Part shown: one piece after another, positions 1 to 64,000 of the stretch | How positions within the stretch are numbered: the first letter of the stretch is position 1 | How the letters are laid out: every line of letters begins with the position of its first letter | From: Trypanosoma brucei | Lineage: Eukaryota | Reading direction: 5' to 3' | DNA: 64,000 nucleotides | NCBI GenBank assembly: GCA_000002445.1 | Contig: CH464491.1 | Coordinates: forward strand, 576,001 to 640,000 | Position numbers and translations under genes: made by a program | The notes under the pieces: model-generated | Told to the model about the DNA's origin: nothing | Database searches by the model: none | The model's input: the letters and a program-made list of their open reading frames with translations, nothing else

Positions 1-26
1 AAATATACATATAATTGAAGCGCGCG

Positions 27-1322
27 ATGGAGGTGGCTGTGGGGCACGTCCGTCATGTGCCGTGCACGGTACCCGACGATCCTGCGAGCCGTATGAGAGC
101 TATTCGGGAAATCGTTGCTCGGCACTGTGCGCTTTTCATGCAAAAGGGTGGCGATGTAGGCCGATCTCAATGTGCTTCAAATCTGGGCAATAATATTACG
201 AGCGGCACGTCAAATGGATTCGATGCAGATCGTTTGCAGGTGGTGGCCTTTTCTGGCGGAATAACGAATGAGATGTACCATGTATACTGCGAAGGATGGG
301 AGGCCCATTCTGTTGTGATGCGTATCTTTGGAAAGGAGACAGAGCGCGTCATATCCCGTGGGGATGAGCTTTTCTACCAGTCATTATTTATTCCGACTTA
401 TGTTCGCGGCCAGAACTTTTTAGTTTACCAGTACCTTTATCAGTACGAGCCCCTTCCGTTCGTGGAGATGGTAAAAGAGTACGAAAAGATAGCGCGTGGG
501 ATTGCCTTCTTCCACGTCCGGGCGACACTTGAGGCAAGAAGTGATTATAGTGTCACCCCCGTCGGTGGGGTGGTCGGCGCGGGTGGCGCAACCGTAGGCC
601 CAACGAATACCTGTTCGCGCTTCGATTTGGAGGAAAATTATATTGTCCATTCCCTCACCGAGTGGGTGGAGCAGGCCCTTTCGGAGACTGTGCAGGAGAA
701 GGTGGACGCCACAAAACGGGCGACTTATGCATCTGTAGCGCAACAGCTGAAGGAGGAGGCCCAGTGGCTGCTGCCATTGATGCAGAGGCACTCACCTGAG
801 TTGGGCGAGAGTACGTGCCACAATGACCTGCTCAGCGGCAATATCATGAGGCAGAAAAGTGATGGCGCACTGAAGATTATTGACTTCGAGTATGCAAAAC
901 GTAATTACTTTCTGTTTGATATAGCCAATCACTTCAACGAGTACACGGGGCTCGAGTGTGACTACGCCACATATTTCCCCTCTGAGGAGCACATGAAAAA
1001 GTTTGTGACCACTTATATGTGTGCTATGCGGGAGGAGCTCGAAAAACATGCTGAGGAGGCGAAGCGTCGGCAACTAACGGATATTATACCGGGACAGCAG
1101 CATTTCTTCATGTGCGATGTGGGAGGTGTTGAGGGGGATAAGCGGATCCATCGCATGGTTCAGCTTGTCAAACTCCTTACCCTCGCTTCTCACCTAAGTT
1201 GGAGTGTTTGGGCCTTACTTCAGGAGGCGGTGTCGAAGACGGACATGGACTTCCTGCGGTACTCGCAGCTCCGACTGTCGCGGTACCTGGAGACGAGGAA
1301 GGAGTTTAGTGCATCTTCATAA
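27..1322 (+). CDS. choline/ethanolamine kinase
   Basis: 432-aa ORF taken from the first ATG; the ORF-track start at 15 is TTG and an in-frame TAA sits at 12-14. It carries the Brenner phosphotransferase motif CHNDLLSGNIM (nt ~816-848) and the choline-kinase motif IIDFEYAKRNYFLFDIANHFNEYTG (nt ~874-948). Confidence 0.85.
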   Translation: MEVAVGHVRHVPCTVPDDPASRMRAIREIVARHCALFMQKGGDVGRSQCASNLGNNITSGTSNGFDADRLQVVAFSGGITNEMYHVYCEGWEAHSVVMRIFGKETERVISRGDELFYQSLFIPTYVRGQNFLVYQYLYQYEPLPFVEMVKEYEKIARGIAFFHVRATLEARSDYSVTPVGGVVGAGGATVGPTNTCSRFDLEENYIVHSLTEWVEQALSETVQEKVDATKRATYASVAQQLKEEAQWLLPLMQRHSPELGESTCHNDLLSGNIMRQKSDGALKIIDFEYAKRNYFLFDIANHFNEYTGLECDYATYFPSEEHMKKFVTTYMCAMREELEKHAEEAKRRQLTDIIPGQQHFFMCDVGGVEGDKRIHRMVQLVKLLTLASHLSWSVWALLQEAVSKTDMDFLRYSQLRLSRYLETRKEFSASS

Positions 1323-1870
1323 AGGAGGCATAAAGATGTCGGGGTGGTGGTGTAATTGCCTTGCTGAGAGAATCGCACCAACCGTTTGACAGTGATTGCG
1401 GTGTGTCGTATAACGCAACTTGTCGCGGTAGCATTAGCGTAGCAATTATGGTTGCTATCATTACATTTTCTTTTCCCTCTGTTACGTAGCGTCCAAGGCA
1501 CGGCTACACTCCCATATTAAGGATATATATATATATATATATGTTGTGTATGAGGGTGCGTCAAGATGTTGCGGTATTAATTGACGGTACCATCTGAATG
1601 TGTTTTGGGCTGCTTCTAAATTTGTCCTTGTTTACGGCTTCTCTGCCATCTCCCCCCCTCAAGGCGGTTCCCCCTTTCCGTATTTCTCATGTGTTGCTCG
1701 TCCCTTTCCTTCCCTGGAGCTATTGGATACCGGTGGAAGGGTTGTTGTGGGGTTGCAGGTGTGTTTCCGTTGGTCATGCAAGGGAAGGGTGAGGAAAAGA
1801 GAGGATAGGAGAGCGGTGGAAGTGAATTGCAATGGTGCCACGTTTGCACTTTTTTGCGCTCTCTTAACAT

Positions 1871-1912
1871 TTTTTTTGTTGATCCTTAGTTCGTTTCTTT
1901 TTTTTTTTTTCG
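1871..1912 (+). promoter_or_regulatory. polypyrimidine tract (putative trans-splicing/polyadenylation signal)
   Basis: ttttttttgttgatccttagttcgtttctttttttttttttttcg sits between the kinase gene and the next downstream gene. In kinetoplastids such tracts direct SL trans-splicing of the downstream mRNA and polyadenylation of the upstream one. Confidence 0.5.
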
Positions 1913-2475
1913 TGCCTACGTCGTGTTAGTGATCGCCACCGCACACCAACTTAGTGTCCCAAATGATACTTCATGGAGGCGGGACGAGTGCCTCGTTCCC
2001 TCCCGTTGCATTTGTGTGATTTTTTCTTCGTGGTAGTTCGCGGGTGTTGAAAACATGTGGAGTGGGGGTGTATATGGAGAAGCTGGTGGGTAACGCAACT
2101 GTTCTGGTGAAAAATTGGTAAAAAGAAGCAAAAGAAGGTTCTGTTTGGGCAATGGCTGTAGAATGTCAAGGATAAGTAAAACGTGCCGTGTGCTTGTGTG
2201 CATTGTAAAGGTTATCATTAAGTACCGTAAATGAGATGTTGGATGAGGGGATACTTCCTTGGCTATGTAGGGCTTCTCATTTTTCTCATTGTTCATTTTT
2301 ATTGCATCAATGACATGTGAATTTTCAACTTTTTTGTGCGCCTTTTGACAACTATAAGGAAGGGAGGGGTGAAGCTACACACAGGTCGCACACAGCGACG
2401 CGTGCCGACTGCTGGCGCGTTCCGGAGGAACGCAGCGAAGAATCGAATAGGGAAAAAGAAGGATCAACTTTTTAC

Positions 2476-4380
2476 ATGTTTCAAATTGATGTCACCGACG
2501 TTTATTCCGCTCAAACGGAAACAGAGATAGCAAGGCTGTTTGCTTTAGCTGCAAACAGCGATTTCCCCTCCGAGACTCCCACCATCGAAGTGCGTTTACT
2601 GCTGCAAACAGAGAAGGATGGTTCTCAACCGACAGGTGATGTATGGACCCGGCAGGAGCGTGACACGCTGCTACTGTGTTTGGATCGCTCCGTCTCGCGT
2701 GTTTACCCTCCGCTCGACCCACTACAGTACACGCAACCACCACCGGAACTGGAGGTGCGTAACGGGAAACGGGTGGCGCGTATATACGTTACACCAACAG
2801 TCCGTTTGTTTTCCTTTCATTCAACTCCACACTGTGTTGAGGGACGCATGGGTACAGCAAATGGGACTCCTCCTAGTTTACTCACTCCCTTCGCTGAAGG
2901 TGAAGGTGTTAAAGCGAGCGGGGAATTCGAAGACTTTGCCGTTTCTCGGAGTCGGTGGAGGGTTGCTGCGTGGCTGACTGCCCGATTGTTCAATGAGAGT
3001 AGTTGGGTTTCTACCTGTCCCTGTGGTGGACTAAACAATGGGGATGGCACTGTCGCCGTACCTGCTGAGAGGTGTAGTGACGTTATTGATGCTGCAGAGT
3101 GTGACGGGCAAAAGCGGTTGCTTCATGTGGATGTGGCAGGGATGGAGTTCGTTGGGCTCATCACAGCTGTTACGTCACGGTATGCATACGTGGCTGTACC
3201 ACATGAAGAGGAAGGCCAACTGGCTACTAAGTGGGTCCTTGTCAGCCGTGTTAGCGTACCGCCCGCGCTGGAACGCATTGTGGGAAGAGAAACTGTGAAG
3301 AGGCCGAGGGAGGACAGTGAAAGGTCCCGGAGAGAAGAATTTGTGTATGAAAGGGAAGTTATATCTCATGACAACACCCCTTTCAGAGTGCTGCGTGTGG
3401 AGGAGCGTTTGTTGGTCACGCTGCGTGCGCACAAAGTGTATTGCACAAAGCAAAGGCCGGTGTTAGGTCTTCCTAGGGCGGTTTCCGTCTTATTTGAAGA
3501 CGTGGCTGTGGTGAAGAAGGTGGCTGACAGTCTCACTGATGGCGGTGACAGTACCAAAGTTATTCACAAATCATGTTGTAATTCATTTGCGGACGTCCTT
3601 GAAATTGTGAGGGGAAGCTGCAAGCGTTTTCTGCGGGGTTATACCAAATATAAGTTAAACACCAACGGACCTGCGGTCGAGCGCTTATTTAGCGCCCTGA
3701 CCGATACCGTCTCGGTGCAGTCTGTCTGTCACGGTGCGGGGACCCGGCGGCGGCGGCAGCGGCCACCCGTCACTGTCTCGTCTCCACGGGACATCTCTTC
3801 GCTTTATGAGGGAACTTGTGTTGAGTTCAAGGCGAAGGCGAACAAATGGGAGGCCAACTCTATTGAGGATTTCGTTGAGACGGATGTCTTTGGTGATGCG
3901 AGCGCAAGTGCCGGCGGTAATTACCGAAGCACTTCGAGGAAAACGGGCTGCATGAATATGGAGCGTATTCGGCACACCATTGCTGCCATGGCGAGCACGC
4001 TGGGCGGTGTCCTCCTTGTGGGTGTAAGCGACGACGGTAAGGTGTTGGGCCACAGTCCCGATGCGCTGAAGGAACTTCGACTGACTGGCTTCTGCCCAGC
4101 AATGCCGAAGGGCACGGTACAATGTACAACGATGCGAGCTGTGTCGGAAGATGCCCCAGTGACGTTACCAAAGGAATGGTGGAAGAATAAGACTCAGAAT
4201 ATTGGGCAGCGGGTTAATCAGCAGACCAATCTTGTGGTAACAGTGATCACGGTTTCCAGAGGACCAGCCCCAGTCTATACCGTGGCGCGCCACTCTGTGC
4301 CATACATCCGCGGGTTTGCCAGCACCCTCCCACTACATGTCATTTCCGTTACGCGACGTATAACTCCTCTACTGCCATAA
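2476..4380 (+). CDS. hypothetical protein with a C-terminal Schlafen/AlbA_2-like (divergent AAA) domain
   Basis: The longest ORF begins at GTG 2317 and the first in-frame ATG is 2476. A polypyrimidine tract at 2280-2345 lies just upstream. The C-terminal segment MERIRHTIAAMASTLGGVLLVGVSDDGKVLGHSPDALKELRL (from nt 3958) matches the AlbA_2 consensus GGxLxxGVxDdGxvxG. Confidence 0.6.
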   Translation: MFQIDVTDVYSAQTETEIARLFALAANSDFPSETPTIEVRLLLQTEKDGSQPTGDVWTRQERDTLLLCLDRSVSRVYPPLDPLQYTQPPPELEVRNGKRVARIYVTPTVRLFSFHSTPHCVEGRMGTANGTPPSLLTPFAEGEGVKASGEFEDFAVSRSRWRVAAWLTARLFNESSWVSTCPCGGLNNGDGTVAVPAERCSDVIDAAECDGQKRLLHVDVAGMEFVGLITAVTSRYAYVAVPHEEEGQLATKWVLVSRVSVPPALERIVGRETVKRPREDSERSRREEFVYEREVISHDNTPFRVLRVEERLLVTLRAHKVYCTKQRPVLGLPRAVSVLFEDVAVVKKVADSLTDGGDSTKVIHKSCCNSFADVLEIVRGSCKRFLRGYTKYKLNTNGPAVERLFSALTDTVSVQSVCHGAGTRRRRQRPPVTVSSPRDISSLYEGTCVEFKAKANKWEANSIEDFVETDVFGDASASAGGNYRSTSRKTGCMNMERIRHTIAAMASTLGGVLLVGVSDDGKVLGHSPDALKELRLTGFCPAMPKGTVQCTTMRAVSEDAPVTLPKEWWKNKTQNIGQRVNQQTNLVVTVITVSRGPAPVYTVARHSVPYIRGFASTLPLHVISVTRRITPLLP

Positions 4381-4919
4381 CATAAACCTTAAAAAAGCAA
4401 CAACAACAACATATCATTCGTTTACTTTTCGTTATTCACTAATCGACCGCTATGGTGGTACGTTCCGTTTAAATATGGTGTGGTGGCAGCAGACCCGTCC
4501 GAGGCTTTGTTGTGAGAGTGCGGCACTTGGCTCTGTTGAGTTTTTTCTGTTCTGTGATTTCGGTAGTGCTCGCACCGTCTGGTAAGTACGGTACTTTGCG
4601 TTTATTTTTTTAAATTATACTTCCACCACCCCTACTGTTTTTCTTTGAGGGAACAAGGTCATTAAGGATAGCTTGTAGTTGTTGCACCCAGCGGCCTGCA
4701 CACACGAGGGCACACAGGGTTTTTTTAATTTTTCTTCCACCATAACTTTTTTCACAATTTGCGAGTTGGGTGCCCCTTTTGGTTGCCACTTAGGTAACAT
4801 TCTTGTCACCGCATTACACAACATTGGTGTGGAAGTGGCGTGGAAAGATCAGTTTCCATTTCTGTAAATTATTTGTGAACCTCAGAGCGTGTAAGCGTAT
4901 ATTTTCGTTTTTGGGAGTG

Positions 4920-5564
4920 ATGTCATTCATGTCATTGTTTCAGCGTGAGAGGCCGGAGGAAGCAATGCGAAAATACAAACGTGGTCTAGACCGAACAGTG
5001 GTCGAATTAGACAGAGAGAGGAACAAACTCCAGCAGCAGGAAAGCCGTACAACGATCGAGATGAAGAAAATGGCCAAACAAGACCAAATTGATTCGGTCC
5101 GCATTCTTGCCAGGGATTTGGTACGCACACGAAAGTATCAGCAGAAGTTATACCGTATGCGAGCACAGATTCAAGGGGTGGCGCTGCGCATTCAAACTAT
5201 GCAATCCACCGCTCAAATGGCCAGCGCAATGAAGGGTGTGGCCAAGTCTATGGCTAGTATGAACCGGAGTATGAATCTACCGCAGATGCAACGTGTCATG
5301 CAAGAGTTTGAGAAACAAAACGAATTGATGGGGATGAAAGAGGAGATGATGAATGACATGATAGACGATGTGATGGATGATGAGGGTGAGGAGGAGGATG
5401 AAACTGAATTGGAGATTCAGAAGGTTATGGACGAGGCGGGGTTGGAGTTCAAAAACAAGGTTGGCGTGGCAGACAGCGCTCTGCCGAAACAGGGAGCCAA
5501 TGACGTAGGTGAAGATAAAGAACTTGACGCGAGGGTAGCTGCTCTTCGGGCGGCTATGAAGTAA
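4920..5564 (+). CDS. VPS2: ESCRT-III subunit Vps2/CHMP2 (Snf7 family)
   Basis: The ORF-track start at 4803 is TTG and the first ATG is 4920. The N-terminus MSFMSLFQRERPEEAMRKYKRGLDRTVVELDRERNKLQQQE aligns with CHMP2A MDLLFGRRKTPEELLRQNQRALNRAMRELDRERQKLE. Further blocks IKKMAKQ, VRILA(K/R)DLVRTR, MKEEMMND and a C-terminal MIM-like ELDARVAALRAAMK are conserved. Confidence 0.85.
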   Translation: MSFMSLFQRERPEEAMRKYKRGLDRTVVELDRERNKLQQQESRTTIEMKKMAKQDQIDSVRILARDLVRTRKYQQKLYRMRAQIQGVALRIQTMQSTAQMASAMKGVAKSMASMNRSMNLPQMQRVMQEFEKQNELMGMKEEMMNDMIDDVMDDEGEEEDETELEIQKVMDEAGLEFKNKVGVADSALPKQGANDVGEDKELDARVAALRAAMK

Positions 5565-6113
5565 CTCACGGTTTTTCTCACTCGTCTGCTTATGACACTC
5601 CTGCTTTACGTGTACCCTATTCCCCCTTCTTTTTGCCAGTGCTTCCCCTAATTCTCATCAGTTCACTTTCCCTTCTCCTTATTAGCTTTGAACGTTTGCT
5701 GCAGACGATGTTTTTTTTTTGTTTTGCGCTACGGGAAATAGTAACTTGCAACGTTTCTCCTTCACCGCTTTGTTTAAAATGTGTACTGAGAGGGGAATGC
5801 CGGTGGGGTGTCCATAGGTTGTGACTTTGTGCGTTTTTTTTCTTGTTGTAGGAGGAAGTCGAAACTTTACAACTTCACTGTGCAGCATTTTTGACTTTTA
5901 TTGTTTCAGCTCCCGGGAAGAATTAGCTGTCCCATAAACTTCTCATTATGGTGCATACGCGTGCGATTTGGTTGGGGGGGGCAAAGGGAGAATTTGATGC
6001 GTGTGTGTTGGGTTTGGTGACCGACAGTTTTTCATAGGGAGAGCGTTTTACTAAATGGGTTGAGTTTGCTGCAGCATGTTAATTTAAGCACAGCATGCAC
6101 AAATATACATAAG

Positions 6114-6140
6114 TATATATATATATATATATATATATAT
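6114..6140. repeat. (TA)n microsatellite
   Basis: tatatatatatatatatatatatatat in the intergenic region upstream of the 6430 gene. Confidence 0.9.
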
Positions 6141-6429
6141 GCATTTGTCCGGCGTTGCTCCCCTTAATGCTGTTGCTGTACTTTACGTTTTTTCCTTCCC
6201 ACCAGTGTTCCCATAGTCCGCTGTCCAACCCTTCTAGGTGTGGCACCGACAAAAGGTGAGTCAGGAGTACAGGTGCTGCTTGAAGGGAGCGCACCTCACA
6301 GTTTACGAACAAGCAGCGAGAAAAAAAGGGACTCCCAAACATTTAGAGGGCCACCAGCTTTTCCTTATATAGGTTCATCGTTAGTTACGCACAGATACCT
6401 AAAATAGGCATATAAACATCCCTTAAAAA

Positions 6430-8796
6430 ATGACTCGAGAAGAGGAGGTATTGGATCTGGGAAAACGATGGTATGAGCGGCCACTCCCTCTACGGGTATG
6501 CAGCCTGAAGGAAGTGGCCAACGACACCACAACGAAGGAGGAGATGGATGCCATGTTCAGTGAAGCGCGGGATATACTCAACCAAGCTACCAACAGGGGT
6601 CACTCAGACAAGGGGCGGTGGTACAACACACAGTTTATCTCACGCGGTACAACTTCGGACAAAATCGCTTCTGCTGCCGTAAAGTTGAGTGACACGGACT
6701 TTATGTTCTTTCTTGAAGGTTTTAATCTTCTGTTTGACACCGCTCGTACGGATACCCACCACTACGAGGCCGCACTGAAAGCACTTGCAGTCATTTGGAC
6801 GAAGCTAATGCCCCGGCGGCCACTGAAGCGGTTTTTTTCCCAGTTCTTTGCCACGCTGCCAGCGAACCCCGCGGATAGGAAAGTTGTTCTTGTATATTGG
6901 TATCTCGAGGATTACCTGAAGCGCACATATGCGCAGTTTCTTTCGCTCGCAGAGGCGATGCTGAAGGATCGTCTGCAGCAGCGTCGCGAAGCATGGTTAG
7001 ATGTGGTTGGAAAGCTTATATGTAACGTTGCCGAGAGCCGCCACGTAGCGATGGCATTAATGGTGGATAAGTTGGGAGATCCGGCGGCACGTGTTGCGCA
7101 CAATGCCTACCATCACCTGCTTGCCCTTCTGCGTGACTCTTCCATTCATCAGGGGGTACTCTTTGTCGAACTTGAGAAGGTAATTTTTATGAAGAACTGC
7201 CCCAAATCCACAATGAAATATGCAACCAACGTTATGAATCAGTTCGTTTACAATAAGGATGAACGGAAACTTGCCTTAAAAGCTATCCAAACATATCTTT
7301 CCATTTTCCGTCAGCTGGCAATCAGTGGTTCTGTGGATCTCTCCGTGACGACAGCTACCATCGTTGGCCTTCGGCGTGCCTTTCCTTATGCTGGCACAGA
7401 TGTTGCCTCGCTAGAGGAGCACCTTAACGCACTATTTGTCATCGCTAACACCGGGAACTTTACACAGCGTGTCACTACGATGTCCTTACTGCAGCTTGTC
7501 GCACTTGGGAAAAGCGCTACGGAGGAGTTTCGTAACCGTTGGTACAGGGCTCTGTACAAGCTACTGCTCATTTCACCAAAGCAGGTATCTCACTCTGCTC
7601 ACATAACGGGTTTCTTCTCGATGCTGCATAAAGCAGTGCGCTTGGACACTAATGACGACAGAATAGCAGCATTCATTCATCGCCTTCTCCAGCGGGCATT
7701 GTTTTTCCATGAATCAATGATATGCGCCATTCTTTTGTTGGTTGGTGACGTGCTGCAAGCTCACCCTCGTCTCCGCTCAGTAATCTTGGGATCCCGCAGA
7801 CCGCCGGTCGTACCAGCAGAGGAGCGTTATGACGTGAAACATCGCGAACCGCAGTATGCGCGGGCAAAGAACGAGTGCTTGTACACACTGGGTGTCCTGG
7901 CGCGCCATTCGCATCCCTCCGTAGTACAGTTGGCTGTGATGTTACTTTTCGGTGAGGAAATTATTTTTGACAGCCACCCTCTAGATGAGCTCACACTAAT
8001 AAACTTCCTGCAAATGTTTGTGGATGCGAAGGCCCACACCCAGCATGGGATAGACAGCGACGTAGCCGCGGCCGAAGCCGTAGGTAAGGCGGGGTCCTCA
8101 GTGTTCCGTCGCGCAACTCACCGGGCGAACCTCCCCAGCGCATCGGATCCTTTTTTTATCAACTCAAGCGTCCAACAAGTTGATGTGTCGGCGTTATTTC
8201 TTCACCGCTACGCCGTGCAACGTCAACGCTTCATTGATGGCCTTTCCCGGGTGCGGTCCACGTGGGGTGACGCGAGTGGCGAGGCGGACGTGGCACTCCG
8301 CGTGTCGGATGTGGACGCATCACTTTTTGGACCTTCTGGCGTGCTTGGGGATCCAGCAGTATCCAAGAAAAAGAATAAGCGTGCAAAGAAGAAGAAGGAA
8401 CGGTTGAAAGAGAAACTTAAGGAAGGAGCTGTGCTCGACGAGTGTGTGGAGGCCATTGGTAGCGAAGAGGTTGAAGGCGGCGAGGATAATTTTTTCGATA
8501 TGGAAGGTAGTGAAGGCGACTTGGAGTGGGGAAGCGGGGATGAGGGAGTAATGATGGACGATGATGAGGATGGGGATGACGGTAATGAAAGGGACGATGA
8601 TGGCGTGGGTTTGGCGCTTAGTCGTCGGGAAAATGCTGATGTTGATGATGGAGAGGACCTTGCAGAGATGCTGGAGGCTCACCGTAACGTTGCGTCTAAG
8701 AAGCGGAGGCGTGAAGAGGCTTGGTTGGAGCGAGTGACGTCGGCAGCAGGTACTAAAGGACCAAACCGAAGGTCCTTTGTGAGCAGAAGGCGGTAA
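6430..8796 (+). CDS. CBF/Mak21-family nucleolar protein (Noc1/Mak21-like ribosome-biogenesis factor)
   Basis: 788-aa ORF starting at ATG 6430. It has a helical-repeat body with a CBF-domain-like segment RIAAFIHRLLQRALFFHESMICAILLLVGDVLQAHPRL. The C-terminus has a basic KKKNKRAKKKKERLKEKLKEG block followed by a long D/E-rich acidic tail, as in nucleolar pre-60S factors. Confidence 0.5.
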   Translation: MTREEEVLDLGKRWYERPLPLRVCSLKEVANDTTTKEEMDAMFSEARDILNQATNRGHSDKGRWYNTQFISRGTTSDKIASAAVKLSDTDFMFFLEGFNLLFDTARTDTHHYEAALKALAVIWTKLMPRRPLKRFFSQFFATLPANPADRKVVLVYWYLEDYLKRTYAQFLSLAEAMLKDRLQQRREAWLDVVGKLICNVAESRHVAMALMVDKLGDPAARVAHNAYHHLLALLRDSSIHQGVLFVELEKVIFMKNCPKSTMKYATNVMNQFVYNKDERKLALKAIQTYLSIFRQLAISGSVDLSVTTATIVGLRRAFPYAGTDVASLEEHLNALFVIANTGNFTQRVTTMSLLQLVALGKSATEEFRNRWYRALYKLLLISPKQVSHSAHITGFFSMLHKAVRLDTNDDRIAAFIHRLLQRALFFHESMICAILLLVGDVLQAHPRLRSVILGSRRPPVVPAEERYDVKHREPQYARAKNECLYTLGVLARHSHPSVVQLAVMLLFGEEIIFDSHPLDELTLINFLQMFVDAKAHTQHGIDSDVAAAEAVGKAGSSVFRRATHRANLPSASDPFFINSSVQQVDVSALFLHRYAVQRQRFIDGLSRVRSTWGDASGEADVALRVSDVDASLFGPSGVLGDPAVSKKKNKRAKKKKERLKEKLKEGAVLDECVEAIGSEEVEGGEDNFFDMEGSEGDLEWGSGDEGVMMDDDEDGDDGNERDDDGVGLALSRRENADVDDGEDLAEMLEAHRNVASKKRRREEAWLERVTSAAGTKGPNRRSFVSRRR

Positions 8797-9352
8797 ATAC
8801 GAATGCAGAGGGAAAATTGGAGGGGCTGAGGAAGAGGAAGCGGCTGCGAAAGCGCTGCTGCAGTGTCGCCAATGCAGTCGTTTTGGGTGAAGGTGCCTCA
8901 TTCATTAGGCTAACTTTCCTCCACTTTCCTCGTCGCTGTGACTTTTGTGGTTCCGTGGTCTCTCGGGGGTTACAATACTAGTTCGATGCGGGTGGTTGGG
9001 GTTAGGTGTGGTAAAGACTCCATTTTTAGGAGGCATGAAAGGCCAAGTAATTTTAAGAGAAAAAATTCTCACAAGAGAGTAAACATAAAGAGATATTGCC
9101 TAGTTGATCGGTTAAGTTGGTAACGCATGCAAAATTAGTGTTGAATATCTAATTGTTAAAAAATAAGTTACCCTTCACCTACGATTAAGTCTCATTGTCA
9201 TGCGCTGTGGCATATTCGTGTGCACCCGAAAGCGGGTAAATCCACACTTTAATTTTACCCCATGTATCTGTCCTTATCTCACTTTCGCCTCTTATTTTTT
9301 TTTCAATTTTCGGATTTAGTGACCCGCATCCAAACAAACTATATTTTGCTTC

Positions 9353-9416
9353 CGTTTTTTCTTTATTCCCCTCGCGTTTTTTTTTGTATAGCTTGTTTTC
9401 TCGCTTTTTCGTCTCG
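9353..9416 (+). promoter_or_regulatory. polypyrimidine tract upstream of RPN3
   Basis: A T/C-rich run (ccgttttttctttattcccctcgcgtttttttttgtatagcttgttttctcgctttttcgtctc) lies about 40 nt upstream of ATG 9453. Confidence 0.5.
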
Positions 9417-9452
9417 AGTAACGAAGAAACCGAATACGGATCTTCAGGAGTG

Positions 9453-10457
9453 ATGCAAACGACCGGTGAGCTTACCCTGAAGCAGCAACTGCAACAGTCC
9501 GGAAGCAAAGGAAATGACGAGTTGCTTGGACGTCTCATGAGCCTTTACCGAGCTCTTTGCGTTCGCCATGATGAAGTTGGACAGGAGATGTTGCTCAATG
9601 ATATTCTGGCACTGCTGACACTCAACCATCAACACGACCTGGCAGAGCGTGTCATTGCCACATGCGAGATTAGTCTTCCTCATCGCTCTAATAACCAGGC
9701 CGCACGTTACTTTTATTACGTTGGCTTGACCCATGCACTGCGGTTAGGATACGTTGAAGCCGACCAGTTCCTTCAATACGCCCTGCGTAAGGCCCCGGAA
9801 CGGGCATCTGGCTTTCGCGTTGCAGCAACCAAGTTGTCCCTTGTTGTCCAGTTACTCCTTGGTGAGATCCCGCCGCGCTCTGACTTTCTCCAGAAGGATA
9901 TGCGTGAGTGTCTATCTCCCTACCTACAACTCACATCTTGCGTGCGTTTCGGACAGTTAGGTCGTTTCATGTCCATTCTTCAGCAGCATAAGGCCATCTT
10001 TGAGCACGATCGTACGTACTCTCTCATACTGCGCGTGAGGCAGCACGTGATCCGTACAGGTCTCCGCCGTATCTGTCAGGCATACAGCCGCATTAGTATT
10101 CCCGACGTCTGTGCCAAGCTATCTATGGAGAACCCAGATGATGCAGAATACATCATTGCAAAGGCTATTCGAAGCGGTGTAATAGATGCTGTTATTGATC
10201 ACGAGCAACGGCACCTAATCAGCAGCGAAACGGTGGACGTGTACTCTACCTCCGAGCCACTTCTTGCCCTTCAGCGTCGCATACAATTCCTGAATGCCAC
10301 CCACAACGAAGTGAAACGGTCTATGCGGTACTCTGCTGCGGACCCGGATTTGGAGGAGGAGCGACGCAAGGTGGATCGTGAGGAAATGGACAGTCTCCTA
10401 AGGGCCATAGAGGATGAGGAACTTGGTGGTGCTGACTTCGAAGACGGCCTACCGTAA
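9453..10457 (+). CDS. RPN3: 26S proteasome regulatory (lid) subunit RPN3, PCI domain
   Basis: The ORF-track start at 9384 is TTG and the first ATG is 9453 (MQTTGELTLK). The C-terminal PCI/winged-helix region AKAIRSGVIDAVIDHEQRHLISSETVDVYSTSEPLLALQRRIQFLNATHNEVKRSMRY is about 50% identical to human PSMD3 [57 protein letters not shown]. A polypyrimidine tract lies at 9353-9416 upstream. Confidence 0.75.
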   Translation: MQTTGELTLKQQLQQSGSKGNDELLGRLMSLYRALCVRHDEVGQEMLLNDILALLTLNHQHDLAERVIATCEISLPHRSNNQAARYFYYVGLTHALRLGYVEADQFLQYALRKAPERASGFRVAATKLSLVVQLLLGEIPPRSDFLQKDMRECLSPYLQLTSCVRFGQLGRFMSILQQHKAIFEHDRTYSLILRVRQHVIRTGLRRICQAYSRISIPDVCAKLSMENPDDAEYIIAKAIRSGVIDAVIDHEQRHLISSETVDVYSTSEPLLALQRRIQFLNATHNEVKRSMRYSAADPDLEEERRKVDREEMDSLLRAIEDEELGGADFEDGLP

Positions 10458-11226
10458 CCGCTAACAGCGGAGTGGCGCAGGACTGGAGGGAGAAAGAAAA
10501 GGTAAAGGGATGTGTATGGATAGGAGAAAACAAGGAAAGAGAATGAAACGTTGCAAAGGTGGTTTGCCACACAGATCGTTGGGTCGGGGCCTCTAGGTAC
10601 TAGTTGTGAGGTGTAACTCGTCGTGCTAAAGGTAATGTCCATATGAGATCACAAGACTTTTTTTGAGCGCGCAGAAGAAAAACCAGAAGGTGGTTTCAGG
10701 ATTTTCACCAAGAGTTGAGGTGCATCTCCCGCTTAGTCATTACATCGAAGGGAGGGCTGCTGTGCACTGAGCACTGACAAAAGGCTGTCAAACGAATTTG
10801 AGCTGTCACCACTTAGCATGTGTAGGCATACAGTTGAGCAGACATGCGTCAGCGTCAATGCGTTCTTATGTGTAAATTTCCTTTTGTTGCTACCTCCCAT
10901 TAACTACCCACGGTGTACTTTGAGTGACGCAAATCTCAGGAAGTCTGCACTCCTCTCTATTTGTCGATTCTTACCTTTGTTCCTCACACGAATGGGATTC
11001 TCATTTCCCCTGTAGCACGGGATTCAAGTTAAATTGCATTGTTCGACAGATGCAGCGGTACTATTCTCGTTTAATTTTCTTTTCTATTTTTCTTTTATCT
11101 CACCCCTTTCCCTACTCTTTCTGACACACACTTATACATATATATTCACGCAGTCGTTTCGGGATACCACAGACTGTGTGCAAACAAGTCTCCTTATTGG
11201 GGCGAATATAGATAGATCAGTGGGCG

Positions 11227-14200
11227 ATGAGCGACTCCATGGGTGAGGGACAGGACCTTGTTCCTATGACCCTTCCGGTGCCGGAGGTTATGCACGTCTC
11301 TGAACTTGATGTTACGGGACCGCTGCAACCTGGTGATGACTGCGCACAGAAGTCGCTCTCGGGTAATCTTCCGGATAAATGCATGTCTGTTTCATTTGCC
11401 AAAAGCTTGAGCGGCGTAGACCTCAGCATTTTGACACGTTCGGCGGGAAATGCGTCTCACACCTCTATCCGAAGTGGCAGTCGTGCGAGGGGGGGCAATA
11501 CAGAATCTTACGAACTCGCTGCTGTCATGGTTAGATCGTACCCACTCATGACCGTTGAGGGAACGGCGTTTTTAAACACAACACGGCCTCCAAGCTCGCT
11601 GGGGGGAACAGAGCCATCCGTGAGTCTTCGGCAAGATGCAGGCAGTCCCTCTGGGGTTGCTACCGACGATGAACCTCTGGGGGAGAGTTGCGTAAACTTG
11701 GCTGAAAGTGGTGAGCACAGTCGGACGTCCGCCAATGTGATGGCAATCGCCACTAGTCTCAAGCGTGCTTGCATGTGGCAGGTCATAATTACAAACTTTT
11801 TAGCGCACCGCGCGTGGATGGAAGCATTTCGCCGAAACAAACTGAGATCAGTTCTTGAGGTGCACCTTCTTCCCGTGATTCTCCGGAGACGTGGTAGAAT
11901 GAATTTGTCAGGACGGTTTACGCGGAGGGTCTGTGTTCAAAAGCCTGAGCTAGTGAGTAGAGATTCGACTGATTTATTGCAAGGCACGTACCTCTACGAC
12001 ACCGTGCCCATCCTAAAGACCTTGAGAAACGTAAAGTTCTGTGAAGCACTTACGGAGACTGTTTTGAAATACCGCTACAGCTGCGGCCAAGCAATAGCAA
12101 GCAGCGGGAATCCGGAGCAGAACGCTTTATATATTCTCGTCTCCGGCAAGTGCGATGCCATCACCCCAGCATCGGAGACAGGTGGAAAGGTGCGACGCCG
12201 ACGTCTCCAACCAGGTGAAACATTCGGTGGGCTATTTGGTGGTAAAGCGATATTCACAGATGTATATAGAGCCATATCTACCTGTGTGGTGTATGTTATT
12301 ACTAGAGAAAAGTTTGAAGAGTTGTTTTCTCAGTACGCTGACAGCAGTATGAAGGAAACATTCCTTGGTGCGTTACGCGACCACGAGATGGTGCGCCTAA
12401 AAAGGTTACACCCTCTACCCCAGTGCATAGCGCGCGTTCCCATATACCGTAAAAGTGAGCAGCTTGCAGGACAGGTCAACGAATACATTAAGGGGTTCAC
12501 ACCATTGGTGCTTTTACAAGGAGATGTGCTCTTTGAGCAGGGAGATCCTCCCGGCGATGTGTTTTGCCTCATTGAGGGGTATGTCCTGCGCGAGCAACTT
12601 GGTCCAGACATGAAGTACGAAAGCGGCACTCGGCAGGTTCTGGCACCGAACGAGCCGAACAATAACTTCGCACTGAGCACGCGGTTCCTGCTATTGGGAG
12701 AGGAGCCGCACATATTGCCGGGTCCGCTGCGCTACCGCTGCACTGTTGCCAGTCGTGCTGCTCTCTTTTTCAAGATCAATAGCGACAGCTTTGTGAATAT
12801 GCTACTGGATGACGCTAGTCTACTCATTAGGCTTCGGCAAAAGTACAAGGAACAACTGCAGCAGTGGATGCGAATTGCTCCCGAGGCACTCAGGCAAGTT
12901 CCCATGTTGGGGGAGATGCCACGACAAAATCTTAATACCATCATTCACGCTGCGGAACCGCGTGTGCTCGAGCGGTACGTTGCTGTGTGTGAGCCAGCTC
13001 GCGTCATCCGGGAGATTTATGTGTTAACGAAGGGCGATGTACGGGACCCGCGTCAATTTGATCATGTGCCAACGCAACCCCCCTCATTACCTCCCACGGA
13101 AAGCGAGTCTGTAGAGGAAGAGGCCGCGGGGAAGCAGCGAAAGGAAAAGGTCACCAAACGTGTGCCCTCCCCACGTGAAAGAAACTCTAAGGCTCAGAAA
13201 ACGGCCCAGCAACCTGTATCGCCGCTGAAGGAAGGCCGTCCGCGGAAAGGAAACAGGTCTGTTGCATCACTCGTTTGCAAATACACCGACGATAATGCAG
13301 TTCAATGGAGTTTTGAAGAGAATACCGAACTGCTGAAGGCTACAATTTATCCCGATGAGCGGCAGGAAATAACACCGCCACTTCCATTAAACCCGGAGAG
13401 GAATATTATCTGCACCATCGGTGGCGGATGGGAAGGCCTTCTACTGGAGAAGTGGCCTACCGGTTGGGAGACGACGACAACGGTGGAACTCTGGGCCATA
13501 CCGACACTGGCCATAAGGACGGAGTTCAACACTTTCCCCAAGGCGGCTCAAAATTCTATTCTTCGTTGCATTGGTGAAGTGCAAATGCGGGAGCTCGATC
13601 TTCCCACCCCGCCGAAGGTGAAGCTTCCACCAATGAGCATCTACACCCCAATCGAAAAGCGGCTAACGAAACCCGGTTTGAATGTTGACAGGGCCCCCCT
13701 TCGTTCACCGCGTAATGTTGGAGGAAGTGGAGCCTCGCACGACCGCTCCACCGCCGGAACCACAAGCAAAATTGGGCGGCAGCAGGCTGATGCTGCAAAT
13801 TCACAATCCAGTTTTACGACGAGGTCGTCGTCATTTTTCTCCGTTGACATCAGCACCGTGAAGCCTCCGCCTTCTGCGCTGACATCCAACAGGGATCCCA
13901 AAACCATGTCACCTAAACCGGCTGCAGTAGACACAAAGGTCCCCACGGTTCCGAAGACCCGCAAACAATTGGCACAGGTAACCGCGGCTGAGTCGGCGCC
14001 TGTTGAACCTCGCAAATCCAAGGCAGTGCCGGCCTCGTTGCTGTTGTTCCAACGGTTTTCCAAGAAAGTGACTGAGGAACCCCCAAAGATCACACCGGAA
14101 CTGCGAGCCATGTATGCTGGAGAGAAACCACAAAAAGGAATTGTACGTGAGTCGCCTCTCATAGAAGCTGACAAGCGACGAAGTCATAGTTGTCTGCCGA

Positions 14201-14568
14201 CGCTGCCCATAACAGCTTCTGCATGGCCGGTGTTGGCTGGAAGGAGGAAGCGGTGGTTTCCGATGGTACCCACGTTTGCACCCCTTCCGGGAACCCTGGA
14301 CAACGCGAACAACAAGGTGGATCCGCCTCATTTGGTCCCTAACACCTCCCACATGGTTATGCGTGAGAAGGGTTATAGGGATGTGCTGCAGTCACAAGTT
14401 GTTTATTTTACTTCGCTAGCAAATAGCAAAGCCTGTGAGGACCCAACGTACCTCTCGGTCTCCCCATGTACAACTGCAAGGTCCCGTTCCTCTCGTCATG
14501 GTGGGTCCACAGCAGCTCACATTGGTGCGGTACTGCCAACGCCTGGCCGGCATGCATACAGCTCTTAG
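11227..14568 (+). CDS. hypothetical protein with two cyclic-nucleotide-binding-like domains and a long disordered C-terminal half
   Basis: 1113-aa ORF starting at ATG 11227. The first cNMP-like domain is YSCGQAIASSGNPEQNALYILVSGKCDAI...LQPGETFGGLFGGKAIFTDVYRAISTCVVYVITREKFEELF (nt ~12070-12330). The second is LLQGDVLFEQGDPPGDVFCLIEGYVLRE (nt ~12500-12800). The C-terminal ~500 aa are S/T/P/K/R-rich low complexity. Confidence 0.6.
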   Translation: MSDSMGEGQDLVPMTLPVPEVMHVSELDVTGPLQPGDDCAQKSLSGNLPDKCMSVSFAKSLSGVDLSILTRSAGNASHTSIRSGSRARGGNTESYELAAVMVRSYPLMTVEGTAFLNTTRPPSSLGGTEPSVSLRQDAGSPSGVATDDEPLGESCVNLAESGEHSRTSANVMAIATSLKRACMWQVIITNFLAHRAWMEAFRRNKLRSVLEVHLLPVILRRRGRMNLSGRFTRRVCVQKPELVSRDSTDLLQGTYLYDTVPILKTLRNVKFCEALTETVLKYRYSCGQAIASSGNPEQNALYILVSGKCDAITPASETGGKVRRRRLQPGETFGGLFGGKAIFTDVYRAISTCVVYVITREKFEELFSQYADSSMKETFLGALRDHEMVRLKRLHPLPQCIARVPIYRKSEQLAGQVNEYIKGFTPLVLLQGDVLFEQGDPPGDVFCLIEGYVLREQLGPDMKYESGTRQVLAPNEPNNNFALSTRFLLLGEEPHILPGPLRYRCTVASRAALFFKINSDSFVNMLLDDASLLIRLRQKYKEQLQQWMRIAPEALRQVPMLGEMPRQNLNTIIHAAEPRVLERYVAVCEPARVIREIYVLTKGDVRDPRQFDHVPTQPPSLPPTESESVEEEAAGKQRKEKVTKRVPSPRERNSKAQKTAQQPVSPLKEGRPRKGNRSVASLVCKYTDDNAVQWSFEENTELLKATIYPDERQEITPPLPLNPERNIICTIGGGWEGLLLEKWPTGWETTTTVELWAIPTLAIRTEFNTFPKAAQNSILRCIGEVQMRELDLPTPPKVKLPPMSIYTPIEKRLTKPGLNVDRAPLRSPRNVGGSGASHDRSTAGTTSKIGRQQADAANSQSSFTTRSSSFFSVDISTVKPPPSALTSNRDPKTMSPKPAAVDTKVPTVPKTRKQLAQVTAAESAPVEPRKSKAVPASLLLFQRFSKKVTEEPPKITPELRAMYAGEKPQKGIVRESPLIEADKRRSHSCLPTLPITASAWPVLAGRRKRWFPMVPTFAPLPGTLDNANNKVDPPHLVPNTSHMVMREKGYRDVLQSQVVYFTSLANSKACEDPTYLSVSPCTTARSRSSRHGGSTAAHIGAVLPTPGRHAYSS

Positions 14569-15795
14569 CAAATGAAGGGTTGTGGTTGTGGATATGAGTA
14601 GGCCGCAGCTGGTGGGGAGTGAGTGGGCCAGTGGAGGAAATGCCTCACAACATTTCCTGTAGATGTTCATAGGGCGATGGGTGTGCATTATGTTCGTCCA
14701 TCGTGTTGCCACTGCTCTTTTCTCCTCTCCCCATGCGCTCTCCTTGCCTTTCATTTTAGGTGTTTGCCTTTTCCCCCCTTACCTGTGCCGAATTTCTCAC
14801 ATGCGGGTGCATGCATTGTTCACTTTTTTTTTTTACTGTTGCTGATATCGGTTTTTGTTTTTAGCTGTGATATGGTTGGCACCTTTTCCCCCTTTCCACA
14901 AAATGTGCAACGGTGAACACCCTTTTTTTTGGTATTTATTAGTATTTGGCCTCTTCTTTTGTAACTTTTTTTTCTTTGGCGGAAAAAGAGAGAGAGGCAG
15001 ATGATGGTGTCGATGACGATTTGATAAGCGGCACAAGGTTACTGCATTGACCGTGTGTTTCATGTAAATGTCGAATTAGAGTGCGAAAGAAATGAGGTTG
15101 GAGTCGTGTGTTTGTATCCCCTTCTCCCCCTCAAAAAAAAAATCAATAAAAGAAAAAAGAGGAAGATGAAAAGAATATGATAACAGTGGCTTCACGCATA
15201 TATACATTTGTATTCGTGAGCGCCTTTCAACCTCCGTTTGTCGATATACTACTTAATATGTATACGTTGGCCCCTTCTCCCCTTTCCTGTGTTATGCATT
15301 GGCTTTTCAGCAGTTGCGTGTGCGTAAACGAGCACACTTGCGCTCACGCACGCAGAAGTGCTCTCTGTGGCATATATGTAGTGATACGTTGGGGGTGAGC
15401 GGTCCCCTCACAAGAAGAAAACCTTTCACTGATTCAGTGTGTGTGTGTGGGAGAGAATTTTTAAAGTTTATTTCCTCCCTCCCTCCTTCCCCCATCACGA
15501 CTCTTCCTAAATTGCTGGTGTTGTCTTTAGTAGAGTATTTCTTTGGTGGTGGACTATGTGCTTCATTAAGGGCCACACACACATGGTCTAAACGATCCTT
15601 AAACCAGTACCCATCATCAGGATATCAACATTGCGCTTCGCTGCTTTTTAACACATTATAGTGTAGGAAGACTGGGAAGAAGGGGGTTCCTTACGTATAA
15701 ATTGGCAGATATATACTTTTACTCACATATCTTTCCCTTACATAGAGTTTGTGGGATTTTTTAAAACTTAGTTGCTGTTGAGCATTTAGTAGTAG

Positions 15796-17283
15796 ATGCA
15801 GGACCTCAACTGGGCCCTGGCGGAAAAGGGCACAAAGGTTGTGGAGGTTTCCCACGAGGCTGCACATGTCGCTAGTTCCGCCACGAATCTTCTTGTGGAC
15901 CGTGAAGAATTACTTTGGATAACGGGAGATGCTCCGCAGCACGTAACGCTGAGGTTAGCGAATCCCCATCCACCACTAAATTATGTTGGATGGCACGTTT
16001 GGCACGATTACGTCACCAACCCCAAAACTGTGGAGGTGGCGACGGGTGAGTCTCCTGATGAAATGGTGGCACAAATCGTGTGTCAGGCAGTTGCCGGGGC
16101 TGGCACGCAGATTTGGAAATTGCCAAGTCCCATCCCCGCCAATCACTTATATGTACGCATGAAGATAGTTGAAACCTTCGGGCCGGGGCCAACTTACTTG
16201 AATAATTTGGTACTCTTCGCTGATGACCCCGGAAGTCGATTCCGCATACTCCGCGGCGAAGAGAGGGATAAATCAATGGCCGATCCGAGAAACTTGTCTT
16301 CGGGTAAAATGAGCGTTCTCCTTCAAGAGTTAGGTCAGGACATACGATCATTACATCCCATCAAGACAGTAGCTTCAAAAAAAAACATGCTACTTTACGT
16401 TCCCAAGGAACCGGATGCCGTCATACGTCCCCAGGGGGAAGAGGATGTTACCTTTCAATCGTCGTCCCAACACGCGAATAATATAACACCGCGGTGCGGA
16501 ACAGATAGCGCGAGGCAGTGCCATCTAGACTCTGGAAGTGGTTTTCAAGCTTCCAGTGACTTTCCAGGTGGTTTCAACGAACGGTTGTGTGCACTAGAGC
16601 AGGCGGTCGCATCTCTAACTCAAACAATGAATCATCAGCGTGAGGATCTTACGATGATTAAACGCCTTCTGCTTCAACAGGCTACAGACAGGCGGCGGGA
16701 GATAGAACGCCAGGGTAACGGCCCAGGCATCGCGTTGCCGCAACATGGCACCCACCCTGTGTCTCACCATCAGGTTTGCGTGGACTTTCCTGAACGAGCC
16801 CTTCGCACATTTGTGGAGGAAGTCGTGAGGCCGAAGCTGCAAAAGCACTCTAGACGGACTGAGACTCAAACTATAGCAAAGCTCGATGAATTCTTAAAGG
16901 ACGTTATTGGGGAAATGACCCAAGTAGTGGATGAACGAGTTCGGTTCCACATTCAGCGGGCCTCGTGCAATAGCAGCGTCAGTACAGGGTTTCATGCCTC
17001 GTGCAGCGGTGGGAGCCTCCAACCGTGCTCACCACACCTGTCGGTCAGCGGCGTGAATGCCAGCAGACCATCAGTCATTGCGGATTCCTCTATTCCCCAA
17101 ACTAACGGGTTCCCACCGGGATCCTTTTCATCTTCGGTTCATGGGTATTCTGCTGCGGCTAGGCATAATTCACCTGCAACCTCTTGTCACGATCCTATCA
17201 GCGTACCCTCTACGGCCGTGCGTGATGTGTCGTTCGAAGTGGATATGACCAGCACAAGGAACACGACACCCAGACCACAGTAA
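15796..17283 (+). CDS. hypothetical protein with an N-terminal galactose-binding-like (F5/8 type C / IFT25-like) domain
   Basis: 495-aa ORF starting at ATG 15796. The N-terminus LAEKGTKVVEVSHEAAHVASSATNLLVDREELLWITGDAPQHVTLRLANPHP...HLYVRMKIVETFGPGPTYLNNLVLFADD follows the pattern of discoidin/APC10-like jelly-roll domains: GxxVVxxSS...NLLDxxxxxxWxTxGxxPQxxxIxL. Confidence 0.5.
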   Translation: MQDLNWALAEKGTKVVEVSHEAAHVASSATNLLVDREELLWITGDAPQHVTLRLANPHPPLNYVGWHVWHDYVTNPKTVEVATGESPDEMVAQIVCQAVAGAGTQIWKLPSPIPANHLYVRMKIVETFGPGPTYLNNLVLFADDPGSRFRILRGEERDKSMADPRNLSSGKMSVLLQELGQDIRSLHPIKTVASKKNMLLYVPKEPDAVIRPQGEEDVTFQSSSQHANNITPRCGTDSARQCHLDSGSGFQASSDFPGGFNERLCALEQAVASLTQTMNHQREDLTMIKRLLLQQATDRRREIERQGNGPGIALPQHGTHPVSHHQVCVDFPERALRTFVEEVVRPKLQKHSRRTETQTIAKLDEFLKDVIGEMTQVVDERVRFHIQRASCNSSVSTGFHASCSGGSLQPCSPHLSVSGVNASRPSVIADSSIPQTNGFPPGSFSSSVHGYSAAARHNSPATSCHDPISVPSTAVRDVSFEVDMTSTRNTTPRPQ

Positions 17284-17650
17284 GAGTATTTTTTTTTTAA
17301 ATTTTCGTATCTGCTGTTTCTCCTCCCCCCCCCTGTTCTTTCAGTGTGTGTGTAGCGGGTGTTGCTGATCCACCCGCTGGTGTTTGGGTACTTCACGGTT
17401 TTTGTTCTTTGTTTTGAGACGGTTGTCGCCTTGAAGATCCAATGTCTAGTATACGAGCTTACTTCCTATCACTTCTCCCCGATTTATTTTTGTAGATTTT
17501 TTTCATTTTTATATGGCGAAGTACGGCATCGGGGCACGTTGTAGAGTGTGACACAAGTGGCACCGCATTTTGTCGCGGAGCCCGTCCCCCTTAAACTTTT
17601 CCCCCCTTTCTGTTTACTATACACATACATACATACCTTTGTGTGTGTGC

Positions 17651-17671
17651 ATATATATATATATATATATA
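17651..17671. repeat. (AT)n microsatellite preceded by (GT)4
   Basis: gtgtgtgtgcatatatatatatatatatatag. Confidence 0.9.
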
Positions 17672-18269
17672 GGGATGATTAACTGTTTCTGGGACCGCGT
17701 GTTCGTCCTTTTGGTTCCGCTCGTACGTGCACAAATTTCCATATATATTATGTTATGTTATGTCATAGGGTGTTTGCTTATCTTTCTCTCCTCCGGGGGT
17801 TATATGTCGTGCACCCGCATTCATATTCGACCCTATTTCGTTTCGCCTTCGTTCCTTTCGTTGCAAGAGATTTACTTTATTTATTTGTTTCTTGCCCCTG
17901 CTTACCATATGGGTGAGACCTCAGGTATATCCTATCGGTTTCCATCCCTTCTTGTGTTTTTATTGTGTCTGAATTTTTTGGAATGTTTGAGACGACGACC
18001 AGTCTCTCGTTTGCAATGATCTTCTTTCTTGCTTCCTCTAAATCAAGCATCCGCCTCTAGAAAAGATATTGGGCACCGGGTGTGAAGCCATTATTGTCTG
18101 GAATAGGAAGTAAGGTTGTATTCGTTTGTTAGGGGACAAGGAGGATAAGCGTGCCCGATTTTGTGGGTTGTAAGGGTTGACCGCGGGGAGTAACAACTGC
18201 AGGTGCAAGCAAAAAAAAAAACACTAGGCGGTGGCGAACTAATAAGAGGTCGAGTGACTCTTTTCTGAG

Positions 18270-18734
18270 ATGCAGTCGCGGCGTAACTCGATGATGAATC
18301 GCGTCTGCCGTAAATACGCTCGAGTACCTGGTCAACACGGTGACGGTAATGTACCTGCATTTTATCCCATCGCTATCAACCCCGGCTGGTGGGGACAGCC
18401 TTTCGGTAAGGTGAAGGACGCCAAAGGGCAAATTCTTTTTTTCTACGGCCTTGTGTTACCAATCGCTCTGTACTGGATATTTGATGTCACGTTCGCCCAG
18501 CGCACACGTGTCGGCAACGTCGGCAAGCGGCCGATGTACTCTAACTTCTTTTTTAGACAAATGGACCTGGATGACCCAGATCACGCCATCAAGTATGAGA
18601 AACTGCGGCAGGAAATAGCGGAGAATAAGTTAGAAGTCCGCTGGGGCGGGACGAACTTCTTGGCAAGTTACTTATGGGAGCCCGGTGATCCGGAGCCCGA
18701 CATACGCCGTCGTGAGGTACATGCACATCACTAA
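18270..18734 (+). CDS. hypothetical small membrane protein
   Basis: 154-aa ORF at ATG 18270 in the sense orientation of the cluster. It has one predicted TM helix (ILFFYGLVLPIALYWIFDV) and protein-like composition. I recognise no family. Confidence 0.4.
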   Translation: MQSRRNSMMNRVCRKYARVPGQHGDGNVPAFYPIAINPGWWGQPFGKVKDAKGQILFFYGLVLPIALYWIFDVTFAQRTRVGNVGKRPMYSNFFFRQMDLDDPDHAIKYEKLRQEIAENKLEVRWGGTNFLASYLWEPGDPEPDIRRREVHAHH

Positions 18735-19623
18735 TCCGAGAATGAAACGGCATATTTTGAAATGGCGGTGGTGGGACACATATATGTGTACATGCCATGG
18801 TTTCGTGATTATTGTGGGTGTCGCATATTTTTTTTTTTTTTTTAGGATAGCAGATGAAACTTTTTTTGAAAGTTTTGGTGTGGGGGCGTATCTTTGATTT
18901 CTCCGACGTTGCGAGAGGCGGTAAGCAGTCAACAGTTGTCGGTGTGGTAGTAGGGTCGGCGTTAATTTAGTGATTGTGACATGACATTACCTTTCTTTCC
19001 CCATTTCTGCAAGTGACCTGCTACTTATGTGGCGGCGTTGCTTTTAACAGTAAGAGGGCACGTGCGTAGGATCACCCTTGTGTTGTTGTTAGCTATGGCT
19101 GCGGTAATCCCGTGTTTTTTATTTTATTTTATCGTACTTGCTTGTTGTCACGGTTGTACACAATCATTGGCGTCGTAGTAGTACGGGTACAGCTTCGCCT
19201 GTTTGTGGCTGCAAGCAATGGAGCGAGTAAGCGTACACGTTTATGTCGTTGTTCTTCCCCTCTTTTCCCCTCTTGTGCTGTCAGTATTATTGTTATTATT
19301 ATTGTTTTTTTTAAAGTTTCTTCTCATCCGCTCAATATCACGTGCTGGGGGAAGGCCCCACGTGAGACGGTTGTTGGTGGTGTGTCGGTACCTTTCATAA
19401 ACGCAGTGCCGCGACAACCTTTTTGACCCTTTCTTCTTCTTCTTTCCTCAACCTTTCTTTTCTTGTGTGCGAATGCGCTGTATTGTCTCGCACCTCTTTA
19501 AGCTGGTATGACTGGGAAATTATAAAGGTAGGGAGACGAACTGTGTTGTGTGTCTTTTCAGGCGTGACAAAGTGAGATACCGTTCGTTTAGGGCCACCGA
19601 AGTAGTTGTTACGGAATCAGTGA

Positions 19624-20892
19624 ATGATGGAATTAATCGGCTGCCCTGCGGTTGCGGTGTTGACCTGTTTCTACTGGGTGGCTTCCCATTTGGTCCTTCT
19701 TCTTCGCGTTGCTTTGCCGCGCTTCAGCGTAATCGTGCGCTACGGTGGTCGCTGTGTTACGTCCGAGAGTATTTGCAGTGGCTTTGCCTCTTGGATTCAG
19801 TCATCTCGGGATTATGCAAAGCGCACAGTCGGCATGTGGAAGTCTGAGAGACTATCGCGGGCCGTCTTTCACTGTACTGCCATTCTTGAGGGTTCGATCT
19901 TGTGTCGTATACGAGTTAGCAGAAAGCTTAGCTTCTGCGCTTTTTATGTTGCAGGTATTGTTTCCATCGTTTTGATACTCATTCTGATGGATGGCGGCCA
20001 TTGTTCTCCCATTGTGGAGGGGATGACAGTATATTCTGACGGCCTCAATCACTCAGCTGTCGCCTTCCTGGTTTCTTATGCCGGTCGACCGCTGCTTGCT
20101 TTTCTCATGCACTGCACCGTCCGATTATTGGAGTGCCTTTTTTTGCATCGCTTCAGGGGCGGGTCCGATGACTGTGTGACTGGCTTCGCCGCCGTTGCTG
20201 GATGCTCTTTCTACGTATTTGCCTCGTGTTCCAGCGGCATTATTCTCCCCTGTACAGAACGGTCGCCACTAGTGATTGGTGGGCAGAGGGTTGTTAATGG
20301 TATGACGGAGGCATCACCTTTTTTCCCTACGTTCGCGTTGGCCGTGGATGCCTTATTTGTTCTGCATATGGTTTTTCAAGTAACACAGGTGTACCATCAC
20401 TGGGTCCTGGCGGAGCTTCGGAGAAAACCTGTCGGCACAAGTGTCCTTAAGGGGGAGCACTGTTCCGTTGGCAGATGCAAGACCACACCGAAGGGCGTGA
20501 GCGAGGAAGGGAGAATCGGCGACGGTTCAGCGGTGCTGTACCATTTTCCTCGTATCGCACTCTTTAAATATGTGCAGGAGCCGCACTACGCGTGCGAAGT
20601 CGCGATGTATGCCGTCAATGCAATCAGTATCTGCCTCATAGTTTACAATAGGTCATTGCCCTCCGGTGGCACTGGAAGGGAAATAGGGGATGAGTTTTCC
20701 GTAGGCAGTGAGGTGGTGCCGTTGTTGTGCGCGACGTGCTTACCGCCGCTAGGCGTGTTGTTTTTCTCGTTGTTTAATCTCGCCATTACCGCGCGTGAGC
20801 ACCGCCGGTTTTGGGAGTGTGTGAATGCTAGGCGAGGCGACGGGGAGCGGGAGCTAATCCCCAAATGGGATTTGTTCTATGGCGTGTGGTAA
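19624..20892 (+). CDS. 3-oxo-5-alpha-steroid 4-dehydrogenase family membrane protein (polyprenol reductase/TECR-like)
   Basis: 422-aa polytopic ORF starting at ATG 19624. The C-terminal region LFKYVQEPHYACEVAMYAVNAISICLIV...EHRRFWECVNARRGDGERELIPKWDLFY matches the SRD5A-family signatures G-x-F-x-x-v-x-xPNYfGE and HRWYlxxFxxYPxxRkALIPFIF. Confidence 0.5.
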   Translation: MMELIGCPAVAVLTCFYWVASHLVLLLRVALPRFSVIVRYGGRCVTSESICSGFASWIQSSRDYAKRTVGMWKSERLSRAVFHCTAILEGSILCRIRVSRKLSFCAFYVAGIVSIVLILILMDGGHCSPIVEGMTVYSDGLNHSAVAFLVSYAGRPLLAFLMHCTVRLLECLFLHRFRGGSDDCVTGFAAVAGCSFYVFASCSSGIILPCTERSPLVIGGQRVVNGMTEASPFFPTFALAVDALFVLHMVFQVTQVYHHWVLAELRRKPVGTSVLKGEHCSVGRCKTTPKGVSEEGRIGDGSAVLYHFPRIALFKYVQEPHYACEVAMYAVNAISICLIVYNRSLPSGGTGREIGDEFSVGSEVVPLLCATCLPPLGVLFFSLFNLAITAREHRRFWECVNARRGDGERELIPKWDLFYGVW

Positions 20893-21316
20893 CCCAGCCT
20901 CCCTTCCCCATTCTTCGCTGTTTGTTTGGGTGCCACGGGGGTCTTTTTTGGCTTGATAATCGCAGCTGTTGACCCGGGAGGGGGACAGTGGCCTGCACGA
21001 CAGTGTTGAGTAATATGAGGGAAGGGCGTTTTGTACGCCCTATATCAGGGTGGATATGACTTTACCTTGAATTGCTGCCCTAATGGCTGCTCGTGCGTAT
21101 TTATATCCGTACGTGCGCCTGAACTCCGTTGTCTCAGGTTGTCGTTGATTATTCTATCACTTTTTGCCGTGACCTTTTTGTTGCCGTTGTGACACTGTCT
21201 CCTGTTGGCATTTCTCTTACTTTCTATTTTTTGTATTGTGTTCGGGTGAACAACTAATTGCGCATATGCTTGTAGGCGTTTTCTAAGCGTCGCACTCAGA
21301 AGCATCATACTTAGCC

Positions 21317-23245
21317 ATGCCGTCTGCTAGTTCCGGCTACACCTTTGCGGACTTCTTGCGGCGGTTGGAGCGCAGTCCCGACTCCCACATGGCGCCCCTA
21401 TACCACGAGCATCGTGAGCTCTTTGTGCGGCGCCATGATATGTTTGCGCGGGTTATTAGCAGTGTCACATGGTCAAAAGGTGTCGCACTGGTTGCTGCCG
21501 CGGGGTACACACAAGCCGTCAACGTGACGATCTATAGGGCGCTGCTGGCACGTATGTTGTTACATAACCGGCACGTACGGCAGTGCGGCGCTGGCTCCGT
21601 TGTTCCGTGGTCGGCTGCGCTGCGCACTTACAGTGAGGCCATTGCCACGCACGGAAATGCTGTGCCAACCCGGATGACGCTATCGGCGCTGCGGCTCTGC
21701 ACGCCAGCACGTCAATGGGTTGCCGCCATATCGTTGTTAATGTTGAGTCAAGCGAACGACAAATTGACGCTCCCGATGTTAATTGATGCAGCGGGGTGCT
21801 GCGCCACACCAGCTGCGTGGGAAAAAGCGATGACATTACTCGGAAGATTTCACGCGCAGTCACTTCAGGTTCTTCCGGACTCTATACAAAGTCTTAGACC
21901 TGTTGGAACAAGCGCTTCAACCGTGGATGCGGCAGCCCACGCTCTGTTGCCCCGCAGCGAGGGTCCTACGCCGGAGCAGAAGCACATATTGACGGTTATC
22001 AACAAGGTCGTGTCAGCTGTGCCGTGGCAGGTGGCATTGTCAAATGAAATGTGCAGGTCTTATCTCACTCACCTTGTGGCAAGTACAACACTGCGACCAA
22101 CGGAGAAGACGGCTTCTCTCACAACTGCTGTGCAACAACTTCCGTGGGAAGCTTTTGTTACACTGATGAAGACAGTTACGGCGACTGTTCAGGAAGGGTC
22201 GCAGGGTGTCTTGGGATCTCGTTCGACTCCCCAACTCCCACCGCCTCAGGATGGAATGGAGCGAGGGGACGTTGCCAAATCCCTGTTGAGCAACAGCATT
22301 ATTAGGGAGGGTGTAAACCTGCTTCAGAGCGAACCAGAAACCGCTATTCCCTTCATCACAACTATTCTTCACAAGCTACCATCTGCAGAGGCTGCGGCAC
22401 TGTTCCTCAGTGAGGCAACCTCAGCCTACCGGAACAGTTCAAGCGCCGTTGTGGCCGCTGCCATTCGCCATCCTGTTGTTGTGGGAGCTTTGTTGAAAAG
22501 GTGCGCTGATAGTAACTCATGGTACCTCGCAGCATCAATATTTAAATCAACCTCACCGACAGCAATTCCTTGTGACGTGGCTAGCGACCTTGTAATCCAA
22601 ATGCGGAGGGCAAATCAGGCACCACTGGTGGTGGATGTTCTGCAAAAGTACATTGTGCCATCGAGGACCAAACTAACGGAAGAGGCGATTGAGGCAGCGC
22701 TATTGTGTGTGCTGGTGCACAATCGGGCACTCGCGAAAGCCTCAGCCGTCGTCGCCGGCACTTCCCCCGACAATCGCACTGGAAAACCTAACGGAATCGG
22801 TGTTGCCAATGGTGTGCATTGGATATCAGCACTTAGTTGGGCCACTGACCTTTTGGAGGAGGGTGTGGAGTCGAGAATACTTCAGACCGGAACAACCCCT
22901 TCGGTAGGTGGTGTAAATCATGAAGACCCCACAGTGTTACTGCGGAAAAAGACATTATCGCCACGCATCCTGAGCCTTCTCATTTACATATGCGTAAATG
23001 CTGGGAGTCCACGTGGGGGTCTGTTTGCGCTGGGATACGCACGCACCGTCAGCAAAACGGAGCTCGAACTCTCAGAAGAGATTACAGCACTGTTGTATTG
23101 CATGATGTACGACCGTCCTCGTGAAGCGGAGAGTATCATTCAACACGCTGTGAAGAAACACGGGGAGTACAAGGGGAAATACCTTGGTAGGTTACTGGTG
23201 GCTTCGCAAGAGGCAAAGGGGTCCGCGCTGAGGAATCAAACTTGA
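21317..23245 (+). CDS. hypothetical protein (alpha-helical repeat, possibly PPR/TPR-like)
   Basis: 642-aa ORF starting at ATG 21317. Its composition is helical and A/L-rich with repeated roughly 35-aa helical hairpin-like segments (YRALLARMLLHNRHVRQCG..., WSAALRTYSEAIATHGNAVPT...). No diagnostic catalytic motif was seen. Confidence 0.55.
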   Translation: MPSASSGYTFADFLRRLERSPDSHMAPLYHEHRELFVRRHDMFARVISSVTWSKGVALVAAAGYTQAVNVTIYRALLARMLLHNRHVRQCGAGSVVPWSAALRTYSEAIATHGNAVPTRMTLSALRLCTPARQWVAAISLLMLSQANDKLTLPMLIDAAGCCATPAAWEKAMTLLGRFHAQSLQVLPDSIQSLRPVGTSASTVDAAAHALLPRSEGPTPEQKHILTVINKVVSAVPWQVALSNEMCRSYLTHLVASTTLRPTEKTASLTTAVQQLPWEAFVTLMKTVTATVQEGSQGVLGSRSTPQLPPPQDGMERGDVAKSLLSNSIIREGVNLLQSEPETAIPFITTILHKLPSAEAAALFLSEATSAYRNSSSAVVAAAIRHPVVVGALLKRCADSNSWYLAASIFKSTSPTAIPCDVASDLVIQMRRANQAPLVVDVLQKYIVPSRTKLTEEAIEAALLCVLVHNRALAKASAVVAGTSPDNRTGKPNGIGVANGVHWISALSWATDLLEEGVESRILQTGTTPSVGGVNHEDPTVLLRKKTLSPRILSLLIYICVNAGSPRGGLFALGYARTVSKTELELSEEITALLYCMMYDRPREAESIIQHAVKKHGEYKGKYLGRLLVASQEAKGSALRNQT

Positions 23246-23797
23246 ATCTTGAACCGTATCGTTTGTTGCGAACATCACTTATGATGTTCAGTTTGTGGGT
23301 ATGTGAAGGAAGGGAGGGGTATCATGGGTTTAAAAAAAGGCATATAAGCGTACTATTCCCCAGCCGACTCCCTTTGCGTGTTCTTTTCTTCTTGTCACTC
23401 AGTTCATTTGTTTGTGCCTGTGCTTGTGTGCCACGGTGGTGGCGATTGGCTAACTCGGGGTTGAAGCATCATCAACACGGAGGCCACGACATGCGACGTT
23501 GATGTCATTTCACCATGTTGTCATGTTGATAAGTCGCTTTCAAGGTCCTGTTTTCATCTCGTTTCTTGCCTTTTCTTCTTACTTTTGTAACTTCCTCTTT
23601 TCCTGCTGTTGGTTGCTGGTGTGGGTAAAGCAGAGGTTAGGAAGAGGTGAGACAAGGTAGCACCATTATCCAAGTTTGTGTGTGGATTTTTGAAGGCTGC
23701 GCTCTAGTGAAAGCGAGGAGGAAAATAAAAAAATACACACACACACATATATATATATACATCAAAACGAAGGACGTGTAATCGTGCCCAGTAACAG

Positions 23798-24097
23798 ATG
23801 AGCGAGCAACGAGTTTCACAACCCAAAACTCCGGTAAGCAATGAGGAGAAGTGGGATCATAGTTTGGAGAATTTTTTTCGCAAGACAACACTAGGACTCG
23901 CCTACAGCATCTTGCCTGCATTTCTGCTGGCTCGGTCTGCAGCTGCCCGCGGAGCCATTCTCATGTTCGCCACCGGTATCGGCTCAGGTATTGCTTATGG
24001 TGAGGCGCGCTATCTTTTTGACCACGATGTTGTGTTTGACAGAAGACATTTAGTACATATCGAGCTACTGAAACCCAAGGAGTCGAAAATCAATTAA
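23798..24097 (+). CDS. hypothetical small TM protein with a glycine-zipper motif (Mic10-like?)
   Basis: 99-aa ORF at ATG 23798. It has a hydrophobic hairpin LAYSILPAFLLARSAAARGAILMFATGIGSGIAYGE containing a GxGxGxxxG glycine zipper. Confidence 0.4.
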   Translation: MSEQRVSQPKTPVSNEEKWDHSLENFFRKTTLGLAYSILPAFLLARSAAARGAILMFATGIGSGIAYGEARYLFDHDVVFDRRHLVHIELLKPKESKIN

Positions 24098-25311
24098 GAA
24101 AAGTGACGTATGAACGTTTCACATCCGAGTTTTGTTTGTAACTCCGATGTGTCGGACGCCAAACAGACTTATGGGGGTAATGCAAGGCGAAGGTCAGTGT
24201 GAAGAGGCCATTGAGCAGGGGAGGGGGACGCACATGTTGAGTGGTGTGTGCGTGTGTGTGGAGTGAAGTAAAGGAATGCATAAACGGAAGAATATGATTC
24301 CCACCAACAATGCGCTCCAGAATGTTTTTTTGTTTTTGCGTGTGTGTGACAATGAACGTGCCGAGTGGCATGGGGGTGTTTTACTTTTTAGTCCGCGCGA
24401 AGGCAACTACCACCGCGAACAGCAATAGTCTCACCCCTCCTTTTCATTTTGTTACTGTTCTTTGGTGTCGTTCCTGTGTGACCGATGCCTGCCTTGTATG
24501 CCGGTAATGTACACCGCAGAGGGGGATGCAAAATGTGTTTTGACATTCTGTTAGTTAGGGAAATTACCGGTGCTGTTCTGCAAAATTTCGAAACACTTGA
24601 CCGCCGGTTCTTTGCAACGGGGTTATTTATTCTGTCTTCTCTCCCTCGGTCTTTATCCACTCTTCTTTAGGTATTACCCGCTGTTGCATATAGTCTGAGT
24701 AAACTGTGGACGTGAAAATGTAAAAGCAACTACAAATGTTTCTCCATGTAGAATTAAAAAAGACGCCACAAGTGTTAGAGATGCGCATTCCCAGTAGCAG
24801 GTAAAGGGGTGGGCTGTTGGTTCTCAATCTGGGTTGTTCCCCCATGAGTATCTGCCTTATTATTATTATTATTTTTGCTCTGTGTTGACCCTTCTCTCAC
24901 ATGCGGGCTACAGTTTCTGCACTGTTGTCTTATGGTGGCGGTGTGTTCATGCGTGCTCGTGACGGTATCGTGTGTGGGAGCAACGCTGCTCTTATAAGCC
25001 GATCTGTCGGTGCTTGTTGTGTTATTAATGTTTTACCCCCCAAAAAATATTTGATTAATTATCTGGCTTTGTGGGAGGTTTATGGAGGAGCGAAGGAACC
25101 GCGCCAACACTCATGGATGCAAAGGAGACAAGAAATTCCTCTCCTTTCCCTTGCCAATTTTTGCACCATTTTGCTTCATTTAACTTTTCATTCCCCATGT
25201 TTCGCCTCCTAATTGCGCATTTTTTACCTTTATAAATGATTTCTCAACACTCAGGGGCGGACAGGCGTTTCAAAAACAACAACAACAACATACAGGAAGG
25301 AAGGAAGGGAA

Positions 25312-25710
25312 ATGTCCACCTCACATGGCATGCTGATTTACAACAATGATATCACTGCTGATAGCCTTCTGGACACGAAGGACTGCCGTAAAATTGTGGA
25401 GGAAGTGTCCAGTAAGATGCCCAACTCCTCCCTTTTCAAACTGGACAGAGAGGACCACACTTTAGCCAACCTTCTTCGCATGCGATTGCACGAGAACCCA
25501 CTTGTGCATATTGCAGGTTATCGCGTGCCACATCCCACGCAACACCGTGTAGAGCTACGCGTTCAGACATCCTCCGATGGCACCGGAAAGCCCATTCCAA
25601 CTCCGAAGGAAGCACTCCTGGAGGCGGTCGGATCGTGCATGAAAGACCTTGAGGAATTTGAAGGGGCGTTCCTTCGCGAAGCGCAGAGCAAAGGTTTGGA
25701 TGTTGAATAG
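25312..25710 (+). CDS. RPB11: DNA-directed RNA polymerase II subunit RPB11 (RPB11/RPAC2 family)
   Basis: 132-aa ORF. The segment LDREDHTLANLLRMRLHENPLVHIAGYRVPHPTQHRVELRVQT aligns with human POLR2J [42 protein letters not shown]. The C-terminal helix EALLEAVGSCMKDLEEFEGAFLREAQSKG matches RPB11 [30 protein letters not shown]. Confidence 0.7.
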   Translation: MSTSHGMLIYNNDITADSLLDTKDCRKIVEEVSSKMPNSSLFKLDREDHTLANLLRMRLHENPLVHIAGYRVPHPTQHRVELRVQTSSDGTGKPIPTPKEALLEAVGSCMKDLEEFEGAFLREAQSKGLDVE

Positions 25711-26696
25711 GGGGAGCGGTTCTTCCCATCTGTAGCATCAACTCTGATCTCCTCGTGCCTACATGAGTGCACTCGTATATGGCCCAGAGATAAAAGAGTT
25801 TCTGGGGAGTGATGGATAATGGAAGCAGGAGGTATTTCCTTGCAACTCTTTGTCTTTTCCGTTTTCTCCTTCCCTCCACAAAGTTCTCGCGTAGGTGTTG
25901 CTGCGCGTGAGTGCCACGCAGTACGCGTGCAATGGGGTAGGGTTTGCCTAGATGTGCGAATGCCAGTGTGCGATTGAGAGTTGCTTCGTTACCCCTGCCT
26001 CCGTTAGTTGATACTATTTGTGAACCAAGTTCATTTTCCTTTGGCCTATATTTCCATATTCTTGGTGAAGTTGTAGTGCCATTAGTTATCTATAGGAATC
26101 CGCGCATAACTCAGCTGCCGTTGCGCATTTTTTTGGGTTTAGCTTGTTGAGTGAACAAACTATTATCCCTCCGTGCCGCTACCAAATCCACAAGCGAAAG
26201 TGAGGCGCAGAAACTTGTGTTGAAATTGCTGCGTGACTTTTCTTGTTTTTCATTTTGTGCTAAAATATACACAGTAACGGCGCCAATGAGTTGAAGGTGA
26301 TTTAAGTTCGATCTGGATACTCTTGCTTGCAACTCTCGGAACTTTATATGACGGCAATTGTGTTCGTGTGCGCGATCAGGACATGAAAGTGTTCACATGG
26401 AAGCAAGGGTCACGCTACCAAATCATAATTAGTTAAGAGCACACCCTGAAACAAACAGCTATGAAGATAAAAATATATGTTTACGGTTAATATCTGGACT
26501 CACTCAGCGCATACACTGGCGTACCAACAGGTTGTACTTGGCATGCGCTTGATTTGACGTTTATTTGCACTTCCTCTTGTTGGGCGACGCTGCTCTTCAC
26601 CTTGCTACTGCATTTCTAGGTTGTTTTTAGTTCCGCCGGCTTTGTGTGGTTTCTGTTACATCGGTAGCCTTGCGTTCGTGCGGTTGGACGAGTGTG

Positions 26697-29600
26697 ATGG
26701 CTGGAACCCAGGCAGCAGTGGACTACACCAAAGTGTTGGTGAAGAATACAGTAAGGTTCATCCTCTTAGTTCTGTTTCTCATATCTCTCGTTGTCTCGTT
26801 ACTCCTATGCATGCTTGCTGACATCTTTCAAGCCTACGCCCCCGTCTTCCCATTGTGGCCAATGGTTTTTGCGAGCGTTGCGCTAAACGTTGCGTGTGCT
26901 GTTTCGACTTCGTTGTATCATCGAGTAACGTGCAAGGCTTCTCGTTCTTATAAGAGCTCCGGAAGCAACCATGCATATTTGGCAATGCAAGGTTTCGGGT
27001 ACGGTTTGCTTTTTATTTGTCCGGCGGTGCTGTTCTTATATATTGAACTTTTAGCTTCCCCTGTTGCCGTCTACCGCTACGGATTGATAACAGCACTGGG
27101 TGGTTCATGTGCCGTGGCAAATGGGCTATTGATCGCATCTTTGCGGTACTCCGAAAAGACTCAGCGGCGAGTGAAAGAAGGTGGACTTGGGGGAGGCGAG
27201 AGGCCACAGCGCGACTCCGGTCTGTGGAGGAGACGTTTGTTATTGCTTCCAGACGGCGAGACAGCCATTGTCGTTTTGCTTTGTATCATTGCTCTCACGT
27301 GTTCTATTATTGCGGAGTATTTTACGCACCTGCGCCGTGCGTTGACCATTGTGGGCATGTTGCTTCTCGTAGTTAGTGCGGCTATCACTCGTGTTGGCAC
27401 TGGGTATCGGTCTGCTACCGGCGAGCACCCCTTCTCGATCTCTAGGTGCAGCTTCAGAACGGGTATTGTTCAAGGGCTTGGTTGGTTTCTGGGTGGGGCA
27501 ACGTTGTGTTTCGATTTGGTTTTGTGTAATTCAGGTGCGGGCGCACCTCCGTCTTGGCATATCATCAGTGGGTTAAGTTCGATGGTGAGCGTTGCTGCAC
27601 TCCTGTTTGCAAGGTTTCACCGCTTCACAGAACCTACATTCAAACAAGGCTTGCAGTTGTCCAGTGATGGACCCTACGTAATGACAGCAACAAGTCTATT
27701 TCAACTTACTTTTGTGTGGTGTTTAACGTTACTACTATCTACGGAGTACTGCGAACTAGGTATGCAGTTGAGGCAGGGGCTGATTACGTGTCAAACCCTC
27801 ACAGCGGTATCCATGTTTGCCCTGCCTCTTTGCACTCACTTTCTTGGCCGTGTTGTGTTCGGCAAGGAGTACGGAATATGGATAAGTCTTGACTGCCGGT
27901 TAGAATTCGCAATCTTGCAGCGGTTGGCGTGGTTTTGCTACAGCATAGCCATTTTCTTCGCCGTACTTCACATGACGGAGTCCAACCACTTCAGGTTCGT
28001 TGTCATACAGGCCCTACTGGTCGGAGTTTCTCAATGCCTTGTACATGCGTCGCTTTGGGCATTCGGTGGGGGAACATTGGGGAGATATTCAAGCGATGTT
28101 GAAGATCAAGAGTCTTTATCACGTACTACTTCCACCAAATCCACTTCACAGGAGGAAGACTCAGAGGGGGAAGCCTCCGTATCTTATGAGGGCGGTCGCT
28201 CTGCTCTACCTCTAGTACTGAATGCAGAGATGGTCACCGCCATTGCGGTCTGCGTGTGCGGGATTGCTCTTCGGCTTGTTGCCGATGTGGAGTCCATGGA
28301 TGGCGCATTTGTCGGTGCTCTGTTGGGTGTTCCCCGGAAATCGCTTCTGAATCTTGCAAGGGTCATGGCCACTGTTGCGGTACCGCTTGCTCATATTTCA
28401 TCCAGGGACCGTGTTCCTTTGTGGCAGCCATTTGTTGGCTGTGGTGGTTATGTTTCTATGCAAGCGGTGGGGTGGTCCGTTTACGCGATCAATACGTTGA
28501 TTGAGGCCGCCAATTACTTTCATGAGGAACGCCGGAGTCTTGCGTCTCCGGTATTTGGAACTCAATCTATGCCATTGGAACACACAGTGGATGGTGTATG
28601 CGCTACCGTCCCGTTTATTTGCATATTCCTGGGCTCCTTATTTGAAACATGGGCCCAACAAAGCGAGAAAATTCATCAGCGGAAGATGCAACAGAAGATC
28701 GTGGAGCTTAACAGCTTACTACAGCATGTCATTGCCGATCCGGAGGATCGGGAGCGGACGAAGTCACTTTTGAAGGTTGTAATTGGCCCTCGGTGGAAAG
28801 ATTTGAGAAGTAGCGGAAGTTCCGACGAGGACGAACGCGCCGAGGAGGTGGAAACAAGAAAGGAGGGCATGAGAAATATCGTAGCCATTCTCTGCGTCTG
28901 TGTAATGATGTTGTTTGCGACTTCCGCGTTTTCAGCAACGCACCAACCCGCCTTTACACTTATATTCGGGATATCAGGTATGATGATGACGAGTGTATCG
29001 TGTTTTTCGCTGCAACTTTTTTACGGATCGATCGTGCACGGGGCCACCGGAACCTATTCGTACTTTATGCCATTTTCTGGTGGGCAAAAGTTTGTTGCAT
29101 TCCAGACTGCTGGGTGGTCTTGTTACGCGGCTGCACTATTGTTAATTCTAATAAGTTGTCTCGAAGGTCGCGGTTCGCCCACTGCCTTCGTTTGCATGGG
29201 TTTCTTTAGTGTCGCGGCACAGTTTTTGATTTTGAATTCTATTCCGCATTTTGATTCCACTCCGAGACCGGCTTCGTTGTTGGAACAAAATGCGGAAGCG
29301 GCGCTTGCCGTGTTTGCGCTCGTTGGTTCCTTTACTTTTGGTGTTGTATGGAACGCCTACACAGGCGGTGGCATTCCAGGGCAGGCGCCATCCCCGCTCC
29401 CCATTATTGTTACAGCTATTGCCGCATCGTGTGCTGCACCATTGGGAATCGTGTCTTTGAAGCGCCACATGGAGCGTTCCGCCATGTTCGCCGTCGCTGA
29501 TGGACTGGAAAGTTCCTCCGAGGCAAGTGACGGTGAAGAGGAAATACGCAGTGATGGCCACACGGATGCAATCGCCCATGTAAGTAATGGGAGTGGACAC

Positions 29601-31271
29601 CAGTTCCCCTCTTCATTGATGCAGGGCCAAGTAAACACCGGTGTCGACTCGGAGCGAGGGACAAATGATTCCTTCGACACCCAAGCATCCCGCTCCTTTC
29701 CAGGATCCACCGGATCGTTCGGGAGTGGCAAGCGGTGCCGCTCAGTGCAGCACATGGAGGTCATACCGGGCACATTGTACACGATTTGTCTCATTTTGGC
29801 GCTGCTTGCTACACTGATTTGGGTTATATTCGTCCCGATAGTTCTCTTCTATATGTTCTACTCGTACGCCTACAGTGGACTTGCCGTATTTCACATGACG
29901 TTTACGACATTTCACATTGTGTTGTTCCTGCTTTCCATTGCGGTTGTTACCCCGGTGCTCGTCCAAATAATTTACGACAGACGATGTAAGGGTCTTCGGG
30001 GGAAGTTCTGGAGCCCTCTAGTTGCTTTTACTGTGTACTCCCTACCAACAATTGTGGTTTCAACGGTGCTTGTTGTCTGGACTCAGGTGGACACAATGGG
30101 GGCCGAGGTTTTTGCCCTAAACATGGTATTCATGAGTTGCCTTTCGTTCCTTTCGTGTGCTTATCTGGTGGCGTCACTCTTTAACACATGTTTCCTCGGA
30201 TATGTGCTGCACTTTTATCTCTACACATGTTTGGTTCAGGGGTTGGCGCCTCTTGTCGTTTGGAAGTGCGTCACGGACGTCGGGTTTACAGTGTTTTGGT
30301 TGTGGTACTTACGAGGTTACGGTAAGCTCCCTCACATCACTGGATGCATGTGCGGTGCCAAATCGCGGGACTTGTTCCGTACCTATTTATCACCTGCCAT
30401 TGTCGATTACTTCAGTGCGCGTCTTATTGTTGATGGGAGGGGGAAGGCTGGAAGGGGTAAAACGGTTATATACAGTAATTCCGAGGGGGAGGAGGAAAAT
30501 GCTGGACCTGATCACAATGATCCGTCAAACAAATACATTTATTCCTTTCATCCGCATGGTGTTTTCCCCGGCACCGCACTCTGGTTGCCGATGTCACCGC
30601 AGTGGGAGGAACTGATCGGCCGCAACGAGGAGACCATTGTCACAACACACGGTGCAGATGTGATTTTTGCCGTCCCGTTCATGCGTGACGCGCTTATGTC
30701 AGTTGGCACCATGAGTGTATCGAGGAAAGGAATTGAGAACTGTCTTAAGCAAAACAACAGCCCTATTATTGTGACTGGTGGGATGGCGGAAATGGTGTAT
30801 CAGAAGGGTAGTGACACCGAAATGCACATCGTCATGCATCACAGCGGGTTTGTTCGAATGGCTCTGCAGCATGGGGTGCCTATTGTGCCTATCCTTTGTT
30901 TCGCCGAGCAAAATGTAATGATGAATGTTCCCTTTCCACGTCTACAGAGACTCACCTCGAGAAAGCTTGGCTTTCCATTTCCCACAATGCCGTATGGGAG
31001 ATGGTTTCTTCCCCTTCCACATGCACGGCCACTCACCGTAGTGGTGGGTAAACCAATTCTTCCAGATCCTGCGATGTGCAATGCTGATGACCCTGATCAT
31101 GTAGTACACTACAGACTCCGCTATTTTGGTGAATTGCAGCGGCTTTTCTTCAAGTATCGTGATGAAGCCGGATACCCCAACATGGTGCTTCATCTCCACT
31201 GCCACAACGAGACGCATATTGTGACAGAATTTAAAGGGTCGGAATCAGTTAAAGATGATCAAAACCAATGA
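26697..31271 (+). CDS. large polytopic membrane protein with a C-terminal DGAT2/MGAT-family acyltransferase domain
   Basis: The ORF-track start at 26646 is GTG and the first ATG is 26697 (MAGTQAAV). About 1150 aa of N-terminal multi-pass TM region precede the acyltransferase domain. The DGAT2 signature motifs are YIYSFHPHGVFPG (HPHG, nt ~30550), VTGGMAEMV and HSGFVRMALQHGVPIVPILCFAEQN (RxGFxxxAxxxGxxlVPxxxFGE). Confidence 0.75.
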   Translation: MAGTQAAVDYTKVLVKNTVRFILLVLFLISLVVSLLLCMLADIFQAYAPVFPLWPMVFASVALNVACAVSTSLYHRVTCKASRSYKSSGSNHAYLAMQGFGYGLLFICPAVLFLYIELLASPVAVYRYGLITALGGSCAVANGLLIASLRYSEKTQRRVKEGGLGGGERPQRDSGLWRRRLLLLPDGETAIVVLLCIIALTCSIIAEYFTHLRRALTIVGMLLLVVSAAITRVGTGYRSATGEHPFSISRCSFRTGIVQGLGWFLGGATLCFDLVLCNSGAGAPPSWHIISGLSSMVSVAALLFARFHRFTEPTFKQGLQLSSDGPYVMTATSLFQLTFVWCLTLLLSTEYCELGMQLRQGLITCQTLTAVSMFALPLCTHFLGRVVFGKEYGIWISLDCRLEFAILQRLAWFCYSIAIFFAVLHMTESNHFRFVVIQALLVGVSQCLVHASLWAFGGGTLGRYSSDVEDQESLSRTTSTKSTSQEEDSEGEASVSYEGGRSALPLVLNAEMVTAIAVCVCGIALRLVADVESMDGAFVGALLGVPRKSLLNLARVMATVAVPLAHISSRDRVPLWQPFVGCGGYVSMQAVGWSVYAINTLIEAANYFHEERRSLASPVFGTQSMPLEHTVDGVCATVPFICIFLGSLFETWAQQSEKIHQRKMQQKIVELNSLLQHVIADPEDRERTKSLLKVVIGPRWKDLRSSGSSDEDERAEEVETRKEGMRNIVAILCVCVMMLFATSAFSATHQPAFTLIFGISGMMMTSVSCFSLQLFYGSIVHGATGTYSYFMPFSGGQKFVAFQTAGWSCYAAALLLILISCLEGRGSPTAFVCMGFFSVAAQFLILNSIPHFDSTPRPASLLEQNAEAALAVFALVGSFTFGVVWNAYTGGGIPGQAPSPLPIIVTAIAASCAAPLGIVSLKRHMERSAMFAVADGLESSSEASDGEEEIRSDGHTDAIAHVSNGSGHQFPSSLMQGQVNTGVDSERGTNDSFDTQASRSFPGSTGSFGSGKRCRSVQHMEVIPGTLYTICLILALLATLIWVIFVPIVLFYMFYSYAYSGLAVFHMTFTTFHIVLFLLSIAVVTPVLVQIIYDRRCKGLRGKFWSPLVAFTVYSLPTIVVSTVLVVWTQVDTMGAEVFALNMVFMSCLSFLSCAYLVASLFNTCFLGYVLHFYLYTCLVQGLAPLVVWKCVTDVGFTVFWLWYLRGYGKLPHITGCMCGAKSRDLFRTYLSPAIVDYFSARLIVDGRGKAGRGKTVIYSNSEGEEENAGPDHNDPSNKYIYSFHPHGVFPGTALWLPMSPQWEELIGRNEETIVTTHGADVIFAVPFMRDALMSVGTMSVSRKGIENCLKQNNSPIIVTGGMAEMVYQKGSDTEMHIVMHHSGFVRMALQHGVPIVPILCFAEQNVMMNVPFPRLQRLTSRKLGFPFPTMPYGRWFLPLPHARPLTVVVGKPILPDPAMCNADDPDHVVHYRLRYFGELQRLFFKYRDEAGYPNMVLHLHCHNETHIVTEFKGSESVKDDQNQ

Positions 31272-32976
31272 ACTGGTGATTGTCACAATCGGGGTTCAAT
31301 ACACTCTAATCCTTTCATGCTGTAGTTGTAAGGGGGGAGGTGCAGTGGTGAGCGCTTCGGGTAAGTAAGTACACAAATAATGTAATTTTTTTTTTTCGGT
31401 GAGGGGGAGAGAAGGGGGGGGGGAAAACGCTAGCATGGCGGCCGAGGTTTATTTTTGTAAAAAGCTGGAGTTAAGCCCGTGTGTGTGTGTGTGTGCGGAC
31501 GGTGGCGGCTTTTGTGGCGGTCATGCTGTTTTGTTTCATCGCATCTCCGCGTTTAACTTCTTTTATTTTCTTTTTTTCATTCATTCCTTTCCTATTTTTC
31601 GCCGCCGTTACCACCTCCACCATTTTTGTCCACTTCCCCCAATACTGCCACTGTTAATGTTTGTTCCTCTCCACATCGAAACATCTTCCTGCTTGCATTT
31701 ACTTGTCCCTTATGTTTTGCGCTGCTCTTGTTGTTCATTATTGTGAGGACAGTTGCATATTCATCTCATGTTTCGTTTTTCTTGTGCTGTCGTCCATTAC
31801 TTTTTTGTTTTGTTATGTTTTGTTTGTCTTATTTGTCCTTCTGTTTATTGTTTGTTAACTCTGTTTTTTTTTTCCGTTTTGGAAACAATGCGGAGTTGCC
31901 GCCGAAAGATATTTTTCGCAAGTAGTGTTTTTCATTTTTCATTTTGTGTTTTCTTTCTTTTTTTTTTTGATTGTCTTCTTCTTGTAAATGTCTTGTGTTT
32001 CCATGACTACGCATCTTCTTGCGGGTGGAAACGGAAGTATGTGTGTGTGTGTGTACACACTCGATCACATGGAAGGAGGAAGTTAAAAAAAAAAACAGCA
32101 GGAAATTTAACGTGAAGAATTTTTTTTAAATATTGTTAAAGAAAAAGATGCAAACACTTTCCGGAAAGTGAGTGAATGCCCCGGTAACGTCAACAACAAT
32201 AATAATGACGAGTGTCATTTTTGTCTTTCTTTTGTTCTTTGGTACTTATCCTTTTACTCTTGCTCTTTGTTTGTTTCCTCTTATGTGGAGCGCTTGTATG
32301 TGGAATATATTATTCCCTGATACGGGTGGGAGTAAAAAGCAACTGGCAAGCGACCAAGAGGTTTTGTCTTTTTTTTTAAAAAAAAGAGAAAAGTAGAGCG
32401 TGGGTTGCTTTACAAAATTTTGTGAAATGTCTGCGGAAACGGGTCGGTTGCTGGGGGAGCACAAAGGATAAAAAGAATGGGTGCTGAAAAGAAAAAAAAA
32501 ACTGTATGCATTTGTGCTCGCGTAAGAAGCGTTTTCAAAAAAACATCTATCTTGGAAAGTTACACACAACATCATCCTTGTGTTACTTTCTGATGTTGTT
32601 GTAAACAAACTTTTGCACCACGTTTTTTTTTTTTTTGGGGGTGGTGGTGGGAGGTTTGCTTACTTTTTTTTCCCCCTTCCCCTCCCTCTTCCTCTGTCAC
32701 CGTTGCTGTTGTGTATCCGCCTGTTTATGCAAGTGGTGTGGCCACTCCAATGTTGAACAAATGTATCCCCGTCACTTCTTTCTTTTCTGTTCTTCTCGTT
32801 ACCTGCGGCTCTTTCTTTCTTTGTACGTGTATAATGGTTTATCTTTTCAGTTAAATAGGATAGTAAACTCCATTCTCAGCCTCAGGCTGAGGAAGGTTTT
32901 TATTTATTTTTGTAAATAACTTGGCCGTGAGAAGACATTCGTTGGTGGTTCCATTTATTTATTTCGTAGGGTTTAA

Positions 32977-34314
32977 ATGCAGCGGACGCTTCGCAGTGCG
33001 GCCCGTCGCAAATGGGGGCAAAAAACCTGGTCACCCACAGCTACAAACGGAGGTGCGGCACCGGCGAATGGTGTCAGCGCGCAAGAAGCACTTCAAATTG
33101 CATATCGCCCGATGCCACCCTCACAAACTGTGGAGTACGAAGAGGATTTCGGTCACAATCTAATGATTCACCGTGAGTATATTTCCAAGCGCTGTCGCGA
33201 CCGCGTGTCGTTTGAGCTGAGTGCGCTTTCCTACAGTAATTTGGAACTGCGACGTGGACAAGAGCATCTGGCGGGAATTATGAATAGGGAGCGGAGAGGG
33301 GTTTCAGTGGGTGCCTCTGGCGCTCCAGATGATCAGGTGCAGATGCAAACCGATGTGGATGCCAACTCGAGGGAAGTCTTGAGCGCACGGTACCTCTTCA
33401 ACGAGAGGCGGTTGCAGTTCTGCGATCGATTTCAGAACTTCTTTCAAAGCAAACTGGAAAATAGTGCTGCGAGTGATTCCAATGGACACGAGAAGCAACA
33501 TCTCTTCTCTCTTATGGAGGCATGCGCGGTGATATTTGGTTGCGAAACGGAGGCGGCTCGGGAAACATACTACCGCATGTTCCTGGGGTTGGATTCGGAA
33601 ACGCTTTTGGAGGAAGACGAGGCACTACGCAACCGAATCGCCGATGCCAAACTCGTGCAGCGGGTTCTCGAGAACAACAAGGGGCGGCAAGAGGTCACAC
33701 AATCGCCTAAACTTCAACAACAACAGGATCAAGGCAAACCCCTGCACGCCGTTTCTAGTGGTACAAGTTTGCTTAATGATTGCGAAGAAGAGCGCTTCAT
33801 TTCATCTATTCCCGAGCTTTCCCTGTTTGAAGACGAAACTGAGGCTAGAGCCAACGGGTTCGTCGAAGGTGAAGACGATGTCAAGGCAAACAATGGTGAT
33901 CTCACTGCCGGTAGTTTTAGCTCCCCTGCTTCCTCTGTTAATTTACCGGAGGAGTTTGAAGAATATGCCCCTCTATACAAGGCATACATTACCCACGCAG
34001 TGGGAAAAGGACCCGTGGCTTCGTATGATATATCGACACTTGGTTCAACAGGTTTGACAGCAGAGCGGCGACGATGGAGGACTCTGATGGAGAAGATTGT
34101 ACGGGAGGATTATCATACCATGACGGAAGTAGAACAGATGGATGCCATCGTGTTGAATGAGCAACTCCACACCGTAAAGTTCTTCGATTTGAAGATTGGA
34201 GATGCGATTCGTGATATATTGCAGTTGTTGCAACGGGAAACCGGCGTCGGTTCGTCGGTCAATCGCGACACACCGGTGGGTATTTCTCCCAACAACCCAG
34301 AGCGACGAGTCTGA
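32977..34314 (+). CDS. hypothetical protein
   Basis: 445-aa ORF starting at ATG 32977 in the sense orientation. It has protein-like composition with a Q/E-rich central segment and no recognisable family. An overlapping frame-2 ORF at 32921-33163 is probably spurious. Confidence 0.5.
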   Translation: MQRTLRSAARRKWGQKTWSPTATNGGAAPANGVSAQEALQIAYRPMPPSQTVEYEEDFGHNLMIHREYISKRCRDRVSFELSALSYSNLELRRGQEHLAGIMNRERRGVSVGASGAPDDQVQMQTDVDANSREVLSARYLFNERRLQFCDRFQNFFQSKLENSAASDSNGHEKQHLFSLMEACAVIFGCETEAARETYYRMFLGLDSETLLEEDEALRNRIADAKLVQRVLENNKGRQEVTQSPKLQQQQDQGKPLHAVSSGTSLLNDCEEERFISSIPELSLFEDETEARANGFVEGEDDVKANNGDLTAGSFSSPASSVNLPEEFEEYAPLYKAYITHAVGKGPVASYDISTLGSTGLTAERRRWRTLMEKIVREDYHTMTEVEQMDAIVLNEQLHTVKFFDLKIGDAIRDILQLLQRETGVGSSVNRDTPVGISPNNPERRV

Positions 34315-34496
34315 AATGTGTGTGATTTTTGTTTGGAAAGCATGTTGACGATTAACTTCACATTTTAAGTAAGCACGGTTTGTTGTACAAGCCCGCTTGC
34401 TCACGTTTTGTCGTTGTATGATCTTACGATTAATAGTCTACTTGCTGAAAGTGGTGTCTGTTCCCTTCCCTCCTTAATGTGTATGTGGCTAAATCG

Positions 34497-34516
34497 TATA
34501 TATATATATATATATT
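34497..34516. repeat. (TA)n microsatellite
   Basis: tatatatatatatatatata lies inside the longest ORF of the carnitine acyltransferase gene but upstream of the homology-supported ATG. Confidence 0.9.
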
Positions 34517-34569
34517 CGTCCTTTGTTTCCTTGCTCTGTTTTCTGGCGTATTTTGAAGAATATAAGACA

Positions 34570-36783
34570 ATGGCAACATCAGAAAGTTCAGGTGCTAAGA
34601 GATTTTGGGGCGTCGATTCGGAGTATGAGGTGACACTATGCTCTACAGACAGCCCCGTTCGGGCGTATGAGTCGCACATGTTTGACAAGGAAGTGCTGAG
34701 CGCAGATGGAGCTGCACACACGGCAAAAAAACCCAAAGCTGGTGATTCGCTCGGATATGATAAGCACCAGGCATCCCTCCCGCGCTTACCCATTCCAACA
34801 CTGCAGGATACGTGCGACTTGTATTTGAAGTCTATTCAGGCTCTCGTAACGGCTGAGGAGTACGTTCACACCAAGAAAGTTGTGGAAGATTTCCTGAAGG
34901 GAGGTGGAAGCGGGGAAACACTACACAATTTGCTCCTTAAATGGGACAAGGAGTGTAACCAACCGAGTTGGTTGGAGGAGTTTTGGAATGACTCTTACGT
35001 TTGTATGCGCGATCCCATCCCAGTCAACGTTAACTTTTTCTTCCAATTTAAACCTCATCCACAACACTTGCAGAATGGCCGTCATGTCTCGCAAATTGGC
35101 CGCGCCGCCAGCCTTCTGCATGCGGCAGTTGAATACTATGTATCGATTATAAATGGGACCGTGGCCAGAGAATTCGAGCGGGACGCTCCAGTATGCATGA
35201 GTCAGTACCGCTTTGTTTTCAGTACCTCGCGTGTTCCTGGATTACATCAGGACCGGAAAGTTTGTTACTCCGAAAGACCGCTCACAGAGGACGAGAAAAG
35301 GTCAAAATTTGCTGAGTACGTCGCTGCCAGCCCCACTCACTGCGTTGTAATAATCCGTGACCGCTTTTTCAAGTTAGAGGTACTTCGAGAAGATGGTACC
35401 CAATACAGCGTCGAGGAACTTATAGTGTCACTCAAGTATATCGAAGATTTCGTCACCTCAAGGCAGAACCCCGGAGCACCGGTGGGTCTTTTGACAACAA
35501 TGGACCGCACGGAGTGGTTCCACGCTCGTGAACGCCTTAAGAAACTGGGTAACGTAGGCATACTTCAAACTATCCAATCGGCCCTCATTTGTATCTGCCT
35601 CGATGGCGTCCGTGTTGTTTCACCGGAGGTGGGCGCCCGGTTGCTGCTGCATGGACAAGGGACGAACCGATGGTTTGACAGGCACAACATCATTGTTACA
35701 GCTGATGGGACTGCGGGTGTGAATTGGGAGCACTCTGTTAATGACGGCGGAACGGCATTGATGCTGGCCGACTTCATGTACAAGAAAGACTGCGAGCGCT
35801 TCTTTACAGGAGATGAGGTTGAAGCCCTTTCTAAGCGGGAAGGCGTGTCCCTTACTGTGCGGAGGATGGTCGCCGAGAAGCAGTGGAATCTTGACAAGGG
35901 AATATATGGCGTCATGAAGTCTGCGTCAGAGGATTTTAAAACATTAATTCAAAATAATGAGTTACATGTGCTACATTTTGGAAACTTTGGTGGGGCCTTT
36001 CTGAAGCGCTTTGGGATCTCACCGGATGCCTTTTTTCAGATGGCCCTTCAGTTGACATACTACCGGCTCTTTGGCCGTAACTGTGCGACCTACGAAGCGG
36101 CTACCACACGTACCTTCAGCCACGGCCGTACAGAGTGCATACGAAGTGCCAGTTCTGAAGCTCTGGACTTCTGCCGAGCGGCGTGCGAGCCATTGTTTCC
36201 CAAGCGTATCGGCTCTGCAGTACCTTCTCAGGGCGAATTCCTCCGCAAGGCAGTCGCCGCTCATGCAAATGCTGTAAAACTTGCCAAGAGTGGCCTCGGT
36301 GTAGATAGACATTTATATGGTTTGCGGGTAATGGCGCGAATGCACGGTGTTCCGCTTCCCGGACTATTTAATGATCCGTCTTACCACCGGAGTGGAACGT
36401 GGCTCATGTCGACTTCCCATTGTGGAAGCAATGCACTCGATGCCTTTGGGTTCGGCCCTGTTGTTGTTTCGGGGTTTGGGATCGGCTATATGATCAAAGC
36501 CGACAGCATAGATGTTGTCATTACTTCAAAGTGTACTTCTCATTTTACTTCTACGGTGGTGTTTGCTTCCATGCTGGAATCCTCGTTGTTTCACATGAAG
36601 ACTATACTTCAGAGTGAAGATATGAGCCGGCGAGCTGAGAGAGATATTTTACTTTTCTCTCATCCATGTGGACTGAACGACTTTCAGTTCTCTGAGAAGG
36701 AGGGCTTCATCTACGAGCACCATGTGAATGGCAGCAAAGGTGAGATGACTGATTCCATTGCTGATGCCTCACCAAATTTGTAA
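34570..36783 (+). CDS. carnitine O-acyltransferase (choline/carnitine acyltransferase family)
   Basis: It carries the N-terminal family motif LPRLPIPTLQDTCDLYL (nt ~34777) and the catalytic-His motif VNWEHSVNDGGTA (nt ~35727). The longest ORF (TTG 34408, first ATG 34477) would read through a (TA)9 microsatellite at 34497-34516. I therefore place the start at ATG 34570 (MATSESSGAKRFWG). Confidence 0.8.
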   Translation: MATSESSGAKRFWGVDSEYEVTLCSTDSPVRAYESHMFDKEVLSADGAAHTAKKPKAGDSLGYDKHQASLPRLPIPTLQDTCDLYLKSIQALVTAEEYVHTKKVVEDFLKGGGSGETLHNLLLKWDKECNQPSWLEEFWNDSYVCMRDPIPVNVNFFFQFKPHPQHLQNGRHVSQIGRAASLLHAAVEYYVSIINGTVAREFERDAPVCMSQYRFVFSTSRVPGLHQDRKVCYSERPLTEDEKRSKFAEYVAASPTHCVVIIRDRFFKLEVLREDGTQYSVEELIVSLKYIEDFVTSRQNPGAPVGLLTTMDRTEWFHARERLKKLGNVGILQTIQSALICICLDGVRVVSPEVGARLLLHGQGTNRWFDRHNIIVTADGTAGVNWEHSVNDGGTALMLADFMYKKDCERFFTGDEVEALSKREGVSLTVRRMVAEKQWNLDKGIYGVMKSASEDFKTLIQNNELHVLHFGNFGGAFLKRFGISPDAFFQMALQLTYYRLFGRNCATYEAATTRTFSHGRTECIRSASSEALDFCRAACEPLFPKRIGSAVPSQGEFLRKAVAAHANAVKLAKSGLGVDRHLYGLRVMARMHGVPLPGLFNDPSYHRSGTWLMSTSHCGSNALDAFGFGPVVVSGFGIGYMIKADSIDVVITSKCTSHFTSTVVFASMLESSLFHMKTILQSEDMSRRAERDILLFSHPCGLNDFQFSEKEGFIYEHHVNGSKGEMTDSIADASPNL

Positions 36784-39581
36784 CAAACTGATGGTATCGA
36801 CTTCTGAACAGCGATGGACCTCCACGGGATGGCTCGGTAGCTTTTGTGCCCTTTACTCTTTAAATTTTTAATTATCTATCTATCTCTCTGCCTGTTTCCC
36901 TTTTTTTTTCTTTTACAGTTTTTCCTCCCTCATTATAATTATAATTTCACTTTTCCCCACACGTCGAGGGGCATACGACGTCACGATGGGTTGCCCCACA
37001 AGGCAGTCGAACGGCACTGTTTTCTTTTTTGCTTCCATGTGCATGCATTGCTCAGCTGTGCGGTAATATCATGCGTAGCGGGACATGTCTTTTTCATCAT
37101 CTTGAAAACACGGCCAAAATGTCCCTGTTATTTTCGTCTTTCCTTTCTTAAAAGAAAAAAAAGAAGGTGAAGGAAATTTTATTTCATGTTGTATATAAAT
37201 GTTTATTTGTTTATCCTTTCATCCCCCCTTTACCTTTGCAACGTTCGGATAGAAGGGTAGTCAAATTCCGCGTGTACGGATTTCTCATCACTTCTCCTTC
37301 TTATTACATTACTTGTGTTGTTTTTGCTCCTTTCTTTTCGTTAATTTGCGTGGGCAATTGCGAGGTGAACAACTAATAGATGAGCAAAAGGTAAAATAAA
37401 ATTAAAAAGAAAAATCACAGGCGAGTGGAGAAGTCGGGGTAGGAGGGGAAGCAAAGAGAAGGACGAGAAAACGATTTTATGCCACGTTTGAAACAAGCGC
37501 ACGTACGAAAAACGCAAACACGGAATAATACGGGAATATCACTTTTTTTTTTTCCTTCCATTACCCGCGGGCGTGGCAACTGGCTGTTTTTTTTTTTCCT
37601 TCCCATATGGGGGAGGATTTGTTATGCATTTTGATGTGGGATTCTTAACACTACTTTTCATCCTTGTGCTTTCTTCATGCATAATTGACACGGCGTTATA
37701 ACATATATGTATCTGTGTGTATTTGTCAATATTTCTTTCTTTCTCTTTTTTTTTTTCTCTCTTTATCGTCAAAGTTGTTTATTGCGTCAAGGCGAAAAAG
37801 TAAATCAAACAAACGAAAAAAAAAAAGAAACAAACACAAAAGGTTGTTTGTTGTTGTTGTTTTTTGAGAAAAAGAAAAATGTTCCCCGGCATGCAGCAAC
37901 CGAAGGCACTCCCCATGGGTGAGGCACATACGCAGTTTTGGACTAACTTCAATCGCTTCTTAACTACCAGTGCACTTTCCATCACCGTCTCACTTTTTAT
38001 TCGCTACTGCGAGGGACGCACCAGCGCTGTATTACTTAACGGCATTTAATATTCGAAATATAACACATAAAATAAAGCGGTCACATGTTTTTGGTGGTTT
38101 TGGAGTACACCGGAGGGAGGGATGTGGTGGAAGTGAAGGGATTTTCTTTTTTTTTTTCAAAAAAAATAAAGAAAAAGAAATAAAAAAGGTTTTTGAGAGC
38201 AAAAACAACTGAACAGAGAAGGGAGGATGAAATGAGCGGATTGTTAGCGAAGGGGAGGGGGGGAATGTAAAGGAAAAGTGAGCTCGACAAATGGTGGAAT
38301 TATTAGGTTGAGAAGTGTGTGCATGTAAGGTTGGGGTAAAGAGAAGAAAAAAAAAAAGAAAAAAAATAACAATAGTAATAATAAATAAATAAACAAAAGG
38401 ACACCAAATAGTAAAGAGGTTGAGAGGGTGCAAACTTGTCGAAGCACGTGAGAAGGGGCTCACCATATCATTGGTGGATGACTTTATCCCACTTTGTAGT
38501 ATTCGTGCTGAAAACTCACAGTATATTTCGTGGACTTAAAGTTTCCAATTGTACGAGTGAGTCTCCCCAACTCTAATCTGTCAACCGTTTCTTTTTTGTT
38601 TCTTTTTTTATTTTTTATTCTTCGTTTTTGTTTTTTTTTTATTTACGTTTGCTGCGTGCACATTTTGTTTTATGAATGTGTGTGTGTGTGGGGGGGGGGG
38701 AGGAGGAGGGGTCTGTGCAACAACTCAAATAACCAGTTCCACATCCAGAGCTGTTGATAAAGAAATATTAACGGCAGCCGCTTACTCTTCTGAGTTCGTG
38801 CTTTCTCCTTGCTTTATAATTTTGTACCAAACTTTTGTGGACACGAAGTGGAATAAAATAATAAAACAAGGAAAAGAAAGGAAAAACACAAGAGGGACGA
38901 TGTTTCGGATGTTTTTGTTTTCATCATTTTTATTCCTCCGGTGTTGTTGACCATTTTCTTTATGCAATTTTCCGCCTTATTCCGCTTTGTTCCTCCATTC
39001 TGCTGCCCCGTAATATCGATTTCTTTTTTTGTTTTGTTTTGTTTTTTTGTCTCTGCTTTTTTCCCTCTATTTACCTACTTTTCATTTTGTGTCGTTTTTC
39101 CTTTTCTTTCTTTCTTTATATTTCTTTATATTTATTTCCTTTTCTTTCATTTGATTATTATTGTTATTTTTTTTTTTTACCGTTGCAACGCTCGCAATGT
39201 TTGTGATTCCCCAACTATGCACAGAGGCGTTACGGTTTTGGACTATTTTAGCGAGTGAGTTGAATAAGCGTAACGGAACAACAGTGGAACGATAGGAATG
39301 GTAAGACCGAATACAACATAACACAACTTACCATAACGTAACGTGACAGAAAAGAAAAAGAAAGAAGTGCAACGGAAATTAAAAGGAAAAAGCGGAAGTG
39401 AACTTAAAGCAGCATAAGTCAAATTTGAGTGGACATATATATTATTTGAAGTACAGAAGAGTCAAAGAAAGGAGAGGGAGAAGGTTATCACACCAAAGCC
39501 GAGCGCATAACAACAACAGGAGCAAAACTATTACTATCAGGGTGAATAGACTGATTTTGAAGGGAGAAAATATTGCGGTTT

Positions 39582-40052
39582 ATGGTGAGCGAAGTGATGG
39601 TTGAGTTGCATGACTTTGTGCATGGTGGCGGCTTGCAGGACAGTTCATATGTTCCTTTGAACTCGCCGTTGAGGTTGCGGTTTCAGTACAGCGTGAGTCA
39701 CACCGTGGAGAAACCAAAGTGGGCTCTTACATTTGTCGCTGATATCGCTGATAAGCGCCGTGTTGTGGAGTTACTGCCCCCAATGAATGTAAAAAATGAG
39801 CTGATGCACGAGCCTTATAAAACATATGATGGCGTGCCACCGCTTTCACCAGGGGAGCGATACGTGGCGGAGTTTCAAATTGAAACCATGAATTTGACTG
39901 GTGTGGAGAGGAAATATCTCGAGCATGTCGGCGCGTTGCAGTTGGTGCTTATGTCAGACACGAAACGTGTGTCGGAGCTAACAGTTGTTGTTCAGGTGAA
40001 ACGGAATGATTCCGGTGAGTTGATGCGACGAGTTCTAAGCCCTATGGTGTAA
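39582..40052 (+). CDS. hypothetical protein
   Basis: The ORF-track start at 39573 is TTG and the first ATG is 39582. It encodes a 156-aa protein of balanced composition (MVSEVMVELHDFVHGGG...). I recognise no family. Confidence 0.4.
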   Translation: MVSEVMVELHDFVHGGGLQDSSYVPLNSPLRLRFQYSVSHTVEKPKWALTFVADIADKRRVVELLPPMNVKNELMHEPYKTYDGVPPLSPGERYVAEFQIETMNLTGVERKYLEHVGALQLVLMSDTKRVSELTVVVQVKRNDSGELMRRVLSPMV

Positions 40053-40705
40053 GGCAGGGGTTTTAGGGTTAGGATTGTTCGGTTTTGTGCGTGTAGAGCA
40101 CAATGGTGAAAATGGTGATAATAGTAAATAACAATAATAGCGTGAAATAAAGGGAAAGGAAGAGAATCTTTTTTCTTTTTTCGGTTTTTTTTTGTGTTTC
40201 GGTTGTTGTCTGTGATGCGATTCTTTTTATTCTCTTCTTAGTCGTGCTTTGGTGTGCGGTTGCGCTGGCGGAATATTACCCCCTTTCTCTTTCTCATTCT
40301 CATTCTCCTCCCACCTTACTTTTTTACTACCTTCTGGGAGGATACTGTTTTGAATCACTTGCATTCCTCTCCTTAACATTTCGATACGAGGTGTTTTTCT
40401 TTGCCTCTCGGCACTCCATTTACCCCTTTGATGTATGTCATTATTAACTCTACGCAGTAATTTCCCCATTTTTGAAATCTCTTTAATTATTATTCGTGTT
40501 TTTGTACTCCTCCACCATTATTATTTTCTCTTTGGTTTATATATAACACATTCACTGGGAGTGCGATTATTTAAGGAGAGCGAATAATACGGTAACAACT
40601 CGGCCAACACTAACGAATAAAAAAAAGGAAGGGAGCAAATTCAGACGCATCGAAAAGAAACGGGACTAAAAGCACTTATCATCTGTCTTCCCAAAGTTCA
40701 GCAAA

Positions 40706-40894
40706 ATGCTTCTAGGAGGTTTTGTTCCCCGCCGCTTCTCGCAGTTTAACCGCGACCCGTGTTGGATGTTCTTCATATTTTCTGTCGGCTTCTGGCTGGG
40801 CGAATATCCGGCGATGATGATCAAATATAATGCCCGTGACCTCGTGTATGACCCGCACCGGTACGTATGGTCCCACCATGACGACCATCACTAA
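40706..40894 (+). CDS. hypothetical small TM peptide (62 aa)
   Basis: ATG 40706 opens a reading frame with one hydrophobic helix (CWMFFIFSVGFWLGEYPAMMI) and a His/Asp-rich tail. It sits isolated in a gene-poor stretch, so its coding status is uncertain. Confidence 0.25.
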   Translation: MLLGGFVPRRFSQFNRDPCWMFFIFSVGFWLGEYPAMMIKYNARDLVYDPHRYVWSHHDDHH

Positions 40895-41014
40895 ACCCAG
40901 CTGCGTCCAAGGAGGGAAGGAGGAAAAAAAAAACAAACAAACAGACAAACTCTGAAGCTTACTGCAGTGAGTTAACCCGCCCGTTTTGTCTTTTTTATGT
41001 GATCATGCGTATAC

Positions 41015-41036
41015 ATATATATATATATATATATAT
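41015..41036. repeat. (AT)n microsatellite
   Basis: catatatatatatatatatatatatg. Confidence 0.9.
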
Positions 41037-41574
41037 GTGCGTTATTGCGTTTGTGTGTTTAGGGAAGTGGTACTTTGTTTCATTGAAGTGTAGAATGGAT
41101 GGGGTAATAGAAGTGTGCAGGTTTGGGGTGGAAGGTCAAAAGGGGACGAGGAGGGAAAAGAAGCCCTTAGAGTAACGGGAAGTGCTGTGTTTATTAGCGT
41201 ACACACAAATGCGCACAAACGCTACTGTTGCTGTGATTTTTATCGCCTCAATTTCACATTGTGGGCTCTTCCTTTGTTGCCTATGTGCTCGCCCTAGTTG
41301 TGCGTTGTTGTGGTGAAGCATTTGAGTGTGTAGTAGCCTCTGTAATAGTCGGTTGCTTATTTGTTCGTATGTGTATTGGTGTCTTCTCTGGGAGCCTCAC
41401 TTCCTCCTTTCGTTAATAAGTGATCATAATTTGTCCAAAGAAAAAATAAACCGTGAAAAAGACATAAAGGGGAAGAGAACAGCAACCGAACAAATAAGAG
41501 ATAGGGGTAGAGGGCAAAGAAGGAAAGAAAATATAAGGAGAAAAACAAAACAAAAATAACAACAACACATAGCC

Positions 41575-42300
41575 ATGTACAATAACGACTCGGCGGCAGG
41601 CGGCGACGCGTTGCAGGAGACTTGTGTGGACGCCATAACCAATATGGCGCGGCGCCTTGACCCCCAAGCACTCACAAAGGTTACCCAGTCGCTTCAGGAC
41701 ATGCTGGAGGAGAACCGTCAGCAGGTCGCGAACCGACGTGGCCGGGGGGGTTATCAGCAACACCAGCACCACCAGCAGCCACATCACTTCGGGCACCGTG
41801 GCAACGCGCGTCCGCCGCACGCAAATCGTCAATGGGGAAGCAACAATAACAGCAGGAACTACTATCAGTCTTCCAACGGTTACGATAACGGTAAATACCA
41901 GCGCGGTGGGCGTCCTCACCAGCACAACGACTGGAACGCGTCAAGTCGCCGCCATCAATCTCGGGGAGGTGGACGGGACTACGGTAACAGAGACGAAGAA
42001 CGGGTGTCAAACACAAACAGAGATCACAGTAACAGAGACGGGGACCGAAGCCCAGTCGCAGGCAACCGTTCTCCACCACGGGGACATCGGGAGGGAGCGG
42101 GTGCTCGCTCGAGTGGTCCCCACAACAGCAAAGTGGAGGAGGAAAATGAGCGGGGCGCGACCGAGAAACCATGTGAAGGGGGGAATGAGCGACCTCATCA
42201 CGGCCGGCACTGGGGCGGAGGTCGTGGAGCGGGTCGGGTCCGTCGCGGAGAGCGTCGACCCAACGGCCATAACGATGCCAAGGCAGATGGGCCTTCCTAA
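41575..42300 (+). CDS. R/G/H/Q/N-rich low-complexity protein (RGG-like)
   Basis: 241-aa ORF at ATG 41575 in the sense orientation. A roughly 50-aa helical N-terminus (MYNNDSAAGGDALQETCVDAITNMARRLDPQALTKVTQSLQDMLEENRQQ) is followed by RGG/HQ/N-rich repeats. Overlapping minus and alternative-frame ORFs arise from the same low complexity. Confidence 0.35.
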   Translation: MYNNDSAAGGDALQETCVDAITNMARRLDPQALTKVTQSLQDMLEENRQQVANRRGRGGYQQHQHHQQPHHFGHRGNARPPHANRQWGSNNNSRNYYQSSNGYDNGKYQRGGRPHQHNDWNASSRRHQSRGGGRDYGNRDEERVSNTNRDHSNRDGDRSPVAGNRSPPRGHREGAGARSSGPHNSKVEEENERGATEKPCEGGNERPHHGRHWGGGRGAGRVRRGERRPNGHNDAKADGPS

Positions 42301-43130
42301 GGTTGGGGTTGAGAGAAAAGTAGTTGGGGAATGCCTTCCATTTCTTCCCCACATAAATTATTTTTATTTCCTTTGGTCTACCAGTTTCTTCCTCCTTCCA
42401 CCCGCACATATATATATATATATGTATTTATATATACATATGTGCATACATATACTTCTGCATCTTATCACTCCTGGTTCTCTTACCAGCGGGCTCCGCA
42501 GAGAGGCCAAGAGGGAAAGGATGTGAGAAGAGATGGAAGCGGGAGGGAGACGCATAAGCCATCGCAGGTAAATAATGGGGGGGATGATAAACGTGTATCA
42601 CCTTTGCTTGACTATGTACATGGAGGTAATGTGTTTGTGTCTATGTGTGCGCTGAGAAGTAGGATTTGATGGAGGTAAGCGAAAGAAAGAAATAAAAAGG
42701 ATGACCCCTGCACTGGGTGGCATTTGAACTGACTGGTCCAATAGAAAGATGAGCTATGGGGAAAATGCGGTGGTGAGAAGTAAATAATGATGCAGGTGAG
42801 AACGAGAGAGGGCACAGCATAAATAGGAGAGGTAGTGAAAGGACTTAAAAGGGAGAACAGGTAAGAAGACACGTTCGCAGAGATGAAGGTAAATCCGATG
42901 GTGAAAATGAGCGGAAAGAAGCGGAACAAACAAGCGCACTGCGATGCAAACTTTCGATGTATTTGGTGCTTCTGCGATTGGAGAAAGGAAAAGATGGATT
43001 TAATGAATGTGTCAGTAGCATTTGTGGTTGGCCCACGTGTTTGAGGAGGAGAGTTGATAATATGCTAGTACAAAGCGACTTCGGCAACGGGAACCACTGG
43101 AAGAGAATCGATAGGAAGGCAAATGGACTT

Positions 43131-43151
43131 TGTGTGTGTGTGTGTGTGTGT
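43131..43151. repeat. (GT)n microsatellite
   Basis: tgtgtgtgtgtgtgtgtgtgt. A second imperfect (GT/GC)n lies at 43261-43290. Confidence 0.9.
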
Positions 43152-44192
43152 ATCCACCGCATTTCACCGGATTCCCTCCATGATTTGCCGCAGGCAAATC
43201 TCCATAACTTCCTATTTCCCCCCTCTTTATTTCCATTTCGTGTTTGTTTGTTTATTTGTCTGTGCGTGCGTGTGTGTGTGTGTGTGCGTGTCTTTGGTCC
43301 AGCCACTTTGTCTTAAGGGAGGTGATTAAGTCACTTTTTTTTTTTGCGCGTTGTTTTTATTCATTTCTTTTGTTTTGTTTTTGCGTAGCCGTGCGCCAAG
43401 CTGTCTGTTTGTGGGTAACTTTGCTTATCAATTTCGCTCATCTTGCGAAATGTGGAGGAAAGAAAATATGAAGGCTATTTTGTCCTTTGCATGTGTACGC
43501 ACGCGAACTGGCATGTCTCTTTGTTTTTTTAGGCCTTCACCTGGTCGGTGTCGTTGTGTTTTGGATCCGTTGTTTTCTCCACTTTGATTGTGTTTGATTT
43601 TTTTCTTCGGTTGTCCAGCAATGTTATCCTCTCTTTATTGTTGTCTTATCAAATGCGTTGATTCCCAGGCAATAAGCACGCGCCCGTGTTTGTTTGTTTG
43701 GTTGTTTTCCTTTTTTTTTTTTTAACAAGGCTGAGGCATGCAGGGTCGCTTCCAAGAAGGAGAAGGCGGTGAAGCTGCCGTGCCAATGGAGGAAAATGTT
43801 GAGATTATTTAAGTTGGTCCGACGGTGTTCAACCTCGCACGTCCCGCACATATATTTATTCATATATATTTACTTTGCTCAGCCCTACCCTTTTCCTTCA
43901 CTTCATTTGTTTACTCGTTCTGGTCATCTTTTCCCTCTCATTCCTTCAAAGTCGGCCTGGTGGCACTATTTATCATCACAACACGGACGTTTGCACGCAC
44001 GCATACACAAACAAACGAACGAACAAACAACCACGCAAAAGCACTAAAATACATACGTATATATTTATGTGTGCGTTTCGTTTAGTATCTTTTTCCGTGT
44101 TGATTTTACTTTTGCATGAATTTACGCACCCGTTTCTTCCCTCTCATTCCCCACCTCAATCAACTTCATAGTGATAACCAAGGAGATAGTTT

Positions 44193-44894
44193 ATGATGGC
44201 TGAATCAAGCGCGAAAGAGATGGAAGCGAATCAGGTTTCCGCGGCTGGCGATCAAACCGCTAAGGCTGATGATCGATATGTTATTATTGACAGGGGCGTT
44301 AAGCGACATTTGCTCAATCGCCCGTGGACACTTTGGTATGATTCGGTTTCTACGTATGATTGCAAACAATGGGAGCTTTCTCTTATCGAGGTGATGACGG
44401 TACGCACGGTGGAGGATTTCTTCGCGATGCTTCACTACTGTAAACCTCCCCATGTCCTCCGTGTTTCAGCACAGTACCATTTTTTCCGTGAGGGCGTTAA
44501 GCCAATGTGGGAGGATCCCAACAACAAAGCTGGTGGGAAGTTGTGGGTGAGCCTCGATGATAAAACCATGACGGACAAGAGTGGAGCTGCAGGTGGCGGA
44601 AAGACGAGAAAGGATAATGGTGCCGATGCGGATAAGAAACCAGAACTGGACACCGTTTGGGAAAATGTGCTCATAGCTCTGGTAGGTGAGTATCTTGATT
44701 ATGGTGTGGAGGGAGAACACATTATGGGTGTCGTGTTGACAAAGCGGAAATACTGCAATCGCATTGCGCTGTGGCTAAAAGACGCATCGGACTCCGACGC
44801 CGTTGCTGCCATTGAAAAGCAGTTGGTGAAGGAGGCGGGTTTATTACCCGCAACGAAACCCATCTTCACAGCCCATGGCGCTAGCAAGGCCTAA
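44193..44894 (+). CDS. eIF4E-family mRNA cap-binding protein
   Basis: 233-aa ORF. Conserved eIF4E blocks are present: RPWTLWYD (W-x-LW), VEDFFAMLHY, GVKPMWEDPNNKAGGKLW, WENVLIALVGE, IMGVVLTKRKYCNRIALW and the cap-binding Trp residues. An extra approximately 30-aa G/K/D-rich loop is inserted (TMTDKSGAAGGGKTRKDNGADADKKPELDT). Confidence 0.85.
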   Translation: MMAESSAKEMEANQVSAAGDQTAKADDRYVIIDRGVKRHLLNRPWTLWYDSVSTYDCKQWELSLIEVMTVRTVEDFFAMLHYCKPPHVLRVSAQYHFFREGVKPMWEDPNNKAGGKLWVSLDDKTMTDKSGAAGGGKTRKDNGADADKKPELDTVWENVLIALVGEYLDYGVEGEHIMGVVLTKRKYCNRIALWLKDASDSDAVAAIEKQLVKEAGLLPATKPIFTAHGASKA

Positions 44895-44945
44895 AGAGGA
44901 GAGGAGAGGAGGAGGAGGAGGAGGAGGAGAGGGAGGGGGGAAAAA
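44895..44945. repeat. polypurine (GAG/GGA)n tract
   Basis: agaggagaggagaggaggaggaggaggaggaggagagggaggggggaaaaag begins immediately after the eIF4E stop codon. Confidence 0.85.
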
Positions 44946-46479
44946 GAAAAGGGGAAGAAATAGATGTGTGAACCACAGGGATGTGGAGGGAAGAAGAGGG
45001 GAATTTACGCGCCTGTGGTTAAGAGAAGGTTGAAAAGAAAGGCAAAACAAGAGAGAAGGGAAATGTGAGAAATGTGTATGCATGTAAGTGTGCGCGATGT
45101 GTGTGGTGGGTGGTTTAGCTGATGCTTTAAAAGTTTCGAAGGTGTGCGCTGAAAACAGAGAAGTGCTGCGAGGGATAGAGGAGAAGATACATGAAGTTGA
45201 GAACAATGTCGAAAACAAAAACAAAATAAAAATGCGGGGGACCAGTTGGAGATTGGTGGGGTGAGGAAAGAAGAGACGTGAGGAGAGGGAAACGCTACAC
45301 AAAAATGGGTCTGAAAGACTTGTGGCTGTGAACAAGAATAAAAGACCTTAGATGATGCACCAGAGCTAAGGAGAAATGTCAGACGACTTACAGCACGCAC
45401 AGAGAACAATCAGAGTCAACATTCCGCATATATTTCTCTTGAATTTGGTTGTTGATTAATGGAGGACAATTCATTACAGGATGGAAAAGAAGATGTGTGT
45501 TTGTGTGTGGGAGAGAAAGGGAGAGGAGAAAAGAAAAGAAAAGAGACTTGTGTTTCCGTAGATTTCAACAACGGGAGAAGGAAGGAAGGAAGGAAGGAGG
45601 TTGCGAAATGTACGAAGAGTGACTCTCTTGATATATGAACGAGGCGGAAGGAACTGAAGCGAAGCGGCGCCATCGCAAAAAAAAAAAGAAAGAAAAGAGG
45701 GTCACTAGCGGCTGATTATGACGTTATTTCATGTGGAATGAAAGGGAAAACCGATAGGTATAAGAAGGTATGGATGTGCGTTTCTTCTTAAAACTTCGGC
45801 TCCCTCCACGGCGTACCACATAATAACGTTACATATTCGTCTAACTATTAATTTTTTTCTCTCTGTTCTCTTCACTTGTGTATTATACTGTGCTGTGTTG
45901 CGTTCCCACCTGAATGACAAGTTCCCCAATCTCCACTTTGTGCCTCACTATTTGTTACTAACAGAAGACAATCGGTGTGCGATGTGTTAAGAAACGCATG
46001 AACTCATCGAAAACTTTCGCTGTTGTAATATGAAAAGAGAGGAGGTAAAGAAAAGAAAAAAAAAGGAGAAATAAGAGATGTTATTGAACGAAGTACAATT
46101 GATAAGTGGGAGCTATGGGATTTTTTTTTTTTTGGGGGGGGCCGCAAACAAATGAAGATAATGGAGCGTACCGGTAATTTATGTGTGGAGAAGTAAAGAA
46201 ATGTCGGCTGAGTCGCGTGGTGCTTTTTCTCTTTTTTTTTGCTCTTTTTTTGTTTGGTTATGTTTCGCCTTTGTTGACTCTCAGTTATTTCATTACATTT
46301 ATTGGCGCTTTACTTCTCACTCTTTCCCTCCCTTAACTTCAGTCATCACAAAAGCCGTCTCCGTTTCATTTTCGCCAACTGGTAGTAAAAGAAGGAAACA
46401 AATGGTGAGGGAAAGGAGAGTGTAGAAACCAAAAATAAAAAAAAAGAGGGGAAGGGGAGAAAACAAAAAATAGTGGTGG

Positions 46480-46890
46480 GTTCCGCAGCGCTGACTTTTT
46501 GCATTCCTCTGTCACTTCTCTTTCTTTTGTTCTCTTTTCTTTTCTTTTCTTTTCTTTATTATTATTATTATTCTTCTTCTTCTTCATTCTTTCTCTTTCT
46601 CTTTTTCATATTTAACCACCGTTTTGTTACGCGCTTTCTTTGTTACTCCCACATTCCACATCCCTCTTCCCTTCTTTTTTCTTTTCCTTCTTTCGGTGGG
46701 TCTTTTTTCTTTTTTTTTTCCTTCGGTGTTCGCACTTGTGTTTTGCTGAAATATATTTATTTGTTTTTATCTTCTCTCTCTCTCTCTCTTTCCCTCCCTC
46801 CATCCTTTCCCAACCTCGTACCTCATCTAATTTCACACCATATGCACATTTTTGTGATTTTCTTTTTCATTTTCTTTTTATTTTATTTTA
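46480..46890 (+). repeat. extended pyrimidine-rich low-complexity region (CT/TTC/TTA repeats)
   Basis: About 400 nt is almost exclusively C/T on the + strand. It includes (TTCTT)n, (TTA)5(TTC)4 and (CT)8, and no ORF crosses it. It is typical of kinetoplastid UTR or intergenic sequence. Confidence 0.7.
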
Positions 46891-47210
46891 CGTGTATGTG
46901 CGTATGTGCTAGTGTTGGTGTTTGGTGGTGGTGGTGTGGGAGGTGAAGAAATAGATAAGGGAAGGGAAGGGAAAGCGGATGGTGGTGTATTTTGTGTCTC
47001 TTTGCTTGTGTTTTCCACGAGATGAAAATGTTATTAGGCATTAGGACACAATAAAAAGACGCGTGGGACATATTTGCAAAGACAAGTGCGGCACGTTTTG
47101 TGAAATAAATGTTCACTGGCTGCAGTTCCGCTTATGGCTTCCGTAATGATTGTGGTTGGTATTACTTTTCTTTCTGGTTCGTAAAGCTGTTTTGTTTTTA
47201 TTATTATTCC

Positions 47211-47276
47211 CCCCCCTTTTCCTTTTCCTTTTCCCTTCTTCTCCTCCTCCTCCTCCTTCCTCTTCCCTCCTTCTTT
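47211..47276. repeat. polypyrimidine (TCC/CCT)n tract
   Basis: cccccccttttccttttccttttcccttcttctcctcctcctcctccttcctcttccctccttctt. Confidence 0.85.
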
Positions 47277-48295
47277 GCGCTGTGCAGTTCTGGCTTTGTG
47301 TGTGGTTGTGTGTCTGTGGTGCATAAGCCTTGCATAACTGAATGAAATGAATGCAGGGCAAGAAATACCAAAAAAAAAAATAAAGAGAGAAGGAAGAAAG
47401 CAAGAAGAGCAGTTAGAGCAGTTGCTACCGTACACTTCATGTACCATAAGCAGCCTGTTAGCTTGACACCGAAAGTGGGCAGGAGTCATGAGACGGTCGA
47501 GGAAATTGGTTAACTTTTTCTCTTTTCTTTTCTTTTTAAATGAGTTGTTGTCGTGGTTGTTTATTGTGGCTTTTTCTTTTACTTTTTTTCTCGACTGGGT
47601 ATGTCCGAAGCAGGAAGATGGGAAGTATTGCCATCTTTTTCTTCCTTTTCTCTTGGCCTCTTTATTTATTATTGATTCGGCTTCATCGTCACCCTTTCAC
47701 GCGGTGTGAGTATGACGAAGGTGTGCGTGTCGCTGCAACCGGCGGAGTGGAAAATTATTTATTTATGCTTTTCTTTGCTTTCATTTACGATTCTCTTATT
47801 ACTACATGTACTGTAAAAAACTGTTCGTTTTCTTTCTTTTGCATTTCTCTTTTCTTCCATTGTCTTTCTTTTTTTTTTCGCTTGTTTTAAATTTTTATTG
47901 CTATATTATGCTCTCCCTGTTCCCTCCCTCCCCCAATAAGTAACCAAATTTATACACGCCAACTATCTGAGGCGGAGCAAAAATATTTGAGAAGAAACAA
48001 CAATTAAACATATTTCTTTTTTTTTTAAAAAAAAGAGAGGAAGAAAGCAAAGCCTGTAGGCAAGAGAGGAGGAAATCATTAGGAAGGAGAAACCAACAGG
48101 CCCCGTAAAAGATTTCCTCCTTTTTTTTTAAATTTCCAAAAAAGTGGCTTCTGTAAAAAGAAGCGTTTGTGTGCAGGTACGAAAGGTGTGTGGACAAAAA
48201 CTTGCGAGAGTAAACTCTGAGAGGGAGAGAAGGGGATTGTGTGTTTGGGACCAAAAGCAAGAGGTAATAGAGGAAAGGGGAAGGGATTAAAAAAT

Positions 48296-50725
48296 ATGTC
48301 TACGGAAGCAGAGGATGATCAACTACTGGCGGAGGCAGTAGCCACGAATAAAACCAGTGATACGGAATTGGCAAGTCCGTTAGGTGTGGCTTCTAGCGGC
48401 GATGGGATCAACACATTGTTTCGATTCTCTCATGCAACATCGGAGAAGGTCGCCACCGGATGCGCTACGGATTGGATGTCTGATAGATTATTAGCAGTTG
48501 CCCAAGGGCTCAAGACAATTGTACCGAAAGGAACATGGGAGAGCTTAGGCAGCGAAGAGGAGGTTATTGAAGAGAATGGCTATAATGTGAAGAAACGGCC
48601 TCAGGTTCGTGTAGCATTTGAAGTGCGACGAGACATTCTTCTGCATCAACGCCTCGGAAATGCTAATTACTTGACAAAGGAGGCAAGTGAAGACAGTCGC
48701 GACCAACGTGGAACTGTAAATGCGCTGTATGAAATTATGAGGGATGAAGTGGATGCAAGTGTTCAGGCAGTGGCACCGGTGATGGACCGACCTTCGCAAA
48801 CACCCTTTTCCCGCAAGGTTGATGCTACTGTTCAGGCGGAACCGACGCTGGTGGATATGTGCATCCGTGGTACACCATTGCCGCCAGTAGACATGTCAGC
48901 TATGAGGGGATTCTTTTCAAAGGTTCTCCCACGCACGTTACACTGCCTTCTGCAAAACTACGAGATTCCCATCTACCAGGATGATTTTGCTATGTTTTCC
49001 GAGGATTACGCTATTGTCGGTTCTCGTGACGATATTGTGCTTATTGAGAGGGGTAACTACACTCACACCACCATGAAGGACTTGCGCGTGTCTTCCATAA
49101 GCTGGCGCAGCTCTAGAAGTAAAGATGATGTTGTGTGCATAGCGTCAGTTGCACGGCACAACCTTGAGCAACGCATCGAGGCTGAAAAATTATGCGAAAC
49201 TGTCACCAACCTTGTGTGGGACTTCGCAGACCCCATGCATCCCTATGCACTACTCGAAGCTCCTGTTGAAATACAGGTCGTGCGCTTTAACCCATTGAGA
49301 ACAAATCTAATTGCGGGTGGAGCAATGAATGGGCAACTATTCCTATGGGATCTTGACAAAATTTCGGGTTCAGCTGCGGGTACAAGGTCTCCAAAGGACC
49401 GGACACTCGACCCAACTGCAGCAGCCCGCGCGGAGCACGGTCCCAAAGATATTCCTCCAATGCCGATGAACGTAAAAGGTGTAACCATGAGGCGTGATGG
49501 AGATGTTCTGGTACCTCATTTGCAACCATGCCAGGCTTCACGCATGGAGCTATCACACCGTCGGGCTGTGCACGACATCCAATGGCTTCCTAACGGTTTA
49601 GAATGTGCCTTTGGTGGAAAGCAAACGGTGACTCAAGAGGGGCGACAGTTTGTGTCCTTGAGTGATGACGGCTATATGTGTGTGTGGGATATCCGTCCCG
49701 AATACCTTCCTGCTGATAAACTCCGAAAGATGAAGCACCAAGGTCGTATTGGCGGTGAGGATTTTCCATGGGTGCCACTCCTCCGTTTCCAAATGTCGAA
49801 ACCGGGTGGTGGTGGGGATGTTGCGGGTTTCCGCTTCCATGTCGACGGTTTGCAGGCTTCGGAAACACCTTCCTATCGTGCATGCTGTGGAAGTTTGCAC
49901 GGTGAGATTGCTGTCTGCAGTATGTTAGTGCCTGACGAACGACGTGATTTTTCTGCCGGTTCAGAGGATGTTCGTGTCGTGCAGCAGCTGCTCCGTGGGC
50001 ATGCTGGCCCCGTGTACAGTATACAGCGCCATCCTACGATCAGTGACGTCTACCTGACATGTGGGGATGTGCAGTTCAAAATATGGCGTGTGGGAACTGA
50101 ATTCCCCATTCTAACATCGCCGCAACATGACACAGCCATAACGTGTGCGCGCTGGTCGCCCACACGTGTGAGTGTTCTCGTCGTTGGTACTGCCGACGGT
50201 AAGATATTGGTGTGGGATTTGCTCGATAGAAACAGTGAACCTCTGCTTGTTCACCAGCTGGTGCAGGATGCCATCACTGTTATTAATTTTAAACCGGCCC
50301 CGGCGTCAGTTCCGGCCACTTATGTTCAATACGTTGCCATCGGCACGAGTGTAGGTTCCTTCCATTGGTACGCCCTGCCAAAGGTGTTGTCACGCGGTCC
50401 GAGCGGGGAGCAACGGCATTTCCGGGCGGTGCTCGAACGTGAGGTGCGGCGCGTGCTTTTCTTCCAGTGGCGTTGGTCCGAGAGGAACCGTGAGCGAGAC
50501 CGTTACGGCCACGCGGCGCCGAAGATGAGAGACCGGGACCACGAAACCCCAGCTGCCATCACCGCCGACAGCAACTGGGGAAATGAAGACAACTATTACG
50601 CCTACGATCATCACAGGGACGCAGAATTCCTGGCAAAGGTTGAAGCCTTCAGGCCGGAGGAAGATACCATGTCCCTGAGCGAACTTGACGGCGACGGTGC
50701 GGATACACGGGCCTCACCAATTTGA
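48296..50725 (+). CDS. WD40-repeat protein (possibly an axonemal dynein intermediate chain-like protein)
   Basis: The ORF-track start at 48239 is GTG and the first ATG is 48296 (MSTEAEDDQ). There are multiple WD-like repeats (GGAMNGQLFLWDL, YMCVWDI, TCGDVQFKIWRV, VVGTADGKILVWDL) after a non-repeat N-terminal half, plus an acidic C-terminus. Confidence 0.75.
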   Translation: MSTEAEDDQLLAEAVATNKTSDTELASPLGVASSGDGINTLFRFSHATSEKVATGCATDWMSDRLLAVAQGLKTIVPKGTWESLGSEEEVIEENGYNVKKRPQVRVAFEVRRDILLHQRLGNANYLTKEASEDSRDQRGTVNALYEIMRDEVDASVQAVAPVMDRPSQTPFSRKVDATVQAEPTLVDMCIRGTPLPPVDMSAMRGFFSKVLPRTLHCLLQNYEIPIYQDDFAMFSEDYAIVGSRDDIVLIERGNYTHTTMKDLRVSSISWRSSRSKDDVVCIASVARHNLEQRIEAEKLCETVTNLVWDFADPMHPYALLEAPVEIQVVRFNPLRTNLIAGGAMNGQLFLWDLDKISGSAAGTRSPKDRTLDPTAAARAEHGPKDIPPMPMNVKGVTMRRDGDVLVPHLQPCQASRMELSHRRAVHDIQWLPNGLECAFGGKQTVTQEGRQFVSLSDDGYMCVWDIRPEYLPADKLRKMKHQGRIGGEDFPWVPLLRFQMSKPGGGGDVAGFRFHVDGLQASETPSYRACCGSLHGEIAVCSMLVPDERRDFSAGSEDVRVVQQLLRGHAGPVYSIQRHPTISDVYLTCGDVQFKIWRVGTEFPILTSPQHDTAITCARWSPTRVSVLVVGTADGKILVWDLLDRNSEPLLVHQLVQDAITVINFKPAPASVPATYVQYVAIGTSVGSFHWYALPKVLSRGPSGEQRHFRAVLEREVRRVLFFQWRWSERNRERDRYGHAAPKMRDRDHETPAAITADSNWGNEDNYYAYDHHRDAEFLAKVEAFRPEEDTMSLSELDGDGADTRASPI

Positions 50726-51021
50726 GGATGCAGCAGGAGGAGCGGGAAGACACAAGGTAACATCAACAAGCAAATCTGTCCCTACTGCACCCTTTTGTTT
50801 AAGGGAAAGAGGGGAATGTGGGAGATCTCGAGTGGCCCATGATGTTGCAGGACAGTGCGGTAAGACTGGAGTAGGGTGATGAGCACGTGTCTTTCTCCCG
50901 TGTGTGTGTGTGTGGAACCTGTGGTGCTTGGTGTGTAGGGAGCAGCGGCTCCAATACCTGCTTCAGACTAATAATGCGAGAGTGTTGGAAACCTCAACTA
51001 TAGCGCATCATGCTAGCTTAC

Positions 51022-51066
51022 ATATATATATATATATATAATATATATATATATACGTATATATAT
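51022..51066. repeat. (AT)n microsatellite
   Basis: catatatatatatatatataatatatatatatatacgtatatatatg in the 3' intergenic region after the WD40 gene. Confidence 0.9.
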
Positions 51067-51526
51067 GTATGCATCTGTGTGTAGAATGCTACTTTAAGGG
51101 GGCTACGTTCTCTCGGTTGAGTGTACAGTCTTATACATACAAATGCGTCGAAGCGGGATAATGGGCATACACATAGAGTGTTGTTTTCCCCCCTCCCCCT
51201 TACTATTTCTTTTTTTTACTATTATTTCCCTACTCTCCTTTTGAAGCAGATGGATGTGCGCCATGTGAATGCGGGGATGTACTATGTAATGTAGTTGAGC
51301 CTGGAAGGTCGGCTGCTTCGACATTGATTCGATTGTACATCTCTTTCACCTCGCATATTATTCAGCAACCAACTTGTCGGCCTTGTATCGAAAGCCAATA
51401 CATGTACGTATCACAACTATTAGTACTATTTTTTCCACCTTGTTTGACCTATTGAGCGGTTGCCACAGGTGTATCGTCTAGGAGTTTGTGGGGTTCTGAT
51501 TTTCTGTTGTTGTTGTTGTTATTGCT

Positions 51527-51590
51527 ATATTTTTTTTTTTTCTTCTCTACCGTTTAAATTGTTTATTTTCGCTCTCTACTCTTTCACTCG
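51527..51590 (+). promoter_or_regulatory. polypyrimidine tract upstream of the BRO1-domain gene
   Basis: tttttttttttttcttctctaccgtttaaattgtttattttcgctctctactctttcactc lies about 140 nt upstream of ATG 51733. Confidence 0.5.
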
Positions 51591-51732
51591 TGCACGTTTC
51601 AGCGGGCACGGGAAAGGAGGCGGAAGAAAGAAAGTGATTTGTAAGGGTGAAAAGAGGAAAGTGTGTGAAGAGGAGTGAGCCAAATAGTAAAAGCAATCCA
51701 GACGTGAGGAGGTTTTGATTTGTTTGAAGAAA

Positions 51733-54321
51733 ATGACTACATTTGAGCACCTACCTGATTTACTACCCCTTTTACCGTTCCGTCGGGGGAAGAAAGACTC
51801 AGTTGATTGGACATTGTGCATCCGATACATTTCCAGCAACTTTACCAGCAATTACACCTCCAATGTGGAATCCGCACTTCGTCAAATGAATTCGTTTCAC
51901 CACACTATCGTGCAAACTTGTCATGAGGATGCCACGCAAGCACCTACCGAGAGCTTCATTGAGGAGAAACTCACTCCGTATTGCAAGCTGGTGGCGATGG
52001 TTCAGTCCCATTTGCCTTTACATGGGGGTCTGGTTCACGGTGATTTACGCTTCATTTGGTACGACAGTTTTGATGGAACCAAATATGAATCAAAAAACGC
52101 GAACCTGGAGTTGCTTTCTTGCGTCTATAATCTCGCTGCCTCGTGGGCTTATATAGGGGCCCAGCAGACTCGAGACGGGCTTGTGGATAAACTGAAGGTG
52201 GCATCTAAGGCATTCCAGAATGCCACCGGGTACTATGAAATGGCTGAAGGGCTTTTGAGTAGACTCCCACCGGAACTTGCAACTGGCGACCTCACACATG
52301 AGTCACTATCTTTGCTGAAAAGAATTTGTGCTGCCATGACGCATCACTGTGCTTACCTGAAGGCAGAGATTGATATGAAGGACAACCATTCCGTGCTCTC
52401 AAAGATTGCGCGCGAGGGGGGAAAAGTGTATCAGATAGTTGCTACATCCCTGAAGGAAAGCGCGTGGTACACAAATAGTAGAAGGGGGAGTAAGGCGGTG
52501 CTGCTTGAGCAGGAATTACGGACTTTGTGTTGCGTGTTCAATGCGCGGGCCCACCTACACGTCGCTGAAGTACACTCCAATGCAAATGATCAAGGAATCG
52601 CCGTCGCTCACTTTAATGAGGCCCAGAAACATCTGCAGCAAATAGAGAAGTTACACAGTGTCGAGTTGCGGTCATGGATTAGTAGCATCATTAGCAATGT
52701 GAATAAAGGGAACGAGAGGGCGCTGTCAATGAACAACACAGTTTATTTCTGCCGGGTGCCGAATGAAGTGGAGCCACCGGCGGGCCTTCCACGGCCGTTG
52801 GGCAAAGCAACGGAGCACCAAAGTTTTTTTGCATTTGAATCTACGCGCGAAAATGATCCATTATTTGGTATTGTTCCCGCGCACATTGCTTCCACCGCCG
52901 CTGGGTGGCGTGACCGGCAGAGGAGTCTTGTCTCTGCTTGTTCCACTTCCTCCAGATCAACACGAAAGAGGGCGGCAGAGCTTTTACAGCGACTCGGCGT
53001 GACCGCCGTTATTGAAGTGCTTTCCGGGGAAACCAAAGACCGCGGCCGAGTGCCGGCACAACTGCGCAGTAAAATCGAGTCCCTTCGGCGAAATAAGGCG
53101 GGCGAGGCTGTCAACATCGTACAGACGCTGGTAAACATGGTAAAAATTTGTGACAAAATTTATGTCTCGGTACAGGAAGTGGTGAAAAAAGTAAAAAACG
53201 AACTCGAAGAGGAGCGTCGGCGGGATGCACAATATATGGAGACATACGGCAATAGTATGTGGCGTGGTATGTGCTGCTCCGCATCTGAGGTGCAGCAGTA
53301 CCACTCCATCCAAGTGGCCATTGGGAAGTATGAAGAGGATCTGCAACGCGAGTTGGTAGAGCCATTTGGTCAAGCAAAAATTGTCTTGGATGAAAACTTG
53401 AAGTGTCTAGGAAGGTTGGACTGGCCTATGGAAGATTTGGATGCCCTTATGCCTTTTACGAAGACTGAGGACGTCCGTCAACAGAGTGAAAAAGTGCTGC
53501 AGCAAATCGAGAGACTAAAGAAGTTGACGGCTTGCATACATGAACTTGAGGCGAGCCAGAACAACCGACTTCAGGAGTTGGAACATGCTCTTGAAACGGA
53601 TGACGTGGCACGTGCTCTCTCCGCTGTGGAGGAAAGCCAGTACCAAGTCGTGATGGCGAAGGAGTCGAAGAAAATAAGTGATATGATTGATGGAGTGAGC
53701 AGTAGTGTGCGGAAGGAAGAAGAGGTACTTAGGGAAATTGAGGAGGTGGTGGAAAGTTTAGCCGTCCTTCGGAGCTCGGACCCTATTCTCGAGGAAGCGG
53801 AAAAGGTGTGCAATACACTTGAGTGCGGTTGCTCTGCCTACGCTGAACTTCACCGTGACTTCAGTAATATTGTGAAAAAGGGCTCCGCTATATTGAAGGG
53901 GCTGGAGGTCGTACTCAGCAGCGCGAAGTCGTTCGTGGCGACACGCAAGTCCGAGGCGGAACAAATCCGAGTTTCACTCGACGAACAAATAGCACACAAG
54001 ATTGCAGAGCTAGAGCACAAAAAGGAAAGCGAAAGGGCTGTTGAGGAGTCACAACGGCGACAGGAGGAACTTCAACTTCAAGTTCAGCTCCTTGAGCGTC
54101 AGCTTGATCCGCAGAGGTCGGAACGTATGGCGGAGGTACTGCGACGACAGCGTGAGGCGGCAGCCGCGTTCTCAAGCACTTCCGCGTCACTTCCCCCATC
54201 AAACATGTCAGGTGTTGATGCCCCACCAGCGTATGATTTCGTTGTGAATAACGTCCACCCTAACGTGCCCACACACACCCATCCGCCGCAGTACTATGCA
54301 CCTCATAATCCCTTATCTTAG
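51733..54321 (+). CDS. BRO1-domain (ALIX-like) protein
   Basis: The ORF-track start at 51715 is TTG and the first ATG is 51733 (MTTFEHLPDLL). The N-terminal roughly 390 aa align with the ALIX BRO1 domain: LELLSCVYNLAASWAYIGAQQ...KLKVASKAFQNATGYYEMAEGLL versus ALIX FEKSCVLFNCAALASQIAAEQ...KIAAKHYQFASGAF. The central and C-terminal part is long coiled-coil. The tail is Pro-rich with a PPxY motif (PPAY, nt ~54222). Confidence 0.7.
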   Translation: MTTFEHLPDLLPLLPFRRGKKDSVDWTLCIRYISSNFTSNYTSNVESALRQMNSFHHTIVQTCHEDATQAPTESFIEEKLTPYCKLVAMVQSHLPLHGGLVHGDLRFIWYDSFDGTKYESKNANLELLSCVYNLAASWAYIGAQQTRDGLVDKLKVASKAFQNATGYYEMAEGLLSRLPPELATGDLTHESLSLLKRICAAMTHHCAYLKAEIDMKDNHSVLSKIAREGGKVYQIVATSLKESAWYTNSRRGSKAVLLEQELRTLCCVFNARAHLHVAEVHSNANDQGIAVAHFNEAQKHLQQIEKLHSVELRSWISSIISNVNKGNERALSMNNTVYFCRVPNEVEPPAGLPRPLGKATEHQSFFAFESTRENDPLFGIVPAHIASTAAGWRDRQRSLVSACSTSSRSTRKRAAELLQRLGVTAVIEVLSGETKDRGRVPAQLRSKIESLRRNKAGEAVNIVQTLVNMVKICDKIYVSVQEVVKKVKNELEEERRRDAQYMETYGNSMWRGMCCSASEVQQYHSIQVAIGKYEEDLQRELVEPFGQAKIVLDENLKCLGRLDWPMEDLDALMPFTKTEDVRQQSEKVLQQIERLKKLTACIHELEASQNNRLQELEHALETDDVARALSAVEESQYQVVMAKESKKISDMIDGVSSSVRKEEEVLREIEEVVESLAVLRSSDPILEEAEKVCNTLECGCSAYAELHRDFSNIVKKGSAILKGLEVVLSSAKSFVATRKSEAEQIRVSLDEQIAHKIAELEHKKESERAVEESQRRQEELQLQVQLLERQLDPQRSERMAEVLRRQREAAAAFSSTSASLPPSNMSGVDAPPAYDFVVNNVHPNVPTHTHPPQYYAPHNPLS

Positions 54322-55164
54322 CGTGTTGCGTTTTTTTTCTGGTCGAAATAAAGCTACCATCAGAAGGTGAATTTGTTCCTTCCCTTCCACGCACATACCG
54401 ACGGACCGCGGAGGCGGGGAAACATGGCAATGCATTCCCTTCTCAGAAGTTGGTGGTTCTTTATCGGTTTTCCCGGTTTTTGCTTTTGTTTTCCAATTCG
54501 CTGTTAAAAATGAAAATCAGAGTCGAAAGGTGACGAAAAGAAATGTCTGAGGGATGAAACAACTGTTAGCGACGGTAAGCTGATGCTATATTGTGACGAC
54601 TGTGGCTCCGTCACTATTGCGTAGTGTATTTTTTTTATTCCGTTGCTTGCATGTACATGTAATACGGACAGCTTCACAACTCCGAGAGTGATTTGGGGTA
54701 CTCGGAGCCGCAAGTGCACGAGTTAAGTTGATGCCTGTGTGCGTGCAAATGAGTGGGTGCTTGAGGATACTTTATGGTGTGGTTATTTTCCTATTTCCCC
54801 CCCCTTGCTATTTGTGGCCTGCAGTGCCGTCGTACGTCGTATGCGTTCGTAAGCTTCAATTCCTTTGACTTTGTTGGTGGAATTACCCCGCGATAGTCGG
54901 CATCGCTCATGTGAGGTAGAGGGAGGTGGGATTATTATCTTCTGGGGTTCTGAAACCTTCAGCAAGTTTTGCTTGTTCACCCTCTCCCTTCTGCTTGCCA
55001 TTTTCAATTTTTTCCTTTTTTTAGTGCGGTAAGGGCGACCGTTGATGAGTAGGGTTGTTTTTAAAGCAAGGTTTTGAGGATCGATAGGAGAGCAGACTGA
55101 CAAAACAAAAAGGCCGTAGAATTTTCTTTTATTTTTTGCGTAATCGTTCTGAGGCTTGACGATC

Positions 55165-58100
55165 ATGACTACATGGCTCTTCAATGTAAGTGTCTTGCAT
55201 CTGTCTGCCTCCTTCTCTGAGCCGCGACTAGCCTCCTTCGCGGCTGAGGGACAACTCGCGTGTCGTATGTTTTTCAACGGAAAACCTCTCGATCTCACAT
55301 TTCAGCCCGCATCGGAGATGATTGGAGGGGGAAAACCCCAGTCTACTTTTCTTTACCGTATCCAATCCCTCACGGTTGCTGACCTTTTAAACATGTTGAG
55401 GCAGAGGTCTGTGAGGTTTTACATCGTTCCCGTGAAAAGGAACAGTGATCCGTTAGGTAAGGAGATACGGGCGGCCTGCAGAGCGACCACGAACATCATG
55501 TGCATAGCAGAGCGTGGGGGTGGGCTGCTTGAACTTCCCCTGACATCTGCTGCTTCAAAGGAAGAAGGAAATAGTGGTATTGTAGGTACTCTTTCGGTAT
55601 GTATTGCTTTTGATCAGTTAGCGGAAGTGGAGTTACGTCTCAAGGAGTTTTACGTCTCGGGCTTGGAAAATGGGATATATGGATTGCATTGTCGTCTTGC
55701 CCCCTTCAAGGAGGGTGTTGTGAGCAAGTTGACGCGGGCGCTGTCTGGCACCGCTCGGTGGACTGACGCCGAAGTGCCTATGGCGAAGTATCGGGGTGTG
55801 CTGCGTAACTTAAAAAAGCATCAGTTTGCTATAGCTGTTTATTTGATAGATGGCAATAATAACGAAAGGCCAGTCGCGTCGTTTGAAGTGGATTTAGCAA
55901 TCAAAAATACAAGTGCGTCCTGCAAAGAGATAACAATCCCATTCTCCATGAGTGATGGAAAGACATCAACAACGGTGAACGGGGCTCTTCAACTGAGCGG
56001 GTTACCGACCTTTGAGGACGAAATGCAAAAAATATTACGAGCAGGTCCGGCATGCGTTGACACTGAAGATGAAAAGAAAGAGAAAAACAAATTCTCAGAT
56101 CCCGAAGGGGCCAAGAGCTCAGAGGCCGAGAGCACCACAGAAATTGATACAGAAAACTCAAGTATGGGTCGCCATCTCCCCGAATATTCGCAGGGATCGT
56201 CCCCTCCAATTGTTTCGCGCACATCAACCCCTACAAGAGCGTCACCACGGGATATTTCTTCCCCACCTAGCGAAGATCAAGATGCTGAAGATTGTCGATT
56301 CAGCTTTCCGAGTAAAAACAGCATTTCTGCCCTTTGGCACTCTGAAGCAGATCTGGAATCTCCAACACCGCCACCTGAGAAGGACATGGATGTGCATGGT
56401 GATGTTCCACCGCCAACACCGCCACCTGAGAAGGACATGGATGTGCATGGTGATGTTCCACCGCCAACACCGCCACCCGAGAAGGACATGGATGTGCATG
56501 GTGATGTTCCACCGCCAACACCGCCACCCGAGAAGGACATGGATGTGCATGGTGATGTTCCACCGCCAACACCGCCACCTGAGAAGGACATGGATGTGCA
56601 TGGTGATGTTCCACCGCCAACACCGCCACCCGAGAAGGACATGGATGTGCATGGTGATGTTCCACCGCCAACACCGCCACCCGAGAAGGACATGGATGTG
56701 CATGGTGATGTTCCACCGCCAACACCGCCACCTGAGAAGGACATGGATGTGCATGGTGATGTTCCACCGCCAACACCGCCACCCGAGAAGGACATGGATG
56801 TGCATGGTGATGTTCCACCGCCAACACCACCACCCGAGAAGGACATGGATGTGCATGGTGATGTTCCACCGCCAACACCGCCACCCGAGAAGGACATGGA
56901 TGTGCATGGTGATGTTCCACCGCCAACACCGCCACCCGAGAAGGACATGGATGTGCATGGTGATGTTCCACCGCCAACACCACCACCCGAGAAGGACATG
57001 GATGTGCATGGTGATGTTCCACCGCCAACACCGCCACCCGAGAAGGACATGGATGTGCATGGTGATGTTCCACCGCCAACACCGCCACCCGAGAAGGACA
57101 TGGATGTGCATGGTGATGTTCCACCGCCAACACCGCCACCCGAGAAGGACATGGATGTGCATGGTGATGTTCCACCGCCAACACCGCCACCCGAGAAGGA
57201 CATGGATGTGCATGGTGATGTTCCACCGCCAACACCGCCACCCGAGAAGGACATGGATGTGCATGGTGATGTTCCACCGCCAACACCGCCACCTGAGAAG
57301 GACATGGATGTGCATGGTGATGTTCCACCGCCAACACCACCACCTGAGAAGGACATGGATGTGCATGGTGATGTTCCACCGCCAACACCGCCACCCGAGA
57401 AGGACATGGATGTGCATGGTGATGTTCCACCGCCAACACCGCCACCCGAGAAGGACATGGATGTGCATGGTGATGTTCCACCGCCAACACCGCCACCTGA
57501 GAAGGACATGGATGTGCATGGTGATGTTCCACCGCCAACACCGCCACCCGAGAAGGACATGGATGTGCATGGTGATGTTCCACCGCCAACACCACCACCC
57601 GAGAAGGACATGGATGTGCATGGTGATGTTCCACCGCCAACACCACCACCCGAGAAGGACATGGATGTGCATGGTGATGTTCCACCGCCAACACCACCAC
57701 CCGAGAAGGACATGGATGTGCATGGTGATGTTCCACCGCCAACACCACCACCCGAGAAGGACATGGATGTGCATGGTGATGTTCCACCGCCAACACCACC
57801 ACCCGAGAAGGACATGGATGTGCATGGTGATGTTCCACCGCCAACACCGCCACCCGAGAAGGACATGGATGTGCATGGTGATGTTCCACCGCCAACACCA
57901 CCACCTGAGAAGGACATGGATGTGCATGGTGATGTTCCACCGCCAACACCACCACCCGAGAAGGACATGGATGTGCATGGTGATGTTCCACCGCCAACAC
58001 CGCCACCCGAGAAGGACATGGATGTGCATGGTGATGTTCCACCGCCAACACCGCCACCCGAGAAGGACATGGATGTGCATGGTGATGTTCCACCGCCAAC

Positions 58101-59475
58101 ACCACCACCCGAGAAGGACATGGATGTGCATGGTGATGTTCCACCGCCAACACCACCACCTGAGAAGGACATGGATGTGCATGGTGATGTTCCACCGCCA
58201 ACACCGCCACCCGAGAAGGACATGGATGTGCATGGTGATGTTCCACCGCCAACACCACCACCCGAGAAGGACATGGATGTGCATGGTGATGTTCCACCGC
58301 CAACACCACCACCTGAGAAGGACATGGATGTGCATGGTGATGTTCCACCGCCAACACCACCACCCGAGAAGGACATGGATGTGCATGGTGATGTTCCACC
58401 GCCAACACCACCACCCGAGAAGGACATGGATGTGCATGGTGATGTTCCACCGCCAACACCGCCACCCGAGAAGGACATGGATGTGCATGGTGATGTTCCA
58501 CCGCCAACACCGCCACCCGAGAAGGACATGGATGTGCATGGTGATGTTCCACCGCCAACACCGCCACCTGAGAAGGACATGGATGTGCATGGTGATGTTC
58601 CACCGCCAACACCACCACCCGAGAAGGACATGGATGTGCATGGTGATGTTCCACCGCCAACACCGTCACCTGAGAAGGACATGGATGTGCATGGTGATGT
58701 TCCACCGCCAACACCGCCACCTGAGAAGGACATGGATGTGCATGGTGATGTTCCGATGGTTGTGGAGGGTAGTGCAAATGTTGATTCTTCATGTGTGCTT
58801 GTTTGTAGTGGAGGTGCTGAAGAAGTTGTTGATGTCCCTGCAGATCTTGAATCGGTTGATGATGAAAATGTTTATGTTTCCGAATTGCAATCCACTGCTG
58901 TTTTGAATGAAGATGTTACATTGTTGTTAGATGAATGTGACAGAATGGTGGTAGGTCGTGACGAGGGTGCCTCTGGTAGATCTGTTGGCGTGCCAACACT
59001 ACAGGCTTCTAATTTAATAGAATTTCCACCGCCATCAAATGGAAAAGAACCTGCTACCTCGAGGGAAGAGGCAGCTGATCTTCTTTTAACACGTGAGAGG
59101 GAACTGCTCGATGCGATGGAACATGAGAATGAGTGTATTGACATGCTTGTGCAGTCTCTTAGAAGGATGGATAATGCATCTGAGAAGGATAGGGCTGCTT
59201 ATTGTGCCGAAGTGGACAGGTTGCAGCAGCAGTTTAAGCTGCTGGATGAAGCGGAGGAGGAGCTGACGTTGCTGCTGGCGCGTGCCACCCAAAGGTTTAA
59301 TTTATGTCGTGAGGAACGTCGGAAATCACAGTTGGAGCTCTTGGAGGCGCGCGCGCGGAAGGAAACGTACAGTTTGGCACTTGCTATGATGGACCGGGAG
59401 TTGCGTACACAGTTTGATAACGATGGCAACCGTCGCCCAGGAGGGATGTTCCTATCCAAAAGTGACTCTTCATAA
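55165..59475 (+). CDS. repetitive protein with about 47 tandem copies of the 17-aa unit PPPTPPPEKDMDVHGDV
   Basis: The ORF-track start at 55156 is TTG and the first ATG is 55165 (MTTWLFNV). A unique roughly 400-aa N-terminal region precedes the 51-nt tandem array (56362-58752). A unique roughly 240-aa acidic coiled-coil C-terminus follows it. Confidence 0.75.
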   Translation: MTTWLFNVSVLHLSASFSEPRLASFAAEGQLACRMFFNGKPLDLTFQPASEMIGGGKPQSTFLYRIQSLTVADLLNMLRQRSVRFYIVPVKRNSDPLGKEIRAACRATTNIMCIAERGGGLLELPLTSAASKEEGNSGIVGTLSVCIAFDQLAEVELRLKEFYVSGLENGIYGLHCRLAPFKEGVVSKLTRALSGTARWTDAEVPMAKYRGVLRNLKKHQFAIAVYLIDGNNNERPVASFEVDLAIKNTSASCKEITIPFSMSDGKTSTTVNGALQLSGLPTFEDEMQKILRAGPACVDTEDEKKEKNKFSDPEGAKSSEAESTTEIDTENSSMGRHLPEYSQGSSPPIVSRTSTPTRASPRDISSPPSEDQDAEDCRFSFPSKNSISALWHSEADLESPTPPPEKDMDVHGDVPPPTPPPEKDMDVHGDVPPPTPPPEKDMDVHGDVPPPTPPPEKDMDVHGDVPPPTPPPEKDMDVHGDVPPPTPPPEKDMDVHGDVPPPTPPPEKDMDVHGDVPPPTPPPEKDMDVHGDVPPPTPPPEKDMDVHGDVPPPTPPPEKDMDVHGDVPPPTPPPEKDMDVHGDVPPPTPPPEKDMDVHGDVPPPTPPPEKDMDVHGDVPPPTPPPEKDMDVHGDVPPPTPPPEKDMDVHGDVPPPTPPPEKDMDVHGDVPPPTPPPEKDMDVHGDVPPPTPPPEKDMDVHGDVPPPTPPPEKDMDVHGDVPPPTPPPEKDMDVHGDVPPPTPPPEKDMDVHGDVPPPTPPPEKDMDVHGDVPPPTPPPEKDMDVHGDVPPPTPPPEKDMDVHGDVPPPTPPPEKDMDVHGDVPPPTPPPEKDMDVHGDVPPPTPPPEKDMDVHGDVPPPTPPPEKDMDVHGDVPPPTPPPEKDMDVHGDVPPPTPPPEKDMDVHGDVPPPTPPPEKDMDVHGDVPPPTPPPEKDMDVHGDVPPPTPPPEKDMDVHGDVPPPTPPPEKDMDVHGDVPPPTPPPEKDMDVHGDVPPPTPPPEKDMDVHGDVPPPTPPPEKDMDVHGDVPPPTPPPEKDMDVHGDVPPPTPPPEKDMDVHGDVPPPTPPPEKDMDVHGDVPPPTPPPEKDMDVHGDVPPPTPPPEKDMDVHGDVPPPTPPPEKDMDVHGDVPPPTPPPEKDMDVHGDVPPPTPPPEKDMDVHGDVPPPTPSPEKDMDVHGDVPPPTPPPEKDMDVHGDVPMVVEGSANVDSSCVLVCSGGAEEVVDVPADLESVDDENVYVSELQSTAVLNEDVTLLLDECDRMVVGRDEGASGRSVGVPTLQASNLIEFPPPSNGKEPATSREEAADLLLTRERELLDAMEHENECIDMLVQSLRRMDNASEKDRAAYCAEVDRLQQQFKLLDEAEEELTLLLARATQRFNLCREERRKSQLELLEARARKETYSLALAMMDRELRTQFDNDGNRRPGGMFLSKSDSS
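56362..58752 (+). repeat. 51-nt tandem repeat array, about 47 near-identical copies (coding)
   Basis: The unit ccaacaccgccacc(c/t)gagaaggacatggatgtgcatggtgatgttccaccg is repeated head-to-tail. Variation is limited to synonymous third-position changes (ccg/cca, ccc/cct) plus one Pro-to-Ser change near 58660. Confidence 0.95.
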
Positions 59476-59937
59476 ACACGTCTCATTTTTTTCTCTAGGT
59501 GGGGCACAGGTGAGTAGGATTGAATATCCGGTTACTCTGCCTTTAACTTCGGAGTGGAAATGGTGCCTTTAACCGATTTTTCACCTTGTACGGTATTGTA
59601 CAGGTGTAGCTACTACTGATTTTTTTTTCACATTCGGCTGCACATTGGGTGTGCAACCGGACAATGTTTCGAAGCGGGTGCTGATTTTGGCGCTGGGGAT
59701 GAAACCACGCGACAGCATTCGCGTGAGTTTGAGGTTGCTTCGTCTATGCAAGTGACTCCGTTGCTTTCACTAATTGCTGTGGACCCCTCCTGGGGGGAAG
59801 GGACTCAGTGGGCAAAGCAAATGTCGTCTTTTTGGCTTGTTTTGATGCTACGGAAAATCGCTCCTTCCTCTTTTGTATTGTCCGCTAGAATACCCGTTTG
59901 TCACTTTGTATACCCACATTTTTGATGCAGTGTAACC

Positions 59938-59972
59938 CTCCCTCCTTTTCCCCATTTTTTCTTTTACATTTG
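59938..59972 (+). promoter_or_regulatory. polypyrimidine tract upstream of eRF1
   Basis: ccctccctccttttccccattttttcttttacatttg is followed by AG dinucleotides, about 60 nt upstream of ATG 60031. Confidence 0.5.
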
Positions 59973-60030
59973 ATGATTTCGTCCTCGAAAAAATAATACA
60001 ATAGTTGCACTAAGCGCTACAAGGTAAACC

Positions 60031-61389
60031 ATGGCCGACCACGAGTTGTCCGAGTCCGAGAAGGCAATTGAACGATATAAGGTGAAGAAGCTCATCCAAA
60101 TGCTCGAGAGTGCTCGCGGTATGGGCACAAGCGTCATAAGCATTTACATGACCCCAAAGGAGCAGATATCTGGCATGGTAACCAAACTGAACAACGAGTA
60201 CGGAACGGCCTCCAACATCAAATCGCACACCAACAAGCTTAGCGTTCAAAGTGCCATCACTGCCTCTCTCGGTAGGTTAAAGCAGTACAACCGACTCCCA
60301 CCTAATGGGCTCCTCCTCTACTGCGGTACCGTCCTCACGGCAGAAAACAAGGAGAAAAAACTTACACTTGATATTGAGCCTTTCAAGCCGGTTAGCCGGA
60401 GCCTATACCTCTGTGACAACAAGTTCCACACCGAAGAGCTCCACCGCATGCTGGAGTCTGATGAGAAGTTTGGATTCATTGTTGTAGACGGTAGTGGCAC
60501 AACCTATGCAACTCTTTGTGGGAGTGTGAAGGAGAAGCTGAGTTCATTCACCGTAGAGCTACCGAAAAAGCACGGAAGAGGTGGTCAAAGTAAAAATCGT
60601 TTCGCACGTATTCGTATGGAAAGGCGCCACAACTACCTTCGCAAGGTGGCCGAAGGCGCCACGCAATTATTTATAACAAACGACCGTCCAAATATCGTGG
60701 GGCTCGTGCTTGCCGGTTCTGCTGAGTTCAAGGAAGTGTTGTACCAGTCAGATCTGTTTGATCCGCGCCTGAAAGCGATCGTGGTGAAGGTTGTAGATGT
60801 TGCCCACCCGGGCGATGTGGGCCTCAATCAGGCCATAGATCTCGCGGCGGATGCGCTGTCTGGAGTTAAGCTCGTACAAGAGAAGAAACTACTTCAGGGA
60901 TTCTTCGATCAGATCGCTTGTGATACGCAGCTGTATTGCTTTGGTGTTCAGGATACCCTGAAGTGCTTGGAGGCGGGCGCGGTGGAAACACTTATTGTGT
61001 ATGAAGACCTTAACATTTACCGCTACACTGTTGTGAAGAATCGCGGAGCAGACGATGAGGAAACCTTCGTCCATGTTATGTCGGAGGAAGAAGCAAAGAG
61101 GTCTAATATACACATGCAGGAGTCCGGGAAGACACGCAATGAAATTGAACAGGAAGACTTTGTCGACTGGCTCGCGACAAACTACCGCAAGTTTGGTTGC
61201 GCCTTGGAGTTGATCACGAATCGCAGCCAGGAGGGAACTCAATTCGTCCGCGGTTTTGGAGGGATTGGAGGTGTGTTGCGGTATAAACTTGATATTATTG
61301 CTTTGCGTGATGTGGAGAAAAAAGAAGATGATGAGGAGCGCATTGCAGCGAACAATGAGGAGTTTGACTTCGACGACGACTTTATGTAA
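60031..61389 (+). CDS. ERF1: eukaryotic peptide chain release factor subunit 1 (eRF1)
   Basis: 452-aa ORF conserved along its full length. The NIKS stop-codon recognition motif (TASNIKSHTNK, nt ~60214-60225) and the GGQ peptidyl-tRNA hydrolysis motif (HGRGGQSKNRFARIR, nt ~60581-60589) are both present. It ends in an acidic C-terminus. Confidence 0.95.
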   Translation: MADHELSESEKAIERYKVKKLIQMLESARGMGTSVISIYMTPKEQISGMVTKLNNEYGTASNIKSHTNKLSVQSAITASLGRLKQYNRLPPNGLLLYCGTVLTAENKEKKLTLDIEPFKPVSRSLYLCDNKFHTEELHRMLESDEKFGFIVVDGSGTTYATLCGSVKEKLSSFTVELPKKHGRGGQSKNRFARIRMERRHNYLRKVAEGATQLFITNDRPNIVGLVLAGSAEFKEVLYQSDLFDPRLKAIVVKVVDVAHPGDVGLNQAIDLAADALSGVKLVQEKKLLQGFFDQIACDTQLYCFGVQDTLKCLEAGAVETLIVYEDLNIYRYTVVKNRGADDEETFVHVMSEEEAKRSNIHMQESGKTRNEIEQEDFVDWLATNYRKFGCALELITNRSQEGTQFVRGFGGIGGVLRYKLDIIALRDVEKKEDDEERIAANNEEFDFDDDFM

Positions 61390-63450
61390 GACCACTTCCG
61401 TTTGGTATCGTTTTCGTGTCCGTGGACGTTGGGGCGCTCGTGCACGTTGTGTGTAATGAAGTAAATTTGAAATAGATGAGTGGTTAGCGTCATAAAGCTG
61501 TGGGTAGCAAGTAATTTCGTGTCAGACGCGTCATTTGTTTTGTCGAGTCGTTTACGGTGTGCCATCAATCGGAGTTTTTTTTTCCTTAAAAAAACTGTAG
61601 TTGATTCTTTAACGAAGGGTGCCGTGCTCCCTTACGGTGATGCGTTCATACGCTGTGCAAGAGTAAAAGGAGGGGGGTGGGGTAAGAAAGTTTGATTATT
61701 ATTATTACTACTACTTGTGGAAGGCTTTGAGTGAACTGTGGAGAAGTGTCGTGCCTAACGAGTCGGTGTTTACCCCAACGGCATGATGGCGGTGCTTCGG
61801 TAAAACTCGTACCATACGATGAGGGGAAGCAACGAGAGGCGCATAAAATGTTGAAGAAATGACTGGGTAATTAAGTATCTAATTAAAGAATACTAAATAT
61901 CTTTTGATACCGCTAGGAGTGTAACAACACGAAACCTGTGTATGTATTTGTGGTGTCGCTTTAGATACGAGTGAAGTGAAGGGAAGAAGAGGAGACCGAT
62001 GGCGTGCCGGCGGCAGTAAATGGTTGGAAAGAAACAAAAGGTGCGTTTTTGTGTCTTTTTCGGAATTGATAGTAATGAGAGGAAGTCGGGGATCTGTGGC
62101 TCTTATGATTTTTCGTTCACATGGTTCTGCAGTAACGTGTTTCAACAGTACTTTTTTTTTTCCTTGTGTTTGGAGTCTCCTCACCACTGTTTTTTCCTGC
62201 GACTTCCTCTCATTGCCCCTCCCTTTACTGTTGAGACTTTGTGGTGCGGTTGCTAGAGAGGGTTAAAGGGGAGAGGAAAAAAAAGAGAGAATAGGGATGA
62301 AGGTACTACGGGCGTTTACGTGCGACTGCACGAACGAGTCGTGGTTTGTTTCCCTAAAACATTTACGCTTCTATACGCATTAGCACGCACTCAAATATAT
62401 AGTCAAGACAACATTGGTTACTTTTTTGAGTACTGTTGCCTAACCGCTAATATTTCCCTATTTTGGACTTCTCGTCGTTGCACTCCCACACATATCTAAC
62501 TGAAATCACATCTACACACTCATCTGTCGTAGTTCCTCTTTTTTATTTTCCTTTATATGTTCTGGGATGTGGGGTTCTGTCCCTTTTCCCTGAGTTTTGT
62601 CCCGGGGGGGGGGGGGCCGAGGCGCTTTACGACCCTTGCGTTGATCTTAATTCCCCTCTCCATTATACTTCTTCGTCTTTCCATTTTCTTTTTTTGCTTC
62701 ACCGGAGGCGATCCCCCTCAAGAGGAGTTTCATTCTCTTTTGACTATATTTATTCATATAAAGGAAGTATCCGTATTTGTACTGGATGGTGTCACGTACA
62801 GCTCTTAACATGATCCAGTTGGAAGATCACTAGCGGTTGGGGAAGAGAGGGGGGGGGGCGGAGGGACATTGCCACAATTTGAAATTGTCGGGGTTGTTCT
62901 CTGTTCTCTCTTTCCCGTTTCTGTTGTATTTAATGATCATGTCCTTAGGAAAGTAGCGAATGGAGGTATTTATTGCGAATTCGTTTGGTTCGTCACGACT
63001 TAACGTGCGGTAACCGATGAATGTGGAAGAGTACAGCTTTTAATCATCGACACGTGATGCTAGGGTTGGTTGTTTGGTGTACGGGGACTGCATACAGCGT
63101 TGAAGGTGATACGAATTAAAAACTTCGTGTGGGAGCCAAGGATGCGGTGTTTGGGGATTCGTTTTTTTATTTCTTTCGTTTACGTTGTCAACTTTTGGTT
63201 TGACGCGCCGGGGTGTTCGAATACGTTAAGCGCTCCGCACCCTTCGTGCCTTTGTTGTCAGGTTCGTATCGGTAGCGTTGCTCTGTGTTGAAGTGTGTTC
63301 ATTATTATTTTTTTTTGGGGGTGGCTATTAGCTAACGGACACGCAGATATAAATGAATATATATATGTACTCATGTACCATTGTATTCATCACCAGACAC
63401 ATTTGAAGACTAACTGCTCTTTTCATGTATTTTTTCTCCTATTAAAGAAT

Positions 63451-64000
63451 ATGTATAAGCAGCACACGAACTTTGCGGCGGCAAACACTCCCCTCTTCAC
63501 GCAGCTGTTCGGTTCTGTTGCTGCAGACACCTCGAAACCACAGCAGCGAGTCGAAAAGGACACTTCAGAAGAATTTAATCGGCGTAATTCGGCGGATCCG
63601 GCTCAGCTTTCCCGTGGAAGAATTGTGGAGATGCAGTCGTCTGGAAGTAAACGTTACCAAACTGCTGATAGTGCTACTCAAACCACTCTGCCATGTAGCG
63701 AGGTTGTTGGATCAAATACCGAGGAAACAACCCAGAACTTCTTACGAGCCTGCCAACCTCAGGAAGTTGGACCGCCGCCGTGTGCTGAATTCAAACCGAT
63801 GGATGTTGAAGGTGGGGCTGATATCTCCGTGGAAGATGATGTACCTGCATGGAAGAAACCCACAATTCCCTTCCGGAAGATGATGCAAGAGTTGGAAAAG
63901 CGCTTCCACGAGCAAATGGATGTGCATCGCGGGCTTAAGTCTACGATGGAGCGCCTTGATGTTCTCCGAAGTGAAATTTCTCTCTACCAAGCTGAACAAC
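63451..64000 (+). CDS. hypothetical protein (5' part; the ORF runs off the window end)
   Basis: I translated this frame-1 ORF by hand from ATG 63451: MYKQHTNFAAANTPLFTQLF...MMQELEKRFHEQMDVHRGLKSTMERLDVLRSEISLYQAEQ. It has no stop before 64000. A polypyrimidine tract and an AG lie at 63429-63450. The ORF-track frame-2 ORF at 63473-63883 overlaps it and looks compositionally spurious, being R/S/L-rich. Confidence 0.4.
   Translation, partial: MYKQHTNFAAANTPLFTQLFGSVAADTSKPQQRVEKDTSEEFNRRNSADPAQLSRGRIVEMQSSGSKRYQTADSATQTTLPCSEVVGSNTEETTQNFLRACQPQEVGPPPCAEFKPMDVEGGADISVEDDVPAWKKPTIPFRKMMQELEKRFHEQMDVHRGLKSTMERLDVLRSEISLYQAEQ

What the first reader, a model, noticed from the sequence alone, without database searches (positions are those of the whole stretch)
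2476..4380. Schlafen/AlbA_2-like nucleic-acid-binding domain in a 634-aa kinetoplastid protein of otherwise unknown function
The C-terminal third (from nt ~3958) reads MERIRHTIAAMASTLGGVLLVGVSDDGKVLGHSPDALKELRL. This fits the core of the AlbA_2 / divergent AAA domain (PF04326 consensus ...GGtLliGVeDdGkvvG...), the fold shared by Schlafen proteins and archaeal/bacterial ATP-dependent DNA-binding proteins. The N-terminal roughly 450 aa have no recognisable family. An AlbA_2-only protein in a trypanosomatid is unusual. It could be a nucleic-acid sensor or binder, for example tRNA/rRNA-binding like Schlafens.
Basis: partly seen in the sequence, partly recalled or inferred. Interest (0 to 1): 0.6.

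Follow-up and report, generated by a model that had tools for sequence, protein, structure and literature searches.

The report
Nucleolar Schlafen-type nuclease candidate in trypanosomes
This Trypanosoma brucei gene (almost certainly Tb927.11.2100) encodes a nuclear, nucleolus-associated protein found across kinetoplastids whose C-terminal domain is a complete Schlafen/AlbA_2 nuclease lobe with every catalytic residue intact, so it is probably an RNA-cutting enzyme rather than a mere binder, and a concrete candidate for unassigned trypanosome RNA-processing cleavages.

Summary
Window 2476-4380 (+) encodes a 634-aa protein, and the quoted peptide lies exactly at nt 3958-4083. Pfam PF04326 (SLFN_AlbA_2) is hit above its curated cutoff, all 39 family members tested hit it, and solved Schlafens and AlbA_2 proteins are the top sequence-profile and fold matches.

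First, the domain starts earlier, at about residue 437: its first strand, EGTCVEFK, is separated from the rest by a 35-residue disordered insertion. Second, E445, E450 and D519 align with the catalytic E205, E210 and D248 of rat SLFN13, and K452 with K212. They are conserved in 39/39, 39/39, 38/39 and 39/39 sequences, from Prokinetoplastina to Trypanosoma. Third, published data already place the protein in the nucleus: 18-fold enrichment in the nuclear proteome, and membership of TrypTag's 25-protein "fibrillarin-like" nucleolus/Cajal-body class.

The N-terminal 436 aa match no sequence family. They model confidently as a beta-alpha-beta-alpha-beta-beta domain, an OB-like barrel carrying a conserved KRxR nuclear-localisation-type motif, and a helical hairpin. 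The Schlafen zinc finger is absent and no Schlafen-type N-lobe was detected, so it is not a Schlafen proper.

Best reading: a kinetoplastid-specific, nucleolar, metal-dependent endoribonuclease. The domain annotation itself is already public.

The parts
2476..4380 (+). Complete CDS, 634 aa plus TAA stop. Inferred to be Tb927.11.2100.
   Evidence: ORF list and translation with coordinates. 98% identical to the T. b. equiperdum 'Divergent AAA domain containing protein'. The upstream neighbour is a choline kinase, and choline kinase is Tb927.11.2090 (PMC9113592). Tb927.11.2100 carries the same product name in PMC5519215.
2476..2850 (+). N-terminal domain, residues 1-125, with beta-alpha-beta-alpha-beta-beta order. 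D63, D70, P78 and D81 are invariant and N27 is at least 90% conserved in the N-domain alignment A4. Motif: RD..LRC.DRA..RVYPP.DP.
3088..3525 (+). Middle OB-like beta-barrel, residues about 205-350: strands 215-232, 236-243 and 252-260, helix 263-270, strands 312-325 and 336-348.
3298..3309 (+). KRPR (residues 275-278), a KRxR nuclear-localisation-type motif in a flexible loop of the middle domain.
   Evidence: K, R and R are each conserved in 27 of 34 ungapped sequences. Mean pLDDT for the surrounding 10-residue blocks (271-290) is 56-63. KRxR is reported as enriched in the T. brucei nuclear proteome (PMC5519215).
3586..3702 (+). Helical hairpin linker, residues 371-409.
   Evidence: Helices 371-394 and 398-409, with pLDDT up to 97.
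3784..4377 (+). Complete AlbA_2 / Schlafen C-lobe-type domain, residues 437-634.
3808..3831 (+). EGTCVEFK, first strand of the lobe, carrying the predicted catalytic E445 and E450 and the active-site K452.
   Evidence: Aligns to ESASIEFK of rat SLFN13 (E205, E210, K212), ESTHVEFK of SLFN14 and ESQLVEFK of SLFN11. The chain offset was verified against PMC5862951. All three residues are 39/39 invariant. The segment aligns to Pfam profile position 1 onwards once the insertion is removed.
3847..3951 (+). 35-residue disordered insertion (residues 458-492) that splits the AlbA_2 domain.
   Evidence: pLDDT below 50 for 458-492. Length varies across the family. Deleting it raises the Pfam score from 32.2 to 40.0 bits and extends the match to profile position 1.
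3958..4083 (+).
   Evidence: G510, G511, G516 and G521 are 39/39; R497 is 38/39; R499 is 37/39.
4021..4038 (+). GVSDDG (residues 516-521). D519 is the predicted third catalytic carboxylate.
   Evidence: D519 aligns to the second D of GVDD in 5yd0, which is D248 of rat SLFN13. Conserved in 38/39 sequences, with one Asn.
4087..4377 (+). Family-specific C-terminal part of the lobe: GFCPAM (P541 39/39), P..WWK (W568 and W569 37/39), VVTVI.V..G.APFY, P..RG.AST (R612 38/39, S616 39/39, T617 38/39), and the terminal helix with R628.
   Evidence: Conservation. pLDDT about 90-96 apart from the loop 574-581.

Best explanation
The gene encodes a kinetoplastid-specific nuclear protein that concentrates in the nucleolus and Cajal-body-like compartment marked by fibrillarin. 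Its C-terminal 200 residues form a complete AlbA_2 / Schlafen C-lobe-type nuclease domain. I propose it is an active, divalent-metal-dependent endonuclease, most likely an endoribonuclease acting on structured nucleolar RNA such as pre-rRNA, snoRNA precursors or tRNA. In this model the carboxylates E445, E450 and D519 hold the metal and water that attack the scissile phosphate, assisted by K452, as in SLFN13, SLFN11, SLFN12 and SLFN14. The substrate would be held not by a Schlafen N-lobe, bridging domain and zinc finger but by lineage-specific modules packed against the lobe: an N-terminal beta-alpha-beta-alpha-beta-beta domain and an OB-like barrel. A conserved KRxR motif in a loop of the barrel would provide nuclear import.

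Shown: the domain identity, the alignment and conservation of the catalytic residues, a compact multi-domain model, conservation across the class with synteny, nuclear enrichment, and the fibrillarin-like localisation.

Inferred: catalytic activity, RNA as the substrate, the OB assignment, and the NLS function.
For: 1. Domain identity. PF04326 is hit above the gathering score, in 39/39 family members. With the insertion deleted the match covers profile positions 1-109 at 40 bits, E=6.5e-10.

2. Active site. The family profile aligns E-x4-E-x-K and GV.D with the same motifs in rat SLFN13, SLFN14, SLFN11 and SLFN12. In SLFN13, E205, E210 and D248 are the residues whose mutation abolishes tRNA/rRNA cleavage (PMC5862951). 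The Lys is present in the active SLFN13 and SLFN12 and missing in the inactive SLFN5 and mSlfn2 (PMC8789055). Conservation in this family is E445 39/39, E450 39/39, K452 39/39 and D519 38/39, from Apiculatamorpha (Prokinetoplastina) to Trypanosoma. Replacing these four residues with Ala costs 12.6 bits against the Pfam model.

3. Precedent. The other characterised eukaryotic AlbA_2 enzyme, SAMD9, is also a tRNase that depends on acidic residues (E184, E196, E218, D241) and on K198 and K214 (PMC12331169).

5. Location. Nuclear enrichment score is 4.19 log2, p=2.7e-6, with 21 peptides (PMC5519215). The protein is one of 25 'Fibrillarin-like' proteins in TrypTag, alongside fibrillarin2 and NOP56 (PMC9981465; PMC8748868). 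KRxR is conserved and is the motif reported as enriched in the trypanosome nuclear proteome.

6. Purifying selection. The gene is syntenic in T. theileri and Angomonas, and named family members exist in Leishmania, Leptomonas and Phytomonas.
Against: No biochemical data exist for this protein or any family member in the literature I could search. An intact triad does not guarantee activity: human SLFN5 has E191, E196 and D233 yet did not cleave tRNA in PMC8789055. The Schlafen RNA clamp is not detectable here (no N-lobe found, zinc finger absent), so how the substrate is engaged is unknown. I could not inspect the model coordinates, so the geometry of the triad was not verified. Nothing here shows that RNA rather than DNA is the substrate: the middle domain resembles DNA-ligase OB domains, and the SAMD9 AlbA_2 domain has been crystallised on DNA (7ksp). 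The protein was not found in the held supplements of a snoRNA-associated proteome, although those files are small.
Confidence: 0.55

Rival explanations
1. It is a non-catalytic nucleic-acid-binding or scaffold protein of nucleolar RNPs, which is the first reader's 'binder/sensor' reading. The AlbA_2 lobe and OB barrel bind RNA or DNA, and the conserved acidic residues serve structure or regulation rather than catalysis.
For: SLFN5 keeps the triad yet lacked tRNase activity while binding tRNA and DNA (PMC8789055). Many bacterial AlbA_2 proteins have no known enzymatic function (3lmm is 'uncharacterized'). In SLFN13, E210 also makes a salt bridge to the bridging domain, so it has a structural role too.
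Against: In SLFN5 orthologues the triad 'exhibits little conservation' and the Lys is absent. Here E, E and K are 39/39 and D is 38/39 across the whole class. That pattern is expected for a catalytic site and is stricter than for most structural positions in the same lobe.
Confidence: 0.25
2. It is a DNA-directed enzyme or factor, for example a nuclease or end-binding factor acting on rDNA or other nuclear DNA in repair, replication stress or recombination, rather than an RNA-processing enzyme.
Against: The sub-nuclear pattern is fibrillarin-like, meaning nucleolus plus a Cajal-like focus. TrypTag lists the telomere-like, Pol II-like and patchy patterns as separate classes, and this protein is not in them. 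It is absent from the held R-loop interactome supplements. The ligase resemblance is probably just the OB fold: no invariant lysine or nucleotidyl-transferase motif appears among the conserved residues. Every AlbA_2 nuclease whose substrate is described in the papers read here (SLFN13, SLFN11, SLFN12, SAMD9) cleaves RNA.
Confidence: 0.13
3. It is a chance or over-extended motif match, with no real AlbA_2 domain.
For: The single-sequence Pfam score is only 2.8 bits above the cutoff. A single-sequence PDB search of the full protein finds nothing.
Confidence: 0.01

Closest known systems
Schlafen nuclease core: C-lobe of SLFN13, SLFN11, SLFN12 and SLFN14 (PDB 5yd0, 7zel, 7lrd, 9nyy)
   Same: The same AlbA_2 lobe fold and sequence family (PF04326). 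The same E-x4-E-x-K strand and GV.D turn carrying the catalytic carboxylate triad and lysine. These are the best sequence-profile and Foldseek matches.
   Different: No conserved His/Cys, so the HCCC/CCCH zinc finger is absent. No detectable N-lobe or pseudo-dimeric horseshoe. No SWAVDL linker or helicase domain, because the protein ends with the lobe. A 35-residue insertion follows the first strand. The lobe sits at the C-terminus behind an OB-like barrel. The protein is constitutive and nucleolar in a protist. From my own knowledge, Schlafens are interferon-induced vertebrate proteins.
SAMD9/SAMD9L N-terminal tRNase (AlbA_2) domain (PDB 7ksp, 9o0d)
   Different: SAMD9 is a protein of more than 1,500 aa with a SAM-AlbA_2-SIR2-P-loop-TPR-OB architecture like that of NLR innate-immune receptors, and it is a cytoplasmic antiviral effector. 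Here there are only 634 aa, the OB-like module precedes the lobe, and none of the other domains is present.
Bacterial and archaeal AlbA_2 ('divergent AAA', RecG-like or transcription-regulator) proteins, e.g. DIP2311 (3lmm) and 2kyy
   Different: From my own knowledge, the prokaryotic proteins pair the N-terminal lobe with HATPase-like and HTH modules. They are functionally uncharacterised. The kinetoplastid N-domain and OB-like architecture was not found outside this family: only 51 cluster representatives among 1.84 billion.
Alba / IF3-C-like beta-alpha-beta-alpha-beta-beta RNA-binding domains (SpoVS, IF3 C-domain)
   Different: The scores are modest, and methyltransferase fragments score equally well or better. 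There is no sequence similarity. This is a topological resemblance only.

Membership tests
Pfam PF04326 SLFN_AlbA_2 domain family | Match to the family HMM at or above the curated gathering score (25.3 bits) | tested here: met
   28.1 bits for the full protein, 32.2 bits for the isolated domain, and 40.0 bits over profile positions 1-109 with the insertion deleted. 39/39 homologues match at E<=0.1, best 5.1e-11.
Pfam PF04326 SLFN_AlbA_2 domain family | AlbA_2 lobe fold | tested here: met
   [not shown]
Catalytically active Schlafen-type nucleases (SLFN13/11/12/14) | Carboxylate triad equivalent to rat SLFN13 E205, E210 and D248 | tested here: met
   E445, E450 and D519 align to these residues. 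The numbering was verified with PMC5862951. Conservation is 39/39, 39/39 and 38/39.
Catalytically active Schlafen-type nucleases (SLFN13/11/12/14) | Active-site lysine (K212 in rat SLFN13, K207 in SLFN12), absent in the inactive SLFN5 and mSlfn2 | tested here: met
   K452 aligns with the K of EFK and is 39/39 conserved. The criterion comes from PMC8789055.
Catalytically active Schlafen-type nucleases (SLFN13/11/12/14) | Metal-dependent endonucleolytic cleavage of tRNA or rRNA | not testable with these tools
   This needs recombinant protein and nuclease assays. No published assay was found.
Schlafen protein family (Slfn core domain) | Zinc finger (His plus three Cys) conserved throughout the family | tested here: not met
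   No Cys or His column is conserved across the 39-sequence alignment. The best are H319 at 30/37, C382 at 27/37 and C540 at 26/39, and there is no set of four. The criterion comes from PMC8789055.
Schlafen protein family (Slfn core domain) | Pseudo-dimeric horseshoe of N-lobe plus C-lobe joined by bridging domains | tested here: inconclusive
   [not shown]
Schlafen protein family (groups II and III) | SWAVDL linker domain, with or without a C-terminal helicase domain | tested here: not met
   The protein ends 0 residues after the AlbA_2 lobe. No other Pfam domain is found in any of the 39 members or in the longer relatives.
SAMD9/9L family | SAM, SIR2-like, P-loop NTPase and TPR modules around the AlbA_2 tRNase | tested here: not met
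   Only PF04326 is detected. The architecture criterion comes from PMC12331169.
ATP-dependent DNA ligase / capping-enzyme nucleotidyl-transferase superfamily | Nucleotidyl-transferase domain with a catalytic lysine (KxDG motif I) preceding the OB domain | tested here: not met
   [not shown]

The most novel reading that the evidence does not exclude
This protein is the missing lineage-specific endonuclease for a kinetoplastid-only nuclear RNA-processing step. [quoted passage not shown] Alternatives are release of snoRNAs from their precursors (trypanosome snoRNAs are, from my own knowledge, made from polycistronic precursors) and stress-induced tRNA cleavage. The machinery for the rRNA cleavages is described as little known and likely trypanosome-specific (PMC6411936). 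T. brucei lacks angiogenin and Rny1, and the Dicer-like enzymes have been excluded as the source of tRNA halves (PMC6328589). A nuclease restricted to kinetoplastids that localises like fibrillarin fits the rRNA and snoRNA options best.
Probability: 0.2. Interest if true: 0.8.

Novelty: new variant of a known kind. Interest (0 to 1): 0.55.

Why it matters
Schlafen-type AlbA_2 nucleases are known mainly as vertebrate interferon-induced tRNA/rRNA-cleaving effectors. A constitutively expressed, nucleolar version with a different substrate-holding architecture, conserved across Kinetoplastea, would show this catalytic lobe used for housekeeping RNA metabolism in a deep-branching eukaryote.

In practice it gives trypanosome RNA biologists a named gene (Tb927.11.2100) and four specific point mutations (E445A, E450A, K452A, D519A). 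With these they can test two unassigned activities: the trypanosome-specific LSU rRNA cleavages, and the tRNA-half nuclease. Within the PDB, the N-terminal and middle domains gave only generic fold matches and no sequence match, so an essential enzyme of this kind might also be a selective drug target. The AlphaFold database could not be searched. The domain annotation and the localisation were already public. What is new here is the recognition of an intact, split catalytic domain and its link to the localisation data.

Tried and rejected

2. A ligase or capping-enzyme-like nucleotidyl-transferase. Rejected for lack of any motif or invariant lysine. The resemblance is attributed to the OB fold.

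3. Domain fusions in longer relatives as functional hints. None were found. P0048 is a low-complexity false positive.

4. Anti-phage defence or NCBIfam families. No hits.

5. A second database search with a 23-sequence alignment to get names for distant homologues. It returned only Trypanosoma because of the candidate cap. Names were recovered through cluster look-ups instead.

6. AFDB fold search. The library was unavailable.

7. Literature. No paper mentions Tb927.11.2100 in its main text. There was nothing for 'divergent AAA domain' or 'Schlafen' in trypanosomes. The protein is not in the held R-loop interactome or snoRNA-proteome supplements. The Alsford 2011 RNAi fitness screen is not held.

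8. A mitochondrial role. Considered and rejected, because the N-terminus is acidic and forms a structured strand and the protein is nuclear-enriched.
Full report
OBSERVATION. The + strand ORF 2317..4380 has its first ATG at 2476, giving 634 aa and a TAA stop. Orthologues begin at the same methionine. The window is Trypanosoma brucei: the protein is 98% identical to a T. b. equiperdum protein. The upstream ORF is a choline/ethanolamine kinase. [quoted passage not shown] I therefore take the gene to be Tb927.11.2100. This rests on position and product name, not on sequence comparison.

IS THE DOMAIN REAL? Yes.
- Pfam PF04326 (SLFN_AlbA_2) scores 28.1 bits against a curated cutoff of 25.3, E=3.3e-6, over residues 491-612.
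- A profile search of 1.84 billion cluster representatives found only 51 relatives.
- I aligned 39 of them (A3), and all 39 hit PF04326, best E=5.1e-11, with no other family.
- The A3 profile hits solved Schlafens by sequence: rat SLFN13 (5yd0) at 4.2e-8, SLFN14 at 1.2e-6, SLFN11 at 1.2e-5, plus SLFN12 and SLFN5. It also hits the bacterial AlbA_2 protein 3lmm at 4e-6.
- AlphaFold2 with 9 sequences was poor (pLDDT 40). With the 39-sequence alignment it gave pLDDT 80.8 and pTM 0.84.
- The Foldseek top 23 are all Schlafen or AlbA_2 structures.

The Pfam alignment starts at profile position 19. Fifty residues upstream lies EGTCVEFK (residues 445-452), followed by a stretch with pLDDT below 50 (residues 458-492). 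In relatives with shorter spacers, Pfam aligns from profile position 1 (P0038, P0024, P0027). I tested this directly. The native C-domain scores 32.2 bits over profile 19-109. Deleting residues 458-492 gives 40.0 bits (E=6.5e-10) over profile 1-109. Adding E445A, E450A, K452A and D519A drops the score to 27.4 bits and loses the first strand. So the AlbA_2 lobe spans about residues 437-634 and is split by an insertion.

In the PDB profile alignment, E445-x4-E450-F-K452 aligns with ESASIEFK of 5yd0, ESTHVEFK of SLFN14 and ESQLVEFK of SLFN11, and G516-V-S-D519 aligns with GVDD. I verified the 13-residue chain offset of 5yd0 from two residue pairs named in the SLFN13 paper: E47/N54 and E229/N236 (PMC5862951). 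That makes the equivalences E445=E205, E450=E210, K452=K212 and D519=D248. In that paper E205A and E210A are 'absolutely inactive', and D248 completes a tripod of three carboxylates like the metal-binding sites of RNase E and RNase III. The lysine is present in the active SLFN13 and SLFN12 and absent from SLFN5 and mSlfn2, which lacked activity (PMC8789055). Across the 39 sequences, E445, E450 and K452 are 39/39 and D519 is 38/39 with one Asn. SAMD9, the other characterised eukaryotic AlbA_2 enzyme, is a tRNase that depends on E184, E196, E218 and D241 and on K198 and K214 (PMC12331169).

THE REST OF THE PROTEIN. No sequence method assigns residues 1-436 to a family. The region is nevertheless conserved and models confidently.
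- Residues 2-104 form a beta-alpha-beta-alpha-beta-beta unit. In the N-domain alignment, D63, D70, P78 and D81 are invariant and N27 is near-invariant.
- Residues about 205-350 have the beta1-beta2-beta3-alpha-beta4-beta5 order of an OB fold.
- Foldseek gives weak hits to OB proteins and capping enzyme.
- There is no nucleotidyl-transferase motif or invariant lysine, so I read this region as an OB-like nucleic-acid-binding barrel. That is an inference.
- A helical hairpin (residues 371-409) links the barrel to the nuclease lobe.
- The pTM of 0.84 indicates the domains pack as one unit.

DISTRIBUTION. Named family members come from Trypanosoma species, Leishmania (Viannia) species, Leptomonas and Phytomonas, Angomonas and the prokinetoplastid Apiculatamorpha spiralis. 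The family therefore spans Kinetoplastea. The gene order Vps16, choline kinase, this gene, Snf7, CBF/Mak21, Rpn3, cNMP-binding protein is kept in T. theileri and Angomonas and matches the window.

EXPERIMENTAL DATA ALREADY PUBLISHED. In the procyclic nuclear proteome, Tb927.11.2100 has 21 peptides and was measured in all four nuclear and all four whole-cell samples. Its nuclear enrichment score is 4.19 log2 with p=2.7e-6, against a cutoff of 0.7. The same paper reports KRxR as an NLS-like motif enriched in nuclear proteins. The protein has K275-R-P-R278 in a flexible loop, and each of the three basic positions is conserved in 27 of 34 ungapped sequences. In the TrypTag source data it is one of 25 'Fibrillarin-like' proteins. 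The authors describe that pattern as nucleolus-associated points and potential Cajal bodies. The list includes fibrillarin2 (Tb927.10.14750) and NOP56 (Tb927.8.3750), which mark both the nucleolus and the Cajal body (PMC8748868).

MECHANISM PROPOSED. A nucleolar or Cajal-body-associated, metal-dependent endonuclease that uses the E445/E450/D519 triad and K452, most likely acting on structured RNA, with the N-domain and OB-like barrel providing substrate binding in place of the Schlafen clamp. Confidence is 0.55. The rivals are a non-catalytic binder (0.25), a DNA-directed function (0.13) and an artefact (0.01).

CONTEXT. [quoted passage not shown] T. brucei has no angiogenin and no Rny1, and its Dicer-like enzymes do not make tRNA halves (PMC6328589). 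A kinetoplastid-restricted, fibrillarin-co-localising Schlafen-type nuclease is a testable candidate for such steps. I give that reading a probability of 0.2.

NOVELTY AND SCORE. The AlbA_2 annotation and the localisation are already public. Three things are new here: recognising the complete, insertion-split catalytic domain with invariant active-site residues; describing the lineage-specific architecture; and connecting both to the localisation data. I rate it a new variant of a known kind, with interest 0.55.

Noticed in passing
L001:9500-10400 (Angomonas deanei LR877149.1): The Angomonas orthologue's gene model (P0022, 578 aa) stops just after the WWK motif. The rest of the lobe (VVTVITVGKGLAPFY...YVRACASTL...) is intact in the next reading frame. 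The short model therefore comes from a frameshift in the record or the assembly, not from loss of the domain. A Snf7-like ORF follows it.
   Followed up: partly
window 2476-2850 (residues 59-81): The N-terminal domain has its own invariant acidic residues in the motif RD..LRC.DRA..RVYPP.DP: D63, D70 and D81, plus P78. This conservation is as strict as in the nuclease site. No explanation was found. It could be an interface with the lobe, or a second functional site.
   Followed up: partly
[not shown]
   Followed up: partly
window 15-14568: The conserved gene block is choline/ethanolamine kinase (Tb927.11.2090), this gene, Snf7-family ESCRT-III protein (4917-5564), CBF/Mak21-family nucleolar protein (6430-8796), proteasome Rpn3 (9384-10457), and a 1113-aa cNMP-binding-domain protein (11227-14568). 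The same order is kept in T. theileri and Angomonas.
   Followed up: partly
window 15796-17283: A 495-aa ORF with no Pfam family at E<=0.001.
   Followed up: no
window 38001-40000 and 46001-48000: Two 2-kb bins have clearly lower G+C (0.39 and 0.38, against about 0.48 elsewhere). The second also has a strong negative AT skew (-0.27).
   Followed up: no
P0005, P0006, P0012 (public records): Several orthologues (T. conorhini, T. vivax, T. grayi) carry the organism name 'Trypanosoma vivax' as their product name in NCBI and UniRef. This looks like an annotation-transfer artefact.
   Followed up: no

What the first reader, a model, noticed from the sequence alone, without database searches (positions are those of the whole stretch)
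11227..14568. Large protein with two cyclic-nucleotide-binding-like domains and a roughly 550-aa disordered basic S/T/P-rich tail
Two segments fit the cNMP-binding beta-barrel pattern. Domain A at nt ~12070-12330 contains ...LYILVSGKCDAI...LQPGETFGGLFGGKAIFTDVYRAISTCVVYVITREKFEELF. Domain B at nt ~12500-12800 contains GDVLFEQGDPPGDVFCLIEGYVLRE. Trypanosomatid PKA is cAMP-independent and canonical cAMP effectors are missing, so proteins with CNB-like folds are candidate unconventional cyclic-nucleotide (or nucleoside) effectors. The phosphate-binding-cassette residues look degenerate: FGG...YRA replaces FGE...RxA. That makes altered ligand specificity plausible. The long K/R/S/T/P-rich C-terminal half looks like a phospho-regulated or cytoskeleton-binding tail.
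Basis: partly seen in the sequence, partly recalled or inferred. Interest (0 to 1): 0.55.

Follow-up and report, generated by a model that had tools for sequence, protein, structure and literature searches.

The report
Orphan trypanosome triple CNB-fold protein
This Trypanosoma brucei gene (by position Tb927.11.2140) encodes an unstudied 123-kDa protein with three, not two, cyclic-nucleotide-binding-type folds, most of whose ligand pockets have lost the residues that normally hold cAMP, so it is a reasonable but unproven candidate for the parasite's poorly understood cAMP-type signalling.

Summary
The ORF (11227-14568, +, 1113 aa) is real. It is identical to T. b. brucei TREU927 XP_828298.1 and by position is Tb927.11.2140. 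The two CNB domains are confirmed. Domain A passes Pfam PF00027 alone (40.8 bits). Domain B is supported by a family profile (E~1e-6 to PKA-RI) and, together with A, by Foldseek matches to tandem PKA-R/PKG modules (E~5e-13).

Domain A therefore lacks both canonical contacts, C lacks the Arg, and only B keeps Gly-Glu with a nearby Arg502. The family spans the trypanosomatids. The gene is not any published CARP, FLAM6 or pDAP1, and I found no literature on it.

Best reading: a non-catalytic CNB-array sensor or scaffold anchored through its tail. Ligand binding is unproven. It is a new member of a known kind, of moderate interest.

The parts
11227..14568 (+). Complete ORF, 1113 aa (123 kDa, pI 9.4); by position Tb927.11.2140
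   Evidence: The ORF is listed. It is identical to TREU927 XP_828298.1/EAN79186.1. The ID is inferred from Tb927.11.2090 = choline kinase at 15-1322 and Tb927.11.2120 = CBF/Mak21 at 6430-8796.
11227..11496 (+). Variable, acidic/Ser-rich N-terminal region (aa 1-90), probably disordered
   Evidence: 19% identity within Trypanosoma; pLDDT 23-27.
11503..11577 (+). Conserved N-terminal motif (aa 93-117; E.LDRAV.MVQTYPLM.VEGTAFEN)
   Evidence: 58% identity in Trypanosoma; invariant E93, A98, M101, V102, P106, T113, A114 and F115. No Pfam match.
11737..11889 (+). Conserved long basic helix (aa 171-221; LKRACMW..II.NFLAH.AW.E.FRR.RLR..LE..LLP.ILR.RG)
   Evidence: Modelled as one helix, H171-221, at low confidence (pLDDT ~48-51). 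61% identity in Trypanosoma. K179, R202 and L215 are invariant in the 20-member family. Distant homologues align from this helix onward.
11974..12408 (+). CNB-A (aa 250-394). The cassette F333-G334-G335...F343 has Gly at the Glu position and Phe at the Arg position; R348 lies on beta7.
   Evidence: PF00027 40.8 bits alone. pLDDT 70-85 with the beta1-beta8/alphaB/alphaC order. The family profile hits T. cruzi PKA-R at E 1.4e-10, and those residue alignments fix the register.
12412..12870 (+). CNB-B (aa 396-548). Cassette L490-G491-E492-E493-P494-H495-I-L-P-G-P-L501-R502; Gly-Glu is kept and the Arg register is ambiguous.
   Evidence: Partial PF00027 match, 18.3 bits. The family profile hits PKA-RI/CRP at E~1e-6. 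A+B align to tandem PKA-R/PKG at E~5e-13. The cassette is modelled at pLDDT 31-37. Conservation: E492 in 16/20, residue 502 is R/K in 17/20.
12871..13092 (+). CNB-C, N-terminal half (aa 549-622: alphaA, beta1-beta4)
   Evidence: pLDDT 85-96. The profile gives weak but consistent hits to the CNB alphaA-beta3 region of MloK1, CNGC, PKG and PKA-RII (E 0.004-0.02).
13093..13362 (+). Disordered, K/R/E-rich insert in the beta4-beta5 loop of CNB-C (aa 623-712)
   Evidence: pLDDT <50. 24% identity in Trypanosoma. Present in all 20 family members at variable length, roughly 85-170 aa.
13363..13662 (+). CNB-C, C-terminal half (aa 713-812): YPDE..PPLP, cassette GGGW735-E736-G737-LLLEK742-W743-PTGW747-E748, beta7-beta8, alphaB, alphaC, and the KLPPMS.Y segment
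13663..14565 (+). True C-terminal tail (aa 813-1113): basic, S/T/P-rich, mostly disordered
   Evidence: STP 32%, net charge +22. pLDDT mostly <50. No Pfam match.
13726..13830 (+). Conserved-serine patch in the tail (aa 834-868; S834, S837, S841, S847, S859, S862, S868)
   Evidence: These serines are at least 90% conserved among Trypanosoma orthologues in otherwise variable sequence. A role as phosphosites is inference only.
14005..14148 (+). Tail motif block 1 (aa 927-974; KPKAGPPPLLF.RK...ITPEL.A.YAG...IIR)
   Evidence: 53% identity in Trypanosoma. A961, Y963, G965 and I972 are invariant in 14 family members. No PDB relative.
14224..14433 (+). Tail motif block 2 (aa 1000-1069; WP...(K/R)(K/R).WF..VP.(F/Y).PLPGT..N...N..M...L...YF)
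   Evidence: 53% identity in Trypanosoma. W1000, P1001, W1010, F1011, V1014, P1015, P1019, L1020, P1021, G1022, N1039 and L1054 are invariant in 14 members. No PDB relative.
14536..14565 (+). Conserved extreme C-terminus (aa 1104-1113; P.PGRHAY)
   Evidence: P1104, P1106, G1107 and R1108 are at least 90% conserved in Trypanosoma.

Best explanation
The gene encodes a trypanosomatid-specific, non-catalytic regulatory or scaffold protein.

Shown:
- Its core is an array of three tandem CNB-fold domains (A, B, and a C domain split by a disordered loop).
- The array is preceded by a conserved basic helix.
- It is followed by a ~300-aa basic, Ser/Thr/Pro-rich, largely disordered tail that carries conserved short motif blocks.
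- No catalytic or other known domain is present.

Inferred mechanism:
- The CNB array acts as a conformational switch.
- Domains A and C have lost the canonical phosphate-clamping Arg, and A has also lost the ribose-binding Glu. They would then behave as CNB-homology modules that contribute intramolecular or partner contacts rather than classical cAMP binding.
- Domain B keeps Gly-Glu and has a conserved Arg/Lys next to the canonical Arg position. It is the only plausible site for a cyclic-nucleotide-like ligand.
- The conserved tail blocks and the conserved-serine patch would anchor the protein to partners and place it under phospho-control. By analogy with every other characterised trypanosome CNB protein, those partners are most likely flagellar or cytoskeletal.

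My estimates: about 0.9 for the architecture, about 0.3 for nucleotide binding at B, about 0.35 for a flagellar or cytoskeletal location.
For: Architecture:
- PF00027 hit.
- A+B match tandem PKA-R/PKG modules at E~5e-13.
- No other Pfam family appears in any of the 20 family members.

Cassette states:
- Residue-level HMMER alignments of A to solved PKA-R/PKG.
- hhalign of C onto A.
- Family conservation of G491-E492 and R/K502 in B.

Functional constraint:
- Full-length orthologues occur across Trypanosoma, Angomonas and Leptomonas, with more distant environmental kinetoplastid-like sequences.
- The C cassette and the tail blocks contain residues that are invariant down to 23% overall identity.

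Analogy:
- CARP1 has three CNBDs, the third split, and binds cAMP. CARP11 has a CNBD with insertions and binds cAMP. Both are predicted to be flagellar (PMC10354285).
- FLAM6 and pDAP1 are CNB-like proteins bound to the proximal outer-dynein-arm docking complex (PMC11971395).

Against: - No binding, localisation or phenotype data exist for this gene in anything I could search.
[quoted passage not shown] That argues against a major role in cAMP toxicity in bloodstream forms.
- B's cassette is proline-rich (GEEPHILPGP) and modelled at pLDDT 31-37, and its register is ambiguous. With no indel, the canonical Arg position (Glu+9) is Leu501. Three Leishmaniinae-type sequences have Pro at 502.
- No identical chain exists in the PDB copy, so the protein is not a modelled component of any solved structure in that copy.
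- The full-length model is poor (mean pLDDT 41, 11 sequences), so the domain arrangement and the helix are not established.
Confidence: 0.5

Rival explanations
1. Ligand-free pseudo-receptor. All three domains are CNB-homology domains, as in KCNH or CNNM proteins. They bind no nucleotide and serve only as protein-protein or intramolecular docking modules, possibly with an intrinsic ligand occupying a pocket.
For: - A lacks both Glu and Arg. C lacks the Arg and has invariant Trp residues in and around the pocket. B's cassette is proline-rich and of uncertain register.
- The conserved KLPPMS.Y segment after alphaC is modelled with confidence (pLDDT ~89). It sits where KCNH channels carry their intrinsic ligand; that comparison is from my own knowledge.
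- The gene is absent from the cAMP-resistance screen.
Against: - B keeps Gly-Glu in 16/20 sequences and a basic residue at 502 in 17/20.
- Strong conservation of the cassettes is equally compatible with a specific small-molecule ligand.
- CARP11 binds cAMP despite large insertions in its CNBD (PMC10354285), so unusual CNBDs in this organism can still bind.
Confidence: 0.33
2. The protein has two CNB domains whose degenerate cassette (FGG...YRA) confers altered ligand specificity, such as a nucleoside as in trypanosome PKA-R, and it has a ~550-aa disordered phospho-regulated tail.
For: - Both CNB domains are real.
- The best PDB sequence hit of domain A is the nucleoside-binding T. cruzi PKA-R (6ftf, E 1.4e-10).
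- Loss of the Arg has precedent in the same organism (PMC10959531).
- The last 300 aa are basic and S/T/P-rich.
Against: - There is a third CNB fold inside the supposed tail.
- YRA is mis-registered.
- The decisive nucleoside determinant of PKA-R is the second Glu of G-E-L-E, which sits at the Ala202 position. It is absent from A (G-G-L-F), B (G-E-E-P) and C (W-E-G-L-L).
- A also lacks the first Glu, which PKA-R keeps.
Confidence: 0.1
3. A canonical cAMP effector of the CARP1 type. The protein binds cAMP with sub-micromolar affinity and relays flagellar cAMP signals.
For: - It has the same overall layout as CARP1: an N-terminal region of ~230-250 aa, then three CNBDs with the third split by an insertion.
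- B keeps Gly-Glu and a nearby Arg.
Against: - CARP1's binding is attributed to a consensus cassette in its CNBD-A (R320). Here domain A is the most degenerate.
- No protein of ~705 aa is among the 29 phmmer hits in 1.84 billion representatives, so CARP1 is not a detectably close paralogue.
- The gene was not recovered in the screen that found CARP1-11.
Confidence: 0.15

Closest known systems
CARP1 (Tb927.11.16210), T. brucei cAMP response protein 1
   Same: Both are kinetoplastid-restricted and non-catalytic. Both have an N-terminal region followed by three CNB domains, with the third interrupted by an insertion. In both, the later domains deviate at the cassette Arg: CARP1 has K459 and Y629, here L501/R502 and W743 (PMC10354285).
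   Different: CARP1 is 705 aa, lacks the long tail, and has a consensus cassette in CNBD-A (R320); it binds cAMP at ~30 nM. Here domain A lacks both Glu and Arg. No CARP1-sized protein appears among the sequence hits. This gene was not a screen hit. I could not obtain the CARP1 sequence, so direct homology was not tested.
Tandem CNB-A/B module of PKA regulatory subunits and PKG
   Same: This is the best structural match of domains A+B (Foldseek E~5e-13 over ~280-330 columns). It is also the best sequence match of the domain A and B profiles.
   Different: There is no docking/dimerisation domain. There is no conserved inhibitor or pseudosubstrate site: T. brucei RRVCV at aa 233-237 is not conserved. 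There is a third CNB fold, non-consensus cassettes and a long tail. The genuine T. brucei PKA-R is a different gene, Tb927.11.4610.
CARP11 (Tb927.7.2320)
   Same: It is a CNB fold interrupted by long insertions and is still functional in binding cAMP at ~300 nM. This shows that split CNBDs are tolerated in trypanosomes.
   Different: CARP11 has a single CNBD with a consensus cassette (R520), is 605 aa, has a different N-terminus (MSIVNQ...) and is on a different chromosome.
FLAM6 (Tb927.3.5020) and pDAP1 (Tb927.11.15730)
   Same: Both are large trypanosomatid proteins with predicted CNB-like domains and no catalytic domain. They act as accessory proteins of the proximal outer-dynein-arm docking complex and tune beat frequency (PMC11971395).
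   Different: They are different genes and sizes (1898 and 958 aa). pDAP1 has no PF00027 hit. This gene is not in that study's table of asymmetrically localised proteins, and its localisation is unknown.
CNB-homology domains of KCNH and CNNM proteins
   Different: They are parts of channels or transporters. Whether any pocket here is self-occupied could not be examined.

Membership tests
CNB domain (Pfam PF00027 / CNB fold) | Sequence match to PF00027 above the gathering score | tested here: met
   The whole protein scores 51 bits against a cutoff of 27.5. Domain A alone scores 40.8 bits over profile positions 3-89. Domain B alone scores 18.3 bits, below the cutoff. Domain C has no Pfam hit. 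All 20 family members hit PF00027.
CNB domain (Pfam PF00027 / CNB fold) | Eight-stranded beta-barrel flanked by alphaA and alphaB/alphaC, matching solved CNB domains | tested here: met
Functional cNMP-binding CNB (consensus phosphate-binding cassette F-G-E-[LIV]-A-L-x(4)-[PV]-R-x-A) | Cassette Glu that contacts the ribose 2'-OH | tested here: inconclusive
   A: not met, Gly335, invariant in the trypanosomatid-type sequences. B: met, E492 in 16/20 and acidic in 18/20. C: E736 is invariant, but hhalign places it at the Gly position with G737 at the Glu position.
Functional cNMP-binding CNB (consensus phosphate-binding cassette F-G-E-[LIV]-A-L-x(4)-[PV]-R-x-A) | Cassette Arg that clamps the cyclic phosphate | tested here: not met
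   A: Phe343, F/Y in all 16 trypanosomatid-type members; R348 aligns to the beta7 Lys/Arg at Arg+5. C: Trp743, or Thr745 in the alternative register; never basic. B: ambiguous. Glu+9 is Leu501 and Arg502 is adjacent (R/K in 17/20); the region is modelled at pLDDT 31-37.
Functional cNMP-binding CNB (consensus phosphate-binding cassette F-G-E-[LIV]-A-L-x(4)-[PV]-R-x-A) | Measured, competable binding of cAMP or cGMP | not testable with these tools
   This needs recombinant protein and cAMP-agarose, ITC or nanoDSF.
CARP set (cAMP response proteins of T. brucei) | Knock-down recovered in, and confirmed to confer, resistance to PDE inhibitor NPD-001/CpdA | tested here: not met
   The published list is CARP1-4 and 6-11, with IDs and lengths. 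None is Tb927.11.2140 or 1113 aa. The nearest in size, CARP8 (Tb927.11.3910, 1108 aa), has no detectable domain. CARP11 begins MSIVNQ. Absence from a screen does not prove absence of a phenotype.
Trypanosomatid PKA-R-type nucleoside-binding CNB (ribose-binding cassette) | G-E-L-E motif (second Glu at the Ala202 position) with the Arg replaced by a polar residue followed by Val-Ala | tested here: not met
   The published cassettes are GELELMYQTPTVA and GELEFLNNHANVA, and the second Glu is worth ~1500-fold in inosine potency. Here A is G-G-L-F, B is G-E-E-P and C is W-E-G-L-L.
PKA regulatory subunit | Conserved inhibitor or pseudosubstrate site (R-R-x-S/A/G-hydrophobic) N-terminal to CNB-A, exactly two CNB domains, and an N-terminal docking domain | tested here: not met
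   RRVCV (aa 233-237) occurs only in T. brucei; orthologues have VRKPSS, FFRPHP, FRRSQC and so on. There are three CNB folds. There is no other Pfam domain.
CNB-homology domain (nucleotide-free, KCNH/CNNM type) | CNB fold lacking the nucleotide-contacting residues, with the pocket occupied by an intrinsic ligand or unused | tested here: inconclusive
   Fold and loss of the Arg are met for A and C.

The most novel reading that the evidence does not exclude
The split third domain is the business end. Its aromatic cassette (GGGW-E-G-LL.EKW..GWE) lacks the Arg and is invariant across the family. It may bind a ligand that is not a cyclic nucleotide, or it may clasp a conserved intrinsic or partner peptide such as the KLPPMS.Y segment or a tail block. 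In that reading the family is a kinetoplastid-specific signalling switch that re-uses the CNB fold for a new input, as trypanosome PKA-R did for nucleosides.
Probability: 0.15. Interest if true: 0.7.

Novelty: new member of a known kind. Interest (0 to 1): 0.4.

Why it matters
Trypanosomes make and degrade cAMP, and their cAMP phosphodiesterases are validated drug targets. Yet their PKA ignores cAMP, and classical effectors are missing. The few known cAMP binders (CARP1, CARP11) and CNB-like axonemal proteins (FLAM6, pDAP1) are kinetoplastid-specific.

This gene adds an unstudied family to that short list. It is conserved across the trypanosomatids and has three CNB folds. The work here also gives a concrete map for experiments:
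- which cassette could still bind a nucleotide (B);
- which two almost certainly cannot bind one in the canonical way (A and C);
- which tail motifs to mutate.

If B binds cAMP, the protein is a new effector candidate. If nothing binds, it is a clean example of the CNB fold re-used as a structural or interaction module. Either result narrows the search for how cAMP acts in these parasites.

Tried and rejected
1. Is it a published CARP? I checked it against CARP1-11 by ID, length, N-terminal sequence and domain content. It is none of them.
2. Is it FLAM6 or pDAP1? No. They are different genes and sizes.
3. Is CARP1 in this window? No. No other window ORF has PF00027.
4. Literature by accession (XP_828298, EAN79186, D0A616, Q4E3B4 and others): no hits. 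By old IDs Tb11.18.0011-0014: nothing. By Tb927.11.2130/2140/2150: nothing in main texts.
5. The held TrypTag supplements and CARP supplements have no entry. The files may be truncated, so this is uninformative.
6. Jäger et al. 2014, the T. cruzi CNB inventory (PMC8486353), is not held.
7. A profile search of the 5.8-billion-protein set with the full family alignment returned only the same 10 Trypanosoma proteins. With the spliced domain C profile it returned nothing.
I replaced it with the native-insert version.
9. The afdb50 fold library is not installed.
10. The conserved C-terminal block has no PDB relative, and there is no Pfam family for the N-terminal region or the tail.
11. PKA-R-like inhibitor site: RRVCV in T. 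brucei is not conserved, so I rejected it.
12. My own first cassette alignment put R348 as the domain A Arg with a 4-residue insertion, and T745 as the domain C Arg. I abandoned it for A, and downgraded it for C, once the HMMER and hhalign registers anchored on beta7-beta8 were available.
13. The weak PTHB1 platform-domain hit (12-15 bits, below the cutoff) lies inside CNB-B, and I disregarded it.

Full report
**What is there.** The window carries an ATG-initiated ORF at 11227-14568 on the + strand, encoding 1113 aa. This matches the finding exactly, and the quoted peptides are present. The protein is identical to T. b. brucei TREU927 XP_828298.1/EAN79186.1 and differs at four residues from the T. 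b. gambiense entry. All sizeable ORFs in the window are on the + strand: choline kinase, an AlbA_2-like protein, Snf7, CBF/Mak21, RPN3, this gene, then DAGAT, carnitine acyltransferase, a WD40 protein, ALIX/BRO1 and eRF1. This is the layout of one trypanosome polycistronic unit. Two papers fix the numbering. Tb927.11.2090 is the chromosome-11 choline kinase (old ID Tb11.18.0017). Tb927.11.2120 is a CBF/Mak21 protein. Counting in steps of ten makes this ORF Tb927.11.2140, which is an inference from position.

**The two reported CNB domains are real.** Pfam PF00027 scores 51 bits for the whole protein (E 1.5e-13, cutoff 27.5). Domain A (aa 283-370) alone scores 40.8 bits over the full profile. 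Domain B alone matches only profile positions 4-33 at 18.3 bits, below the cutoff. A 20-sequence family profile of B, however, hits PKA-RI, PKG and CRP/FNR CNB domains at E~1e-6. In a full-length AlphaFold2 model (11 sequences, mean pLDDT 41), domain A is confident (pLDDT 70-85) and B moderate (45-78). Both show the expected order of strands and helices. Foldseek against the PDB returns tandem CNB-A/B modules of PKA regulatory subunits and PKG as the top hits, all 50 listed at probability 1.00 (E from 4.7e-13 to about 2e-9), over ~280-330 columns.

**The cassettes.**
HMMER alignments of the domain A family profile to solved TgPKA-R, PKG I-beta and PfPKA-R agree that FGG lies on FGE, so Gly335 replaces the ribose-binding Glu. 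They run without a gap through beta7-beta8. That places the cassette Arg opposite Phe343, and places "YRA" on the "V-K/R-A" of beta7, five residues later. Position 343 is Phe or Tyr in all 16 trypanosomatid-type sequences. Domain A therefore lacks both canonical contacts.
- *Domain C.* hhalign maps domain C onto A with W735-E736-G737 on F-G-G, W743 on F343 and E748 on R348. In the only alternative register the Arg position is Thr745. Neither residue is basic. G733, E736, L738, K742, W743, W747 and E748 are nevertheless invariant in 20 sequences that fall to 23% overall identity. This pocket is under strong constraint and is not decaying.
- *Domain B.* G491-E492 directly follow beta6, as in the consensus. 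E492 is kept in 16/20 sequences. Glu+9 is Leu501, and the next residue, 502, is Arg or Lys in 17/20. The cassette is proline-rich (GEEPHILPGP) and modelled at pLDDT 31-37, and the profile-profile register has only 25% probability. B is the only candidate for canonical-type binding, and a weak one.
- *Nucleoside signature.* The published nucleoside signature of trypanosome PKA-R is G-E-L-E with a polar residue replacing the Arg. The second Glu is decisive for inosine potency. It is absent from all three domains.

**Distribution and relatives.** A word-free phmmer scan of 1.84 billion representatives found only 29 hits. About 20 of them are full-length relatives at 23-47% identity, aligning from the N-terminal helix to tail block 2. 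Named members include Trypanosoma species, Angomonas deanei and Leptomonas pyrrhocoris. Others are unnamed environmental or read-archive assemblies. Every one of the 20 aligned members hits PF00027 and nothing else. None of the 29 hits is about 705 aa, so CARP1 is not a detectably close paralogue.

**Comparison with what is known.** The CARP screen papers list CARP1-4 and 6-11 with IDs and lengths. This gene is none of them. CARP1 shares the layout of three CNBDs with the third split. It has a consensus cassette in its first domain and binds cAMP at ~30 nM. CARP11 binds at ~300 nM despite insertions. FLAM6 (Tb927.3.5020, 1898 aa) and pDAP1 (Tb927.11.15730, 958 aa) are CNB-like accessory proteins of the proximal outer-dynein-arm docking complex, and this gene is neither. 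I found no paper that mentions the gene by any accession or ID, and no entry in the held TrypTag or CARP supplements. Databases already name it a "cyclic nucleotide-binding domain-containing protein".

**Mechanism.** Shown: a non-catalytic protein with a conserved helix, three CNB folds and a motif-bearing basic tail. Inferred: the CNB array is a conformational switch. In that reading A and C act as CNB-homology modules and B is the only possible nucleotide site. The tail would anchor the protein, probably to flagellar or cytoskeletal partners as with the other trypanosome CNB proteins, and would be phospho-regulated. The main rival is that none of the pockets binds a small molecule. The nucleoside-sensor and CARP1-like readings are less likely for the reasons above. 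The most novel reading not excluded is that the invariant aromatic pocket of domain C recognises a non-cyclic-nucleotide ligand or an intrinsic peptide.

**Verdict.** The feature is a genuine, conserved, unstudied member of the kinetoplastid multi-CNB protein class, so it is a new member of a known kind. Interest is moderate (0.4). It is not surprising to a specialist and is already annotated at the domain level. It is a concrete, testable candidate for an open question, and the corrected domain map changes which experiments make sense.

Noticed in passing
window 56362-58754 (inside ORF 55156-59475, +): A 51-bp tandem repeat of 46.9 copies at 98% identity, which encodes a 17-aa repeat, lies in a 1439-aa ORF with no Pfam hit. 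It explains the cluster of long ORFs in several frames on both strands, and the GC 0.56 and AT-skew 0.23 at 56-58 kb.
   Followed up: partly
P0010 (T. vivax orthologue), aligned to window aa ~572 onward: The T. vivax entry is only 638 aa. After about aa 572 it diverges into unrelated sequence, which looks like a frameshift or annotation break rather than a genuinely truncated orthologue.
   Followed up: no
CNB-A beta4-beta5 loop, window aa ~313-322 (nt ~12163-12192); orthologues P0028-P0035: In non-Trypanosoma orthologues the beta4-beta5 loop of CNB-A also carries low-complexity insertions, up to ~200 aa in P0035. This is the same loop that is split in CNB-C, and insertions in the CNBD are also reported for CARP1 CNBD-C and CARP11 (PMC10354285).
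   Followed up: partly
PDB 9ya0 chain MA (Toxoplasma PCR12, TGME49_219070), hit of the domain C profile: The best sequence hit of the domain C profile is a 2736-aa Toxoplasma protein deposited as PCR12. It shows at least five weak CNB-alphaA/beta1-3-like repeats (whole-sequence E 0.0039, no single stretch significant). It may be another example of a multi-CNB protein without a catalytic domain.
   Followed up: no
window 26646-31271 (+): In this 1541-aa ORF, the DAGAT/acyltransferase domain occupies only the last ~250 aa, leaving a ~1290-aa N-terminal region with no Pfam match. The listed start is GTG, so the real ATG start may be further downstream.
   Followed up: no
window 2317-4380 (+): This 687-aa ORF has a marginal Schlafen/AlbA_2 domain hit (27.8 bits against a cutoff of 25.3) at its C-terminus.
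   Followed up: no
window 36800-41650 and 42530-48230: These are two long stretches without any ORF of 250 aa or more. They contain the lowest GC in the window (0.38-0.39 at 38-40 kb and 46-48 kb). They may be long intergenic or UTR regions, or they may hold only small genes.
   Followed up: no
window aa 233-237 (nt 11923-11937): T. brucei has RRVCV about 15 residues before CNB-A, which resembles the RII-type PKA inhibitor site RRVSV. The motif is not conserved in any orthologue, so it is probably fortuitous.
   Followed up: yes

What the first reader, a model, noticed from the sequence alone, without database searches (positions are those of the whole stretch)
26697..31271. DGAT2/MGAT-type acyltransferase domain fused to a roughly 1150-aa multi-pass membrane region: an unusual giant architecture
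The last roughly 290 aa carry the canonical DGAT2-family motifs HPHG (FHPHGVFPG, nt ~30550), GGxAE (VTGGMAEMV) and RxGFxxxAxxxGxxLVPxxxFGE (HSGFVRMALQHGVPIVPILCFAEQN). Typical DGAT2/MGAT enzymes are 300-450 aa. Here the domain sits at the end of a 1524-aa protein. The N-terminal part is predicted to span the membrane more than 20 times, with acidic low-complexity loops (STSQEEDSEGEAS; SSSEASDGEEEIRSDG). Possible roles are a transporter or flippase-like module coupled to neutral-lipid or wax-ester synthesis, or a lipid-droplet biogenesis scaffold.
Basis: partly seen in the sequence, partly recalled or inferred. Interest (0 to 1): 0.6.

Follow-up and report, generated by a model that had tools for sequence, protein, structure and literature searches.

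The report
Giant membrane-repeat DGAT2 acyltransferase of trypanosomes
This is the annotated Trypanosoma brucei "putative diacylglycerol acyltransferase" gene, and its huge membrane-spanning front part is five copies of a four-helix repeat that no Pfam model covers and that other protists attach to fat-making, fat-splitting or ubiquitin-ligase domains.

Summary
Window 26697-31271 (+) is one 1524-codon ORF. It is identical to T. brucei TREU927 XP_828305.1, annotated "diacylglycerol acyltransferase, putative". Residues 1276-1493 match Pfam DAGAT (E 3.6e-25). The AF2 model of aa 1010-1524 (pLDDT 86.8) has the PlsC/GPAT/tafazzin acyltransferase fold.

What the annotation does not show is the nature of the N-terminus. 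It is not a transporter-like domain. It is five diverged copies of a roughly 140-aa four-helix membrane unit with the motif [FW]xPFxGGxxFVxLQxxGWxxY. Two further helices follow inside repeat 5, then a disordered acidic linker, then 4-6 more helices that lead into the catalytic core. That gives about 26-28 membrane helices.

No Pfam model and no solved structure matches the unit. A scan of 1.84 billion representative proteins found 97 proteins carrying it. 51 have the same repeat-plus-DGAT2 fusion; the named ones are trypanosomatids, a diplonemid, a euglenid and a choanoflagellate. Others end in an Abhydrolase_3 hydrolase or carry F-box or RING/PHD domains (choanoflagellate, oomycetes).

My best reading is a bilayer-locked, probably ER, DGAT2-family neutral-lipid synthase with a regulatory repeat array. 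Whether the acceptor is diacylglycerol or sterol is unresolved. Thraustochytrid DGAT2-like enzymes with many N-terminal membrane helices are sterol acyltransferases, but I could not test whether they share this repeat. Internal trans-splicing was not tested directly.

The parts
26697..31271 (+). Complete ORF of 1524 aa plus stop. It is T. brucei TREU927 XP_828305.1, annotated 'diacylglycerol acyltransferase, putative'.
26766..27170 (+). Membrane repeat 1 (aa 24-158). Four helices with a degenerate motif, HAYLAMQGFGY.
   Evidence: Repeat HMM iE 6e-22. Leave-out HMM iE 4e-19. AF2 helices 2-47, 53-78, 92-119 and 130-151.
27252..27743 (+). Membrane repeat 2 (aa 186-349). Motif remnant HPFSISRCSFRTGIVQGLGW.
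   Evidence: HMM iE 1e-20. Leave-out iE 9e-16.
27783..28070 (+). Membrane repeat 3 (aa 363-458; its first helix probably lies upstream at about aa 328-346). Motif remnant FAILQRLAW.
   Evidence: HMM iE 1e-15. Leave-out iE 4e-13. AF2 helices.
28086..28199 (+). Disordered acidic, Ser-rich inter-repeat loop (aa 464-501, contains STSQEEDSEGEAS).
   Evidence: pLDDT below 50. Motif position.
28218..28682 (+). Membrane repeat 4 (aa 508-662). Canonical motif WQPFVGCGGYVSMQAVGW.
   Evidence: HMM iE 1e-21. Leave-out iE 5e-19 and strict motif match at aa 576.
28683..28850 (+). Hydrophilic helical linker between repeats 4 and 5 (aa 663-718).
   Evidence: AF2 helices 638-678 and 682-704. Sequence.
28851..29474 (+). 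Membrane repeat 5 (aa 719-926), a long six-helix form. Canonical motif FMPFSGGQKFVAFQTAGW. This is the best-conserved unit of the family.
   Evidence: HMM iE 6e-54. Leave-out iE 5e-48. It is the best-matching stretch in most database hits.
29508..29768 (+). Long disordered acidic, Ser-rich linker (aa 938-1024, contains SSSEASDGEEEIRSDG).
   Evidence: pLDDT below 50. Motif position.
29769..30293 (+). Last membrane block (aa 1025-1199, 4-6 helices). It is not a detectable sixth repeat. From about aa 1100 it packs with the catalytic domain.
30408..30425 (+). YFSARL. I read this as the counterpart of the DGAT2 'YFP' motif; that correspondence rests on my memory of the family motif and was not tested here.
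   Evidence: Position. YF is conserved in the alignment consensus.
30522..31175 (+). DGAT2 catalytic domain as delimited by Pfam PF03982 (aa 1276-1493).
30549..30560 (+). HPHG catalytic motif (aa 1285-1288).
   Evidence: P, second H and G invariant and first H nearly invariant in 47 fused homologues.
30777..30791 (+). GGMAE motif (aa 1361-1365).
   Evidence: G352, G353 and E356 of the alignment are invariant.
30840..30914 (+). HSGFVRMALQHGVPIVPILCFAEQN (aa 1382-1406), the family's RxGFxxxA...VP...FGE block in variant form.

Best explanation
This is a single polytopic membrane enzyme of the DGAT2 family.

Shown:
- The C-terminal roughly 425 aa form a PlsC/GPAT-fold acyltransferase core with the HPHG catalytic motif.
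- This core is preceded by about 22 membrane helices organised as five diverged copies of a four-helix unit. The last copy is extended by two helices.
- The repeats are joined by disordered acidic, Ser-rich loops.
- The unit is an ancient, mobile membrane module found in several protist lineages.

Inferred:
- The core transfers an acyl chain from acyl-CoA to the hydroxyl of a neutral-lipid acceptor at the cytosolic face. The acceptor would be diacylglycerol giving triacylglycerol, and/or a sterol giving steryl ester.
- Every repeat has an even number of helices. The linkers, the conserved PFxGG loops and the catalytic domain should therefore all face the cytosol.
- A protein with this many bilayer-spanning helices cannot move onto the lipid-droplet monolayer as hairpin-type DGAT2 does. 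The enzyme should therefore stay in the ER (or another bilayer) and feed neutral lipid into it.
- The repeat array is most likely a regulatory, anchoring or turnover-control module rather than part of the active site. This is by analogy with the dispensable, abundance-lowering TM1-8 of thraustochytrid DGAT2C. It also fits the same repeat being fused elsewhere to lipases and to ubiquitin-ligase domains.
For: - One ORF, identical to the annotated T. brucei protein.
- Pfam DAGAT E 3.6e-25.
- AF2 model of aa 1010-1524: pLDDT 86.8, pTM 0.83.
- HPHG, GGxxE and HxGF residues invariant or nearly invariant in 47 fused homologues.
- Five repeats detected by an iterated HMM. They are still found at iE 4e-13 to 5e-48 when the units of T. 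brucei, T. grayi and T. vivax are left out. There are no hits on reversed sequences.
- AF2 model of aa 1-1200 gives helices at pLDDT 70-90 and disordered linkers.
- 97 proteins carry the unit and 51 have the DGAT2 C-terminus.
- Named examples span trypanosomatids, a diplonemid, a euglenid and a choanoflagellate.
- Other fusions: Abhydrolase_3 in 7 members, F-box-like in 2, RING+PHD in 1.
- In Aurantiochytrium, multi-TM DGAT2C stays in the ER while DGAT2D, read as a hairpin protein, goes to lipid droplets. Deleting TM1-8 keeps activity and ER localisation and raises protein level (PMC10686087).
Against: - No experimental data on this protein were found in the searchable literature.
- The acceptor substrate cannot be read from the sequence.
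- The N-terminal AF2 model is only moderate (pLDDT 69.7, pTM 0.57). I had no access to its coordinates, so the packing of the repeats is unknown.
- The topology is inferred from helix parity, not measured. My crude hydropathy count misses some weakly hydrophobic helices.
- Homology between this repeat and the thraustochytrid N-termini is not shown. Primer-derived DGAT2C peptides matched none of the 97 hits apart from chance short matches, so the regulatory analogy may not transfer.
- T. brucei departs from the family consensus in the last motif, FAE in place of FGE.
Confidence: 0.6

Rival explanations
1. [quoted passage not shown] On this reading it is the unidentified 'ACAT-like' activity of trypanosomatids, and triacylglycerol is made by another route such as PDAT.
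For: - Thraustochytrid DGAT2-like proteins with many N-terminal membrane helices (DGAT2C/AlASATb, AlASATa) make steryl esters, not TAG (PMC10686087, PMC8821962).
- T. cruzi esterifies cholesterol with an activity that is sensitive to avasimibe but insensitive to Sandoz 58-035. The authors suggest the enzyme differs structurally from ACAT, and no ACAT-related enzyme had been identified or characterised (PMC4466137).
- Leishmania has an annotated PDAT that could supply TAG (PMC9769760).
- Two of the hydrolase-fused repeat proteins also hit the steryl acetyl hydrolase family Say1_Mug180.
Against: - Homology of the N-termini to the thraustochytrid enzymes is untested.
- In DGAT2C it is TM9-12, not the distal helices, that the authors link to sterol use.
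- Pfam and the database annotation only support the family, not an acceptor.
- I could not survey the T. brucei genome for other DGAT or ACAT genes.
Confidence: 0.3
2. The N-terminal region is a transporter or flippase-like module that delivers substrate to, or removes product from, the acyltransferase.
For: - It has many membrane helices with conserved polar residues in or near the predicted helices: D after helix 1, H after helix 2, Q and W in helix 3.
- It is fused repeatedly to lipid-metabolising domains.
Against: - There is no Pfam transporter family at E <= 1.
- The copy number varies from 1 to 6 among homologues. The same module is also fused to F-box and RING domains. Neither is expected of a fixed translocation pathway.
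- The distal eight helices of the analogous thraustochytrid enzyme are dispensable for product formation.
Confidence: 0.07
3. The long ORF is not the main product. An internal trans-splice site yields a short, conventional DGAT2 mRNA, and the N-terminal part is a separate or rarely made protein.
For: - A weak 15-nt pyrimidine tract lies at 30140-30154, with the next AG at 30238.
- In-frame Met codons lie at aa 1134, 1143, 1146 and 1218.
- Alternative trans-splicing is known in T. brucei (my own knowledge).
Against: - Tract density in this ORF is 2 in 4.6 kb, about the coding average of 0.32/kb. Inter-ORF DNA has 3.6/kb and its tracts are longer, with a median of 19 nt.
- No tract lies at 30300-30450.
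- A product starting at Met1218 would lack all membrane helices and part of the confidently folded core.
- The fusion is kept in 51 representative clusters. These include the single TRINITY-assembled ORFs of Entosiphon and Namystynia.
Confidence: 0.05
4. The array of four-helix units works like the blade of Piezo channels. It would be a membrane curvature or tension element that places the enzyme at sites of lipid-droplet budding.
For: The only support is the formal resemblance of tandem four-helix membrane units.
Against: - There is no sequence similarity to any solved structure.
- The units are separated by long disordered loops.
Confidence: 0.04

Closest known systems
Canonical DGAT2/MGAT family (Pfam PF03982; for example mammalian DGAT2 and yeast Dga1)
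   Same: - The catalytic domain matches the family model well above threshold.
- HPHG, GGxxE and the xxGFxxxA...VP...F(G/A)E block are present.
- The predicted fold is PlsC/GPAT-like.
   Different: - Canonical members are about 300-450 aa with one hydrophobic hairpin and can move onto lipid droplets (my own knowledge).
- This protein has about 1,000-1,100 extra residues with about 22 helices in five repeats, plus 4-6 further helices next to the core.
- Motif variants are HSGF for RxGF and FAE for FGE.
Thraustochytrid DGAT2-like sterol acyltransferases (Aurantiochytrium DGAT2C = AlASATb, AlASATa, T66ASATa/b)
   Same: - A DGAT2 core with HPHG lies at the C-terminus of a long protein whose N-terminal part has many predicted membrane helices.
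- The arithmetic of DGAT2C fits two repeats plus a four-helix block: 8 dispensable helices in about 415 aa, then 4 more, then HPHG at 642.
- The same layout is seen in two-repeat hits such as P0085.
   Different: - They have 12 helices against about 26-28 here.
- The authors state that the region is not conserved outside thraustochytrids.
- Their substrate (sterol) and localisation (ER) are experimentally shown. Nothing is shown for the T. brucei protein.
Repeat-module proteins with other effector domains (Salpingoeca urceolata P0060 with Abhydrolase_3; Aphanomyces and Thraustotheca P0051/P0079 with F-box-like; Lagenidium P0081 with RING+PHD)
   Same: They carry the same four-helix repeat with the WQPFxGGxxFVxLQxxGW motif in arrays of 5-6 copies.
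   Different: - The attached domain is a hydrolase or a ubiquitin-ligase element instead of an acyltransferase.
- All are uncharacterised.
PlsC/GPAT/tafazzin acyltransferases (solved structures)
   Different: - Sequence identity is only 8-12%.
- Those enzymes use an HX4D motif and other acceptors (my own knowledge).
- phmmer found no DGAT2-related chain in the PDB sequence set.

Membership tests
DGAT2/MGAT family (PF03982) | Match to the family profile above the curated threshold | tested here: met
   88.9 bits against a cut-off of 22, E 3.6e-25, aa 1276-1493 covering profile positions 61-288 of 297
DGAT2/MGAT family (PF03982) | HPHG catalytic motif | tested here: met
   aa 1285-1288. P, second H and G invariant and first H nearly invariant in 47 fused homologues.
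DGAT2/MGAT family (PF03982) | RxGFx(K/R)xAxxxGxx(L/V)VPxxxFG(E/Q) block and YFP motif | tested here: inconclusive
   Present in variant form: HSGFVRMALQHGVPIVPILCFAEQN and YFSARL. HxGF is the rule in the fused subfamily. The textbook motifs are recalled from memory.
DGAT2/MGAT family (PF03982) | PlsC/GPAT-type acyltransferase fold | tested here: met
DGAT2/MGAT family (PF03982) | Acyl-CoA-dependent acylation of diacylglycerol | not testable with these tools
   Needs an enzyme assay. No published assay was found.
Thraustochytrid-type multi-TM DGAT2-like sterol acyltransferases (DGAT2C/ASAT) | DGAT2 core preceded by many N-terminal membrane helices | tested here: met
Thraustochytrid-type multi-TM DGAT2-like sterol acyltransferases (DGAT2C/ASAT) | N-terminal region homologous to that of DGAT2C/ASATs | not testable with these tools
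   The sequences (MF926506.1, Aurli1_43553, Aurli1_137698) are not held. Peptides deduced from published primers gave only chance short matches among the 97 hits. A primer 27-mer was absent from JGI metagenomes.
Thraustochytrid-type multi-TM DGAT2-like sterol acyltransferases (DGAT2C/ASAT) | Sterol as acyl acceptor; ER localisation | not testable with these tools
   Experimental properties
Four-helix membrane repeat family defined here (no Pfam model) | Two or more units matching the repeat profile, with the [FW]xPFxGGxxFVxLQxxGW motif at the start of helix 3 | tested here: met
   Five units at iE 1e-15 to 6e-54. They survive the leave-out control and there are no reversed-sequence hits. Strict motif at aa 576 and 790.
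Membrane transporters or flippases (any family) | Sequence or fold similarity to a known transporter family | tested here: not met

The most novel reading that the evidence does not exclude
The giant DGAT2-like protein is the long-sought sterol-esterifying enzyme of trypanosomatids. Its five-fold four-helix repeat is a new kind of membrane-embedded lipid or sterol-sensing module that sets the enzyme's abundance or activity. The same module would have been recruited in other protists to control ester hydrolases and membrane-bound ubiquitin ligases.
Probability: 0.2. Interest if true: 0.75.

Novelty: new variant of a known kind. Interest (0 to 1): 0.5.

Why it matters
- Trypanosomatids store triacylglycerol and host-derived cholesteryl esters, but the enzymes that make them are uncharacterised. 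An ACAT-type gene has not been identified (PMC4466137). This gene is a named candidate for one or both steps.
- Its architecture differs strongly from human DGAT2 and ACAT. That matters for selectivity if it is ever considered a drug target.
- The N-terminus defines a conserved membrane repeat that no Pfam model covers. It is shared by Euglenozoa, choanoflagellates and oomycetes, and is combined with acyltransferase, hydrolase and ubiquitin-ligase domains. That pattern suggests a general membrane-resident regulatory or sensing module, and it gives clear deletion and domain-swap experiments.
- The analysis may also show that the 'thraustochytrid-specific' N-terminal region of biotechnologically used sterol acyltransferases belongs to a wider family.

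Tried and rejected
- Word-indexed homologue searches with the full protein and with aa 1-1200 returned only the T. brucei cluster, probably because hydrophobic words swamped the candidate list.
- The third word-indexed search, with the 138-position unit profile, gave nothing at the database-wide E-value and was wasted.
- Self-BLAST did not reveal the repeats. They only appeared with a family HMM.
- I tested whether aa 1025-1200 is a sixth degenerate repeat. It is not detectable, with iE 0.27 or worse.
- The unit profile against all PDB sequences gave no hit at E <= 10.
- The catalytic region against the PDB by sequence gave only a chance hit to adenylate kinase 4.
- The AFDB Foldseek library was not available, so I have no organism list from structural neighbours.
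- I tried to identify Aurantiochytrium DGAT2C among the hits with peptides translated from the published primers, and with a primer scan of JGI metagenomes. There were no informative matches.
- Contig look-ups for the two-repeat hits gave only unnamed metagenome contigs or no record.
- Literature searches for a characterised trypanosomatid DGAT or for the TriTrypDB gene identifier found nothing usable. Published splice-site tables could therefore not be queried.
- No DNA-level tandem repeat underlies the protein repeats.
- The Piezo-like and transporter readings were considered and set aside for lack of any fold match.

Full report
**What is there**

The window reads like a trypanosomatid polycistronic unit. 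Apart from the frames inside a tandem repeat, every ORF of 200 aa or more lies on the + strand. The ORF from ATG 26697 to the stop at 31271 encodes 1524 aa. An open frame of that length has a chance probability of about 2e-32.

An exact-sequence look-up places the protein in a cluster with T. brucei brucei TREU927 XP_828305.1/EAN79193.1 (UniProt Q386T8), T. b. gambiense XP_011779388.1 and T. equiperdum XP_067083364.1. All are named "diacylglycerol acyltransferase, putative" and all are 1524 aa. The window translation is identical to the TREU927 entry. The gene and its family assignment are therefore already in the databases. I found no paper in the searchable library that characterises it or comments on its architecture.

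**The catalytic part**

- Pfam PF03982 (DAGAT) matches aa 1276-1493 at E 3.6e-25, 88.9 bits against a cut-off of 22.
- In an alignment with 46 fused homologues, P, the second H and G of HPHG, the GG..E residues and the G of HxGF are invariant. The first H of HPHG and the H and F of HxGF are nearly invariant. The H in place of the textbook R is a subfamily trait. FAE in place of FGE is particular to T. brucei.
- An AF2 model of aa 1010-1524 built on that alignment is confident (pLDDT 86.8, pTM 0.83). Its pLDDT is above 84 from about aa 1100 onward, so the last membrane helices pack with the catalytic domain.
- phmmer against the PDB sequence set found no DGAT2-related chain.

**The N-terminal part**

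Hydropathy gives more than 20 hydrophobic segments. A regular-expression scan showed five sites of the form Q..[GA][WY] in similar contexts, but self-BLAST found no repeats.

The word-indexed homologue search failed twice. An exhaustive HMMER scan of 1.84 billion representatives with aa 1-1200 returned 97 proteins at E <= 1e-3, of which 26 were at E <= 1e-30. Many had four to six separately matching stretches.

An HMM seeded on aa 715-930 and iterated over these proteins converges on 385 units in 97 proteins. It marks five units in the query: aa 24-158, 186-349, 363-458, 508-662 and 719-926.

Controls hold:
- Reversed sequences give no hit.
- An HMM rebuilt without the units of T. brucei, T. 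grayi and T. vivax still finds all five, at iE 4e-19, 9e-16, 4e-13, 5e-19 and 5e-48.
- A strict motif pattern occurs 244 times in the 97 proteins and never in their reversals.

The unit is about 135-150 aa with four helices. Its signature, [FW]xPFxGGxxFVxLQxxGWxxY, runs from the helix 2-3 loop into helix 3. A conserved D follows helix 1, an H..G follows helix 2, and S...F closes helix 4. The last unit of an array is a longer form of about 210 aa with two extra helices.

An AF2 model of aa 1-1200 has pLDDT 69.7 and pTM 0.57. It shows the helices at pLDDT 70-90.

Counting by homology and model gives 5 x 4 helices, plus 2 in repeat 5, plus 4-6 in aa 1025-1199. The total is about 26-28. The block at aa 1025-1199 is not a detectable sixth unit. 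No DNA tandem repeat underlies the protein repeats, so they are old.

**What the repeat is not**

- No Pfam family matches it, either in the query at E <= 1 or in 41 other carriers.
- The unit profile finds nothing in PDB sequences at E <= 10.
- Foldseek has no match at E <= 0.001.
- No transporter, flippase or Piezo chain stands out.

**Distribution and fusions**

Of the 97 proteins, 51 carry a DGAT2-like C-terminus with HPHG. Most have four to six units, and five is the commonest number.

Named examples of the repeat-plus-DGAT2 fusion:
- T. grayi, T. vivax and Leptomonas pyrrhocoris, all annotated as putative DGAT.
- The diplonemid Namystynia karyoxenos.
- The euglenid Entosiphon sulcatum.
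- The choanoflagellate Salpingoeca infusionum, with two units.

The Entosiphon and Namystynia entries are products of single TRINITY-assembled ORFs. The fusion therefore predates the split of Euglenozoa.

Other carriers lack DGAT2:
- Seven of 41 scanned end in an Abhydrolase_3 domain. Two of these also hit the steryl acetyl hydrolase family Say1_Mug180. Salpingoeca urceolata is one example of the hydrolase fusion.
- Two oomycete proteins (Aphanomyces, Thraustotheca) carry an F-box-like domain.
- One (Lagenidium) has RING and PHD fingers at its N-terminal end.

**One gene or two?**

I could not query RNA data. The indirect evidence favours one product.
- Pyrimidine tracts of 14 nt or more occur at 0.32 per kb in the large ORFs of the window and at 3.6 per kb outside them.
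- This ORF has two short tracts, at 30140-30154 and 31005-18. Neither lies in 30300-30450.
- A product starting at the next Met after the first tract (aa 1218) would lack all membrane helices and part of the folded core.
- The fusion is conserved across phyla.

**How it most likely works**

Shown: a DGAT2-type catalytic core with intact catalytic motifs, joined in one polypeptide to an array of four-helix membrane units.

Inferred from helix parity and the known cytosolic orientation of DGAT2 (my own knowledge): the N-terminus, linkers, PFxGG loops and active site face the cytosol.

Inferred from established lipid-droplet biology (my own knowledge): proteins with bilayer-spanning helices and lumenal loops cannot enter the droplet monolayer, whereas hairpin proteins can. 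The enzyme should therefore be confined to the ER or another bilayer. The Aurantiochytrium pair illustrates this. DGAT2D, read by the authors as a hairpin protein, is on droplets, and 12-TM DGAT2C stays in the ER (PMC10686087).

The role of the repeats is the weakest step. In DGAT2C the first eight helices are dispensable for activity and ER localisation, and their removal raises protein level. Here the same unit is combined with F-box and RING domains elsewhere. Both observations point to a regulatory, turnover or sensing module rather than a catalytic one.

Whether DGAT2C actually contains this unit is untested. Its published arithmetic fits two units plus a four-helix block: about 415 aa for TM1-8, then four more helices, then HPHG at 642.

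**Which acceptor?**

The family name suggests diacylglycerol. The only characterised multi-TM DGAT2-like enzymes make steryl esters (PMC10686087; PMC8821962).

Trypanosomatids esterify cholesterol with an activity that is avasimibe-sensitive and Sandoz 58-035-insensitive. The authors suggest the enzyme differs structurally from ACAT, and no ACAT-related enzyme had been identified or characterised (PMC4466137). Leishmania also has an annotated PDAT that could make TAG. I treat sterol acylation as a serious rival or an additional activity, at about 0.3.

**Verdict**

The gene itself is already annotated. The result beyond the annotation is that the "multi-pass region" is a five-fold repeat of a conserved membrane unit that no Pfam model covers, with a wide protist distribution and several fusion partners. 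I rate it a new variant of a known kind. Interest is moderate, because function remains inferred and a related architecture has been studied in thraustochytrids.

Noticed in passing
window 56362-58754 (inside ORF 55156-59475, +): There is a near-perfect tandem array of 51-bp units, 46.9 copies at 98% identity, which encodes 17-aa repeats. It explains why 800-960-aa ORFs appear in several frames on both strands there, and the local GC rise to 0.559 with a positive AT skew.
   Followed up: partly
window 34408-36783 (+): Two ORFs downstream of the DGAT2 gene lies a choline/carnitine O-acyltransferase (Pfam PF00755, E 2e-174). It is another acyl-CoA-using enzyme. The proximity is probably coincidental in a polycistronic unit, and I did not examine it.
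   Followed up: no
window 11227-14568 (+); 51715-54321 (+); 60031-61389 (+); 6430-8796 (+); 48239-50725 (+): Neighbouring genes by Pfam are a 1113-aa protein with a cyclic-nucleotide-binding domain, a BRO1/ALIX protein, eRF1, a CBF/Mak21 protein and a WD40 protein. ORFs at 15796-17283, 19624-20892, 21317-23245 and 32977-34314 have no Pfam match.
   Followed up: no
window 38001-40000 and 46001-48000: These stretches have low GC (0.393 and 0.384) and contain no ORF of 200 aa or more. GC skew is positive in 29 of the 32 2-kb bins of the window, which fits one transcription direction.
   Followed up: no
related proteins P0053, P0060, P0092 (Abhydrolase_3); P0051, P0079 (F-box-like); P0081 (RING+PHD): The same four-helix membrane repeat occurs without DGAT2 in choanoflagellate and oomycete proteins. 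There it is joined to hydrolase or ubiquitin-ligase-type domains. About 30 further carriers have no Pfam domain at all; they may be module-only proteins or fragments.
   Followed up: partly
related proteins P0031, P0035, P0040, P0045 (730-1010 aa): These shorter DGAT2-fused proteins have only the last, six-helix-type unit plus the pre-catalytic helix block, and long low-complexity inserts. They could be paralogues with reduced arrays or incomplete gene models. Their organisms are unknown.
   Followed up: no
window 26697-31271 compared with cluster members P0001 and P0003: The Logan-derived representative P0001 and the T. b. gambiense protein P0003 share 7 substitutions relative to the window (TREU927) protein. 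P0003 has one more, K1513R. Six of the eight lie in loops or linkers (aa 90, 484, 501, 694, 975, 997), one lies in the last membrane block (aa 1154) and one lies in the C-terminal tail. None is in the Pfam-delimited catalytic domain.
   Followed up: no

What the first reader, a model, noticed from the sequence alone, without database searches (positions are those of the whole stretch)
56362..58752. Near-perfect 51-nt x ~47 tandem array encoding the proline-rich 17-aa unit PPPTPPPEKDMDVHGDV inside a 1436-aa protein
A 2.4-kb array of head-to-tail 51-nt units keeps the reading frame. Copies differ only at synonymous third positions (ccg/cca, ccc/cct) plus a single Pro-to-Ser change near 58660. 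That points to strong concerted evolution or recent expansion, and to selection on the peptide. The encoded repeat alternates a rigid PPPTPPP segment with an acidic EKDMDVHGDV segment, reminiscent of immunodominant repetitive cytoskeletal and flagellar antigens of trypanosomes. The flanks are unique: an N-terminal roughly 400 aa and an acidic coiled-coil C-terminus. Out-of-frame and antisense readings of the array also stay open. They appear as ORFs 56012-58906 (+, alternative frame) and 56242-58641, 56277-58733, 56300-58792 (all -). These are artifacts. Copy number in an assembly of such a repeat is frequently collapsed or strain-variable.
Basis: seen in the sequence. Interest (0 to 1): 0.7.

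Follow-up and report, generated by a model that had tools for sequence, protein, structure and literature searches.

The report
Proline-rich repeat linker in trypanosome C2 protein
A real, almost perfect 47-copy in-frame repeat forms a long acidic, proline-rich linker inside an uncharacterised Trypanosoma brucei protein (Tb927.11.2290) that has two C2 domains at one end and a long helical tail at the other; it is an ordinary coding minisatellite for trypanosomes, though the protein around it is better defined than its annotation says.

Summary
A 51-nt unit is repeated 46.9 times at 56362-58754 with 98% matches and no indels. It lies in frame inside a 1436-aa ORF (55165-59475, +). Only three unit positions vary: two synonymous, and one Pro-to-Ser in a single unit.

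The window is T. brucei TREU927 chromosome 11. Gene order identifies the gene as Tb927.11.2290, annotated "hypothetical protein, conserved".

The flanks are conserved only within the genus Trypanosoma:
- The last ~125 aa form two long helices.

T. cruzi, T. theileri, T. grayi, T. rangeli and T. vivax have a short non-repetitive linker where the array sits. A probable T. congolense orthologue has a related 16-aa repeat. T. b. gambiense has 36 units with a different variant pattern, and a T. equiperdum contig breaks inside the array.

My reading is a lineage-specific coding minisatellite, homogenised by unequal exchange, that acts as a long polyanionic proline-rich spacer between a C2 head and a helical tail. 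Interest is modest.

The parts
55008..55024 (+). Polypyrimidine tract (TTTTTTCCTTTTTTT) followed by AG. It is a candidate spliced-leader acceptor site upstream of the start codon.
   Evidence: Read directly from the sequence. Its function is inferred from what is generally known about trypanosome trans-splicing and was not tested.
55165..59475 (+). Coding sequence of the 1436-aa protein, Tb927.11.2290 (155 kDa, pI 4.4, no transmembrane or GPI-type hydrophobic segment).
   Evidence: ORF. The first Met aligns with the invariant M1/W4/F6 of the orthologues. Gene identity follows from the order EIF4E1 (2260), IC140 (2270), ALIX, this gene, ERF1 (2300). The maximum Kyte-Doolittle score over 19 residues is 1.37.
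55165..55617 (+). First C2-type beta-sandwich (aa 1-151), starting at residue 1 as an N-terminal-type C2 does.
55618..56034 (+). Second C2-type beta-sandwich (aa 152-290). The two-domain module is basic (pI 8.7).
   Evidence: No sequence similarity to the first C2 is detectable.
56035..56361 (+). Non-repetitive Ser/Pro/Glu-rich linker (aa 291-399), poorly conserved between species.
   Evidence: Translation. Orthologue linkers do not align here. pLDDT falls below 50 from residue 296.
56362..58752 (+). Tandem array of 46.9 units of 51 nt, giving 797 aa (aa 400-1196). Unit PPPTPPPEKDMDVHGDV; 35% Pro; net charge -3 per unit; pI 4.1.
58651..58701 (+). Unit 45, the only unit with an amino-acid change (C to T at 58666, Pro to Ser).
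58753..59052 (+). Acidic low-complexity segment after the array (aa 1197-1296).
   Evidence: Translation. pI 4.05 was computed for aa 1197-1300, which extends 4 residues beyond this part. No match in orthologues before C-terminal residue ~109.
59056..59427 (+). Conserved C-terminal helical region (aa 1298-1421): two long helices of about 40 and 82 residues. It is a presumed coiled coil or oligomerisation tail.
   Evidence: AlphaFold model from alignment A3: pLDDT 88.8, helices at 2-41 and 44-125 of the fragment. It is 25-32% identical to T. rangeli, T. cruzi marinkellei, T. theileri and T. grayi.
56012..58906 (+). Spurious ORF in an alternative frame (964 aa).
   Evidence: The unit is stop-free in this frame. 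Both common variants would be non-synonymous in this frame.
56242..58792 (-). Three spurious antisense ORFs: 56242-58641, 56277-58733 and 56300-58792.
   Evidence: All three minus-strand frames of the unit are stop-free. The ORFs end within about 100 nt of the array, and every large gene in the window is on the + strand.

Best explanation
The array is a genuine coding minisatellite inside Tb927.11.2290. This is a soluble protein specific to the genus Trypanosoma. Its conserved parts are a basic N-terminal tandem C2 module, which is a candidate head for binding membrane or cytoskeleton, and a C-terminal pair of long helices, which is a candidate oligomerising tail.

In most trypanosomes these two parts are joined by a poorly conserved disordered linker of about 170-220 aa (T. 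rangeli, T. cruzi, T. theileri, T. grayi; T. vivax not measured). In the African lineage leading to T. brucei, and apparently T. congolense, a 16-17-aa proline-rich, acidic segment of that linker was amplified. It is now kept nearly identical by unequal sister-chromatid exchange, replication slippage or gene conversion, so copy number drifts between strains (47 versus 36 units).

In the protein, the 797-aa array most likely behaves as an extended, polyanionic, proline-stiffened disordered spacer that sets the reach between head and tail. Its exact sequence and length are probably only loosely constrained.

What is shown: the architecture, the fold assignments, the phyletic pattern, and the differences in copy number and variant pattern. 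What is inferred: the recombination mechanism, the spacer role, and what the C2 and helical parts bind.
For: - Array anatomy and reading frame.
- Frame continuity with conserved flanks in T. cruzi (31% identity over 290 aa N-terminal, 27% C-terminal), T. rangeli, T. grayi, T. theileri and T. vivax.
- C-terminal long helices, pLDDT 88.8.
- No array in T. cruzi, T. theileri, T. grayi, T. rangeli or T. vivax.
- A related 16-aa repeat, LELSDGDVPPDTVPPP, sits at the same position in P0042, the closest non-brucei orthologue. Only 35 of 5000 composition-preserving shuffles reach the observed unit similarity.
- DAL972 has 35+1 units and lacks the A15 variant that 17 TREU927 units carry. The A15 units cluster in the 3' half of the array (P about 0.03).
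- Composition fits an acidic, extended chain: 35% Pro, net -3 per unit, array pI 4.1 against 8.7 for the C2 module.
- No transmembrane or GPI signal.
Against: - No experimental localisation, interaction or phenotype data could be retrieved, so the spacer role rests on architecture alone.
- The array is roughly four to five times longer than the whole linker of the other species. That could mean it has gained a function of its own.
- The GDVPP-T-PPP core is shared between the T. brucei unit and the probable T. congolense unit. Single-copy look-alikes occur in the T. cruzi and T. rangeli linkers. Both points hint at a sequence-specific motif rather than an anonymous spacer.
- Copy numbers come from Sanger-era assemblies and may be inexact.
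Calling it T. congolense is an inference.
Confidence: 0.6

Rival explanations
1. Amplified short linear motif. The unit core (GDVPPPTPPP) would be a docking motif for a proline-recognition module, such as profilin, WW, SH3, GYF or EVH1-type domains, or a spliceosome-associated WW/FF protein. The array would then be a multivalent platform whose copy number tunes avidity, working in the manner of a formin FH1 region.
For: - The PP.T.PPP...GDV order is shared between the T. brucei unit and the probable T. congolense unit beyond what composition explains.
- Single-copy look-alikes sit in the linker of T. cruzi (PDLSDVPPLSPS), T. rangeli (SIDVPTAPPP) and T. vivax (PPPPDTAPPL).
- Tb927.11.2290 was a high-confidence yeast two-hybrid prey of SF3a60 (PMC3961280). 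That result is typical of proline-rich baits and preys.
Against: - No canonical PPxY, PxxPx[KR] or FPPPP motif is present in the unit (read from the sequence).
- T. grayi and T. theileri have no such motif.
- The look-alikes were found post hoc.
- Yeast two-hybrid hits for proline-rich or acidic proteins are often non-specific.
- No FH2 or other actin-related domain was found.
Confidence: 0.2
2. Immunodominant tandem-repeat B-cell antigen or 'smokescreen'. The array would exist because repetitive epitopes released from lysed parasites divert the host antibody response, as proposed for other trypanosomatid tandem-repeat proteins.
For: It is a large, near-perfect, hydrophilic tandem repeat in an abundant class of trypanosomatid antigens (GM6, MARP, K39 and CRA/FRA; from general knowledge and the titles and abstracts listed). 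The array is present in the mammal-infective African lineage and absent from the T. cruzi clade and T. theileri.
Against: - The protein is predicted to be intracellular, with no signal peptide, transmembrane segment or GPI signal.
- No serological data could be found. The peptide string occurs in no paper, and the key tandem-repeat antigen survey is not held.
- T. vivax, which is also a bloodstream parasite, lacks the array.
- Antigenicity would be a by-product, not a mechanism.
Confidence: 0.08
3. Assembly artefact. The array, or its near-perfect identity and copy number, would be produced by mis-assembly or consensus collapse rather than reflecting the genome.
For: Near-identical 51-nt units over 2.4 kb exceed a Sanger read length (general knowledge). 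The T. equiperdum contig breaks in the array, and the two assembled subspecies differ by 11 units.
Against: - The same unit is found at the same place in three independent assemblies: TREU927, DAL972 and OVI.
- The frame is preserved exactly.
- The interspersed variant pattern is non-random and differs between assemblies.
- A related array is present in a second species.

The existence of the array is therefore safe. Only the exact count is uncertain.
Confidence: 0.03

Closest known systems
Trypanosomatid tandem-repeat proteins and antigens (T. brucei GM6, MARP, FAZ1; T. cruzi CRA/FRA; Leishmania K39)
   Same: A large, in-frame, nearly identical tandem array inside a big intracellular protein with unique flanks. 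Copy number differs between strains, and the array is hard to assemble.
   Different: The unit sequence is unrelated. No cytoskeletal or flagellar localisation and no seroreactivity is known for this protein. The flanks are tandem C2 domains plus a helical tail, not the calpain-like or microtubule-binding repeats of those proteins.
N-terminal C2 (NT-C2) proteins such as EHBP1, EEIG1/FAM102 and plant PMI1 (Zhang and Aravind 2010; cited in PMC3495828)
   Same: A C2 beta-sandwich starts at residue 1 and is followed by long disordered sequence and a C-terminal helical or coiled-coil region. UniRef labels the T. cruzi marinkellei orthologue 'C2 NT-type domain-containing protein'.
   Different: The Pfam library, which should contain the NT-C2 model, matches none of the seven orthologues even at E <= 10. 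This protein has two C2 domains, no CH domain, and no detectable bMERB-type fold; Foldseek finds nothing for the tail.
Tandem-C2 membrane tethers (extended synaptotagmins, copine/BON1, ferlins)
   Different: There is no transmembrane anchor, SMP or vWA domain. No Asp is invariant in the alignment, so a canonical Ca2+ site is unlikely. Sequence identity to these proteins is only 6-16%.
EP/GPEET procyclins of T. brucei
   Same: Proline plus acidic residues in short tandem repeats, which give an extended polyanionic chain.
   Different: Procyclins are small, secreted and GPI-anchored, with 2-5-aa units. This protein has no signal peptide or GPI signal and a 17-aa unit.
Formin FH1 regions
   Same: Many proline tracks spaced along a disordered segment, potentially multivalent.
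   Different: No FH2 domain or other formin feature was found. The tracks are interrupted by Thr and separated by a fixed acidic decapeptide.

Membership tests
C2 domain superfamily | Eight-stranded beta-sandwich of C2 topology | tested here: met
C2 domain superfamily | Conserved aspartate cluster for Ca2+ binding (a feature of the Ca2+-dependent subset only) | tested here: not met
   No Asp is among the 29 invariant columns of the six-species alignment. This points to Ca2+-independent C2 domains. It does not exclude membership of the superfamily.
NT-C2 family (Pfam NT-C2 / PROSITE C2 NT-type) | The domain lies at the extreme N-terminus of the protein | tested here: met
   The first strand starts at residue 2. 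M1, W4 and F6 are invariant in the orthologues.
NT-C2 family (Pfam NT-C2 / PROSITE C2 NT-type) | Significant match to the family's sequence profile | tested here: not met
   No Pfam family matches the T. brucei N-terminus at E <= 0.1, or any of seven orthologues at E <= 10. The only positive indication is the UniRef name of the T. c. marinkellei orthologue. The PROSITE profile behind that name could not be run here.
Trypanosomatid tandem-repeat B-cell antigens | Long in-frame array of near-identical units in an expressed protein | tested here: met
   Array confirmed. Expression was not tested.
Trypanosomatid tandem-repeat B-cell antigens | Recognition by sera of infected hosts | not testable with these tools
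   The peptide is not found in any held paper. The survey by Goto et al. 2011 is not held.
Coding minisatellite under concerted evolution | Differences in copy number and internal variant pattern between close relatives, with near-identity within each array | tested here: met
   TREU927 has 46+1 units with four DNA variants. DAL972 has 35+1 units with two variants and no A15. The flanks are more than 99% identical.
Coiled-coil tail | Long uninterrupted helices with heptad hydrophobic periodicity | tested here: inconclusive
   Helices of about 40 and 82 residues at pLDDT 88.8. A crude heptad count is only moderate. No oligomer prediction was run, and Foldseek found no match.
Formin (FH1-FH2) | An FH2 domain next to the proline tracks | tested here: not met
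   No Pfam match in either the N-terminal or the C-terminal part.
Procyclin-like surface repeat proteins | N-terminal signal peptide and C-terminal GPI signal | tested here: not met
   The N-terminus is a strand of the C2 fold. The C-terminus ends ...FLSKSDSS. The maximum 19-residue hydropathy is 1.37.

The most novel reading that the evidence does not exclude
Tb927.11.2290 and its orthologues would define a Trypanosoma-specific tether with a C2-C2 head and a helical tail. In African trypanosomes, a pre-existing short linear motif of the linker (DVPP..PPP) would have been amplified into a 36-47-valent docking platform for a proline-recognition partner, for example profilin/actin or a WW/FF splicing-associated factor. 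Strain-variable copy number would then tune a cellular property, rather than the array being a passive spacer.
Probability: 0.12. Interest if true: 0.55.

Novelty: new member of a known kind. Interest (0 to 1): 0.3.

Why it matters
Practical use:
- The array is a clean, strain-variable coding minisatellite on T. brucei chromosome 11. It could serve as a typing marker, and it flags a place where reference assemblies are unreliable.
- As a 797-aa hydrophilic perfect repeat specific to the T. brucei group, it is a cheap candidate serodiagnostic antigen to test.

Biology: the analysis turns a 'hypothetical protein, conserved' into a defined architecture (tandem C2, variable linker, helical tail) that is restricted to the genus Trypanosoma. 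It also shows a disordered linker being replaced by a repeat within one lineage. None of this would surprise a specialist, because tandem-repeat expansion in trypanosomatid proteins is common.

Tried and rejected
Homology and look-up searches that gave nothing useful:
- The search for homologous proteins with the N-terminal 414 aa returned nothing, and with the six-species profile returned only T. grayi. The word prefilter missed orthologues that are in the collection.
- Exact look-up of the protein from five possible start codons was not on record, so no cluster of strain variants could be read.
- Pfam found no family for either flank.
- A PDB sequence profile search gave only a chance hit.
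- The afdb50 fold library is not installed.
- Foldseek on the helical tail gave no match.
- T. congolense DNA is out of reach: neither its ALIX protein nor P0042 is on record in the contig index. The full T. congolense array and a dN/dS between units could therefore not be obtained.
- Leishmania orientalis has no detectable orthologue at the syntenic site.

Literature:
- The peptide string, XP_828313 and the old-style Tb11.18 identifiers gave 0 papers.
- Tb927.11.2290 appears in the text of one paper only.
- Three genome-wide supplements did not contain it.
- The Goto 2011 tandem-repeat antigen survey is not held.

Ideas rejected:
- Surface or GPI repeat protein: no hydrophobic termini.
- Formin-like protein: no FH2 domain.
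- Internal duplication of the two C2 domains: no sequence similarity between them.
- The weak hit to a 2616-aa Ig-repeat protein (P0047, E = 2e-4) being meaningful: it is probably beta-sandwich or compositional noise.


Full report
**Observation**

Tandem Repeats Finder reports a single array at 56362-58754: period 51, 46.9 copies, 98% matches, no indels, score 4569. It is the only array scoring at least 80 in the whole window.

In the frame of the ORF 55156/55165-59475 (+) there are 46 complete units encoding PPPTPPPEKDMDVHGDV (56407-58752). A truncated first unit precedes them at 56362-56406.

Only three of the 51 columns vary:
- G/A at position 15 (CCG/CCA), with A in 17 units.
- C/T at position 21 (CCC/CCT), with T in 12 units.
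- A single C to T at position 16 in unit 45 (nt 58666), changing Pro to Ser.

The 30 nt encoding EKDMDVHGDV are identical in all 47 copies and occur nowhere else in the window. They arise because five of the six frames of the unit contain no stop codon.

**Where the window comes from**

Three window proteins are exact matches to T. brucei brucei TREU927 chromosome 11 proteins, for example eRF1 = EAN79202/XP_828314 on a 5.26-Mb contig. All ORFs of 250 aa or more outside the array are on the + strand, which fits one polycistronic unit.

The local gene order is EIF4E, a WD40 protein, ALIX (BRO1 plus V domain), the repeat protein, then eRF1. Three anchors fix the gene identifier:
- EIF4E1 is Tb927.11.2260 (PMC8608314).
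- Tb927.11.2270 is dynein intermediate chain IC140, and Tb927.11.2300 is ERF1 (supplement of PMC5568443).
- Only ALIX and the repeat gene lie between those two.

The repeat protein is therefore Tb927.11.2290, annotated "hypothetical protein, conserved". The only paper text that names it lists it as a high-confidence yeast two-hybrid prey of SF3a60 (PMC3961280).

**The flanks**

An exhaustive HMMER search of 1.84 billion representative proteins with aa 1-399 found only five true relatives, all from Trypanosoma. They are T. rangeli, T. cruzi marinkellei, T. grayi, T. theileri and an unnamed UniParc entry, P0042.

Pfam finds nothing in any of them. An AlphaFold model built on the six-species alignment is nevertheless confident (pLDDT 83.8, pTM 0.77). 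It shows two beta-sandwiches, at aa 1-151 and 153-280.
- Foldseek aligns more than 300 columns to tandem-C2 proteins: BON1/copine, E-Syt2 C2A-C2B and a ciliary C2 protein, with E = 2e-8.

The first sandwich starts at residue 1 as N-terminal-type C2 domains do, and UniRef calls the T. c. marinkellei orthologue "C2 NT-type domain-containing". No Pfam family, the NT-C2 model presumably included, matches, so I do not file the protein in that family. No aspartate is invariant, so the domains are probably Ca2+-independent. The module is basic, with pI 8.7.

The last ~125 aa are conserved at 25-32% identity. They are predicted as two long helices with pLDDT 88.8. No specific fold match was found. There is no transmembrane or GPI-type hydrophobic segment.

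**The array in other trypanosomes**

I reached the orthologous loci through the syntenic ALIX gene.
- T. b. gambiense DAL972 has the same gene with 35+1 units, 1249 aa in all. The flanks are more than 99% identical.
- The DAL972 array contains only the G15 variants, whereas 17 TREU927 units carry A15. In TREU927 the A15 units lie mostly in the 3' half. The two arrays have therefore turned over independently.
- The T. equiperdum OVI contig stops 65 nt into the array.
- T. cruzi (647 aa), T. theileri (635 aa), T. rangeli (660 aa) and T. grayi (539 aa) have a non-repetitive Ser/Thr/Pro-rich linker of about 170-220 aa instead. The frameshift-ridden T. vivax locus has no tandem repeat either.
- Leishmania orientalis has no detectable orthologue at the syntenic site.
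- P0042 is the closest non-brucei relative, at 38% identity. It is not T. vivax, so it is probably T. congolense. It ends in 3.5 copies of LELSDGDVPPDTVPPP at the same position. Only 35 of 5000 composition-preserving shuffles match the T. brucei unit as well.

The amplification therefore seems to predate the split between T. brucei and T. congolense, with homogenisation within each lineage afterwards. Single-copy look-alikes of the core occur in the linkers of T. cruzi (PDLSDVPPLSPS), T. rangeli (SIDVPTAPPP) and T. vivax (PPPPDTAPPL). I found these post hoc and treat them as a lead only.

**Interpretation**

Several things are demonstrated. The frame is correct, because it joins two conserved domains. 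The other ORFs are by-products of the repeat. The array is lineage-specific and differs in copy number and variant pattern between subspecies.

The rest is inference. Homogeneity is maintained by unequal exchange, slippage or conversion, which is the textbook behaviour of minisatellites. The 797-aa segment has 35% Pro, a net charge of -3 per unit and pI 4.1. It most likely acts as an extended polyanionic disordered spacer between a basic C2 head and a helical tail.

Two synonymous changes out of three variant sites has P = 0.14-0.23 under neutrality. Antigenicity is plausible by analogy with other trypanosomatid tandem-repeat proteins, but it is untested and would be a by-product in an intracellular protein.

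The main rival is that the unit core is a docking motif amplified into a multivalent platform. The cross-species conservation of GDVPP-T-PPP and the two-hybrid hit keep this idea alive. Against it, no canonical proline-motif consensus is present.

**Verdict**

This is a real and well-described feature of an ordinary kind for trypanosomes. It is a new, uncharacterised member of the class of tandem-repeat proteins, with some added value:
- The flanks are now assigned as tandem C2 plus a helical tail.
- The family is restricted to the genus Trypanosoma.
- The copy-number difference is documented.

The exact copy number in Sanger-era assemblies remains uncertain. That caveat rests on my own knowledge of how those genomes were assembled.

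Noticed in passing
L006:14505-16280 and 19087-21051; L008:13054-14835 and 18590-20548: T. cruzi and T. theileri carry two extra genes between ALIX and eRF1: a 591-594-aa hypothetical protein upstream of the orthologue and an ABC transporter downstream. T. brucei lacks both at this locus, so synteny is only partly conserved.
   Followed up: no
L007:10001-17492: In the T. vivax long-read assembly, genes are split by apparent frameshifts: ALIX into 623 + 244 aa, eRF1 truncated to 394 aa, and the C2 orthologue into three or four pieces. This looks like uncorrected indel errors rather than biology.
   Followed up: partly
L009:14899-18792: In Leishmania orientalis the gene after ALIX is a 1297-aa low-complexity Ser/Ala-rich protein followed by strumpellin. 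There is no detectable C2-C2 orthologue and no eRF1 within 10 kb.
   Followed up: partly
window:38001-40000 and 46001-48000: Two AT-rich stretches (GC 0.38-0.39 against about 0.48 elsewhere) lie in long gaps without ORFs of 250 aa or more (36.8-41.6 kb and about 44.9-48.2 kb). They are presumably long UTRs or intergenic regions.
   Followed up: no
window:26646-31271: A 1541-aa ORF whose only Pfam match is a diacylglycerol acyltransferase domain at its extreme C-terminus (aa 1293-1510). About 1290 aa upstream remain unassigned.
   Followed up: no
window:2317-4380: A 687-aa ORF with a weak Schlafen AlbA_2 domain match (E = 4e-6) at aa 544-665.
   Followed up: no
window:48239-50725: The WD40 protein two genes upstream of the repeat gene is Tb927.11.2270, annotated as inner-arm dynein intermediate chain IC140 (IDA7) in a supplement of PMC5568443.
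   Followed up: partly
window:55165-55512 (aa 28-116 of the first C2): In the exhaustive HMMER search, a 2616-aa protein made of about 27 Ig-like repeats (P0047) weakly matches this stretch in 8 places (E = 2e-4). This is probably beta-sandwich or compositional noise.
   Followed up: partly
window:55165-59472: Neither this protein (from any of five start codons) nor a T. brucei-group orthologue could be retrieved from the 15-billion-protein collection, although its neighbours are there and the DAL972 gene is called on its contig. The cause is unknown.
   Followed up: partly
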